A stretch of 64,000 nucleotides of DNA, from the NCBI GenBank assembly GCA_050084515.1, contig CM114271.1, positions 4,898,001-4,962,000 of the forward strand, written 5' to 3'. The notes beneath the pieces are model-generated. The model saw nothing but the letters and a program-made list of their open reading frames with translations, searched no databases and was not told the DNA's origin. Position numbers and translations under genes: made by a program. Shown here one piece after another: positions 1 to 64,000 of this stretch. This DNA comes from Blasia pusilla (taxonomy: Eukaryota). Numbering within the stretch: position 1 is the first letter of the stretch; each line of letters begins with the position of its first letter.

Positions 1-866
1 ATGGGGTGTAGGGGAGCAGGTCAAGTTGCCTACGTGGTTGAATAACATATGGGGTTGGAGAACGGATGTGGTAGGCAGGCTTACCAAGTCAAAGGTGACA
101 TTGTAGACGTGCTTTCTCTTTGAGTGTTTGATGTGGTAATTTTGGGTTACGTAGTAGGAGAGATTTTTGGTGCCTTGGTATTTCCAAGCACGGATCACGA
201 TTTGTGCGGGAGTGTGATTTGCGGCTCCTAGAGAGTTTTTGGGATGTGTTTTTGCAAGCATGGATGGGATTCACAATGGGATTTGCATGTTCAATTTGAC
301 TACGAGCGGGAGGGATGATTTACACAGATAGTTTGCAGAGAGAGTTGGGATGGAGTGTTACTATGTTGATGCCGGCAGATAGTCTACATCCGGTGATGGG
401 AGGTTCGACATGTTGGTCGAGGAGAGTGTTGTGCCGCGGAGGTTGCCACATCACATGGAGGAGTGAGTGTTGACGGTGTTGTAGGTTGGAGGGCGTGATG
501 AGGTTACCCATTTGAGTCCCTTTTCCCGCACTTATCTTGTGTCATTGAGGGTTTTGGATCAGGTAGTAGCTGGTGTTAGATGGTTGCGGCGATGGTGACG
601 AGTGTAGACTCCTTTCATGTGTAGCATGTTGGTGGATATACGACGGTTGCTGAATAGGGGTCACGTGTATGACCCGAGAGTGTCAGTTTTTATGTGAGTT
701 AAGTGGGAGGCTCATAGTGAGCCCGAGTGTTGAGTGTGCGTGAGGCCGCGTGTGTCATCATGGGATTACGATTAGCGTAGGTGAGTTAGTGAGGAGTGTG
801 GGAGACTCTTGGTGAGTCTAAGTTCTTGAGCGGGTGAGACATGGTTGTCATCACGGCGTTCTTCCA
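1..866 (+). mobile_element. Probable 5' part of DNMT-gypsy copy 1, separated from the rest (4720-7211) by a nested gypsy
   Basis: G-rich degenerate sequence of the same composition as 4720-7211. The RNase H of the nested element breaks off at ~867. No clear domain is readable, so the assignment is inferred from position. Confidence 0.4.
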
Positions 867-3151
867 GTGAACCACCGCGAACAACTCTTTCTTATGAGTG
901 GGCCATCTCCTTTCGGTGTCGCTAAGCTTCTTGCTCTCGTATGCTATAAGTCTCGCTTTTAGCACCAACATTCCTACAATCGCGAAATTACTAGCATCAG
1001 TGTGCACCTTGAACGGTTGGTCAAACTCCGGAAACTTCAGAAGTGGTTCCTGAGAGAGGATCTCCTTGACTCAATTCAACGCTTTATCCACTTCCTTGGT
1101 CCATGTTGTGTTGTCAAACTTGGCGGTCCAATCTGTGAGAGGTTTCACTATTCTCGAAAAGCTCTTCACATATGTCCGGTGAAACCGGATCGCTCTGATG
1201 AACCTCCTCATCCCCTTCACAATGGAAGGCGGTTCCCATTCGGCAATGCGCTTACCTTCCCCATATCTGGACTTACTCCGTATGCACTAACCACATGTCC
1301 CAAGAACTTGATCTTTGTCAAAACAAACTCATATCGCATACACGTTATCCGCATTCGCATACATCTTATTTGCCTTGAGTTTCTCAAACACCATCTTCAA
1401 ATATTGATCGTGCTCCTCTAGTATTCTCAAATAGATGAGTATATCATCTATATAGATGATCACAAACTCGTCCGTATCCTTATGAAAAGATGGAGTTCAT
1501 CAAAGTGGTGAACGTAGGAGGAGCATTAGAAAGACCAAAAACCATTACCACAAACTCGAACGAACTGTATCTCGTCCTACACGGAGTCTTCTCTACATTC
1601 GCTTCGGCAATCCGAACCTGATAATATCTTGATTTCACGTCAATCCGATTGAAATACTAGGCACCTGACAATCAATCAAAGAGTTCATCTATCCTCGGAA
1701 GAGGATAGTTGTTCCTTATGGTCACTTTATTCAGCGCTCGGTAATCAACACAGAGTCTCAACTTTCCATCTTTCTTTTTCACGAAGAGAACGGGCACTCC
1801 ATAAGGTGACTTGTTAGTTCGGATGTAACCCCTTTCTAGGAGTTCACCCAACTATTTCCTTAACTCAGCAAATTCTTTTTGATTCAACCTATATGGTGCC
1901 TTTGAAGATGGTTGAGATCTGGGCATCACCTCTATCTTATGATCAACCACCCTATGTGATGGCAACTCAGTCGGAAGCTCCTTAGTCAATACATATCCAA
2001 ATTCTTTCACAACTCTCTTGAGTGTTTCACGGATTCCCCTTGAAGCTGAGTTCTGATCTCTGCATCTTGCACTTGCATCACCCTCTACTTGTCTCATCAA
2101 GCAAAGGAATCCTTCCTCTAACGCGGTCAAACTCGTCCTTGTGATGGCGTTCACCAACTCTGTCTTTCTAGGAACCTCACGAACTAATCCGATATCCGTT
2201 CGTTTTCCGTCAACCAAGACGCTCAACCTCAAAGTTATTCGCCTCAGTTCCACCTCATATGCATCCAAGAGCGTATTTCCCAAGACTCCATTGATTCTGT
2301 CCATGTCACAAACTGTGAGATTCTCCTTCAACTCGAATACTTTGTATCCCATAACTAGCCCTAAAACGTGCTATGAGGTCAAATGGGATTTTCCTCCCGC
2401 GAATCCTACCCAAATGGGTTCATCCGCCTTAGTGGTTGGAAATCCCAACGTCGTCACGATTCTCGGGCTGAAGAATGAGTGTGAAGCACCTCTATCAACG
2501 AGTAACATCACATCGCCATTAACAATCTTGGATCCTAGATAAACCAAGCGTGATCTTTCAGAAACGCGATCGCTAAATTCACCTTGTCTTGCTCATCTAC
2601 CCTTTGTGCTTGGAAGTAAAGTTTGAGTTCCGTTAGAAACTCGCTCACTTTGCGAGAACAGCCCATTCCTGTTAATGACGTTGGTAAATTTGTCTTACAA
2701 AACTTCTTGCCGGAACTAGAGGCCCCATTCGACTTGAGTTCTATGATCACCTTGCTATGTTCGGCCATCTGGTCCGCCATCACCTTCATCAAATCCATCA
2801 TTTGGATATACAAGGTCGGGTTGTTCGAGTTTGGAGCCGAAGGCCCGGCGGAAAGATTTGCATTTGGAACATGCTCATGTTTGGGACTCGGCACTTCAGG
2901 AGTCACTATCTCCTCCTCTGGCTCATGGTCCGTCATTGATTCATCTCTCAATTTTTTTAATTTGACTCACGGCTTCCTTAGTTCTCCACCCTTAGACGCC
3001 ATTTGTGAGTCCTCGCTTTCTAAGATCTCCTCCTTGTCTCTTGCATTCCTCCTCAAGCGTCGCGGTCTTCCAGCTACCTTGAGTTATTCTCAAACATCCA
3101 GATCTTCTATGACCCCAAGTTCACGCTCACCAAGGATTTGCTTTGATACCA
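867..3151 (-). mobile_element. Degenerate Ty3/gypsy internal region (PBS, partial gag, protease, RT, truncated RNase H)
   Basis: PBS-like TGGTATCAAAGC (tRNA-iMet type) at 3140-3151 (-), 2 nt after ...TGACA. Gag 2535-2951; protease [37 protein letters not shown] and YIDDIL; RNase H HTDASNFAI..AYESKKL..ELFAVVH. Many stops and frameshifts. Confidence 0.9.
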
Positions 3152-3153
3152 CG

Positions 3154-4630
3154 TGTCATGCGCCTACTCTCTTTGAATGTTAATCTTTGTTGTTGCGGAA
3201 GGGTGCGTTCAGTAGATCATGCTCTCAATGGTGATCTGCATCCAAACATGCACTCGGTTAGTCGAGTCTTGGATCAATCAGCGGGCTAACTTTCCGAGTT
3301 CTCGTCTTGGTCTCTCATCAAGCTCAACCTTCCTAGTTTGGTGGTTTACAACACAGGCAAGTCTCGAAAGACTTGGGACAGACTTTATGGTCGGTTCAGA
3401 AACCTCGAACAACATTTCGTGCTTGATGGTTTCAAATTTCCGATGGACATCCAATGAGCCCCTAATTGAGACTCACAAAAAATGAATAATGGGTCGGAAT
3501 CCAAGTGTGGCGTACAAAGTCCACTTCCTTGGATAAGGTTTGGGTTTTGAGTTCCAACGCCAACCTCCCGTTCCATCCCGTGCCCTTGAGGCGCCGTTTG
3601 GTGCTCAAAGTGGGGATCCGTGTTCCAAGACTTCTTGGAGAGACTGCTCGCTTACCAGTACTTTAGGGGATCTCTGAGGTTCCCTACTTTCAGAGAAAGA
3701 CACCCGGGCCTCTCCAATTGGCCCTCAACCGAATTGCTCTCACAATCATTTTTGGCGAATATCTCAGTCTATACGCATGCATTTTCTCAAATCTTTTGTG
3801 CGTTGGAAACATCTCAAGATAATCTTTCCAACGCGTTCTTAATTGTCCCAAACTCATCTTGGGGCTAAATGTTATGATCCAAAACACAATCAAATTCCCC
3901 AAACGCTAGTCGTATTCCAAAAGTGGTTCTCACCTCTTTGGAAACCAACCTTCCAAGACTCAACTGCGTTCTCTTGATGACTTGGAAGGATGTATATAGA
4001 TCTCCCGCTGAGGATACTCGGTTTACTAACCTTGGGCCTCATATATTCCTTAGCCATATGCTTGGGTTTGCCATAATTTTAGCAAATCACTTTGACTTCG
4101 GGAACGGCGGCCCTCTTGGCTTCACGTTGAGTTCCACTCGTTTCATTGCTAGGGCAAGAGACCCATTGGTGGTCAAGCTCACCCCCATTCCAAACCCACC
4201 TGGAAGCCTCTTTTTTTTATAACTTATAAAAACTTTTTGGCTCAAAGGGTTTTTGGTTTTGGACTTCATCGTCCCCTATCCGTTCCGCTAGCCTCAAAAG
4301 CTCCGCGCACATCTCTGGAATGTGAGGCATACAAAAGGGGGCCTTTTTGGCACTCGATTTGAGTCCACTTAAGAAGATCACCTTCTTTGTAAACTCATCC
4401 ATGGAAAGTGATCTCATTTGTGCAATGAACTCTCGCACATAAGCGCTAAGGGATCCGCTTTGGTGCAACCTCACAAACTCCCATGCCATCGCGATACTCC
4501 TGATATTCTGGAGTGAATCGGTTACCAATCAACCCCTTGAAATCTTCCCAACTGAAAGTTCTTCCACGGCCCAGATGTTCTCAATGGAAGTCTTGGCTCA
4601 CGTTTGGTATAGGTTTCCTAGTCGTGACCA
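3154..4630 (-). mobile_element. LTR-position segment containing a second gag remnant
   Basis: Ends in TGACA next to the PBS. 4217-4600 reads SWEDFKGLIGNRFTPEY..EFVRLHQSGSLSAYVREF (retrotransposon gag-like). Confidence 0.55.
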
Positions 4631-4719
4631 CTAACCCATGAAACGTACAACTCTGTTTTACGTTCTCTCTTGGAATTTTCCAAGAAACCTTTCTAAAAGC
4701 CTCTCCAAAGCGCGATCAT

Positions 4720-7211
4720 CGCAGCGTGAGACCACTTGAGTTGTGATGTTCCGCTTGGTGCCTATTTGGTGTTCATTTGGTTATGAGGGTCGCGACACTA
4801 AGGGAGGCGTTCATGCGCATATGATGGTTGATTGTTGCCACACATGGGGTGATTGAGGCGCAGTCAGTGCAATATTGGTACGAGATGCTAGATAAGGAGC
4901 CACGAAGGAGAGTTTAGGATGCGATATTGCTTCACACCGCGAAGCCCACATTGAAGGTGGTCCTTGAGTTGTGTGAGCGGATAGAGGTCAACATGAGTGA
5001 GGAGCGGGTGATGACCATGGGATTTCTGGGAGATACGACGAATTGACGAGTAGGAGTAGACCCATAGGTACCCTAGCATGCACCAGTACCACGGGAGATG
5101 GCCGATGGGCCCAGAGATCAAGGTGGGTATCGCCAGCCGATGAGGCAACGGCCCGTACCAACATATGTTTCCTTACAGGGATAGGGGTTGGCTTGTTGGA
5201 CGTGTGGTGGGTCACATAGGTAGAGGGATTGCCCACGACATGGTAGAGCGCCTAGGGTGCCTCTGGGTATTTAGAAGCCACCTAGGATGGCCCCACCACA
5301 ATTGCAGTATGATCATTATCACCGATATGGTCACACTAGGGATAGGTGTTATGATCTTCACCGGGAGGTACGTCTTGAGGTAGGCATAGGACTTGGGGGC
5401 AAGAGAGTTGGTGGAGATCGAATGGTAGATGATCGTGGTGGTAGAGTGCCATCACCAGTCAAGAGAGATGGAGGACGTGCACCCGATGCAGCGATTCTTA
5501 CGCGCATCGATCAGTTAAAATAGAGGTGTTGCCATGACGATGATGCAACTAGAGGCAGGCCCAGAGCTGAGAGTAGCTAGTGTGGGGCCAACCTTCACAT
5601 CATACCACAATGCTGGTGAGGATTCTACGGGGATGGGATTTTTGTGTAGTGCGGCTCAGGTTGAGGCTGATGCGGTGGTGACTCAGGGTGCTACGAGAGT
5701 GATCGAGCTATCAAGAGGTGGAGACCGATGGGCGGCAAGCTAGGGTTCCCTAGTCATTCACATTGTCGGAGGCACTACATACACCGTCGATGGTGCCTTG
5801 ACGACCGGTAGTACCCACATGTGGAATAGGTGCATTAACGTCACGAGGAGTTAGAGACACGACTCTTATGCTAGCTCGGGAGGAGCTAGTGTCAACCATG
5901 TTGTTGGAGTTGGCCACTAGGATGAGCCACGCTCCGTTGATTTCCGCCATGAAGTTGGCGACGTTAGGAGTTGGACCAGCGGAGGTGTTCTGACTAGACG
6001 CCATGTTATGTGAGCATGAAGAGGTAGACTGCCTCTCGTTCAGAGGTAGTTGAGGATGTGGTGGACTTTCCCTTGGAGTAGGAGCTCGGGACGTCCCCCA
6101 CTGAATCATGGAATGCGGCGGAGAAGTTGGGAGACATGCCAGCTCGACCGGACATTGAGCGAGCCATGATCACACCGGGTGTGGTATCGTTGGATAATCG
6201 AGCATGAGTGTTTCTCTTGGTTAGTCCCATGGGTACGGTGTACCACCCGCAACGCGTCCTACTTGATTCGGGAGTGTGGACCTTGATGTTAGGGAAGGCT
6301 GCATGTTTGGCGTTGGGATTACGAAAAGGCGACATCGATCATTGGCTTTTCAGATACAGACCTCTATTGGGGGCGTATCACCCACGCAGTTGATGACTCG
6401 ACATGAGTTGGTGGTTAGACTCCAGCCAAAGCATGAGTCGGATAGTGCAATGGTGCACACTCAGGCGATTATGACACCGAAAGAGTAATATGATATGTTG
6501 GTAGGGAGTACAATTGTGTACCCTCTTGGTTTCATTCTGGATTTTTGGGAGGAGACGGTTTCTTATCGGCTAGGGTGGCGATCAGGTGATGGATTGGTGA
6601 GCCATCTATCCATGTTGTTTGGAGGGAGTAGTGCTGGTCGACCACGTGAGGATATAGTGACCATGTTGGCAGCATTCACAGGTGGTGTTCGATGATCATG
6701 AAAGTTCGAGGAGAGGAGCACACATGCGGAGGACATTCCCATTGCGGATAGTCCCACGGAGCGACATGCTAGGGTGGGTGTCTCTTCCCATGGTGCAGAG
6801 TTGCTTTATTGTTATTAGGGACGAGCATTGAGATGCCTAGAGTGCAGACGAGCTCGTGAGGCAGACTTAGAGCCGTGTTTATGTTTGGAGCAGGGTACGA
6901 GAGTGTTAGATCTCTTCGAAGGGATCAACACGGCGGGTTGATGTAGTGTGGAAATGTTGCGGTGATGATGGCACCGATGGCACTAGATGTGTATAGGATA
7001 GGAGATCTTGTTGGGTACATATGTGTGTGCTATCTGGAGTTAGGGGGACCCAACTGCCATCTAAGGAGGCGGTTGTGGGATCCAAGTGTATATGTGTGAG
7101 TTTGTTTGGTTATGTATGGATTTGCTTGTTTGTTGGGGAAGATCGATGTTGTGTGGTATGTAGATGTGACGAGCAATGGGTTGTGTAGCGATTTGTATTC
7201 ACACGACTACA
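4720..7211 (+). mobile_element. DNMT-gypsy copy 1: gag, zinc knuckles, protease and MTase motif I, then an internal deletion to the 3' terminus
   Basis: Gag TLREAFMRI..EAQSVQYWYEMLD matches copy 2 gag (LGEAYTRL..ESQTIQSWYTMLD). Knuckle CWTCGGSHR.RDC ~5195-5235; protease RVLLDSG ~6253-6273; VLDLFEGINT at 6903-6932. 7030-7211 resembles the reverse complement of 44580-44750. Confidence 0.8.
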
Positions 7212-7329
7212 TATTAGTTTCTAGTAGTTATGAGAAAATCAGAGAATTGGTAACAACTTGTTTTCCCACATTGTCTCCAACTATGATGCTTGCTGGAGGG
7301 TTTGTGTACTAGGCAAAACTTAGACATAT

Positions 7330-9350
7330 ATGCTTCAAGAACTGATCAACATCACAATAAACAATATAACATATGGGAAGGAGAATCAAATACTTTGATA
7401 CATCCCATGATCTGACAAGGGACCATAATACATCCTCGCATTGCAAAAAAAAGTTCACGGCTGTGAATACCACTTAAACTCATATGGACATTTAAACCTG
7501 GCGAGATTGCATGGGACCATGTTCTGAAGAAGAAACAACCTCCTGAAACAATTTCCCCAGTGCCCATCATCCTGCTATCTTTTTTGAGGTGAAGCATCCA
7601 ATTTTCCTAGATATGGCCTCATGCTTAATATAAAAGTGTGTAGTGGTCTCAAATACCAACATCAAACAAGGGATGGTGCAGAATCTATCTACTATTGGCA
7701 TACAAGTCCAACTATTCATCCATCATCAAAATTTGGAGAGGAAACAAATGGATGTCTGGAGTGGTACAGGTAACACATTAAATGACTCCTCATCGTTGGC
7801 CACAAGTCTTCATCAAGTAGACAATGCCCAAGTTGGATCTGTGAAGCAAACCAACAACCTATAGTTTCTAAAGAGTAGGAGAGAGAAGATGGAGCTTTTG
7901 TGATATGACTTTCCGAGTCAATAGAGACATTTTCACAACAAAGTGGTAGAGAGTCATTCAACACTAATCGTTTCTTCTCTACTATATTATTTTAGCATAA
8001 ATGTTTGAGAGCCAACTCCATACCAGTCTGCAATAGGGGTCCGAATTGGAATTGAAGTTTACCTAGAGATAGGTTCCCTTGATTTAAAAATCACCCGATA
8101 TTCTTGTAGAGTCAATGACTAATATTAAAAATGGAGACAAGAATCAAGTTCATTAATGCTTGGTCAATGGTAATATTTTTTCCAACATTAATTTGCGGTC
8201 TTGAATTCACTACACTAGACCTGAAAATTATGCCCTCATTTATTCTAACTTGTTCACGGTTGAGATAGAGAGGATGGTTGTGGCTTTTTGGTTTAATCTT
8301 GAGAAATCTCCACTCACACCATCTCTGCAAGCACACAGATCTTATGGGAGGCTCTCCATTAGGTACTTCCTACACTTATTCCAAGTACCTGACTACACTC
8401 CATAAGTGAGACAATGACAATGTACTCCTAAACAATGACCGTGTACTTTTTAAGTAGTGCTTGTTGTAGGGCTATGCATTCTGACCTATTCCACATGTTT
8501 TTATGTTCATACAGATCGAACCTGGAGCAAAGTTATAAACATATTTCATCTGCTGGTTTCGGTTGCAAAAGAGTGGGTCTTTCACCAAATATACTTCATT
8601 TTGGCCAGATGAGCAAATCCTTTTGTTGCATCAATCTTATCTACACGGATCCATCTTTTTTTTTTTCTTTTTTTTGTTGATTACAAGATCTTTCCAAGGT
8701 GTAGAATCCATTCCTTGTACTCCAAGATATTGAAGCAACATTCATTGATGGATCCTAACTTTGAGGAGAGTTTAACCCGGGATGACTTCATGCACATGCA
8801 TGATATAAGAAACAAATATTTTTTTTGGATAAGGAGACATTTCAGTTTTCAATAAATGACAATGAATCTTTCTGTTTGTTTGCAGCCTTACATGGATGAT
8901 AATCATCCATTCATCTTGGGATTCCAAACCCAATGTCACTTGAAGCACTAGTAAAGTATGGACACGCTAGTGCTTTAAGCATGGATGGCACATTTGGAAC
9001 TAATCGTAACGTACAGGGTAAAACCCACTTCATTTACTATTATTTAAGCTAAATGTTTAGGATCTATATATAATGGTCGATTTTCAATAATTTTGCATCA
9101 ATTTTTTGCAATCATGCTTTTAACAAATGTTGATTGATCTTTTGAAGTTTCCACTCTATTCCTTGCTCGTGTTCAACGATCATCACTCTGGAATACGTGT
9201 TGCTTGGATTCTCAGATCCAGTGCAAAAGAGGTGTACTTGGGAAGATGGTTGAAAGCTATTTTTTGATAAGTATAGAGGCATTCAACCAAATTGGGAGCA
9301 AAACGCCATTATCGTGGACGATGAAATGGATGAACAAAATGCAATCATGT
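7330..9350 (+). pseudogene. MULE/Mutator-type transposase remnant, 5' part
   Basis: LGFQTQ..LEALVKYGHASALSMDGTFGTN (~8915-9005), FPLYSLLVFNDHHSGIRVAWI and NAIIVDD: MULE DDE core with intron-like gaps and frameshifts. Left boundary uncertain. Confidence 0.75.
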
Positions 9351-10108
9351 GAGATATTGACTCACTCATATACAAGTTTAGAGGGAGCTTTGTGAACTAT
9401 AATACAGATTGAAGAAGGGATTTTGGCACATTGTATGTCACACTATTACAGTGCATAAATAGAAACCATTCCATATACTAACCAAACAACGTGTTTCTTG
9501 GAAACCATTATGTTAGGGAATTTTTTCCAACAACACGGGTCATGTTCTCAAAGGGGATAGTCTATGTATACCTCCTACATCACCTATGACATTTTGGGGT
9601 TGGAAACCCTAACTTATAAGTGATTTTTTTCCCTCCCCCTTACTTATTTTAAATCCACAACTTTTCAAAAAGTATGACCCCTATATTTTGTTAAGTCAAT
9701 TTTTGTCCTTGATTTGTTTAGGGGTTTGAAAGTAAAGAAAAGTACCTCTTCGCATGGCGGTCTTGTGTTGTTGCACTTGATAACAATCTTCAGCGATACC
9801 CAAGCCATTGCCAAACATATATAGTAATGATATGTGAGGTGGAATTATATGAATGTTTCCAGTGACTCAATGTTTAGTGCAACTTCCACTTTCCCCATTA
9901 CTTTGGTACCTATGACGGAGAGGAATTGAACCTCAATATGGGCAAGATGCTCATATGGCCACGTCGTTATCCCCCTTACTTATCCCCTCCCGAAACTAGC
10001 CTATCATCAACTCAAAAATGACTTCATACTATAACATGCACATCATTTGGCAAAAGACGACACGCCGCTAATCTAATCATTGACCACTTGGTATCATATA
10101 TCATGGAT

Positions 10109-13100
10109 TCATATGATCCATGATATATGAATCCATTCATATATCATGGATGTAAGACTTGGCTTCATGGACAAGCTCACATTTAAAATCACCATTTCAA
10201 TGTCAATATATCGGCCATCACATGCATCATATGTGAACAAGGTGTTGCTCTTAGGTGAGCGCCAATACCAATTACACAATATCTGATAGACATTGCATGT
10301 CAGTCCATCTTTTGGGACAAGCCGGTCCAAAAGATCAATAGGAGATCTACATCTACCCCATTGACTACCATATTTCAGTTTGATGAATACAATGCGATCT
10401 AACCAAAACTCCTTTGTAGGGACTATTATGTTCTCATCCAACTTCTTTTTTTTCTCTTCTTTGACTTACTTGATCTGGTAGAAGGACCAACTTGTGTAGT
10501 AGACTCAAACAAAACAGCTATATCACTTCCAATGTCAACATAACAAGTTGGGCAATCTGGATTAGTTGGTTCTTTTACCTTACCTGTAGTGTAATATGTT
10601 TTATGTGACATCCGTGTTAGCATATATTTAGAAATGAAAGGATTGCACGCCCAATCACTCACCAAAGTGGACTTGTAGTACATTCTGCCCTCAAATATCA
10701 CAGTAGGCACAACTTGACGAGGAACTCCATCTATGCACTCTTGCAAAATTGAATTAAATACATGCCTTATCTCATGTCCCAATGTTTCTGTCTCTATGGA
10801 TGGATTTTTATATGCTTCCTCAACCAAGTCCTCACCAATCACTCTAGACTCATCAAAGGTCGGTGCATCACTTTCCCAAGCATCAAGGCTATTGAAATCC
10901 CTCTACATTGGGTCATCAACTTCTATTTCATCAACACTAGACTCCTCCGATGGGCGAGGGTTTGTTGATGGTCTATGTTCTACGAAATCCTCAGAGTCAT
11001 CACATGCAACTGCCTCATTTATAATGGCAGAATCAGGCCACGTCTCTACCTCCACATCTTGTGGATACAACCACCATGGCCTCTGACATGTAGGCAAAGA
11101 GGACTTACGAGACATACTCAACCTGCTCAATATTTTTTTTGCTCCATCCAAATCCTCTTTAAGGGCATGAACTACTAGCTTATTAGTCTGAATTAATGAA
11201 TAGTCAAATAGGTTAGGAGCATCTTCTCCTATACATAACGGATGGAGAGTTCCCCGCACTTGATATTGCTTTGGGTGAGACCAACCAATCTTTAATCCTT
11301 CTGGTCTAAATTCCAAGCCATCCAGTCTATTCAATCCCATTGCACTATCCAACAAAGACTCAAAATCATAGTTCCGTTCATGGCCACTCATTCCATCTAC
11401 CTTGCTGAAGAAGATCTCACAATAGTCAAATCCTATGAGGTGAAATGGAACTTGCAAGTATGGATACTTGTCACGGAAAGCACACATTAGTAATATAATA
11501 AAATGGCAAAATATGTTGATATCATGGAAATCTTGCATTGATATCATGTTCGTTTCTGTCACAGATCCTACACTCCCTGTCACAGAATGATCACCATGTC
11601 TCAACCAAAGTCTCTAGAGTCGAAAGAACCACGACACTTTAGATGTCAAAACTACACAACTCCTCAAGTCATGCTTACGTGAGAAGAAAATATCAATGTA
11701 ATTTTTGGGTCCCTAGGCTTCTATCATGACGAACATCCACTCTCTCAAACATATCCTTCAAACAAGCTTGCACTCTCTTTGAAGAAATTTCGTTGAGGTC
11801 CAGCCCAATTATGCCTATGAGTCTTATTCACATCATCCCACTTCAAGCTTTGCTCGTGAATTTTGTAGTGGTTATAGACATTTGTCACATAGGATAGAGA
11901 TGCGTGTTGATCTCCAAGGACATAAGTAGCTAAGCATCTATCAAATTGATTAATTGCTTTCTTCCCATTATGAGGTGCACCCTGGTCTCCAAAGCCATAT
12001 AGATCACCATTAGGAAGAATAGAAACAGAATCCTACCATCCTTCCCACCCCACATTATACCTAGGTGCAGTAGAGTTAATACCCCTAAAATCCTCCATCA
12101 TTAATTTTCTACGACGAGCATCCCCGTCACTGGCATGTCCTAATAAAGGCCCAACATCAGCTCGACAATACTTATCCCACATTGCTTTCAACTGCACCCA
12201 ATGTTGTCTCACCCACTTTGCAGTGAACTTGTTATATGTGGCAATAACACATATGGCCAATTTAGGCATAACCTCATGAAGAGGATTTACAATGATAACT
12301 CTAACATACATGCCTGTACAATAATCCCGAAAAGTACTTACAATCTTGTGATAACCCTCATCAACCTCCCCGACCAATAATTCCATTCCATATGAATATT
12401 ATTATGCCTCTTTGGGCCCACAAATCCCAATTAGGGTATCATACTTGGCCTCCCATCTATCAGATATGACTCTGTAATGTTAAGTTATATTTAGAAGGAA
12501 AAAATATTTCAGTGGCTTACAATTTGTTGTATTGAATCTTAAAAACTCACATAGACCTCTTCTTAATCCTTGTTTCATCCTCTGCAAATATTACAGGGAC
12601 ATCTCCTTCAATTCCAAAAGTTTTCTTCGATGCAAACAAAATTCTGCCAACCTCCATGAATATCTCTTTGCGTAATCCAGCTCTGAAGGGTGGTAACTTG
12701 GCTCTGTCTGGCTTCAATATTTTTAGACTTGGACCACCTAAGTTCTTCTTAAAAAAGTGGGCCACTTGCCTACCACCAAATTGTAGCATTGTTTGGGCTA
12801 TGGCTTTGGTTCCTATCCAAAGCCATAGCCCAAGGATCTGAGACTATTCCTAAGGAACAGTCTCAGATCCTTTGTATCAATAGCTACTCCTAACAATTCC
12901 TCTAGCTTCCTCTGCCTAGTACTCAAGGCAACTACTTTGGCAGCATACTGTGATCGAAGCCCTGATTGCTTTGTGAATTTGGAAGTCAAATTTGCAACTT
13001 GCTTTTTGTGCTCTGTCTTAGTGAGACAATCCAACCATATCCCCCATTGGTATCTCTGGCTCCTCTTGGCACTAAAGCTTGTGCTTCCATGTGCACCTTT

Positions 13101-13822
13101 CCTATAAGAGCTCCCAACGTTGGACTTCCCGGTGAAGAACTTCATGATTGATCCTTATGATGGGTGTTGATCCCTGGTATCTGCTTTCCTTGGTTTGCCT
13201 CTCTTCCCAGACCTCAATGCAATCTTCACATAAGCCTGCTTGACCTGAGAGGCATCCAAAGGATTCCGGCTTACCATATATTGTCTCAAATTATGATCAA
13301 AATTGAGTTTCTTTGGGCACATGTCTGTATGCAACTTTCCACAGACCCTGCACCTGATCTTAAATAAGTATGACATATTGGCATGTTGAGGATCTGTGGG
13401 AGATGGTGTCACAAAGAACATCTCCCTGTCATCCCCAACATCTCATTCAGTTGGGAGAGGATCTCTAGTTCTCTAGAGATGGCCTCTCCATGATCAAATT
13501 GAGGTTTGTGAACAACATCACTAGGCTCCATCAATGATGTAGGCAATTTTCTTCTCTTACAGAAGCTATCCTTGTGTTTCAGGTTAACTAGATGCTTTGT
13601 CCTAAAATTGCTAGAGCAATTTGCAATAGCTTTCACATTTTGGGAATTCTCTACATTCCTATAGTTCACTCTACACTCCAAATACTCTAGATGTCCTCTG
13701 ACATCTGTTCCATCATCCCATGTCCTCACCCTCTAGTTGTGGTCCTTGTATCCATTCTTCTCAACCCACTTCCCTAATCTCATGAACTTATCATTCCAAT
13801 ATTTGGCAATTGGATCTGCCAT
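10109..13822 (-). pseudogene. P-element/THAP9-like DDE transposase pseudogene
   Basis: Colinear ORF fragments from ATG 13822: Cys/His-rich N-terminus (CRVCGKLH), AEDETRIK (12562-12585), GHASDGD (12120-12140), DQGAPHNGKK (11958-11987), DYCEIFFSKV (~11398-11428). Order and spacing resemble the P-type D..D..DxxH..E pattern. Likely intron at ~12460-12550. Confidence 0.65.
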
Positions 13823-13861
13823 TAACACTGACGCAAACGAGGCTCAGACAAAACTTTAGTT

Positions 13862-15100
13862 TGTGATATCATATGAACCCATCCGTGTCGTATAATAAAA
13901 TCACCCGTTATGTAAACTCCTATATCATTAATTTTTATTAGTATTAAGTAAATTAACCTATGAAAATGAAAATCCCATGTTTAAACCTATTGAGGATGAC
14001 TCAATTGCGCGGGCCCAACTATAGGAAAAGAGATAATAAATAAAAGATGGGATTAGAAAAGTAAAGTAATGGAGTGAATGCTTTAATAAAACAAAAGCAA
14101 AAGTAATTTTGGTTGGTGGCTAGGATTGGTGGGATAGTTTGGAAGATATGAAGGGAGTAAAAGAGGATATTTTGGAAGAGATAAGAAGGAATCTACTTGT
14201 GTCAAAGTGTGATTGGCTAAGATTTGACATAAATTCATGTGGCACAAGATAAGACTAGTCTTATTTCGTACTCTTGTGGATCCCTTGTGAGTATATAAAG
14301 AGGAGGGACCTTCAGAGGTTCATTACCTTCTACTTAACATCTTGAGTCTCTCGGGTCACTCTTGAGTGTATGGTTTTGGGATTGCTTGCTCTTCCAATGA
14401 GAGTGAATTTCTTTTCTTGGGATAGTAACTTGACCTTGGTATGTTCTTCAAGAGATTTATAGGGTATGGTATGTGTGGAGATGAGAGTCTTGTCACCTTA
14501 CATGAGTTTAGTCATACTAGAAATAGATGATGGTTTGGCTTGTTATTTTCCCAATGAGAGTAGATTACCCCTGTTGGGAGAGCAACTCCGCCAAATCCCA
14601 TTATAGAGGAGAGTAGAGGATGTTTGTCAAGTATGGATAGGGATTGAGCACGAGTTGTGCCGGATCCTTTCCTTAACCCGTACCACATCAAGATTCTCTT
14701 TGTAGATAGACATTGGTTCACTCGCTATATAGTTTATCACTTTGGGGACGCGTTCATGAACCAAGTCATGCAATATCCAACTCCGCTAATTCTTCCTATA
14801 GTCACGTACGGAAAGACATGGGATTGCACTTTGTATGTCCTTATACAGCTATCCATGGACGTCGGTAGGTCTGCTCGAGTAGGGTTTAATACTAGTTGTG
14901 CTACTTTTCTTGTGTAGAAACAAAAAGTAGTTTATAGGGACTTCATAGTTAGGAATTCCGGAATTCCATGTTATGAAGAAGTGATTGACTCGACACTACC
15001 TTTTGTGATTTCTATCGTGAGAGAATGGAGGGTTTATTTAGAGTTATAATTATGTACTGAAAAATGAGGAATTCTTATAGAATTTGATTTGCATCAACCA
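13862..15100 (+). mobile_element. LTR (~1.24 kb) followed by a PBS-like site and a short truncated internal region
   Basis: TGTGATATC...GCATCAACCA ends, internal TATATAAAG, then TCTGTTGCAGCTAGAAGG. Length and termini are similar to the LTR at 55050-56270. Confidence 0.65.
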
Positions 15101-17069
15101 TATCTGTTGCAGCTAGAAGGTCTGCCCTTACTTGAAGAAAGGCATTCGATACGACAAATGATGCTTCTATTGAGAGATCTTTGAGGAAGTAGATTACGTT
15201 TGCAAGTTGGAGTCTTATCAAGATGAGTGCTTTTGGTACTACTTCATCAATGGAAACTCAAGGAGCTGAGGATTTGGCTTCTGGAAGTCCAATGTCTTAC
15301 AGGCCTCGGTGCCTTGGTCCATCGAGAGGTTCAAGTTGGCCGTCTCGCACGTAGGTAGGAAGAAATTTTTATAATATGAAGTCTTGAAAAGAAAAAGTTA
15401 CATCAAAGCTAGTAATGATTAAGGATGAAAAGGCCGGGATCTTTTTTTTTTCATAATCACTCACCTCTCTTAAATTAAAAAAAGGTTGACTTTTTCACGG
15501 AAATTTCAATCACACTGATGATAAACTCTGGTGTCCCAAAGATAAGATGGATTAAAACACTCAAGTCAACTCAGGGATGGGAACAAAGAGCTCCCATAAG
15601 ATGGGAACAAGAGCTCCCATCTTATGGATAGGGCGATAGTCTCTCCAATTCAAGTTTCGGCCACCATCGACTATCCACGCACATCCCTGATTCCAAACAA
15701 CATGTGGGCAGTCCATTGCGGCATCTCTTCAATTAATTACCAGTATTCTTACACTCATGATGGAAATTTTTTTGACAATTGGCTGCATTATGACAATAAC
15801 TTCTTTTCTCCCATAGATATAGTATGGCACTCGATCAACTAAGGAAATAGGAATAGCCAGCTCCCATGTGATGAAAATTGGTCAACTGTCTCTCCAATTA
15901 AATCTTCAGCTGTTATCAACTACCTAAGAACCGTAGAATGACCCTTTGCTCTCGCAGTTCCACTCGAATCAATATACGTCTACGCTCACAAGAAAAGCTT
16001 TGCGATCCACACCCTCTAATTTTTCCAATAGAGCACATCATTTTTCGGACACCGGAAACACCCACCGCACGTTACGCGCTGATAAACTCAAAATTAAGTT
16101 GAACCCACCTTGAATGAAAACTCAACTCTCTTGCACAATTCCTGTCGGACTAGGTGGTAAATTCGATCGTTGAGTTGTAGCGTTTGATTCTCTACCTAAC
16201 CGCGCCTCTCGAGCTTGGCTAGTCCAACAATATACGTAGCGTACTCAAAACCTCGGCGTTCGGTCTCAAACGAGTGTAGTTCTACCATCCCGAGATCCCA
16301 AGACTTCACCCCTGGTAGGAAGAACTTCATATGATTTCATAAGGAAGAACTTAATCTGAATCAGCTCTAGCATGGGCTGCGTACAGAGCCAAGCTAGCAA
16401 CGGACGCGACAGTCTCTCTCTCTTTGCTATTTTGTCATAGGAGCGGCTAAGGAGGTAGATCTCCATCAATGATCGGCATCCACGTAGGCCAGAGCCGCTT
16501 GGATGCAGCTATGGCATGGCGGTAGAGATACATGTTCCAGGAATTGGAGAGGTAGAATGATGAACGACATTCACAAGGGCAGTGGCAGGGATAGTGAAGA
16601 GAAGAGAGTAAGAAGAAGCCGAGCTCTAGCAATATACACTTTGTAATGCAAAAATGGAGACATGCATGTCCAAAACGAGATCACGAAATTGGGTGAAGAG
16701 AGGAGTAATCCTCGTTCCACACACAAAAATCTCTCTTCTCTAGTGCAATCTGGTCGTAGCTCGGTTGCTGTTGCTGTTAGCTTAAAGAGTTGCTGCACTG
16801 ATCGAGGACACAAACTGCACTAACCCTGACACAAAAAAAGGGAGAGAGGGAGAAGAAGCCATTACCTCCACACATAGATGAAGACCATCTCTAGTCGACC
16901 TTGAAGAACGATGCTTCCGAAATCTCTCTTGCGCCTTGAAGACCTTGCGAAATCTGTCAAGCGCCTCTAAATCCAAAATATGAAATCCAAAACATGGCAA
17001 ATATGATACAGCAAGATCCAATGCAAACCAAAATGACTCAGAAAATCTCTTGTGAAATTTGGAAGGCAA

Positions 17070-17250
17070 GGCTCCAAGGCGTGGCTCAAAGTGCGGCTCC
17101 AAAGCGCGATCCGCGTCTCAGGCTCCAAGCGCGGCTCCGCTCCCCAATGTGCATCCGCGTCCCAATTTAGAAATCCGCGTCCCAGGCTCCAAGCGCGGCT
17201 CCGAAGGGTATAGCCGCGTCCCAGGTTAGAAAGAGAACCGTTCTAAACGT
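17070..17250. repeat. Cluster of GC-rich short repeats (GCGCGGCTCC / CCGCGTCCCA), probable DNA-transposon subterminal region
   Basis: Several near-identical motif copies within 180 bp, upstream of the P-like ORF. Confidence 0.55.
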
Positions 17251-17404
17251 GGGAATTATAAACTAAAAAAAACACATAGGTAGGAGCCATTTTTTCTGGC
17301 AATGTACCTTGCTATGGTAGATTCAACCTCCCACATAAATCGAGGAATGAATAAATCCCCAACTTTTTCCCAACCAAAAAATCACTCCAAGTACACAAAC
17401 AACA

Positions 17405-18177
17405 ACAAAATTTTTCCCAAAAAATCACTCCAAGCCCAAAAACAACACTATCCAACAACAACAACTTCAAATGACCACCCACATAAGGAAATCGTAAACC
17501 CTAAAAATGCTATCTTATTTTTTATTTGAGTATAGAAGTCAAGAGAGCACATCTGAACCGTTGGAGTTTGAAAGGGAGTCAATTCAAAGGCACGTGGCAA
17601 GTTTCAACACCATCCTATGGTTGGACCAAAAGATACCTCAATGTGAACATGAAAATGAAACAAACACTTGAAACATTCCTACTCGGAGCCATCCTCTTTT
17701 GTCTTGACCCCTTGTTTTCTTCCCCACCCCTCAACCAGGGTTCCAAAAATCATTAAAATTTCCCCAAAAAGGCACTCTAAACCAAGGAACACAAGGGAAA
17801 AAACAAAACTTGAAATGACCACCCACACATGAAAATAAAAATCATAAACCCTACAAATGGTCTCTTATTTTTTATTCGAGTATAGAGCCAAGAGAGCAGA
17901 TCTGAACCATTGAAGTTTGAAAATTATTTAATTTAAAGGCATGTACCAAGTTTCAACACCATCCAATGGTTGGAACAAAAGATATCTCAATGTGAACATG
18001 AAAATGAAACATACACTTTAAACATTCCTACTCGGAGCCATCCTCCTCCGTTTTGACCCCTCCTTTCCCCCCACCCCCCCTCTCAACCAGGGTTATAAAG
18101 ATCATACAAACTTTCCCAGAGAGGCACTCCAAGCCCAGGAACACAAGGAAAAAATCAAAACTTGAAATGACCACCCA
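17405..18177. repeat. Tandem repeat, ~345-350 bp unit, ~2.2 copies
   Basis: AAATGACCACCCA recurs at ~17469, 17813 and 18164. CAATGTGAACATGAAAATGAAAC..AAACATTCCTACTCGGAGCCATCCTC occurs twice. Confidence 0.9.
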
Positions 18178-18179
18178 AG

Positions 18180-19730
18180 AAGAACCTGCAAGAATTTTAT
18201 GAAGACCTCAAAGAAGAGAGTGACTTCGTCAAATATATACAGACATATTGGGAGCCACAAATTTGTGAGTTTTGTTTTTTCTTTATGTATGAAATTGTAT
18301 ACGAAATGCATTCTCACAATTTTGTATTGGGATTGGGATTAATCTTTCATCCTTCATGCAATGACTTCAGAAAAATGGGTAAAAGCAACAATAAACTATC
18401 CTCGTGCAAACCATGATACAAATGCAGCGATTGAAAACTATCATGGAAGCATGAAGGTTATCCTTAACGATGACAACAAAACTTTATCTCATAGTAGAGG
18501 GGATTCATAGTAGAGGGGACTACCTAGTTTGGAAACTAACCAATCACATAGAGGTATAGTATTTCCACCCCCAGCTGTTGAAACAAAGGGGATTTGTAAC
18601 GAATGCAACGCATGAGAAATATATAAATAATATTGTCTTGAAAGGAAAATCAATTTCTAAAGGTGACGTAGAAATCATGCGTGCTATAGGGGAAGTGAAT
18701 ATGGCGAGAGATCGCATCCAAAATTTGGAGAACATATGATATGAAGTCTATAACTATGATACGGACTGGGGCATTGTGAATGTCCATGGTCCCTGAAGGG
18801 AAATATATGCAAGCATATTGTAAAGACATCTTTCATTTATTGAAATATTACTGCAGATTTTTAAAATAAGCTTCCACAACTGTTGTATCTCCATAGAGTC
18901 TAAGATGATAACTTCTTGCTTGCTTCTTACATTATGCACCATCATGCAGATAGCTGCCTTGATGAAGGAAAATTACAATGAAGCAGATTTCGTGAAAATT
19001 ATGGGAACAAGGTTTGGTACGAGGCATGGCAGGATTGCTCATCTAAAGCTCACAAGACAACAATCCAATGACTAAGAGGAAAACGGTACTAATGAAACTG
19101 ACACTAATGATTGGAATGAAGATGATGGTAGGTAAAACAACTATGTTTTATCATGTACATTTTTTGGATTATGTGACTAGTAGGATTTATGATAGAAAGT
19201 CAATTTCAGAAGTTGCTTCTTCACCATCTGATAGTTTTAAATCTTTGGTGTATGATGTCAGGAACCATTCCACAATCATATGGCTTATCTCCAGGCCCTT
19301 TAGAGGGTGTAGCTTGGACCGTTGTGGAGGAATTCGACAACTTGGTTGCAGGTATACAACGATCATGTTTGAGCAATGCAAGACTCTTCACTTTGGAGAC
19401 AAGAGCCCTTAAGGAGACATGCATGAAGATTGAGACAACAAGAATAGCGGATGAAAATGGTGTGTCACCCCATCCAAGAAATCCATTTACCACTTATGAG
19501 GATGGATTCTTCAACAACAATTTGATTAGACGAGTCATTGAATATTGAATGTTTGTCAAGAAGTAAAAGAAGATCAATAGGATCTATGACAACACATGTA
19601 AATGCTACATAGAATCCACAAGATTCATTCATGAACCTACCGTCCTTCCTCAAAGCAAAGACCAGAAAAACAAAGTTTGGCCCACAAGCCCAACTTTGTA
19701 AGGAAGCATCACTTGCCCAAACTATGGATA
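18180..19730 (+). pseudogene. MULE transposase remnant, 3' part with SWIM zinc finger
   Basis: FVKYIQTYWEPQI; ANHDTNAAIENYHGSMK (catalytic Glu region); SWIM CECPWSLKGNICKH at ~18775-18816; stops present. Confidence 0.8.
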
Positions 19731-20200
19731 TAGTTTGATGGTGGTTGGACATGTAAGTGCTTGGGAATTATCTTGTTACATGCCTTCTCATCAATCTAGG
19801 GAGTTTGAAGATGCGAGTGAAGTGTTTGGGGAAATTTTGAAACTTCAATTCAAAAATTGGAGAAGAGTATTGAACACTATTTTTTTTTTTTTTGGTGATA
19901 TTGAGATCCAGAGTATCATCGTATTTTGAGCCTTTTGAGGGTATGTTCAAGATAAGAAGTTCAACTTGTATAAAATTTCACCATTGATCTCTGTACCCCA
20001 TGTGCACAACCATAAACGCGTGGTGAAATTTGCATGTAAAATTGGAACCTTTTATTCAATCATTGCTTGATGTTATCTTATATCCTTGCTTGCAAAGATA
20101 AAAGTTAACTTGAGATGAAGATTTGAAGTCCATTGCGCTAATCTTTGGCATGATACATGATACTTTTGGTGTGGAAGATAGTCTCCTATACTTATTTTCA

Positions 20201-20918
20201 TGTTGGAAACCATTCAGTCAGAGGTAGGAAACTATTCCTCGAGATATTTCTTGGTGTTGAGGCTTTGTATGTGGACTGTAAAGGCATCTCATGTTCCGTG
20301 TAGCATCTTCTATTGTTAACGGGGAATAGCGGGCCTTCGTCGGTGGCTATTGCAAAAGTAGAGACGTAGGGTTCAAGACGTTGAGGAGGGGATCGCAACC
20401 AGGGGGAGGGAAGTGGCAAAAGGGGGGTCTTTCACAATGTCAAAAGCCTATGATCTGATAAGCGATCTTAAAGAGAAGGAGAGCAAGGCGGAGAAGCTCC
20501 CTGGGAGCGAAGGGAGAAAGCAAAACAGAGAGCCATGCAAGAATGTACAACCGAGGATACCTCTCTTATCCTACACCCAAATAATTAGGGATGCATAATA
20601 GTTTTTTCTCGATACCCACGTCATGTATTTAAGCATTGAAGACTGAGTTATAGTCAAACTCATCGGAGACACGAGCTGCTACATTTAGTCATACTACAAA
20701 TTAGGAAAGCTTAATCTTGGTTAGTTAGTTAAGCATGATTATCTTAACTAACATCATATGACCATAGTTAGTATAACTTGAGACTATGGTTAGGATTTCT
20801 TGTACATACCTTCTATAATTGAGAAAGGGACCAACCTCCATTCATTCTATTACTACAAATTTACATTCTCCATGATGACGTGTAAGAGCCGTATTCCATC
20901 AATTATGTTTGTTTAACA
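20201..20918. mobile_element. Possible solo LTR
   Basis: TGTTGG...TTTAACA termini and a composition distinct from the flanks. TSD imperfect (TTTCA vs ATTCT). Confidence 0.4.
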
Positions 20919-20924
20919 ATTCTT

Positions 20925-22829
20925 TATATTGAGGGCCTTAGCTCACTTGGAAGATCAATGAATGGATGCCATATGTGAAAATTCTCCATGAAGCTAGTTG
21001 ATGAAGCCTTTTATAATTTTACCTTATACTAAGCAAAAAGGTAGAACGAGGGGAAGGTTTTAATAATTAGATAAGTTTCTTTTTAATTCTAAAATTTTAA
21101 AGTCTCCCCTATGTTTATTAACTGTTCTCATTTGAAAATTTCAATTTTTTATTTAAAGATTCATGCCAAAAATTCGTTGCAAAAATTAAATTGTAAGTTT
21201 AGTTCATAGGGACAATTAATTCATATTTTTGGGAAAAGATTAAAAATTATCATTTGAAATTGTTAGGATGAAATTTATTTTTTAAAATATTGAAAAATGA
21301 TTCATACATTCTTCCTAAATTTTCAAGCTTTATTGGGAGAAAAAATAATATACATTTTTGGTAAGATTTATAAAAATGAGTTATTTTCTTTCATTAATTT
21401 AATGATAGGAATTAGAAAAAGAAGTTACCAATCAATAAAGGAAAAGATAGGAAATTATTTTAAAAATCCAAGTTAGATATATAAAGATCCCAGTTAGATC
21501 CAATTATTTTAAAAATCCTCATGTGAAGGCTGAAATATAATATAAGTATACTAACACAATATATCAAGATGTAAAAATTCAGGTTTGCATACACTAGAGG
21601 TCTCTAATATGCATTCGTCAAATGTGCGAGTGAGTATCAAACAATGACAATAATAGAAAAGAGTAATAAACACGTGATAGGATGTAAGAATGAAATGGAT
21701 GCAAGATTAGAACTATGGTCTAAGCTCTACATTGTATTATCAAAAATAAACTCCTAACGTTATATACACACCACCAACATCTATATTATTATTTCATAGT
21801 GCCTATTCATTTTGCAAACTCCTCTCCTCTTGACACACTTGTTACATGACATTTTCAATTAATAGAATCGTTTGCCTTCTAAACCAATAGGATTGTTCAA
21901 AATTGACTTAAAATTCATTTAAGAAACTCAAGAGAAAATTATGGGAATTTTTTAATTATTAAAACCGTGCATGACTACCACTATTATAGATTACCAATAG
22001 TAAAAGCAATGTATTAGCGACATTTGGTTGGCAGTGAGAATTAGATGCAAAGAGCCCACTACTTCGCACAATAGTGGTCTCTAATCATACTATCAAGAGC
22101 ATTAGATGTGGCTAAGAGGCGCTCAATGAACGTCACATGTGAAGCCTTTAAGGTTTTTAAGTTTTGTTTAATTTTGCCTACACTAAGGAAAAACTTGAAT
22201 AAAAATAGGTGTTTGTAATTGTATTCAAGTTTTTTTCAAAAATAATTTTTTAAATATTTAGATTTATTTTTAAAAATTTATTTTTGTTTATTTTTTTAAT
22301 TTCAAGTAATGTTTGGAAAGGAAACTACGGATTATTTATATTTTAAAAAAATAATTTATTTTCTCAAGATTAACATCTTTTCTTTTTAGATTTAGATCTA
22401 TTTCTAAAATTAAACTTTCTTTGATTATTTAAAAAATATTAGTTTCAAGTAATTTTTTAAAAGGAAACTGCATATTATTTTTAAAAATGATAAAGGATAA
22501 TAATAAAATAGTGAAATTTTATTGTTCTTCGGAAGGATGAAATAATAAAAAATTCAAATGTTTATTTTTTTAAAAATATTAGTCTCATGATTATTCATAT
22601 ATTTAAACGAAAAAAGGTTCCAACATCACGTGGACAACTCACACCCGAACGATGGATGATGTTGGTCTAAGCATGTCTATTGGTCCAAGTCAGTTTGCTA
22701 TGTATTGGCTAAGTCCCCTCATAGGATGGACTCGTGGCCAAACCCTGAAACATACCACATTGTAAACATTCATCGGTGTCCAAAATTTCATTTTCAATAC
22801 GCATTTCATTTCCAATCACAAAATAAAAA
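20925..22829 (+). mobile_element. Cluster of AT-rich non-autonomous Helitron-like elements
   Basis: 20925-21610 and 22085-22780 share blocks with 29000-29800 (e.g. CACATGTGAAGCC; CTCATTTGAAAATTTCAA). 21780 starts TCTATATTATTATT like the mini-Helitrons. Confidence 0.6.
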
Positions 22830-25800
22830 TCTATACTATTAACATAGGATGGAATTAGAATTCTTTTTCCTCGCGTCGACATTTATCTTATAAGATATAC
22901 ATGAAAAGTAATTATAATCAACAAATAAAAAGACGGAAACTTTAGATTTAGTTCGTTCTACTAATGTGATTCCGTATTAATTTTTTTTCCTAACTTCATG
23001 TCACCGGTGCAACCCACACGATGCCTGTTTGGCATTGTAACCGCAAGCTTAAAATTCCCAAAGGCGCTAAAAACGAGCAAAACCACGCACTAATCCACCC
23101 TCTTGAAACTTGTGGTAAAAATCCAGCATTCAATGACGAAATTTATGACCCAAAAAAATGTTGTTTCGTGTTCCTAACGATAACGTCTACGACGACAACA
23201 ACAACTTCAGTCCCACTAATAATAATAATAATAAATATTCCCTCGGCTCCAGTGGACCCATTCTCTTCCTTCTCACAATTTGCCCCTCATACACAGGAGC
23301 CACTCAGAACTCCACGGGAATTCCGATCTGTCATTCGGTCGCTGTCTGTTCTGTTTGTCCGTCGTGATGGTTTCCCATCTTTTTTCTTTATATATATATA
23401 TATATATATTTTATTCCCACCTTGAAGGCCCCTCACGATCTCTGCAGTTCATTCTGTCAGAGTTGCGTGCAGAGTTTGGAGAAAACCGCTAGAGGAGCTC
23501 TCGCAGCGGTTTTCTCCAAGTACGTGCCGGTTTCCTTCATTTTTAAAATTATTTTTTATTTACAAAGAAACTGCCGGGGAAATCCCGATTCCCCGACGTT
23601 GTGCTAGTCGGATCGGCAAGTTTTAAATTTTACCGGCTGGCGTTACAAAGTACGCCGGTTCTATGCGCCCGTGGCTCCCAGCCTGTGACTCTGTGAGTCC
23701 CGTCTCAGTGCCATGCTGTCGCGTCGCAGGAGGTCTCGGTGCCGTCTTACTGGCGTTTCATGAATAAAATGAAGTAAAAATAAATGATGAGCTCCGTCCG
23801 TCGGAGCGAACGGAGTTCAACGAACGTCGGTCTCGGCGACTCGCGTTCGCATGGCTGGCTGGGCTGCCGGTTCAACGGAGCCTACGGAGTCCAGACGGAG
23901 GATCAGATTGAGCTTTGAAGATCCGTTTTAGAGGTACTGTAGAGTAGAAGTAAGTACAGAAGAGCGTTGAATTCTCTTCAACTACTGAGAGGTGCGCACT
24001 CGGGCCCTTCATCGCCTTGCCACTTGTTATTTCCTCGTTCGTCGGGGAAAAGTCATAATGTACAATCCTTAAAATCGGAAAATTTTAGTTTTTTATTATT
24101 ATTTTTCTTATGAATAGGTTGATGATGAAATGAAGGTTATGAAATGGTAAATTTGGATAATATTGGTTTGTTTTTTATAATTTTTTATTGTTTTTAATTG
24201 TCATATCAATTTAAAATAATGATTATCATTTATATTATGAAATATTTAGACAAATATATATATAAGAGATCTGATGCAATATCGTTTAAGGTTTTAAATA
24301 ATGCAATTATTGAAACAACAAGGATGGTAATCCATGAAACATCACATTATCTTGATGCAAGGTAATGAATCTTTTATTCTTCTTCTTTTTTGTTCGATCA
24401 TACATTCGAGAAAATACGATACCTTACTAATTTTTGTTTATCCTTGTTATTATTGTATTGTAGATATATCTCTTACTCGGAGGCATGTTGGAGATTGTTC
24501 AAGTTAAACTTTTATGCACAACATCCAAATATTGTAAGATTAGAAGTTCCTCTATCGGAGCTACAAACCATTGTCTTCAATGATCACGACAATCTCAAGG
24601 AGATACTACAAAGGAATAGGGAGACAACTCTTACACAATGGTTTGCTACTAATCGTTTGGATTTGGAGGCTCAAAAATATCTATATATTAAGTTTCCCTC
24701 CTATTATAGTTGGAGCAAAAACATGGATTCGTATAATTCATAGGCGAAATGGTTGCGGTCTTCAATTGGTCGCATATATCTTACTCATCCAGGTAAATAT
24801 ATTTATAATTTATAGACTTATGTACTTATAAATTACTTAAATTTTCATGCATCCTTTGATCAATGCAATGTTTGATATATTAAGCAACTACATTCAAGTT
24901 TTGATGGGTGAAGGAGAACGACATTAGGCGCGACTACGTATGAATACTTGAGAAGTGTGCACGGAGTAGTCTATCCAACATTTAAGGAGGTTGCTATTCA
25001 AATGGGGCTTCTAGAGGATGACAAGGGAAGTATTCTCATGCTTTCAAGAAGCATCGAAAATCCACACAGGTCGTGCGCTCCGTCAACTCTTTGCTATTGT
25101 ACTTGCTTATAATATGCCAACTCGACTAGCTGAACTATGGAGTCAATTTTTTATCCCAATCATAGAGGATATCTTATATGAACGACGTGAGGTAATTCCT
25201 ATTCCTATTTTCATCAAAACATTTCTTATTTCCTGCTTTTACTTTTAGACTTATGCTTAAAATCGTGGCCTTTATGCAGAAAACGAGTATTCTTGATCTT
25301 GCCCGGGATGCTTTAATTATTAACAATGCATTATTGGAAGTCCATTACCATTTGCAAAGATCAAGGGACATGATTATCTGAATTTCCAAACATGCCTCAA
25401 GCAAATTTTGAAGCTTCATCTTCATATTCGTATTTGGAAGCGTAAGAGCTTCAATATAATCGAGATGACTTACATGAACAAGCTAGGTTGGGAGAGGAAA
25501 CTTTGAATGATGGACAACGGTTGATTTGGGATGCTATACACGATAAACTCGACACCATCATTGCCGGTGATAATACCTCTGGTTCAAAATTGTTCTTCAT
25601 TGATGGCCCTAACGGTACTGGAAAAACTTTCTTATACAATCTTCTTCTCGCAAGTGTACGAGGTGCCGGAGGCATAGCTTTAGTTGTCGCTTCATCAGGG
25701 ATATTTTCTTTGTTATTAGATGGAGGACGCACTGCCCATTCACGATTCAAGATTCCGATCAATATAGATGAAAATTATACTTGCAAGTAAGTATGTAATT

Positions 25801-26880
25801 AAATCATGAATTTGCAACTCTTTTAATATGTTAGTAAAGAGATATCTCGTGCAAAATACTAATATCTTTGACTAGTTTTTGTAGTTTACCGATTAATAGT
25901 GAACAATAAGCTTTTGTTGATTGCTTATTGGAGGTTGGTTTGGAATATCCCTTGGGAGAGGATTTTATACAACTGCCAAATGATATGGTGACCAAGAGTA
26001 AGAAAATAAGTTATCTTATTGACAGTATTTATAGAAATGATTATGAAAAGTTTCGTGACGTCAACTTCCTAAGAGATGCAATAATTCTCACACCAAAAAA
26101 TTGAGTTGTTGATGATATCAATGTAGAAGTCATGTCTCACTTCTATGGAGAGGTAATATTGGTTTTCAAATACTCTCCATATGATTCTCCTCATGAGTTC
26201 TCCAGTTATATTAGGCATCAAAACTAAAATCATCTTCTGATTACCATATGTTTGTTCTATGCAGGAACGTACTTACCTTAGTGTTGATTCCATTTCGAAT
26301 GAGGGAATGAGTTATATCTACCCGAAAAAATTCTTAAATACGTGCTTAACGTCAGGTTTACCACCACATCGTTTAACCTTGAAAATTGATGCATCTATCA
26401 TGCTTCTAAGAAATTTGAATGGTTCAAAGGGCCAAGCCAAAAAAACTCAATTGATGATTCGTGGATTCATGCAACATGTTATTGAGGCTGAAATCATCAC
26501 AAGAAAGAGCACTAGAGATCGAGTCTTTATTCCACGTATCCCATTGATTGCATCAGACTCAAGTTTACCTTTTGATTTACGTCGATTTCAATTTCCTATT
26601 TGCCCTACTTTTGCTTTGACTATCAATAAATCCCAAGGTCAAACCTTGAAAAAGATAGGAATTTACTTACCTACATCAATCTTTTCTCACGGTCAATTAT
26701 ATGCAACATTGTCAACAGTAGGACAAAAAATGCAATTAATATCACAATAGGAAATGATGTTCTTTCAAATGAAAAAGGACACTTCACGCGTAATGTGGTG
26801 TGTAAGGAAATACTTCAATGAAATAAATTTTTTTCTCATTGATATATGGGTAGCGGTGCATCGCACGGGCACCTTACAAG
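22830..26880 (+). mobile_element. Helitron with internally deleted Rep/PIF1-helicase pseudogene
   Basis: A|TCTATACTATTAA 5' end; 3' hairpin GTGCATCGCAC then CAAG|T (CTAG variant). Coding remnants at 24230-26810: YLDARYISYSEACWRLF, YPTFKEVAIQMGLLEDD, Walker [25 protein letters not shown]. Introns, stops and a mid-helicase deletion. Confidence 0.92.
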
Positions 26881-28836
26881 TATTACTAACAACATGGTCT
26901 CACTAATGGACATCATCATACTGTTAAGCCCGTTAAGTCATATTTTTCCAAATTGTTACAATGCGGCAAAGGTTTAATATGTGTTTCCAATGTATTTGTT
27001 GGGAGTTAACTTAATATATTTTCAGAAAACAAAATGATTATGTCCTAGGTGCTGTGTCTCCCTCCGCCTTTGGCGCCTTGTAGCCCCGGGCCGTCCCTCT
27101 TCTCCTTTGGCGCTTTGTCTCGCTCCGCGTCCGCCTCTCTTCTAGCCCCGCGCCTCGACTCTCTCTGCTCTATCCGACGAGCCCTCTACTCCGTCCGCTC
27201 TGTCTGGAGGGTAGACGCTCCTCCCCCCATATGGCACCTCAACTCCATCAGCGCCGCTCCGTCCGCCTATGCCGCGTCGTCTAACGCGGCTTCATCCATC
27301 TCTTTCCCAGTGCATCACATGGACACCGTAGTACTAGTCTCTTCTACTAGACAATGTTTTTTGGTTTTGATATCTATCCCCATTAGTAGTTTGGTTTTAA
27401 TTAACTAAATTAGACCAGAAGGAAGGCTTCTTTCATCCTAGCGGGGCACGAGTACCGACTCGTAGTTTGAATGGGGAATTTCAAGATTCGAACTGGTGCA
27501 AAACTACAGACGTTCCATGATGGGCCAAGCGTACTTTATTAGCAGAAAGAAAGAAAAAAATAGTTTTGTGATAGTTTGCATATTAGTTTCCTTGGGAGGA
27601 ACCAAATCTCACTTAGTGTAATGGCGCGGGGATTGAAAATGTTATTTTATTTTATTTCGTCAGTTTTTGGTAGAAATAGTTGAAGAATTTGCAGATTTGC
27701 AAGAGAAATTTCCAAATCTCGAAACCAAATTCGAGTAGAAGAAATATTTTAAAATATGATTTTATCTTCAAGAAATAACAAAGGCATCGAGAAAAAAATT
27801 ACACTAAAAAAATTGGAGGGAAATACTTAGAGCAATCTCTACTGTTAATGAAGGAAGGGGGGTATAACTAAAAGTAGTGCATGAACAAAAGTACAAGAAA
27901 TGAAGCATTCCACTATAATAGAATGTTCCTCTAAAAGCATTAGGTGTGCTTCTTGTAATGTTATGGTTGCTAGCTTTAGTTGATCCTCCATAAAGAGAGG
28001 GACATGTGTTCCTCTAACATTGGAGGTTTTGTAAAGTCAAGGGCATTTTCCTCTCTAACTTTGGAGGTTCTCTCCTTTCCAAAAAAGTTCATCTAACATT
28101 GGAGTTTGGTTTATGTTCACATAAGGTGACTCCGATATGAAGGAAAGACCTTTCTATACTACCTTTTATATCATTGCTTTTATATTATGTTATAAATTAA
28201 AAAAACACTTATATTTATTATAAAATACTATTTTTAATTTATTGATTTGTTGTATATTTTCTAGTTGATCAATTAATAGTCGCAAAACATGCCTTATACA
28301 AAAGATGATATTAATCATATGGGATGAAGCCCTTATGATCCATCGTCACGTATTTGACGCCACAAGACTCAATTATCTCATTAACAATATTTATGGAGCA
28401 AAGTTGATAAGTGGAATGATATTAACTTCTTGATGGATATATCAATTATTTCAACAAAAATCGTGGATATTTTTCCAAGAGAGATAGATATTCAAATTCT
28501 CAAATATCATGAATATGTTTTGAATGTGAGGATTGTAATATAATTCTTCATTTTCCTTCTCATTTTAATGAGTTTTTTTAGTATCACACTCACTTAAGTC
28601 TCAATTTAGTTCTAAAAAATGGGATGAGACTTGTGTATATCTATATGCCCCATCCAATTTTCAAACATTGCCATCAAGATATCCACCATTTTTTTTTGAC
28701 TCCGAATTATAAAAATATTGTATTATCTTTTGGTGAGGGAACACAAAAGAAAAAAATACCAAATTTGTATATGTGTTTTTCATCAACCTATATTATCAAG
28801 AGAAGATGGGGTCAAGAAACCTCCTCCAACGCTAAT

Positions 28837-28975
28837 CCCGTCCTTTGGAGGACCCACACATGTTGGATTTAAAAATAATTAAATTAAGAGGAAAATAAAA
28901 CCTGGTGACCCCGTCCTTTGGAAGACCCACACATGTCATGTTGGATTTAAAAATAATTCAATTAAGAGGAGAGAA
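28837..28975. repeat. Short tandem duplication (~70 bp)
   Basis: CCCGTC(C)TTTGGA.GACCCACACATGT..GGATTTAAAAATAATT.AATTAAGAGGA occurs twice. Confidence 0.8.
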
Positions 28976-28999
28976 AAACCCAGTGGACCTCATGGTCAC

Positions 29000-29800
29000 A
29001 TTATACTATTAAAAGCGTTAGCCCTTTGCTAAGATGCTCCGAGGAACGCCACATGTGAAGCCTGTCAGATATCTAATTATTGTTTAATTTTCTCTATACT
29101 AAGCTAGGATTTGAAGAGAAAAAAGTTTTGTTTAAATAAAAAATTAATTATTTTTAAAATATAAATATAAAAACAAGAACGGGTAAGGTTTTCATAATAA
29201 TAATTTATTTATAATTAACCCAAATTGAAATAACTTCCCCGTTGATCTTTAGAGTCTTTTTCATTTTTTAATCTTTCCTCATTTGAAAATTTCAAATCAC
29301 TTTTTCAAGGTTCATGCAAACGAAAATTTAAAGTTTGGTTTTGAGGGAAAATTAATTTCTGTTTTGGGAAAAAAATTTAAAAGGATACTAGGACTCTAAT
29401 GGGAAAATAATTATTCTTCAAAATAAGGGAAGACATATTATTTATATTTTATTTTTAACTTTCAAGTTCGATTGGGGGAAAATTTAATCCCTCTTTAGGG
29501 AAAAAAATCATCAAAAGAATTTATTTTCTCTTATTTATTGAGAGACGGGGATTGGAAAAGGATAAATTATTTTTTAAAAATTAATAAAAAAATATATGAA
29601 AAATTGAATGTATTATAAGTCTAATATACATATAATATATGAATTAGATGTATTATAAAGAAATTTATTTTTCTTAAATTTTTTACATTTATTCAAAAAT
29701 TAAATATCTTCTAATTTCACATTATCATCTTCCATCATGTGAGTTCTTTCATTCCCAGCATGTCACCCCGAGCATCATCGGACGGGAAAAAAATTACTAG
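29000..29800 (+). mobile_element. Non-autonomous Helitron
   Basis: 5' TTATACTATTAAAAG; AT-rich body homologous to 21050-21500; CCCG..CGGG hairpin then CTAG|T at 29797-29801. Confidence 0.7.
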
Positions 29801-30774
29801 TACTAATGATGCAAATAAGTTTTTTAGAGTGCCATTGATTTGAATAGTGAAATTCCTTGGCAATTTACGAGGAGTTCTCCCCACTTTAACATTCTCACCC
29901 GTTCTACTAATATCACATAGCAAACTCGGAAATCTAAACAAGATTACAACCTTAAAGAGAAATTAAACCAGCGACATTAATGACGGTGAGCAATGGAAAC
30001 ATCACTTTCCATTACCCACTCTCACATAATTACCAGAAATAGAACTTAGGATAACGGCATCACCGGCACCAAACACCGAAAGATTCATTAATTAATCAAT
30101 AAAAATAGCCAACAAATGACATCATTCTCGAGACTAAATTTCGAACCCAATACACTAGGCAGTAGGGACCCGCTCCATCGAATAAATAAAATAAGACCGC
30201 AAAGACAATTAAAAAAGAAACCACAAGCAGAAAGCAGCGGGAAAACTGAAACTCATGGGTTGCGGTAATTCCCCCACCCCTCCCAACGTATTTATTTATT
30301 ACGATCATGATGATGACCATATCCATGCATGGCTGCACTCCACTGGCTGTTGTTGGTGATCCGTATTGATTGAGGAACTGAGGTCGAAGCACGGGAACTC
30401 ACGCCTCATTCCCCGGCGCACTACTGGCGACCGCCTCATGCGTTGCATCGCCATTAATTCAGTCATGCAGTAGCACAAAATGGAAAGAAAGAAAGAAAGA
30501 AAGAATGGTACAGCGGAAGTGGAACGAAGTGAATTCGTTCAACGCGAGAGTTTCACTTTGACTTTAGGAGGGAGGGAGGGATGGCGAGCAGCAGCAGACT
30601 TCGTGTGTGGATCGGAGCGAGGATTTAAATGGCCAGCGGGAAGTGAAATTGGGGAATGGGGCGGTGGGGGAATTTTCTCAGCTGCGCACATGGCGATGCA
30701 GTGGGAGTGCCAGTGATCGAGTAGACTGCGCGTTGCAGAACCGGAGTCGCGGCGGGGAAGCATCTGAGCTCGCG

Positions 30775-33700
30775 ATGGCGGTCCGTCTCGTTCTCATTCT
30801 GTGTGTGGTGGTAGTAGTGGCAGTGCGGGCGACTGTTGCTGTGAGGGACGAGTCTGCTGCAATCGGTGCGGTCACGTACACACATGAGGACGTCGTGTTG
30901 GAAGCGAGGCAGTCCGAGCTCTTCCAGAAGTGGCTGCGCAGGTTCCCGCGGGAGTATTCGAGTTCGGAATCCGAACGCTCGTATCGTTTCCAGGTGTTCA
31001 AGGACAACCTGCAATTCATCCATGCCCACAATCAAAACTCCGGAGCTTCGTACCGTCTCGGTCTCAACCGGTTCGCGGACATCTCGCACGACGAGTTCCA
31101 TGAGCGCTTCCTCAACGCGTGGTTCAACGTCACGGAGAGATTCTTCCCGCTTCTGGATGCCGGTGGCACGTTCACGTACGCGAACAGCTACATTCCAGAC
31201 TCAGTGGACTGGCGACCCAAAGGTGTACTCGCGCGAGTCAAGGATCAGGGAGTATGCGGTACTGGAATCCACCTCTCGCTTCTCAGGCTGCGTCGGTTGA
31301 CAGTTTTCTTTCTTTCTTGCTCAGCTAGGTGGAAGTTGTCGTCTTTAGGATGTTTTGTCTTAGAAGAACAGCTGAGTGGTTCTGCTATATACTGAGTGCA
31401 GTATGGAAGGGAATCACTAGCTCGAAATCCTCTCTAGTATGACTTTTCGAAAGTCGATAGTTCTACAGTCCTCAGGATCACGAGCACCTGCTGGAAATCT
31501 CCGTTGAGGTGTTTGGTCCATAGCTCTGTGGGTGTGCACTATCATGCATAACACCGAATGAATCGCGAGCTGGAAGTCGTCGCTAGGACGCGCAGTCGAT
31601 CGATGGGTGGTTTTTCCAAGCACACATTGTGATGAATGACGAGCTGGAAGTCGCTGTCGGTATGTGTGGTCGATGGGGCTGTGGTTATTTTACAAAGTAC
31701 AGCATGGAACGTACCGCATACGTTGTCCTTGGATGAATCCACTCCATTCGCACGAGTTGTGGGAACTTTTTGCCCGCTTTTGATTCTTGGTCAAGCGAGA
31801 ACTTTTTCTTGTTTCAGTAGCTGGAAGTCATCTTTCGGAGCTCGCGTGGATAGTGGTTGCACTACGTCCACCATTGACAGAATCACTTATGGGGTCCTCA
31901 GTTCACACTTTGTCCCAGCTACCATGTACTTGCAGCTGCTTCCAACAGCCAAGCCATCGTAGGATGCCTTCCCCACCGTTAGGTAATCGAGGCATGATGG
32001 AATGTGGCAAACCAGAGCACGAACCTGTCAATGCGGTCACCTTTGCCATTCCTAAAGCCTTCACTGGACTTCCCCATTGCAGCTGCTTTAGAAATGGGGA
32101 AAGCCAAAAGGAACTCTTTTCGAAACACTCGAACTCACCGGACTCTGGTTGTGGAGACCACATCGCAGCTGCTCAGAAATAAGCGAGGCTGGAAGAATTC
32201 TTTCGAAGCGCTCGTAGTCACTGGACTTGGCATGGGGAGTGGTGGCCGTCGCAGCTGTCTAGAAACGGGAAAGAGTGGAAGAACTCGTTTTGAAACACTC
32301 AGAAGCCACTGGACTGAACAAGCAAGGCTGGAAGAATTCTTTCGAAACGCTCATAGTCATTGGACTAGAGGAGAGGTGACCATTGCAGCCATTGAGATAT
32401 GTGATAAACTGGAAAATCCCAAAGTTTAAGGACTCCAAACGCACCTTCTCTGCTTACCGAGGTGTGCCAACATTGTGCAGGAAGTTGTTGGGCACATGCA
32501 GTGGTTGCGGCAGTGGAGAGCATCAACAAGATCGTGACGGGAAACATGATCGAACTCTCCGAACAGCAGCTGATGGACTGCAATACGGCCAATGGTTTCG
32601 TGAGTGGGTGTGGAGGAGGTGCTTTGCCCACTGCTTACAACTATATCATCCAAAATGGGGGCATCGACTCCGAAAGCGACTACCCCTACATGGGCCGTGG
32701 TGGGTGGTGCAGTTACAACAAGGTATAGGCTCTTGACCCTTCTAGAATTCGCATCTGTGGGTCTCCAGTCTCCCCAGTCGAACTTTCGATGTAGATGAGC
32801 CCTACATCGTAACGTTCATGGGTGAATAAGGAACGGTTTTCACTACTTCATGCAGTTTACGAAGAGACATCAATTCGATGGATCTAGAGCTTTTCATCAA
32901 GTTTTGTGGCTTCTGCTTGCAGCAACTTTTCGATTGAAAGTCTGCATGCTAACTGCCCTTCAGAGCCACGAATAGTTTTTGGGAAGTCATTTCTAAGAAC
33001 GTCGTGAAATCAAGTTAGATAAAGAACATATGGGAAGAGTCCCCATTGTGGAAATCAAGGTAGAAATGAACCACCAAGAGCAGATCCGCAACGAAATGGA
33101 AACCAATGCAAAGACCATTAGTCAGAAATTAGTCAGAAAGTCCGCATGTGAGAGGCCTCAACGTGGGAAATATTGGAATGTAAATGTGTATCATACGAAA
33201 GAGGATAATTCCCACTACGAATGGTCCAGTTGGGTCACTTTATGATCTAGAAAACTATCAGGCCAGTTGGGCTATGGATCCAAAAAATTATCTATGCATA
33301 CGTCGACCCTTCGATTAAAGGCTCGCCACCTCTCTCTTTGAAATAGCGCTCGACGCCAGAACTCTAGATTTTGGTGTCATTCTAAGACTCTGTCCATATG
33401 GCCGTCTGTCGTGCGTGCAGAGGAACGTGGTGAGCATCAACGGATACGGGAGAGTGCCCCAGAACGATGAGTCTTCCCTGATGAAGACTCTTGCGAATCA
33501 GCCCGCCAGTGTTGGTCTTTCAGCCAGTCGAGAGTTTCAACTCTACTCGCAGGTACGGGATGATTATGCAGTGTTCCGAGGCGAAAGCTTGGAATGGAAT
33601 TCTTACTCTCTGCTGTAAGCTGTCGAATTTCTCCGTTCACTCCAGCTAGAATTCTCGATTTTCTAGCGAACCCCTCCGTTGATCCCAACAACAACTACAA

Positions 33701-34141
33701 TTCAAACGATATGGGTGTGTCGAAGACCTGCAAAGGCTCGTTATCCGTAATCCTCTCTTGAAACCTCAGACTTCAGTGTTTCGAGCTAGTTCTCTAACTA
33801 GGGCGCTCGATTCTTGAGAGCAAAAAAAGTGTAGGAAGGTAGTTTGGAGGTTTTAGGATTGGGCTTGAAGATGGAAGTCGCCTGATGGTGGTCTTTATGT
33901 GCTGATTCTAAGACTTGGTGATTCCATGGATCAGGGAGTTTTCAGTGGACCTTGCGCTCCAACGAAGAACCATGCTGCACTGATTGTTGGTTATGGGAGA
34001 GACTCTGCCTCTGGGCTAAACTACTGGATCATGAAAAACTCCTATGGCACAGACTGGGGTGAAGCAGGATTCATGCGTATTCGACGTTCCCCTTCTGTTT
34101 GCCAAATGCTGGAAGACGTTGGCTACCCCATCAAGAACTGA
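30775..34141 (+). CDS. Papain-like cysteine protease (C1A, I29 prodomain); join(30775..31258,32481..32722,33421..33552,33935..34141), 354 aa
   Basis: Hydrophobic signal peptide; ERFNIN-type ([20 protein letters not shown]) and LNRFAD prodomain motifs; DQGVCGSCWA (catalytic Cys), GCGGG, NHA (His), YWIMKNSYG (Asn). All introns are GT-AG and phases are consistent (1065 nt, no internal stop). Confidence 0.95.
32050..32390. repeat. Degenerate minisatellite in protease intron 1
   Basis: Repeated GGAAGAA(T/C)TC..TTCGAAAC.CTC...TCACTGGACT units. Confidence 0.7.
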
Positions 34142-34730
34142 AACCACCATTCTTTAAGATATCCAAAACGCCCATTAGCATCGCAGCCATGGTTCCAAGG
34201 CCTCACGTTTCCACTCTCATGCCGATCAGGCCAATGTCCATAGCCCTGCTCGTGGGTCATTCTCGCGACGTCAATGGGCTCTCCACCTTTGGGGAGGTGC
34301 TTTCGACGACTCTCTAGAGATTCTTGGACGTGCGAGCTGCTCAGTGTAAAATTGGGTATCCTGAATATTATTAGTCGACATGAAGGTGGATTCTGGAGAG
34401 GTTGCCCCACTATTGTACTGCTTTCCAAGGTTCCACACATAGGGGCATTGTATCATTGATTCCTCCTTGAATGCAGGCTGTTAGAGCTCTCTGAGGTCAT
34501 TCAGCACGAGAGAAGAAGAAAGTATGCCCTGCTCACCATAACAGCTAAATATTCATTGTCTTTAGTCATTCACAACATTTATCAACTATTCTTCTCGGTA
34601 TCTCGATTCTCTGCCTATCTATGTATGTATGGGTCTGTGATGCTCGTGATAGACTGCCCTTGTAGGCTACCATCGAAGAGTCTTTTCGAATGCCTTTACT
34701 TGTGTGTGGAGACAAGTATATTGACTCTCC

Positions 34731-34878
34731 ACATATATCAAAAATGTATATTGATATGCTTTCTTCCGGAGTTCTAACATCTCCTTTTGACTTATGTCCT
34801 TTTTAGCCAATAGAATTGTTTGCCCTTTAAGTAAATGTATTCGACAGCCATTTGGTGCATGGCACGGGCACCAACTAG
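34731..34878 (+). mobile_element. Helitron 3' terminus / degenerate mini-Helitron
   Basis: GTGCATGGCAC hairpin + GGGCACCAACTAG|T. Upstream AATAGAATTGTTTGCC matches 21862-21877. Confidence 0.7.
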
Positions 34879-36140
34879 TTTGTGTCTAAGCATAATGGAA
34901 GTTGTTCCTCTGAAGTCCTTATGCTTCTATAAGCACAAGGGACAATATTGTCCCAGTTGTGGTTAGGTAACCATCCCATGCGGTTGGCTCCTTGCCCAGT
35001 CGCAATTGGGGTAGACGTGACCCTAGTATAGCAATCGTAAGAATAGTGTGATTTTTGGGTCTGAGGGTAACAAAGCTGCAGAAACTTGCGCGGGTGGTGT
35101 AACAGTGCGAATTTTGTTCAAACCCGATGAATCTCATCCGTCGGAACAACCAAGATCTGGGATCCTGAGGTCGGGTCGTGGTGACCCCGGCCGTGTGGGA
35201 CCGGGTCCTTAGAGTAAGTAAGAAACATGCAATAGGAAGTAGTAGGCGGATCCTTATATAATAATTCAGGTTTCAAAATCCTTCTCCCTACCGACCTTTC
35301 TACATGACTCCAATTAAGAGCAAAAGTATTTTTGAAGGAGGATTGACACGTTTCAAATGGAAGAGCAATTAAAAAAAAATCCTCCAATTAGTATACAGAT
35401 TCTCAATCAATAGTTTTGTTATTGATAGGAAAAGTATCAATTTTTTTTCCATGTACATATGGAGGAGAACAAGGAGGCAATAGTGTATGTGGATGGTATA
35501 CATGGCAAACAGCTGCTAGGAGCAATTACATGTTTACATTTTCAAGAATACAAGTAATCTCTTATCATTGAGTTGTCTATCTTTGTCTAGAAATACTTTT
35601 TTGTTTTTAGGTGATCACTAGTTATACGCGCTCATACTTGGCACATGTAAAGGTGTTCAACTATGCATGAGATATACATATATGATTTTTGAAATGGAAG
35701 TACTCGGTCACTTACATTTGTCTTTTGAGATTTCATTATGAAAATGTGTTCACCATTTGTTTGAGACTTTAGTTAGTCTTTCTTTATTGGGCTCATCACC
35801 TATCGATAATATTATAACATCAGTGGCCACTTATGGCACCGTCTATTCACAATCCGCAACTCTTTGTATTTTTTTTTGGTAATATGATAAATATTGTAAC
35901 TTGATAAATCATACTTGAATTTTCTTTTTCTTTTTTCACATTTTGAATTTGGCTTGCAACCACCTAATTTCTAAGAGACCACCTTTTGACTCTACTGGTC
36001 CTAATAATAGTAGGGCATGTAGTAGGACTAAACTAAGGGGTTATAATAAAGGCCAGAAACAACATAAGAAATACCCCTCCAAATTCCCCGTTTGAGGTTT
36101 CGGCCCAAAGCGGTGACCTATGAAAAAAGATATTTGGAAA

Positions 36141-36310
36141 CTAGTGGGCACAAAATCACAAATTACAAAATCTTTTTTCTTCCTGCCCATAGAGGGTGAA
36201 ACATTTTCTTGCTGCTTGTATAATAGGAAACATTTTCTTGTTGCAAGGTTGTCATATGTTTAGAAAGAGTGTTTGCAAATCAAGAAGGCACTCTCCAATA
36301 ATAATATAGA
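36141..36310 (-). mobile_element. Mini-Helitron copy
   Basis: Shares TTTGCAAATCAAGAAGGCACTCTCCAATAATAATATAGA with 41794-42010; CTAG at the left end. Confidence 0.7.
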
Positions 36311-36479
36311 TTTAAAATTATTTGTTGAAAACACGTGTGATTCTACCCAAAAAGAAAGATATCCCTGGGATAGGCTATGATAGGCCCGCAAATTCATGAG
36401 TCCAATATCTCTCTCCTATCTCAAAGGATAATGTCGTTAGACAGTTTCTTGGGCTATGTCTGGTCGGCACTCTCCCTTC

Positions 36480-38802
36480 TCTAGTATGATATTTTCTTTC
36501 TTCACTTATTCCTCCCTCTCACCCATCCCAGTCCCTAGATTCGTCCAACTACTGCGCCGGGACTGCATAGTGAGCAGTCTTTGTAGAGAGTTAATTTCTT
36601 AAGACTTCACTGTGTCTTTGGCTGTCACCCTTGTTCGCAAAGGAATTACAATCCTTTGCAAAGTCTACTAAGGAATATAATTACGAGTCCCAGGCTCCTT
36701 TGAATTGGGTCTCTCCGTGGACAGCTCACATTCATGGATTCTCTCAGATAAGGGGGGTTGTTTTGTGAAGAGTTTCTTGGCTGACACCTGACAGCTTCCG
36801 AAAAGCATGATGAGCGCTGACAAAGTATGAGAGAGTCCCAGTCATCTCATGTGGTACTTCACCTTTTGCACACGCAATCATCCCAGAGTTTCACACTCAC
36901 ACTATGTGATGGAGTCTCTCTCATACGGTACTGTCTTCAAATTCTCCTCCTTCTGCAGTGCTGCTGCTGCTGCACCCATCCCAGTCAGTAAAACTTGCAC
37001 GAGGTCTACTACCGTCGCAAGGCTTTGATTCTCACCACTTAAATGAGTACGGTCTCTCTCTTTCTACAAAGCTCTCTGCCAGAGCTGGAACTGTGGGAGC
37101 AGGAGACATTTATTATGGATTGATACTTTGCCAGAGCAGGGGGGAGACGAGAGCATTTGCAGTGACACGACAGCGAGGATGGAACAAAAGATTCAGACCT
37201 TCCTCTACTGACTGTTCTGAAACAGTGGATCTCAAGAACTGTTTTGCAGGGATTCCTTGGTTTGGAACACCACTCGAGTTCAAAGCTGGTATTTATCAGA
37301 GCTTTCGTCACGTCCAGTACCCCACAGTGACTGCCGGAGGTAGCTAGCGGGATGGTAAGAAATTCATTCTGGGCTCCACACTCAGAATTTGTTATTAGAA
37401 CATCTCGGTGAACACTTAAGAGGTTCTCTCAAACACCTTGGATGCGCAACTCTCACTCTATATGAGAGAGTCCCCTTGAATCATAAGAAAAGGAGGATGG
37501 GAACACAATTAAACTCTTGCGCCTTGTGTGACGATGGGGATGAAACCTCTAGTCATTACTTGGTCTCCTGCACAAAATTCACAACACACAGAGCAAGAGC
37601 ATGTGCTGATATTGCTAAGCTGGTAACACCAGAATTGCTCAACCCATTCAGTAGCCTCGATTCATTGCCCAAAGCTGCTGCACTGGTAAGTAATGTCTAT
37701 TGGGGATCCCAATCAGGTAAAGTAGATGGTGTGGTGAAGAGTTTCTTGGTTGACACTTGGAAGCTCCGTTCAAACACGTTGTTTGGTAAGCACACACACT
37801 ATGTGAGAGTGTCTCCCTCCTCTCATATGTTACCTTCTTCACTTGCTTCTCTCTCTACACCCATCCCAGTCTCGAGCACCGTCCAACCAAGGCGCGGGGT
37901 CTATGGTCGCAAGGCTACGGCAGACACTACTTAATGAGTACAGTCAGTATATGAGAGAGCCCCACCTCCATATGATTTCTCCACGCTTTACTACCTTTCA
38001 CCGATCCCTGGCACTGGCACGTCAATGCACCACAAAATCAGTACATGCTCACAAAAATGGGAAGACAGACCATGGAGACACAGCTCGATGATAGGAGCAC
38101 TGCCTTTTCAAATTCAGCTACCATGAGAGCATTAGACAGGAATTCCCTGAACTCTTCCTTGGCCCTCTCTCGAATTTGAGTACTTTTCATATCTGGTAGG
38201 AACCAGGTTGTTGAAATAGCCAAGTTTTTGAACATACTGGTGTGCTTGCTACGATGGATCAACTCAAACAGTTAGTTTCTGATTGCAATTGTGATTCATT
38301 TCGTTCATTCTCGCTTTCTCTCTTCGGCGCACAATGCTCAAGTTTAGAACAGTTAACTTGCGAAAATCTTGCCTTCTTTGGCTGTCACTGGTCTTGGATG
38401 ATCCGACATGTTTAGGTACCAGAACTGTTGTAATTCTATTCATTTAATCATTCTTTCACTCGGAATCTCTACCCAGGTGGAAGCTCTTTATTGCTAACCT
38501 GATATCATCCAAGCTATTCATCCTGCTGAGTAGCGTAGATTCACTGCCCAAAGCTACTGCGCTGTTTGGTGACTTGTTGTGGGGGACCCCAATCAGGAAA
38601 TGTAGTAGATAGTGTGTAGGGACTTTTCTGGCCGATATTTGAAAGCTCTGCACCGAGTTGGTACGAGAGAGTATTCTTCCTCTCATATGGTATTTTCTTC
38701 ACATCTTCCTCTCTCTGCTCCGATCTCAATCAATCTCTAGCACTGCTCAACCAGGGTGACTCCCAAGGCTTCGGAAGGCACAACTTAATGAGGGGTCTCT
38801 CT
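36480..38802 (+). mobile_element. Four 5'-truncated LINE 3'-end fragments (~36480-36580, 36640-37062, 37470-37945, 38450-38802)
   Basis: 37389-37934 encodes CALCDDGDETSSHYLVSC (LINE ORF2 C-terminal CCHC finger) and FLVDTWKLR. Copies share CCCATCCCAGTC-like and CAAGGCT..CTTAATGAG tails, two followed by (TC)n. Confidence 0.7.
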
Positions 38803-41207
38803 CCAGGAGTAGATGGCAAAATGCTTCAGTTGAACTGCACAATATCGCCACAAAGAGGAGGTCCTGAGTTCACTACCTAAACTCGTCACATTTGATTAGA
38901 TAGCAGAATGTCTCAGCTGAATCGCATAAGTTCGTCACAAAGAGGGAGATCCTGAGGTCAAACCCTACACTCTTCACATAGCAGTAGATGCCAGAATGCC
39001 ACAGCCAAACTCAACTCTCTCTCTCGCTCTCGCTGAGTTAGATTTCCATATGTTTGATAGTCATATCACCTTTGCTCCAGATTTGACACATTTTGTTTGG
39101 CTATGGTGGGAGATTTGTTTCTTTCTAAATTGAGGTATAATCAAGTACACACGCATGAAAGGCGCATGGCGTTCTCTCGAACATTAGTCATCCAGGCCCC
39201 ATGGTCCTTGCCCATCGTGCACTATGGAGTTGAATCAGTGACTTTCTGAGAAGATATTCAGTAAATTCAAGTACACCAGTTGGTCATCTACGGCTTGATC
39301 AAGAGAGACCAACCGTGACATCCGAAACCTGCTGGAGTCGGAATCCTAGCCTAGAAGCTTGAACCTGCTGGAAATTCTTACTACTGACATTAGGGGCTGA
39401 ACCCAGCCCCCAACTCCATAGTAAACTCTGACCAAGCTTCATTGAGAGTCCGAGCCTACAGTCTTGAAACCTGGTTGCCAATGCTCACCAGTTCATTACC
39501 CACTCTTTACATAGGAGATGATCACCCTGCTTCATGAAAATCCAAGCAAGACTAGAATCTTGGACCTGTGGGCAATCGTCTCCATTTCAGCTCTTGATAT
39601 TTGGGTTTGATCCTAACACCCCGCTGAAGAGAGAAAGCATACATAAACGAAGTACGAGATTTCAAAACCCCAAGAGTTTTCAAGGCTACCAGCCAAAATT
39701 TAAGAAGAAAAAGGTTTAAGAGGTCATCACAGTCCATTCAAGAAAAAGGAAACTTACATTGAAACCTTGCAATTTTCTCATGCCGTTCCATCTGTGGAAA
39801 TTAAAGATGGTATCTATTTTCCTTAATAGCATAGAGAAAAGCTAAATGAAGAATCCCAGCCTGCCGGCTTGAAAAGTGGTGGGCGTCTCAATAAAGAAAG
39901 TGTGACAGCCGTTGCCATCGGTGTTAAATATGGCAACAACTATAAGTTCATAACCCGTGGAAAGAGGAGTCAAAATCTGCCCTAACACTCTCCGTCTCTC
40001 TCGCCCCCCATCTCCGTCGACCTCCCGAGTCTGGAAAGGTGCGGCGTTTGGAGGCGTGCAGTTACGAGAATCAATGGAGAATCCATCTCATTACGCGACC
40101 GCTCCGCACTATTCCGTACGGATACTAACTAACGAGCTGCTGCTCTCATCGCCGGCCTTCCATTTTAACCCTAATGCCCCCTTCTTCCTTTTCTGGTCGT
40201 GTTGTGGCCTTCAGGTTTTGACTCTTTGAGTCCCCCTCTTTTGTACTTCCGATGGGTTTTCCATCACTCGTTTTTATCGAAGTGCATCTTTCTCCCTTTT
40301 AATCGTCGGCTTGAGGAGGACGCCTTCTGCGACGGTGCGACCAAGTGCTCCGCTCTTTGCCCTCTCATTTGTATCCTGATGTGTTTCCCATCCTATTTTC
40401 TATTTGTATATATTATACTTCCTCCGCTCGCCACCTACAGCCATGAGGACTCCTTCCTACTTTGCCAGGGAATCCGGTGGTAGGTAAGTGAGAGTGATCG
40501 ATCACTCAAAAGCCTCAAAAGTTCCAAGATTGAGGAGGACAACCTGAACATGTGCATGATGATATCGCCCGAGAGCGAGCTCCTTTAAATCGCACCGGTA
40601 ATTGACCTGACCTGCTGCTGGAGTCGAACACGCGCACAGCCCAGCATAGCCGAGTCTAGTCGAGGTAGGGATCATAATGGTGGATACTGCTTCCGGCTCT
40701 CCGACACGATCTACCATTTACTTAAGTCTAGCTCCTGTCATAATCGCGCGCTCCTGGAACTCAAGCACGACCGACACCATCTGCTCTGCTCTGCGGTGGA
40801 GGGTGCAGATGAGTTGCCAATGCGCACTCCATTGCCATTTCCAGCTCGGCCTCACTGGTGTTGTGAGCCACAAATTATGAACCTGAAATGAAATGAAATC
40901 AATGGCAGGGGCTGAGGAGCCGGCTTTACTGCTGGATTTTTAACGCTTTGTGCATGACATGTCGTCCACAGACGTGGGGGTTTCTTGCTGGTAGGTGGGT
41001 AGGTGGATGGATTCTTGCTGCATTCTCTTCTCTCGGAGAAAATGATAAACTTCAATAAAAACGCTTGTGGAAAACCCATGGAGGGGGGCATAGACAGCCA
41101 AAACCCGCCCTTAAAAGAAAAAAGGAGATCTTTGCCCCCTATCGATCAAGGGGATCAAATTGCAATTGGTTCGAGCCTACTGCAAGCAATGTTCTTCTCT
41201 ATATTTT

Positions 41208-41434
41208 GGTAGGGTGCTCCTGCGACACATGGGAAATAAAATAGTGTTTGAAGAGCTTTTGTTAGTGTATAATCCGTGAAAGGAAAAGATTAATGATGTT
41301 GCATACAAATTCAATCTTTTTTTTTTTTCTCTCCAATTACTTCTATATTTTTTCTTTCTCCCCAGTTGCCTCTATCTTTTTCAAATATAGAGGTGTTTGC
41401 AAATCAAGAAAGCGTTTTCCCATAATAATATAGA
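41208..41434 (-). mobile_element. Mini-Helitron copy (degenerate)
   Basis: Homologous along its length to 41794-42010. Confidence 0.65.
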
Positions 41435-41793
41435 TTTATCCTTGAGCTTTTTTCATGGTAAGGTATATCTTTTATAATAATGTGGATATTTATTTTACTT
41501 ACATCATAGAACTGGCACCATAAAATATCCATAGCCGGCCTTTTAATGGGGATTTCTCTTTTATCGGAGCTTTAGTAAGGTTTTAATTTTCATGCCCATT
41601 GAAGAAATCCATAATCTACGTGAGGTCGCTTTCCGTGTTCTTGGACAAGTTTTTTCATTTTCTCGGTCAATCACACACCAAATGTTATTCCTATTTTCAT
41701 TTTCCTTGAGCTTAACGGGTTTCTCCGCAAGTTTCCTATGACATTAATGCAAGTTTCTCCATAGTATAGACCCTAAAATCTCTTCAAACTAAA

Positions 41794-42010
41794 CTAGTAA
41801 GATGCCCGTGCGACGCACAGAAAATAAAAATTTGTTTGAAGAACTTTTGCTAGTGCATAGCTCGTGAAGGGACTAATGATGTTGCACACAAATTCAAATG
41901 TTTTTCTTGCTGCCCGTAGCATGTGCAACATTTTCTTGTTACCTAGTTGCCACGTGTCAAAGAGAGAAGAGTTTGCAAATCAAGAAGGCACTCTCCAATA
42001 ATAATATAGA
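41794..42010 (-). mobile_element. Mini-Helitron (217 bp)
   Basis: Minus strand reads A|TCTATATTATT...GTGCGTCGCAC hairpin, GGGCATCTTACTAG|T. Confidence 0.85.
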
Positions 42011-43366
42011 TGTGGACTATGCTCTAAACATCCATTAACTCTTTCTCATCTCATGCTACCCTTATATTTTCACCTTCTGGTTATATATGAATAATTAGAT
42101 TTATGTATTTTTAATAGCAAATATGGATGGAAAATAAGTCTAGATTTAATAGCAAATCATGAAGAAGTCCAGATTCCTTCATGAAGGACGGTGGATGTGG
42201 TTTGATGACAATATGCAAATTCAAGAATCGAATTGGTCTTGTGTGTCAATTTTAATTCTGTTTTGTTATATGGTCTCGATATACAGGTATGAGTATATTT
42301 TTTTGTGTACATTCACCCGTGTGTTGGAAAGATTAATGGTATTTTTTTTCTAAATGTGGAGAATGATGTAGATTTCATAGTCATATGTGTGCACAAGATA
42401 TCTCTCCATGTACAAGCCCCCTCACTAGATCTTTACAAATACAAAATCTTTTCCTAATATATATTAATAAATTATAATGTATCATCAACACTATGCATCC
42501 TCACTTGCATTGATTTATTATGGTTGCAAAAATTAATAGGATTTTTAAAATAAAAGGGTTGCTCCATAAATATTTCTTAGTTCCAGTTTGCTCGAAACCA
42601 TCATCATCATCATCATCATCATTGTCATGCGCATACACATTGCTGGTCACATCTACACAAAAAAAACCCGGATCTTCCAAACATACGGATAGATCCATAC
42701 ATATAAGAAATGAACTAATGTATGTACGTGAAGACCGAGCAACAAAAATCAGAGTAAAAATGGCTCACCCAGGCCTAAAACTCCACTCATGATTCTACAT
42801 CAACATATTGAGCGGCTTCGAGCCTCGTCCACCCTCCGCTATGAGGAAATCCGAACACTAACACCCTACTTCCTACCTCATACAAGCAAGAGAGGTGCTC
42901 CAACCGCCCAACATGAGAAAGATGGCTTGAGAAAGCCATGTTTCTCCATTACATAGCTTTGAGAAGAGCTAAAAGGCTTTTTCCCTAAAAATAGCCAACT
43001 CGCCGATAGCATCCATGCATAGGTTACCGGCTGGCCCTTGACCTGATCAATATGTCACGAGATGACAAAGACCAAAGATAGGAAAATTTCTAGAAAGAAT
43101 ATTCCCGAAATATCGAATCTGACATCAACTTAATCGGACATCGCAGGACTAAGTTACACCCAACACTCCGCTGGCTTGCTTTGTCATCCATGCGGTAGAA
43201 CTCTACGTGGCAGTAAACTAAGATGTGTCATCATGCTCTCTGTCGTGCGCATACACATCGCTACACAACATACATCGTTATCAACAAAATACACACAAAC
43301 ATGCACGATTCCATGCTTACTTATGACATCCAAACAACGAGATAAGAAGTACCAAAATATCTCCAA

Positions 43367-44578
43367 TAAAATAAGGTCAAATCTCTCTCACAACACCATA
43401 ACTCTCACATGTACATGTGTGCACTCTCATATGTCTCTCTCAATGTCAAATCAAACCCACTCTCCTAATGAGAGGCTTGGGTTACACTCACAAGGCAAGG
43501 GACGATAACTCTGCTGCCTCGTGCCAAGAGGTTCAACAAAGAGAAAATGAGCTCTCAATCTCTCTCTCTTGGAGGTATATCCCCTTCCCTCTCCCAAGCT
43601 CTCTCCTCGGTAACCTATGCTCGCAGGTCACCTCCTTGGATCTTGAACTTAGGAGTAGTTGAGCAACGTTATTTGAGGATGCGACATATGAGATCTGTTT
43701 TGTTGGTGAGCCCCATGCCTACCGAGATGGTTGAGGCAGTGGCTGGGGGCGAGACCCGAGGAGATCGACACACCAAGGGCGATCAAGAGAGAGATCCTTG
43801 GACTTCTTGGGATGTTTTGCAAGTACGCAGGGAGATGGTAGCCACACCATCAAGCGTGGTTCTGGGATGGAGATCCAATTTTGGAGTTGGTAGCAGGTTA
43901 GGAGTCGAGTTTTGTTGTCCGAGATGGGATTGCACCAAAAAAACCACCGACACCCGCGCCGTAGAGTCCTATTGTAGTCACAATGGAGACTTGCGAGCCA
44001 GATATGGGCCCTAAGTTGACAGGAGGAGAGCGGCGCCGGATACACCAGTTCCTTAGGAGTTATAGGAGTTGATTAGCAGTTGCAGACAAAGATAGAGGCT
44101 ACTTCACGCATTCCACGCCCTACAGATGTGAGTCTAGTTCGTGCATTCATGGGATTGGCGAACTTCTATCGACGGTACGTCAAGGGTTTGAGCTCGATTG
44201 CGAAGCCATTGACCTTGCTGACCAAGGTGGATTAGGAGTGGCATTGGGGGGATGAGCCAAAGAGAGCATTTCAGATGCTCAAGGAGAGATTGACGTCCGT
44301 GCCCATTTTGAGAAGATAGATTAGGGGGCATGCTTTTAAGTTGCATACGGCTCAAGGGCCAATTCCCAAAGTGGAAATTCAACTATACTTCAAATGGAAA
44401 CTTACCCAAAATAGTAAGTTTCTATATATGGCTCCAAATAAGCCGAAATAAAGGGAAAATTTGCTCTCTCAGGTTACCCGTGGCCTCAACAGGTCATTCT
44501 TGACCTCATGAGGCTATCCTCTAGTATCTCTATAGGCACTCTACCAGATCTCGCCGATCTATCCTAAAAGTCGTTACA
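43367..44578. mobile_element. LTR (homologue of 58569-59087) split by a ~700-bp pol fragment at 43645-44347
   Basis: 43367-43644 and 44348-44578 align to the two halves of 58569-59087; ends in GTTACA. Confidence 0.85.
43645..44347 (+). mobile_element. DNMT-gypsy pol fragment (post-MTase linker fused to the RT C-terminus)
   Basis: Inverted homologue of 48100-48520 and 47130-47370; reads VRAFMGLANFYRRYVKGLSSIAKPLT. Confidence 0.85.
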
Positions 44579-44889
44579 ATCGTCGTGCGTATACACATCG
44601 CTACACGACATACATTGCAGTCAACGAACATACACAAAAACACGCACAATCCCATGCTAACTCATGACATCCAAACAACGAGACAAGAAGTACCAAAATA
44701 TCTCTAATCGTGCCCCTCGCTGATGGTTAGGTCCCTCTAACTCCAGATGGCGATTTGTCCCTACCTACCATGATATACATCTCTCGGACGCTAAGAGAAA
44801 AAATGCAGGGTGCTCATATGACCCCATCGTTAGTCGCCTTCTTGTCATCCATGTCATAGACACAAGTCAAAATTTAGAACTACCTACTC

Positions 44890-45035
44890 TATGTACATCT
44901 GGGACACATCCATCGTTCCTAAGGGACCCTAGTGGGAGGTGGCGTCAGACATGCCATATGCTATCCTCTCGAACAACCATCATAGACTATTATAGTGGCT
45001 ACACCACGGGCGGAACCACACAACATACATCGTAA
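44890..45035 (-). pseudogene. PHD finger at the pol C-terminus
   Basis: CMLCGSARGVATIIVYDGCSRG*HMACLTPPPTRVP*ERWMCPRCT*: C4HC3 pattern with one Cys replaced by Tyr. Confidence 0.85.
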
Positions 45036-46064
45036 GCTTGCACGAACTACTACTAAGCTCAGATCAACTGTATCGTCAATGTTAGGAAGGTGACATGGCG
45101 CACAGTTACGCACATGGTCCTTCCAAGCCATAGCATCGCGTCCCTCCAATAAGAGAACACTAGATGGAAAAATATCACGCACTCTCAAGATGGTGTGCCC
45201 TACAGTCACATCCAACATCGTGGATGCCATCTGCTACAAGTAGACATAGTCTCCCTGATGAAACCTTCGGACAGTAGGTCGATAACGACCTCCTTGAATA
45301 GTCGCATACCTCAACATAACCCGATGCTGCGCAATCGCCAAGTTCTCAAATGCCATGGGCGTCACTCTCCGAAACAACCAAGCCCTCTGAGAACATGCTC
45401 GCATCCATACATTAGGATCATCAAGGTTCGACACCTCACCAACATCTCGACGAATGCCGTAGGTAAATTTGGCTCTTGGCCATAAAGTAGAAAGTAAGGT
45501 GAGAAAGACGCTAAGGATGCCTGCGTGCTGAATGTGTATCCCATCGCCAACCACGGTAATTGGAGGTCCCAATCTGCTAGGTGAACTCTCTACAAGCCAT
45601 ACTTGCATAAACCTCCCTGCTTCGTCTCCAGAACCCTCTCCGCTAGTCCATCTGGTTCAGGATGATCTCACGAAGTGATGCAGTGTTCGATCAACGCCTA
45701 ATCACACAAGGCGTGAAACGCTTCGTGAAACTTTATACCCTGGTCTGTCAACACCTCAACTGGTCTGCCGTAATGACTCAAAACTCCCTCACTCTCTTTG
45801 TCAAGAAATGCCACCAACTCTATCCACTTCAAGAAGTGCTCGACCATCACCAACACATAACGACTATGGCGCTCCGTCAAAGGTAAATCCAAATTCCATC
45901 TATTACCTAAACCCATGATCGGAAGTGGATGCAACTGTGGAGTCGGAGCATTGAACGATGCCTAGACCCAATCACAAACCATGCATCTGGAAACAAACTA
46001 TTGAAAGTCAATCTGCATGCCTCGCCACCAATATTCACTCCAAAATGACCCAACTCCTCGTGGG

Positions 46065-46376
46065 CAAGGTTTCATGTGGACAAAGTCCATGTCCATGGAC
46101 TTATTTCCATCCTATGGAAGGACTTGTTTGTATGGGCCCCACCTTTCTCTTCTTTCTCATTCCCCTTATTTGCCTTCGTATTCCATACTTCCCCATTTCT
46201 TCCTCCCTCCACCTCCACTCCCTCCTCCCTCATTGCTCCTCCCATGCTTGCCTTGCCTTCCATCATGGATTAAAAGTGTGGATCCTACCTCTTGGAACCC
46301 ATGTCCGTGGATATGTCCAGACTTGTCCATCCATGTCCGTCCTGAGGAAGGACTTGTCCGTTTTTTTGCATCCATT
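46065..46376. mobile_element. Non-autonomous DNA transposon (hAT-like MITE) inserted in the integrase
   Basis: Direct repeat CTCGTGGG(CA) at 46057 and 46377. Removing the insert restores VHHAHEELGHFG. Imperfect TIR CAAGGTTTCA / TGCATCCATT; internal GTCCATGTCC motifs. Confidence 0.8.
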
Positions 46377-48519
46377 CTCGTGGGCATGATGCACCAAATG
46401 TGCTCTTTGTGAAAGATGAGGCACTACATGTACTCTACCATCCTCCTAAACTCACAACACATGTGTCCCCTTCCATTGGAACTGTCAGGCTTGGTGTAGG
46501 ATCTGATCTCACTCTCTAGCATCCACTTTGCTCGCGATGCTACCATTACATAGGTACTCCAAGACTACTCCATCGTCGTGAATATCTCGGCCACCTGTCG
46601 TCTCCTCACCGGCCTCTGGATCGAAGGACTCTCCATCAGACCTCGCCATCAAAGTCTCAGCAATCTGGCTCTCTATAACCAACACGCCCAAAAAGGCTGA
46701 CGCATGCCATCATGGCACCAACTCCTCATCACCCTCACTATGCCAACGAGCTCCAGTTGCATCTTGCTGACTCGGGCATGGGTTACGTCTCAAACCATGT
46801 GCATCCTAGTTGAGCATCCCAAGTCTATGCACCACTTGGAAGTCATACTCCTGCAACAAAAGAGGCCACCTTGCAAGCTTCCCTATAAGCTTGTCCGACT
46901 CCATCAACCACTTAAGTGGCTGATGATCAGTAATGATGGTAAAGGGGTTGCCAAATAGATAACACCTAAATGTGCGACAGCCCACGTCGCAACCAAACAC
47001 TCATCCTCATACAAGCTATACTTAGCCTTTGTAGCGTTGTTCAAGCGACTAGCTTAAGCCACCATGAACTCTCTACCATCATCGTCATGTTGGATGAGCA
47101 TGGCTCCAAGCCCCAACATGCTTGAATCGGTATACAACTAGAACAGACGCCCCTTGATCGGTCTCCTCAATATGGGCGCGAAAGTCAATCTGTCCTTGAG
47201 CAGCTGATCTCCCCTACTCATCCCCCCAGTGCCACTCCTAATCCACATCGGTCAGTAAGTTTAGCGGCTTTGCAATTGAATTGAAACCCTTAACGTACCA
47301 ATCCCATGAATGCACAAACTCGACTCACATTTGTAGGGCATGGAATATGTAAAATAGCCTATACCTTCATCTCATGCACACGAAGGCCACTTCGGTATAG
47401 CGTATGACCCAAATTCTCAATGAGGTAGTAGATGAACTTGCACTTGCCTGGATGTAGCTGCAGCCCATGTAACTGCAATCGTCAAAACACCTCCTCTAGA
47501 TGTCGCTCATGCTCCTCAACCGTGGCGCTAAAGACTACGATGTCATTAATATAACACCTACCAAAATCCAAACTTGCCAAGATCCTATCCATGACCCTCT
47601 GAAACTCAACCGGAGCATTCTTTAACCTAAATGGTAAGAACCGCCACTGGTATAAACAATGCTTCCCGTGAGGATCGACGTCCCAAAATACCGTCTTCTG
47701 CATGTCCTCCAATCTGATAGGCAGTTGATGGATCCTGCTCGAAGATCTAGGGAACTAAAGACCTTTGCATGCCCAACAACATCAAAGATCTCCTCACGGA
47801 TGGGCATGGCATACCTATCGGACTTCATCTGCTGATTGATAGGTCGGTAATTTCCACACATCCGCCTATCCGACTAGTTGCCATGCACATCCTTCTTGGC
47901 GGGCATGACAATGGGAGATGCATACTCTCCATGCGACATCTCCACTAGTCCAGATCTAACCAAGTCCTGGATCCTACTCTGAATCAGAGCACTCTCTATG
48001 TCATTGTACCTATAGGAATGTTGGAAGATCGGCGTGTCACACGCCAACTCAATGCGGATCCCTAGACCCTTTAGGGTACCCAAAACATGCATGTTAAATG
48101 CAAAATGACTCCTATGACTCTTAGGGAATTGGTGTATCCGGCACCACTCTCCTCTTGTCAACTTAGGGCCCATATTTGGCTCCTAAGTCTCCATCGTGAC
48201 TACGGTAGGACTCTCCGATGCGGGTGTCGGTGGTTGCTGTGGTGCAACCCCGTCTCGGACAATAGAACTCCGCTGCCTCCCTACAGCCAACTGCAAACTC
48301 TGATCTCCACGTGCAGTGCCCGCAACCACGCTCGATGATGTGGCTCCCATCTCTTGGCGTCTAAGGGTGTCTCTCCCGATCACCTCTGGTGTGTCGATCT
48401 CCTCAAGTCTCGCCCCCAACCACTGCTTCAACCGTCTCGGTAGGCATGGGGCTCACCAACGCAACAATTGTGATCTGTTTCATCCTCAAATGATGTTGCT
48501 CAACCATTCATGAGCTGAA

Positions 48520-49490
48520 AATCCATGTCAAATAGTTCAGATCCATCGCTTGACCCAAGACATGAGGTCGTGATGCCTCTAAGAGTGACGGTATTGCCGT
48601 CACTCTTGTGGGGAATCCCATTGCTAGCTCTCGCTCATCCGCGTTGGGCTCCACCAACCGTTGTATGTGGTCATCCCAAACCTAGCCAGGTCCGGCCTCC
48701 TTGAATGCATAGGAAGCGGGAAAACTCACCAATGGGGGAAAGGCTGCTCGTGGCATGCTAATCTTGTTGACCACAGTAAATGGTGGTCGATCATTGTGCC
48801 TCATTGTCTGTGATCGACAACCTGGATCCAGAAATGAATCCACCAACAAATCGGAGAGGTGCTCCACTCTCGCATATGCCCTCCAAAAACCTCTTGTATC
48901 ACCAAGTTGGTCCACCAAAGACGCGGGCGATGTGCTCGTGAGCCTTCACTTGTCGCATCCAACAACACTGTCGGGCCGATCCATACGCGCACCTAATGTG
49001 CACTCGTCACTACGCGGGACCTCGAATCATCCAAAATTGGCACATTCTCCAGAAATTTTGTTGGAGAACGTGAACAAGAATGTGAACGAGAGTGATGCTC
49101 TTGTAAGTGTTGCAAGATCCGCATCATCTCCCCAAATAACCTGGACCGAGAGTTTGCTAACCCGCTACCTCGTCCAACACTCGATTGGCCCTAACACGGC
49201 CAACCAGCAATGACCAAGTCTATGGTCCCTACCTGCTCCAAGTCCTACGCCCCCAACAAGGAAATGTCTCTCGATAGGGAACTCTGGTAACCCTGGATGG
49301 AGGACGCAGAGAACAAGTCGGGAAATCGCAGGCGTAACTGCGCCACATGGTGAAGTAAAGCGTTCCTTGCAACATCATCAATCTTTATGTACAAGTACTG
49401 CTGCACGCACACTCATGCCTGCAAAACAACAGCTAAGCCAGTGTTGATCCTCCCAAAGAGATCCAACACGCAAATATCCTCCTCTGGGAT
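48520..49490 (-). pseudogene. C5-cytosine DNA methyltransferase domain (DNMT3-like) within retrotransposon pol
   Basis: Motif I VLDLFGRINTGL (~49436-49469); IV IDLVIAGWPC*G (49191-49223); VI FLENVP (49038-49055); VIII RAHRPRLWWTNL (48903-48938); IX ERELAMGFP (48609-48636); X LGQAMD (48541-48559). Confidence 0.9.
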
Positions 49491-52400
49491 GCATCACCAA
49501 TCGGAGTGGTGTCCAAAGGGATCATAGTAGCACTTCTCGCTACCTCGGATTCCTCTGACCCGTCACCCTCTAGTGCAAACACCTCACTCCACGGTGTCTA
49601 CACATGCTCATCAAATAAACGTTAGAGCTCCTCAATGGAGCCCTAGAGCGGCACCTCTCCTCCATGGGATGATGCGGCTACCATAACACTCCTCTCCCTA
49701 GAGAGTTGAGGCACGCAGATGTCCTCTATATGGACATGCCCTTCAATCAAATCAGAAGGCCACGTGATGGCGATGCTAAAGTTGCCATCTCTCCTAGCCG
49801 TCGCTCGATCACTCCACATGTGAATTGAACGGTAATGAAGAAAGGCATCCATCAACGGAATGCCATCCCGGTTTGTAGGACACTCACTCCTCCTAGTAAT
49901 CCAGGGAAAACCCAATCGGGCCACTATTGCCTTGGCTTGCACCACAAACTGTAGAATGTCTCGAGCGAATCCTCACCACAACCTCATGTGGGTGATATAC
50001 TGTATGGTACTCGCTCCATCCAAGGATGTCTGTATCCGGAATGGACAATGCTCCATATCGGCTCTCGTCAAGCCCAATCCTCTCAATGCCGCTTTCCCCA
50101 ACATCAAGGTTGCGATCTTGAATCCAATAGGACATGCTACGGACTAAAAACTCGACCTCCTTGACTCACCAAGTGGAAGACCTCTCCTTGATTATCTAGC
50201 AACACAACACGAGGAGAAGCCATGGCACGCTCTATCGTGGGTCTAGCGGGGATCTCCGCCATCCTAGCAGTTGCAGCCTGCCATGAATCTGACGTGGATG
50301 GCCCAAGGATAAGCTCTAAGGGCGGGTTCATCACTTCCTCTACAATCACCCTTGAGTGTGACGCCTGAACATCAACTCCACGCTCACATAGCTTAGCGGC
50401 CATAAAACCTCGGTGGGCGTACCTCCCAACATCATAAGATCGGAAGCAGATAATAAAGGAGCGCGGTACACAACAATGGCCATCCCCAACAACGTGCTCG
50501 ACACATGCTCCTCCTGAGCATCAGCAATAGGAGTCGTCACACTCGCTTCTCCCATCGCCCTTTGTGCCTACACACCAACAACATTAACAACTCCCCGGGA
50601 AGTGTGATTAGGACACATCGATGGGGTCCTCATTGCCTCGGACAATGTGAAAGACTAAGGAAGCCTAGTATGTTTCGTGGCTTCCCCTCATTGTGGATCC
50701 AACTCTGCGGCTGCTCCACGTGTAACAAGTGTGGCGGTCTCCATATGGGCAACCTCGCACATCCAACGAGGATCCTCCATATCTCTTGCTACTCCATAAG
50801 ACGTCGATGCCACAGATCTGGCATCGGGTAGCCTCAATGCCATAGCGACAATCTGTTGTTGTAGCTATTGTATCTGAGCAGCCATCCCAGCCTCACGCAT
50901 CGCGTCTCCCTCAATGCATCTAGGTGGTGGGACTCTACCTCCTCCACGGGCAACTTCACCACTCCCTCGGGAAAATCCAACTCCTCGTTCCCTAACGGGC
51001 CCACCTGGTGCACGACCTCTAGGCCCACTCGGACCGGCAACTCGCTGTGGTGCCCTCTCTTTCCCTCGGTCCGGACGTAACTCCGGGTGTAAGGTGAAAC
51101 ACCTGGCGCATGTGTAACCGTATCTCTGAAAGTAATTACACTGATAATCTCCTAGTGCAGCACCATCTCCTGCTCCATGCTGAGGCACGCGTCCATGACC
51201 CTGACGGGTGCAATCGAGCTAGTGATGGGTTCCACCACATGCCCAACAAATAATCATAAGCGGCTGCTGCTGAGCCGCATATGAAGGCGCTAGTCTCTGT
51301 GGCACGGCCTATTGGTATCCTCCCTAAGCTCCTCGTGCCACAGACCTATCTCAGAATCCACATTGCTGCACTGATGGTGTAGGCAATGGTGACTGCTCTC
51401 GCCCAGAACTTGTGGTGGCTATGCTCTCCTCCGCCATGTTGCGCTCAATATTTTCAACGGTCCTAAAAACATCTCTTAATGTAGTGAGGTGTTCATAAGA
51501 AGCACCCCCTCCCGCACCAGTGTCCGTAGGGTTCGGTCGAGCATTGTGTACCATGATTGGATAGTCTGGGACTCTGTCACCCCCTTAGTGACGTTAATCA
51601 ACCGGCGCAAGCGAGTGTAGGCCTCACCCAAATTCTCACTCGGGCGCCTCTGGAAGTCATGGATGCTCCGCAACTTCTCTGTCAGTACTCGTGGTAGCTC
51701 GTCTGCAACTCAGCAAAGAACGCATTCAGTCGAGTTCATCCCAGGTTGAACCTGGGATGAACCCGACTGGACAGTGCAAGTACTCCAATACGAGTTATTC
51801 CTTCTAAGACATTACTGGTGGAAGAGGAGGTAGCCTCTCCTGACCCCTCCTCCTAATGTAGGAACGGCTCCGTCCATGACACATAGTGTGGGTCATAGTA
51901 GAATCGCCATGCCTCAATCTCGTGGGCATATCTGTCGGAGAACTCATGGTGATCGTCCATGAGTGTCCCCTTTAGGTGCTACAACATATCGTTCCATGTT
52001 GTAAACGGGTTGAACTCTCTAGAGTTCCTAGCGTGCTGTGAGTCACACCAACTCCTTAACTCCGTAATGAAGTCGTGTAACTCTATAGTGCCTATAGCAC
52101 CTAAAAACCTACGCAATCCTCTACCCCCTCATCCATCTCGTACTCCCAAGCGGTAGGACCACTAATTGTGTGCGGTGATGCACTAACACACTCCTCTACA
52201 CTCTCCCCCTTGTCTAAATATGACACAGAAGGAGGTCGAGGTCCACCACCTTGCCTCTCAAAGTCCCAAAAGGACGCCATGATGACCCTCATGCCGCTCT
52301 GACGCGATCACTCTCAACCTGGCAAGTAATCACTCAAACTAACATACGGCAATCAATCTACACTCTCTCACTGAGAAGTGTACTGTACGGCAACAAGCAG

Positions 52401-52569
52401 CATGATGCGGCAAATCAACTAGTGTCTTATCATCTCATGAACAACACATACCCTCAAGTCTAGACACCCCACACAAGTTTATGTCCCCTAAACCCATACG
52501 TCAACAATGCTCTTAGTATCTGCACGAAACCCAATATCCTAAATAACTACCTAATACCTAGAATTCCCT

Positions 52570-55500
52570 ATCAAGTACAGGCAAAAGACCAGAATGGATA
52601 ACCTGAACAAATGTCGATCGCACCTTAATAACTGCAAACCTCAACCCCAACTCGCTCATGACAAGAAAATCCTCCTATTATCAAGTTGTACCCCTCTGGT
52701 ACTGAAGATACTCAAATCTCCTCATTATGCGGTGCGGATCCAACGGTACAATGCCGCACTGACGGCACGGAACGGCTACAGAACGGCATGACACTCGATA
52801 ACGGGATGCGGCACTCCGAAAAATACCCTCCTCAATCAGAAATACACATGCTCTACACTTTAATGAAGGAGAGGCTCCATGATCGAGATAGTGCGATGCG
52901 GCCATGAGTAGCACGATACGACAATCGGTGATGCGTTGCGACTACGGGCATCACGACACAATACTCAATCATCGTCGAGTGGCTACCAATCACAACATAG
53001 AAGAATGAAATGAAAAATCAAATACCATCAACCCAAGGTCACCAGCCATCAGTGGTTGATGACGAAACTGCGATGACCGCCACGGCCAAAATAAAGTACG
53101 TGGTGGCGGCGCAAATCAGAGAATCAATGGTTATCGTGGAAGACCATCCATTCCATAATGGCGGAAATGGAAACCAACGGTGGACAACGGCCGAACGCGG
53201 CTCTAAGCGGCGCTAGGCGGCGGCGGCGGCCGACGGATAGAAATATTGGACTGTTGATGGTGATTATGACAGCGACGGCCACCGCCGACACGACTTTCTT
53301 TCAAGCAAATTGGACCTTGACGTCCGAGGAACTCCTCGGGGAGCTTCATTCCTCGACTGCAACAGCCAAGTTTCGAAGAAAGGGTCTTTGATATCGAGCT
53401 CAGCCACAACAATGAATGTCGGATGACTGGCAAGCAACTTATATGCTCCCGGCCGCTCCAGAGTACGAGTATGACACCGAATTTCTGGTAAAGCACAAAG
53501 ATTTGTTGGCACTCGGTTGTGTAACGTCTGATTGCCTTGGCAGGAATGGCTACAAGGCTACTTCGCTATCACCGCCATTGTTTGGACAGTTTTGCAAGCA
53601 TGTGATGACTTTGTTTTATCCTGCTCGTTCTTACTACCTCACAAATAAGCTCGTCAAGATGTGCTATATCCTTTGGAATCAGCACATGGACCCCAAAGCA
53701 CCGGGAGTCGACTTCGCTTCTTTTGTGGATGGGCACGTACGCGCAATGCTAGAAGCACTTCATCGGAGCACGAAGTCATTCCTGTCTCCTTTAATCCATT
53801 TGTATATTCATAAGCAGGAATTGACGGCCGACGAGGCGCTAGATTGGTCGCAAGTCACTCCCGTCCGCTTGCCAAGAAAGAGCGGAACGGTCACTATTGG
53901 GAGCCGCGGAGTCACCCCGCCACGCGAAGCAGCCCCAAAGCAACATCCACATACTTCGGCTTCAAGGAAGGCCGGGGAGTTCACCAAATTGCCAAGACCA
54001 AAGCGCGGCAGGGTCAATTTCAAAACACCCTCAGAACTAGAACCCGCAACTCATGAGGACTCCGACGAGACGCCTCGTGCTAGCGATCACCATCCTGCTC
54101 TTCGTCTCATGTCCCAGATAGCCAACGACATGGTGTGGTTCCTGAATTTGGCTGTCCCAGTCATGAATCAACTTCAACATGTTCTCCACCAGGAAGACAC
54201 AACGGCAGTGGACGAGTATTTACAAGGCCTTGATGACCTCAACTGTAGGGCCCAATCTTTGTCAGAGAACGAAGCAAAGTGGCGGAAGCAAATCTTCAGC
54301 TGCGGGATCAAGAACTCGAAGACACTAAGACGACGCTTCGCAAAGTTCAAAGCGACTTGGTCTAGAGTCAGCACGAAGCACAAAACGCACGCCAATGGGA
54401 GAGCTTGGCGATTAACCTAGAGTGTGGCGCTGATCAGTTAGCTTTGCAGGTCAAGGAAGCTTCGCAATTGATTCAACAATATTGACACCAAATGCATCGT
54501 ATTAGCAACGAATTCAAGAAATTGGCGACACAACATGCTCAGTCTTCAAAGTTGCTTCAAGAACACCAAGAAACAAACAAAGACTTAGTGGCGCAGAGGT
54601 CGGAGGCTACAGGGAGGATTGTTGTCTTGGAGGCAGAACAGAAGCTGTTCAATGAAGTGCAGTTAGACCCGAAAGATGTCAAGGAGTTAGTCGATGAAGC
54701 AGGCAAGACTCTCGATCATCAGATGAGAGAGGAGATTGACTATGTCAACAAACATTGGAAGCGCCAATTTGACAACCATACGAAGTCTCTCACGGAAGTT
54801 GTTCCCAACCTCTCGATTACTCTTGAAGAAATACCACTATTTACTCCATCCGATGTCTTAGTCCAGAATGAAGTATTAGGAAGTTCGCTAGTTGTTAATC
54901 ACACCCCCAACATTATCAACAAACCTTCTACTATTCACGGTCATTTTGCGCCTACACCTGAGTTTGATAGTTTAGATGATACTTTTATGGAGTTAGAAGA
55001 AACATCCTAAAGTGTTCACCGGGGCGGCTCACATTTGAGGGAGGAGGTATGTGATACCCACAATTTTGCACTTTTGAAGAAATACATCTTTTTATTCAAC
55101 GAAGACTTGTATATATATTATGATTTTGATTATTATATATTACTATGGGGAGGAATGAGTAAGATTAAAGTGAATTACAAAGCTCCAAGGACAAGGCAGA
55201 GAGATAGAAAATCAAGGATTTGCCTAAGAGGAGAGGAGAATAAAATAACGAAATCTCAAGACCCAGCAAGAAGCTTCGAAATGACAACGAAGCCCTGCAA
55301 AGCCCTGTGAAGCTCTGTTAAGGTCTGGCTATGAAGTGCTTCGCTCTATAATGAAGTATAACGAAGTATAATGAAGCGTAAGAGAAAGAAGTACTTCGCT
55401 CTTGAATGAAGCACCTGGAACAAGAACAAAGAATGGAGCGCGTCTTGGATCGGAGAAAGAGCTTCATCCTCAAGCGAAGCAAAAAGAGGTCAGACTTAGC

Positions 55501-56270
55501 ATGAGCGAAGCTAAGATTGACAAAGTGATTTCAAGCGACACATAGTTAGAACAGTTAGAATAGGAAAAGACGCAACCCTTTGTATCAGATTGGTAGTTAT
55601 GACAGTTTTTTTCTGCGGATTCCCAGGGATCATAGGAAAAGCAAAGAGTACCATAGATCTAGGTAGTTACAAATGTTGAAGAGACACCAGCTTCATAAAA
55701 AATGCTTTGAATCTTTGGATCACTCTTCCTTTAGAGAGTATTTAAGAAGCGTAGAAGTAGCTATCATTATCATTCTCTTACGAAGTCCTCATGCTGTATG
55801 GTCCGAGCAAGGGAGTAGTACCCTCTCGAGCTTGTATACACTTTGAAGCTTTCTCATTCTTGATGGAGTAGTAAAGCAATCATTCATTCATTCAGATGTG
55901 CGATGCTTATGTCTGAATATTCTTTTTGGGTCTGCAGAGTGAAGAGTGAATCAGGCGAACCTTTCTCATGAATGGAATAATCAACATAAAGTTGTAGGAA
56001 ATCTATTTGACAGAGAGTAGCCTGCCGAGACGGATTGAGTTCCAAAACTAGGAGAAGCCAACTTTCATGTTGAGGTCTCTGTGAGGTTTCTTGATATCGA
56101 GGGAAATCAGCATGAGCATGCTGTCAACTCCACTAGAGAGAATTGAGAAAAGAAAATTTGGTACTAAGAAAGATCCGAATATATTGATAAGATATTGAAT
56201 ATAAATCATACACATTTAAATACAACTATTACAACAGAATTGTAATTTCGAACTCTCTTTTCATCAAACA
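52570..56270 (+). mobile_element. 3' part of an LTR retrotransposon (Tat/Athila-like layout): accessory ORF, PPT and 3' LTR (55050-56270)
   Basis: PPT GAGGGAGGAGG at 55037-55047, 2 nt before TGTGATACC; LTR ends CATCAAACA. Long ORFs lie just upstream. Left boundary approximate. Confidence 0.75.
53416..55010 (+). pseudogene. Retrotransposon accessory ORF of unknown function (frameshifted; C-terminal coiled-coil)
   Basis: ORFs of 334 aa and 172 aa, probably once a single frame. The second is E/K/Q/L-rich and stops 27 bp before the PPT. Confidence 0.6.
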
Positions 56271-57180
56271 ATGATTCTCTTGGGGATCGAACTTAGTAAA
56301 CGACTGTAAAATAGAAACTCTTGTACAATACAATACTCATGGACTAGTCGTGAGACATGGTGTAATGAGAGTCTATGTATCGTCTTATCCCTCTCAACAT
56401 AAAAGTATATATGTTCTCGTACTCCGACCTACAACACTCCAACCAAAGTAGTACTAATCCCTCCAAAGAGATCTAGTATCCGTACACCTTCCTCGGGATA
56501 CTGCCACACAATTGGTGTGGTGTCCAAAGGTGCCAACATCTTCACTCCTAGGGCATGCGGTAACTTTGTGACATCTCACTTTCAAGCATAGTCTTGTTTC
56601 CATGCCTGCCCCATGAGCTTGTTTGCACTCCTCTGTATATCAATGCTCATTCCCCATAGAGCACAAGAAGAAGTATCGCCAAAAGATCTAGTCATGCTTG
56701 CCATCGCATGAGCGTCGCATGCCATTTCTCAAGACTATCCTATACAAGAATATCCTCTACATGGGCGTTCCCATGCAATGAATTTCCATGCCAACATAAT
56801 CTGCCACAATAATTGCAACAGTTGTGGTCGGCTTTGGGAGTGAACCATCAAGTCTCCCTGCACACCGCACGAGTAGCTGATTGGCTCATCCCTCACTTGA
56901 TTTCTAACCTCGTTGATATGAGGCTGTCTCCTCCCAAAAGTCAAGTGTAAATCCTAGGGGATACAATGAGGTATTCCCTACCAAAACATCGTAGGACTCG
57001 GTCGGCATCACCATTGCTTGGGTCCACACCATTGCACTATTAGTAGGATGATAGGGTCGGATCCTCACTACAACCTCATCGTGAGGTATGTACTATGTTG
57101 GGGATGTGCCTCTTAGTGGAGTCTGAATGTGAGACGGACATGGAGAGATCTCACGTTTCCGCAATCCCATCACTATATAT
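56271..57180 (-). mobile_element. DNMT-gypsy copy 3 fragment (protease end, linker, MTase N-terminus)
   Basis: YDVLVG..LYPLGFTLDFWEETASY matches 6490-6566; PIVWQYPEEGVRILDLFGGIST (motif I at 56453-56479); LSLHHVSRL. Confidence 0.85.
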
Positions 57181-57914
57181 TTCGCCTTCCTCCACATAAG
57201 GGATTGAGCTCCTAAATCAAGAAGAACACGCTGCGAGCGATACACGACTCAAGACGGATCAACCAAATGGAAAACTCCATCTTGGTTGTCAAGACAAAAA
57301 ATCCTGAGGAGACGATAACTTCATGATATGTTTTTAATAATAAAAGAAACTATCAATCAATAAGTTGATCTAGTTGTGTATCACGATGGCTTTCATCTAT
57401 TGGATTATGTGGTAGATCTCCATCCTAAATGTTTTGTCTTTATATGTCTCACTTTGCATACAAAAGATTCCATGACCAATAAAACAACATAAATCAAAGA
57501 GTTGAGTTATGCATTGAGACATGTTACGGATGGATTCAAGCCTTTTGCATTGGAAGTATTTAGGCACTTACATGTGTCTATTTATACTTTCCTCAAACAT
57601 ATGCTCATCATTTCCTCTAGAATCACCAAATCAATCTTCTTTATAATCCTATCTTGTTTATTACTAGTTATCATCAATAATTACACAATCTCGGTGACAT
57701 TACAATGTATATAAGCATTGGAATGCCACCAAGACACATTGTAATGGGTAAGAGGTTGGTTATCACCTCTTCCTCCGAAATCTTAGATTATTCTTTCCTC
57801 TTGTTTTATATTGTTTATCTCCATCTCTTCATGGATGGTACAACCAAAGGTGGATAGACAAATATGGACTCTCTCGTTCTTCCTACTATTCATCCCTCAA
57901 GAGAGGGATCGAGA

Positions 57915-58095
57915 ATTTCCACAATTTTTGAGGAAGACAGGGTTTTTGGAAGGTAAATTCATTCATAATATCTCCTAAGCAATTTTTACAGGAAGAGAGG
58001 ATTTTTGGAAGGTAAGTCTGTTCATAACATCTCCTATGCAACTTTTTGAGGAAGAGAGGGATTTTAGAAGGTCATTTGTTCCTAATATCTCATAT
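57915..58095. repeat. Three ~60-bp tandem units
   Basis: TTTT..GGAAGA.AGG..TTTT.GAAGGT...TTCATAA.ATCTC repeated. Confidence 0.75.
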
Positions 58096-58568
58096 TCCCT
58101 AAAAATCGCTCAGCAATGGAAATTTTGCAAGATCAACCATAACTTTTTGCTCACAACTTTAAGATCTATGACGATGTTTAATTACTTTTTTCATTCAACT
58201 TTCCCACAAAAATTGACGGGTACTATCATGCAACCCTTCAAATTTGCACTCCTAGGATAAAATCGGCAGCGCTTCCGCGCTACTTTCTTCCACACAAAAC
58301 TTCAGACCTATAAAATCATAAACCAACAAGCTACTTGGTGAGCACTGGCATGGGGAAATCCGCCCCCAAAATTCATCTCTAAAGAAATTTGGGAAGCGCT
58401 TCTGTGCGCCACTTTTCCAAACAAAAAAATCGGAAATGGAAACAACAAAAAAAGTAGCGCTTGCTCCGGTGAGCACTCCCATGAGCCGCTAAATGGGGAA
58501 CACGGTCCCCAACCTGCAACAACAGCGAGCTCCTCCATTGAAGCTCTCTCACCCTCTCATTCTCTCTT

Positions 58569-59087
58569 TGTAAAATAAGGTCAAATCTCTCAAAACACCA
58601 TAGGTCTCATATGTGTGCACTCTCACATATCTCTCTCAATGTCAAACCAAACCCACTCTCCTAATGAGAGGCTTGGGTTACACTCACAAGGCAAGGGATG
58701 ATAGCTCCGCCGCCTCGTGCCAAGAGGTTCAACATAGAGAGAATGAGCTCTCAAGCTCTCTCTCCTAGAGGTATACTCGGCCCCTTCCCTCTCCCATGCT
58801 CTCTCCTCGGTAACCTATGCTTGCAGGTCACCTCCTTGGCTCTTGGCCTACTGTAGCGGGTCAAGGGCCACTTCCCAAAGTGGAAAGTCAACTATATTCC
58901 AAATGGAAATTTACCCGAAATAATAATTTTCTCTTTATGGCTCCAAATGAGCCGAAACAAAGGGGAAGCCTGTTCTCTCAAGTTACCCGTGGCCTCAGAA
59001 GGTCATCCTTGACCTCCTAAGGTTGTCCTCCGGTATCTCTGAAAGCGCTCTATTAGATCTCGCCGATCTATCCTCAAAGTCGTGACA
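58569..59087. mobile_element. Solo LTR (~520 bp)
   Basis: TGTAAAA...GTGACA termini; second copy at 43367-44578. No adjacent PBS or PPT; TSD not clean. Confidence 0.8.
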
Positions 59088-60099
59088 TCTCCATAAAGAA
59101 AAATAAAACCTATATTTTTGTATTATCGGATTGTAATAGACTTGTTTGCAAATATGATATGTTCCTCTATTTGAAATTTTTTTGTATTGTCATATTCTCA
59201 AGTCAAGCAACGTAGATCATGGAAAAGTAAAAAATTATCTCTAGAGAAAGTAATGAATCCCACAAATTTTGTTTTATTTTCATATTATTTTCCTTGTGTT
59301 ATTTTCCTTACAGTAGAGTCTTTCACTTTCATCTCAATTGAGGATTGGGCATGATGAATTTGGGTCATATAATAGGGCACATCAAAATATGGCTTTAAGG
59401 CTGGACGTCTACTTTTGTAACTTTTTTTACGTCTGATATCCGTACTCTGGAGTGGGGTGATGCAAGAGGTGGATACGCACCCCTAATGTCCCCTACCGCC
59501 ATGGGATGTCTCGCAATGTCATTGATTTTCTTGGCTCTGTTTGACTCTAACCCCGCTTGACTTGTATAAATAATGCTCGATGCTACCCCCGAACACGCAT
59601 TTTCTTGGCCTAGCTTGGTGACTTTTTGCTGCTCAATCCGCTATTGAGTGCACACTTGTGAATCCATTGCACACTCAACTTGCTGCCCTTTCCACACTCG
59701 TTGTTGCTTTGCTTGTGTATGGAATTTTCAATTATTTCTATGAATTCTTGCTGCTCAATTTGCTGATGAATACTTGTTGCTGTTGTTGATTTCTTGGCCC
59801 GCTCTACTTGCTTTCTTGCCTCACTTTGGATGAAATTATCTCATGCAAAATTTTTATTGTTGAATGGGTTGCTTTGATTTGGCTTGTTGAACCTGCTACC
59901 CAAGCTAGGTGTTGCCTTACTTTGACTTGCTATGTAGGAAAAAATTTTCTAGTAAGAATTTCTTTTGAAATCTTGCTTTTCAATCTGCTTCTCATTACTC
60001 CATCCGCAAAGCAAGTAAGTAATTCCACCACCCCCCCCAAATCTTCTTTTCACTTGGAAAAAATTTCAAATTACTTTTTTTTGAGTTCATAGATAGGTG

Positions 60100-61475
60100 A
60101 GACTACAAAATTTTGAAAATTTATGTTCATTTAATTTCAGAAACCTGCATGTTTCAAGAAATATAAGGGGATTTTAGGATTATTTCTTCAAATGAGCGGG
60201 TTTCCTTTCTTGTTTCTTTTGCTTCTATAGGTCTCTCTAGTCATCGTTTCTTTCAATGCCTTCATTTTTTTTCATCAAAAGAGGAGCAACAAGGAATTGT
60301 GGCAATTCAAAATCAGTACATAAATTTCTTGTGTCTAATCTCCTTAGTCCATGGCACGCATGAAAGCTCTATTAATGTATTCATTTGTAGTTTTTGTGCT
60401 CATTGGATCCAATAAAGATAGCCACTGATGCCTCTATATATTGCAAGTGACCATGCGTAGACAATCCAAGAGGCAAGATCTTCTTTGAACCGCCGAAAGC
60501 CTCATAGAAATAGAGATCCTCTTCAAAGATAGCTTAGAACTTGAATCCACAAAAAGGATTCATGAAGAGTATAGACTTTGTAGAAAATTACTTCCATGAC
60601 CTACCTCCCAAGAGCTTGCGCCAATTAACTTGCATGAGCATGGAGTAATTTACTTGGTTGGTTCAATTGATACAAGATCATCTTATATTCAAATCCCAAT
60701 CAAGTAGGAAACAACTACAAACTACAAGTTTCAATCCAGTTGGTAGTAGCATTAGATAGATTTGGGCATAATAACAACAAGTTTCTTTAGCACATTCTTT
60801 GTTGTTGAAGGTAGTGTCCCAAGGCTCTATGATCAACTTTACACAACGTTGCATGACAACATTGGAAGATAGGTTAGGAAATCAAGTCCAATGGTCTGAT
60901 GAGGGGGAGCGCAAGCGCATCTTTGCTGAATTTTCTAAGAAATGATTTCCTCGATGTAAGGGTCTTATTGATGGGACCTTGTTACCATTGAGCCACCGAC
61001 CAAAGTATAGCAATGAGACTTATTTTGATCAGAAGTTGCTATACTCAATCAATGCTCAAGTCGTTTGCAATGATTGAAGAAAATTAATATTCATTGTTAC
61101 TGATGAGTTCATATTGTCTAAATAAAGTCAAGTAGGTTATTTTGAGAGTCTGGATACCTATTTCATTTTGGCCATTAATTTAATCTCTGCTCTTGGTGTC
61201 AGGATCATGCCACAACTTTACATGCTTTAAGCAATTGCCATTGTGGTCCTCTGCTAGTCAATGAAGATCAGTATTCATTTGGTGACAATGGCTATTCACC
61301 ACTTCCACACCTTGTTCCATTTCTCAAAGGCTCTCAAGATAAGGATAAAGAAGACTTTAATACATACCTTCCAAATTCAAAGGTTGTCAATGAACACTAC
61401 ATTGGAGTGTTGAAATCAAGGTGGGATTCATTTCAAGAATTGAGGACTCAATTGAAGAGCAATACTAGTAATAAG
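60100..61475 (+). pseudogene. PIF/Harbinger (HARBI1-like) transposase pseudogene
   Basis: FPRCKGLIDGTLLPL, YSINAQVVCND, FGDNGYSP, FN..SKVVNEHYIGVLKSRW; stops and frameshifts; cut off at 61476. Confidence 0.88.
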
Positions 61476-62880
61476 CAAGGTTGCACACGGAAAAAATCCG
61501 TTTCCGTGGACTTATGTCCATGTCTGTGCAGGATTGGGTACGCACCACTTGCACTTGAGCCCGCCCACTCGTAACGTAGATCAAGGATCAAACAGCTTGG
61601 ATGTAGTCTAAGAACTCCTCGCCCATTTTGTAGCCCGCACTTGCCCACCCTAGACCCGCAGCAGGCCCACATGGTGGGCTTTGGCCCATGCAGGCCACGC
61701 GGCCAGGCCCAATAAGGCCTCGTGGGCCGATGCAGGCTACTTAGGGGCCCAGTTTTGCGCACTTCCCACACTCTGAGCCTGCACCCATTCCCACGTCTCG
61801 AGCCCACATGGGCCATTGGGATACCAAGAAACACGGGCAAGAGATCCGTTCGACATGTCTATTTTCGGGCAACCATTGTAACATCCTAACAAGAACTTGG
61901 TAAGGTAGATCACATATTGTGCTTTGTTGCCTAACTACGTTTTGTACCAAATTGATTTCCTGACAGATAAGGATGGGGTCATTATATGGGATGGTCTAGA
62001 ATCCGGATGAGTCCTCCTCGGTGAGCCAAGCCCTCACTAGAAACAATTTGAGATGAAGGGGACTTTCTCATAGATTACAGGTGCAAGAGACATGTCTAAG
62101 CTTCAACCTAAAACATGGGGGATTTCTTTGTAGGGTAGGGGATTGACATAGGTTTACATGTGTCTTGCACTTCTCATGATGTAATGAGATGAATGTAACC
62201 TATTGCAAATATGAAAATTATAATGAAATGAATCCATTTTCTTTGTATATGTCTCTGACATGCATGTTTCACTTAACTTTTGTATGCTTTTTTTGACATA
62301 CAAAATATGCCATGAAAATGTTTCTTTTTAATTTGCCTAATTTTTCTTCTTCGGATTTTTCTCCTCTTGGTTGCCCAAAGGATGAAGTGGTGTTTCATTG
62401 TGGTTGAACACATAAGAGCCTCAAATCATTTCTTGTTCTATATGTCTTGTTGTACTTCATATAACAACTTGATGTGAGCCGACTCGTAGGTGCCATGTTT
62501 GTTGATAGTTACTCAGGTCTCTATTTTGAGAGAAGTTATCCTGTAAATCATGGGGATGGAAGGAGTTTAGATTCATCTAGTGTGACTAAATTATTGAGGT
62601 TTAGAAATGTAACTTCTGATAAGAGCAGCATTTTTTAGGGACCTTATACCTAACTTCCTAACATTTACCTTCCCCCCTTGAAGTCTAAACCTATTCTTCC
62701 TTCAATTTCAGTTGGATAGTGTATCTTGAGAAGCAAGAACAAAAAGGTGAAGGGGCATTATATTCAGAGAAAGACAACCTCATGAATGCCTTAAGATCAT
62801 AAAGTCTGCAAGAGCAATCTCTAAGGGTTGGGGAGCTAAAAGTGGTGGAACTTTGTACAGAAACGGATTTTTTGAAGGTT
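61476..62880. mobile_element. Insertion with a hAT-like terminus truncating the Harbinger transposase
   Basis: Starts CAAGGTTGCACACGG with GGACTT..GTCCATGTC motifs, like the 46065 MITE. AAAAAATCCGTTTC recurs inverted at ~62859-62873. Right boundary uncertain. Confidence 0.45.
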
Positions 62881-64000
62881 TTTCCCTCTTCTTTTATTGC
62901 CTAAAACCTTGAACTAGCACCTTGGATATATGGTTTTCTCAAAAGCTTCACACAGTAACTACAAAGTGACTTTGTTTATTTTTCTTCCTTTCTATTATTT
63001 CTAACATTAGTGGATACAAAAGCTTGCCACAGTTTAAATTCATTCATTTTTAGTTTCATGTTAGCGTTTATTTTTTTGTATTACTAATTCTACTTGATTA
63101 CTCATACTCTTGTGGTATTGGCTTGATCTTGAGTTGCTACCTTGCTCATGTTTTTTTCTTCTTGCTTACCTCCTCAGGATTGAACGTGTTTCTTATGATG
63201 AACTTCCAACCTATGAATACGTGTTCTCTTTCTCTCGGAGGTTGGAAGTTCATTTCTTGATGATTCTCCTTAGTTTGGATAACTTATTGCTTTCTTATAA
63301 CATACACCTTCAAATGTTCTACATCTACATCAAAAGTAACTTAAGATTGTGATGGCGATTCACCCTCTGCTCCATAAAATTTTTTTTGATCTCCTTCCCA
63401 TGTTTCATCAAAAAATATATAGATTATATCTTACAAAACCACAATCAATTGAAACGAGAGTTTTTTTTCATTTATTCTGTCTCTTCTTCTAATTTTCTAA
63501 GGCACGTTGGTCTTTGAGCATCCACTAGCACCCTCAGACTATTTTTCAATTCAGTTACCTAGATTCACCTTCCAAAATCTATCACTCACACTAATAAGTA
63601 GTGAGCACTTGCAGAAAGAGAGAGTCTCCCTTTTCCCACGTGGTACTTTCTTGCTTCGATCCTTTGCACCCATACAAGTCTAAAAAATAAGGCTACATAA
63701 TAAGTAAATAATGTGAGGCTACATTGGATTTTGTTTATTATGTAGCCATCGACCAACAATAAGTAGATTTTGGTGAAGTTGATTCCTTGAAAAGAAGGCT
63801 TGGAATCAACATATTTGGTTTCATAGCCCAAACCAAAGCCCCATATGAGACCAAGGCCCACTCCACAACCCTAACCTACCCAACATCAAAGCAACCGTTA
63901 GTCAGGGGTAAAAATACTTCCAACAACATAATCAAAAAGTCTAATTTAGGCCAAGGTGTGACTGATCAAGTAGAAATTTACCAACCCTACAGAGCAAGCA

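Follow-up and report, generated by a model that had tools for sequence, protein, structure and literature searches.

The window, by which we mean the whole 64,000-nt stretch of DNA analysed, contains an old and dead copy of a retrotransposon with a DNMT3-like cytosine methyltransferase (MTase) in its pol region. We are confident that the copy belongs to a high-copy Ty3/gypsy-type family of the KnitGypsy-Dnmt3 kind, with the order gag-protease-MTase-reverse transcriptase (RT)-RNase H-integrase-PHD finger, and that the MTase is an ancestral and selected part of this family and not a private capture. The state of the copy itself is plain: about 41 stops and at least 13 frame changes were counted, and 5.2 kb of foreign DNA lies inside it. 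The closest named relatives of the MTase come from Calypogeia (P0163, 57% identity) and Marchantia (52–55%), with Sphagnum also among them, and the window holds a streptophyte-type host gene; both bear out the land-plant setting that had been guessed from the letters alone.

A DNMT3-like domain with all six diagnostic motifs

The domain is encoded on the minus strand, and the segments that we take to be motifs I, IV, VI, VIII, IX and X are as follows:

48508-49490, minus: DNMT3-like C5 cytosine MTase domain; PF00145 match, motifs I-X in canonical order, non-permuted
49469-49437, minus: motif I, VLDLFGRINTG
49220-49188, minus: motif IV, DLVIAGWPC-stop-G
49049-49041, minus: motif VI, ENV
48935-48903, minus: motif VIII, AHRPRLWWTNL
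48636-48610, minus: motif IX, ERELAMGFP
48558-48541, minus: motif X, LGQAMD

All six were found where the original prediction had put them, in canonical order. It had also placed motifs IV to VIII in one frame, which is true and extends to motif I, while IX and X are read in another frame after a break near 48880-48885, between VIII and IX. Six in-frame stops (49415, 49247, 49193, 48995, 48684 and 48510) lie on the reading path. The catalytic Cys codon of motif IV is kept and the very next codon is a stop in the window copy, unlike in its relatives, where motif IV and the others are intact. With six stops and a frame break in the domain, the window copy is unable to make the enzyme.

The proposed profile check against PF00145 came out positive, with 29.9 bits (E = 5e-7; curated cut-off 22) for a query that comprised 49490-48687 with X written at stops, and the same family scored 27 bits in a whole-frame Pfam scan of the window. 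The 81-residue piece with motifs IX and X alone matched no Pfam family. The window MTase tiles the whole domain of its intact relatives, and phmmer returned 682 matches at E ≤ 1e-3 and 278 at E ≤ 1e-10 among 1.84 billion representatives; such counts are far beyond chance and rule out an accidental resemblance.

Among solved structures, the best relatives by sequence are DNMT3A, DNMT3B and DNMT3C (E about 1e-10), compared with 4e-7 to 2e-4 for DRM, about 1e-3 for HaeIII and HhaI and 0.009 for DNMT2. An AlphaFold model of the MTase of the intact relative L019 (pLDDT 96.5) had DNMT3A-DNA complexes as its top Foldseek matches (E 8e-20, TM 0.74/0.82). Within the set of solved structures, DNMT3 is the nearest kin of the MTase, and DRM, DNMT1, DNMT2 and the bacterial enzymes are all more distant. 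It resembles host DNMT3A/3B in sequence, in fold (best match) and in the canonical order of motifs, but identity is about 21%, PWWP and ADD are absent, the region between VIII and IX is longer, and the domain sits within a retrotransposon polyprotein.

In active copies the enzyme would be made within the polyprotein and so would accompany RT and integrase at the sites of cDNA synthesis and insertion. There it may methylate cytosines de novo, either on the cDNA of the element itself or at the insertion site, and the PHD finger is likely to be a reader of histone tails. For Gypsy-DNMT3s in general, MTase activity, its sequence context and its target are putative. We consider it unlikely, if worth keeping in mind, that the retained and catalytically competent MTase instead acts on element RNA or on host DNA in trans, or that it serves as a non-enzymatic module for DNA binding or chromatin tethering. 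Such roles would be in line with the sole published assay of a Gypsy-DNMT3 domain, in which no methylation was detected for the KnitGypsy-Dnmt3 domain in yeast and which its authors call inconclusive; in the same paper, methylation of RNA is put forward as a possibility for a different retrotransposon DNMT (PMC5890265). Moreover, DNMT2, a tRNA enzyme, has the same fold. However, both sequence and fold put the MTase closest to DNMT3A/B/C, with DNMT2 a long way behind (E 0.009 versus 1e-10), and an alignment of 50 sequences shows hardly any change in the catalytic motifs IV, VI and VIII, a degree of conservation that would be superfluous if the role were purely structural.

Limits, repeats and parts of the element

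The element had been given as 44579-52300, and its true span proved to be larger, 43241-59087. Apart from the MTase, the following features were recognized:

43241-59087, minus: whole element, 15.8 kb, with 4-bp target-site duplications at its ends
59088-59091: 4-bp target-site duplication next to A1 (5' side), GAGA when read on the minus strand
58571-59087, minus: repeat A1, 5' terminal; the element starts TGTCACG at 59087
53336-58570: about 5.2 kb of extra DNA, atypical of the family; read depth 19-700 (coding part: 1000-3000)
56324-57314, minus: piece of another related element, covering protease, linker and the N-terminal part of its MTase; found by tblastn
52102-53335, minus: probably what is left of the 5' untranslated region; read depth about 500-560
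50610-52101, minus: gag with decayed CCHC zinc knuckle(s); homology to Marchantia P0160 (residues 17-536) and L019
49969-50403, minus: aspartic protease; 30-36% to the protease region of P0160, P0169 and L019
47296-48242, minus: RT; RVT_1 E 5.3e-14, 62-70% identity to L019
46916-47306, minus: RNase H; RT_RNaseH_2 E 1.6e-15, RT_RNaseH E 4e-11
45300-46970, minus: integrase, zinc-binding region and DDE core; 57-66% identity to P0187 and L019
44892-45029, minus: PHD finger, C-terminal end of pol; PF00628, 27.7 bits (cut-off 24)
44709-44725, minus: polypurine-like tract, G-rich, just upstream of B1
44582-44708, minus: repeat B1, 87% identical to B2
43367-44578, minus: repeat A2, interrupted by inverted sequence at 43637-44348
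43637-44348: inverted fragment of a related element, within A2, with the MTase end and pieces of RT and RNase H
43241-43367, minus: repeat B2, 3' terminal; the element ends ...CACGACA at 43241
43237-43240: target-site duplication, 4 bp, 3' side of the element

The four bases just outside A1 at 59087 are repeated just outside B2 at 43241. Duplications of 4 bp also flank the relatives L066 (GGTC) and L046 (CATA), and all three elements examined combine TG...CA ends with a short target-site duplication. On the 5' side, A1 has a read depth of about 1200–1500 and AT-rich host DNA begins at 59088. Left of 43241, 1829 reads continue with mutually different sequence (agreement 0.35), as expected where an element ends. 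In the window, L066 and L046 the repeats follow the layout A-coding-B-A-B, so that two identical long terminal repeats, one per end, were found in none of the three. At the internal B-A junction the sequences of both element ends meet, separated by two bases. The polypurine-like tract is a putative plus-strand primer site; its neighbouring bases are conserved between the window and L046, and L066 has a G run there. No primer-binding site was identified for the element, and over the window ARAGORN found no tRNA gene and Rfam at gathering thresholds no match.

The distance from A1 to B2 is about 9.2 kb in relatives versus 15.8 kb here, and about 1.15 kb separates A1 from gag in L046. Two nested fragments are present: the segment 56324-57314 has 37–44% identity to residues 610-934 of P0160 (tblastn), and 43637-44348 gives inverted matches of 73–76% to 48525-48108 and 47367-47130. 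It could be argued from the 5.2 kb of low-depth DNA between A1 and gag, with its fragment of a second related element, that A1 (58571-59087) derives from another, truncated element, for which 56324-57314 is a candidate, and that the MTase-bearing element is 5'-truncated near 52300-53300. We find this quite unlikely, since the same 4-bp duplication lies on the sides of 59087 and 43241, and since A1/A2 (84–89% identity, with A2 taken as 43367-43645 plus 44348-44578) and B1/B2 (87%) have diverged equally, as expected for a single insertion.

In the decayed window copy, gag, protease and the integrase core went uncalled by Pfam at E ≤ 0.01 and were assigned by homology to relatives. Several stops and frame changes interrupt gag. 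For the protease, Pfam Asp_protease_2 is found upstream of the MTase in the relatives P0009 and P0186. The integrase is homologous to that of rve-bearing relatives, and the three minus-strand frames hold no Phage_integrase match of the kind a tyrosine recombinase would give; a 320-bp integrase segment (46057-46376) is skipped in 277 DNA reads of the family. The PHD finger also ends the pol of L046. Protease homology at 50403-49969 and RT from about 48242 confirm the position of the MTase between these two domains, in an otherwise usual Ty3/gypsy order of gag followed by protease, RT, RNase H and integrase.

The methyltransferase is a shared module of the family

The family is very abundant in host reads. 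Among host genomic reads counted at 80% likeness, depth in the two MTase bins was 1933 and 1332, compared with 2726 for RT, 1770–2480 for integrase, 1760–1850 for gag and 19 in the lowest bin of the stretch. In 80 related metagenome loci, a protease lies at most 1.5 kb upstream of the MTase on the same strand wherever both are present (64/64), and RT lies at most 2 kb downstream in 53/54. Most of these copies are decayed as well, with an ORF of at least 600 aa in only 2 of the 80. Natural relatives have gag-protease-MTase-RT-RNase H-integrase(-PHD) in one reading frame: L019 runs from gag to integrase in a single frame with two stops, and P0277, P0109 and P0273 are uninterrupted proteins of 2188–2374 aa with the order from gag to integrase. 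The MTase also precedes RT-RNase H in Marchantia P0169 and P0175.

The original prediction held the MTase to be part of pol and would have given way to a separate insertion with its own target-site duplications; read depth on a par with RT and integrase, conserved neighbours and the one-frame polyproteins of relatives uphold it. Although the fragments at 43637-44348 and 56324-57314 tell us that nesting occurs here, it is hardly credible that the MTase stretch is separate DNA nested in one copy (a fragment of a host DNMT3 gene or another element): a private nested insertion is ruled out by a depth that matches the rest of pol, by order and spacing kept in 64/64 and 53/54 loci, by a frame shared with protease and RT in L019 and the uninterrupted proteins, and by the lack of repeats flanking the MTase stretch in the window. 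A disrupted host gene as the source of the MTase was considered and rejected, too.

Selection and transcription

Judged from Nei-Gojobori estimates, the MTase domain is under purifying selection between lineages. Its dN/dS is 0.15–0.18 for L019 against six other copies, comparisons in which dS (1.7–2.1) is near saturation, and 0.08–0.31 inside the L066 clade. In a large decayed subfamily the values are 0.45–0.91, somewhat above those of RT (0.26–0.74).

RNA reads from three stranded runs cover the entire coding part, with a depth of 23–64 over the MTase. Strand bias exceeds 10:1 and is reversed where the inverted fragment lies; the sense of the strand assumes the usual library convention. Reads at least 99% alike to the window copy number 14–19 of about 6500–6900 per run. 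Transcription belongs to the family, and the RNA reads come almost all from other copies.

Relation to known elements

A Gypsy Pol ORF that encodes a DNMT3-type MTase also defines the Gypsy-DNMT3s, that is, the KnitGypsy-Dnmt3 kind from Klebsormidium nitens (de Mendoza et al. 2018, PMC5890265). Our comparison draws on the published description. According to it, the DNMT3-type MTase of KnitGypsy-Dnmt3, non-rearranged and intron-less as in our family, likewise lies in the Pol ORF of a Gypsy element that has an integrase; the domain is under purifying selection in both, and, per the figure legend, the repeats follow the same A-coding-B-A-B layout. KnitGypsy-Dnmt3 differs in its charophyte host and the few copies reported, whereas the family in the window is bryophyte-related and very abundant. 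We did not find an MTase-bearing Gypsy element from a bryophyte or other land plant in the literature, though the supplements of PMC5890265 and PMC12344493 may list cases; the latter paper says 'streptophytes' when citing the 2018 work. The kind is thus already known from one charophyte alga, and its occurrence in land plants of bryophyte grade is new as far as the reports we found go.

SymbioDIRS-Dnmt3 of Symbiodinium likewise has a DNMT3-type domain in its Pol polyprotein, and de novo CG methylation by it was shown in yeast (PMC5890265). It is, however, a DIRS element with a tyrosine recombinase, whereas a DDE integrase, TG...CA ends and target-site duplications mark the element in the window. 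With split-direct-repeat (DIRS-like) elements in general, the window element has the A-coding-B-A-B layout in common (figure legend in PMC5890265), but its ends and duplications are of the integrase-mediated insertion type.

Taken together, the window, the host reads and the named relatives place Gypsy-DNMT3s in bryophyte-grade land plants as a present, abundant and transcribed kind of element. Cytosine methylation is the main means by which plants silence transposons, so a family with a de novo-type MTase of its own inverts the usual picture. The bryophyte setting opens the role of the enzyme to genetics in Marchantia and Physcomitrium.

Gypsy polyproteins assigned in databases to the green algae Haematococcus, Monoraphidium and Chromochloris have the order RT-RNase H-MTase-integrase-PHD, with the MTase after RNase H and not after the protease. 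Identity between the green-algal and the bryophyte type is similar along pol: 36–42% in the MTase, 36–44% in RT-RNase H, 37–44% in the integrase and 38–42% in the integrase end with the PHD finger. These sequences suggest that chlorophyte elements with the MTase elsewhere in pol are of the same lineage as the bryophyte type, in which case the MTase was acquired very long ago. Tentatively, and with more doubt than belief, we may picture one ancient Gypsy lineage with a DNMT3-type MTase and a PHD finger that spans chlorophytes, Closterium, liverworts and mosses, in which the MTase moved once within pol and which is among the most abundant, still transcribed repeats in at least one land plant. 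On this picture, and if the enzyme is active, transposons and not the host would encode much of the capacity for de novo cytosine methylation in such genomes, and an arriving element might then determine its own epigenetic state. In a FastTree phylogeny of 193 MTase domains, 116 labelled rows have one placement and 44 the other, and a single change suffices to explain both.

A methyltransferase domain in a decayed Gypsy element

Minus-strand translation of 49800-48300 reveals a C5 cytosine methyltransferase (MT) domain spread across two frames. With X placed at stops, frame A matches PF00145 at 29.9 bits (E 5e-7) versus the curated Pfam cut-off of 22; the short frame-B piece by itself matched no Pfam family, and in alignment to intact relatives both frames together tile the entire domain. 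The original prediction had read motifs I, IV, VI, VIII, IX and X in this strand, with IV to VIII in one frame. Given the PF00145 score, the motifs and the tiling of the whole domain, that observation is correct in every detail, and frame A also holds motif I. The MT path has a single frame break near 48880 and six in-frame stops (49415, 49247, 49193, 48995, 48684 and 48510), and a stop codon directly follows the catalytic cysteine of motif IV.

A Pfam scan of the three minus-strand frames of 44400-52800 also detects RVT_1 (E 5e-14), two RNase H models (E 1.6e-15 and 4e-11) and a PHD finger (27.7 bits versus a cut-off of 24).

Coding parts of the window element (gag to integrase mapped by tblastn with relatives)
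52101-50610, minus: gag
50403-49969, minus: protease
49487-48412, minus: methyltransferase
49490-48885, minus: MT frame A, motifs I VLDLFGRINTG, IV DLVIAGWPC-stop-G, VI ENV, VIII AHRPRLWWTNL
48879-48508, minus: MT frame B, motifs IX ERELAMGFP, X LGQAMD
48242-47296, minus: reverse transcriptase (RT)
47306-46916, minus: RNase H
46970-45593, minus: integrase
45029-44892, minus: PHD finger, end of pol

Since the window copy has at least 13 frame changes and about 41 stops (a sum over HSPs that partly overlap) relative to L019, a near-intact related locus on a metagenome contig, it is dead, a fossil. Where it differs from the reads of whole-genome run X11, it has A/T where the family has G/C at 1009 places, and G/C where the family has A/T at 453, the bias that decay of methylated cytosines would be expected to leave. 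Between RNase H and integrase lies a 320-bp segment of low complexity (46057-46376) that 277 genomic reads, and RNA reads too, pass over; it is therefore lacking in many family members, and because it is missing from DNA as well, it is not an intron.

The methyltransferase belongs to the retrotransposon family

Run X11 (∼2 Gb, same species label) was aligned at 80% likeness. Read depth over the two MT bins is 1933 and 1332, compared with 2726 over RT, 1770–2480 over integrase, 1760–1850 over gag and 1002 over the protease-MT linker; the lowest bin of the stretch has 19. Metagenome contigs were scanned with an alignment of relatives; of 599 candidate stretches 466 were confirmed, and 80 loci were kept. 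All 80 contain the MT. Protease lies at most 1.5 kb upstream on the same strand in 64/64 loci holding both, and RT at most 2 kb downstream in 53 of the 54 holding both, the exception (L041) being interrupted. L019 reads in a single frame, with two stops only, through gag, two zinc knuckles, protease, MT, RT, RNase H and the integrase start. The predicted position of the MT inside gypsy pol, between protease and RT, thus holds for the family, to which the MT belongs. A continuous reading frame, which the original prediction suggested testing for, exists in three database proteins, P0277, P0109 and P0273 (2188–2374 aa), which run gag-protease-MT-RT-RNase H-integrase without interruption; P0277 also has a precomputed PHD match. 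In the Marchantia proteins P0169 and P0175 the MT precedes RT-RNase H, and in P0186 protease precedes the MT. Only 2/80 metagenome loci have an ORF of at least 600 aa; most copies are thus decayed wherever they occur.

Selection and transcription

The family is abundant, transcribed and was under past selection on the MT. Nei-Gojobori dN/dS on codon alignments of the MT is 0.15–0.18 between L019 and six copies of another sublineage (dS 1.7–2.1, near saturation) and 0.08–0.31 among loci L066, L068, L076 and L079 (dS 0.08–1.17). Within one decayed subfamily it is 0.45–0.91 (0.26–0.74 for RT of the same subfamily), as expected if most differences post-date insertion. We conclude from this pattern that the MT was kept by selection while lineages were active.

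Reads from three stranded RNA-seq runs that carry the same species label cover the coding part, at depth 23–64 over the MT and up to 166–234 at the 3' end. The first mate lies on the plus strand in more than 10 times more pairs, which by the usual library convention denotes sense transcripts, and the ratio reverses, as expected, over an inverted fragment (43544-44087). Only 14–19 reads per run are at least 99% alike to the window copy; the RNA therefore comes from other copies.

CpG is strongly depleted in the two most intact relatives (observed/expected 0.27 in L019 609-6809 and 0.32 in L066 9710-13822) and stands at 0.54–0.68 in decayed copies, the window copy included, which is the opposite of what simple decay predicts. 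Long-term CG methylation of active lineages, or CG avoidance by them, may lie behind this.

A DNMT3-like enzyme

A phmmer search of the Calypogeia protein P0163 against all PDB sequences places DNMT3A/3B/3C first (E about 1e-10 to 5e-9), followed by tobacco DRM (4e-7), Arabidopsis DRM2 (2e-4), HaeIII/HhaI (about 1e-3) and DNMT2 (0.009). The L019 domain, modelled with AlphaFold from a 50-row alignment, reaches a mean pLDDT of 96.5, and in Foldseek DNMT3A, 3B and 3C complexes rank first (E 8e-20, TM 0.74/0.82, 21% identity). Unlike DRM, the family has its motifs in canonical order; no PWWP or ADD domain is present. On the most economical reading, the putative role of the MT would be to methylate the element's own new DNA.

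Split repeats and element ends

Self-comparison of the window shows two pairs of split direct repeats.

Repeats and spans of integrase-bearing A-coding-B-A-B elements with TG...CA ends (coding-strand order in the window)
59087-58571, minus: window repeat A1, then coding region
44708-44582, minus: window repeat B1
44578-43367, minus: window repeat A2, with an inverted 0.7-kb piece of a related element inside
43367-43241, minus: window repeat B2
43241-59087: window element
L066 6086-15410: element; A 6086-6377 and 14934-15225; B 14757-14941 and 15226-15410
L046 7065-16268: element; A 7065-7401 and 15818-16154; B 15699-15813 and 16154-16268

The window element starts with TGTCACG, ends with CACGACA and is flanked on both sides by GAGA (coding strand), a 4-bp target-site duplication. 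Left of 43241, 1829 genomic reads continue into sequences that differ from one another (agreement 0.35), as expected at a repeat end. Divergence is equal in A1/A2 (84–89% identical) and B1/B2 (87%), which fits one old insertion. Metagenome loci L066 and L046 share the plan, with ∼9.2 kb from A1 to B2 and 4-bp duplications GGTC and CATA. The internal B1-A2 junction consists of both element ends joined, two bases between them, and a polypurine-like tract precedes B1 and not A2. When integrated, such an element resembles ordinary LTR-internal-LTR DNA that has been circularly permuted.

Known systems and the green lineage

According to passages and figure legends of de Mendoza et al. 2018 (PMC5890265), the Pol ORF of the Gypsy element KnitGypsy-Dnmt3 of Klebsormidium nitens includes a domain of DNMT3 type. 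Its repeats follow the plan of DIRS elements (A-coding-B-A-B), and Ka/Ks is <0.2; no activity was detectable in yeast, a result the authors call inconclusive. Those passages make no mention of a bryophyte element. The domain in Gypsy pol and the repeat plan are common to our family, and the window element adds a land-plant-like genome to a kind already described from a charophyte. A 2026 preprint names 'streptophytes (Gypsy-DNMT3)'. Full-text literature searches returned no land-plant report; supplements, outside that search, may list such cases. Relatives in public databases are hypothetical proteins, one labelled cytosine methyltransferase by UniRef. The interest lies in the family rather than the fossil copy: its abundance, transcription and past selection, its split repeats with integrase-type ends and its apparent span of green plants.

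The window MT shares 57% identity with a Calypogeia fissa protein and 52–55% with Marchantia polymorpha proteins; six of ten matches are named, all six liverworts, and relatives of the closest representative, P0004, occur in Sphagnum as well. Together with the papain-like protease gene listed below, these relatives reasonably suggest a bryophyte-grade land plant as host. Flanking domains were scanned in 14 long representative matches: in eight the MT is preceded by RT-RNase H and/or followed by integrase-PHD, in two a zinc knuckle or protease precedes it, and four show the MT only. Named members of the RT-RNase H-first type come from the green algae Haematococcus, Monoraphidium and Chromochloris; the protease-first type occurs in Closterium. 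All modules are common to both placement types at similar identity (36–44%), and the family is apparently part of a lineage spanning green plants. On a FastTree phylogeny of 193 domains, each spanning 85% or more of the L019 domain (shorter ones excluded), a single placement change is needed across 116 + 44 rows of known placement, 33 unlabelled rows being ignored. One old acquisition and a single later rearrangement would account for this; as the tree was built without bootstrap and our own queries seeded its sampling, it is a lead, not a result. NCBI assigns P0232, a green-algal-type polyprotein, to a bacterial metagenome-assembled genome (Minisyncoccia), probably through a misbinned eukaryotic contig.

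Other mobile remains in the window

The window element measures 15.8 kb. Its surplus is a moderately repeated stretch of ∼5.2 kb (53336-58570), over which read depth falls to 19–700. Two ORFs in it match no Pfam family above threshold and give a weak BRE1-like coiled-coil hint only. Three further fragments of related MT-type Gypsy elements lie within the same 64 kb.

Further features of the window
53416-54420, plus: ORF, 334 aa
54486-55010, plus: ORF, 174 aa
56324-57314, minus: related-element fragment inside 53336-58570, protease and MT start
4795-6790, plus: related-element fragment, gag and protease
43637-44348, plus: related-element fragment, MT end with RT and RNase H pieces
870-2966, minus: unrelated Ty3/gypsy element without MT match
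26241-26750, plus: Pif1 helicase 2B domain, Helitron-like
37359-37934, plus: zf-RVT domain, non-LTR retrotransposon-like
30775-34138, plus: host papain-like cysteine protease gene with I29 propeptide

The papain-like protease gene has at least four exons with long introns and resembles Streptophyta clusters.
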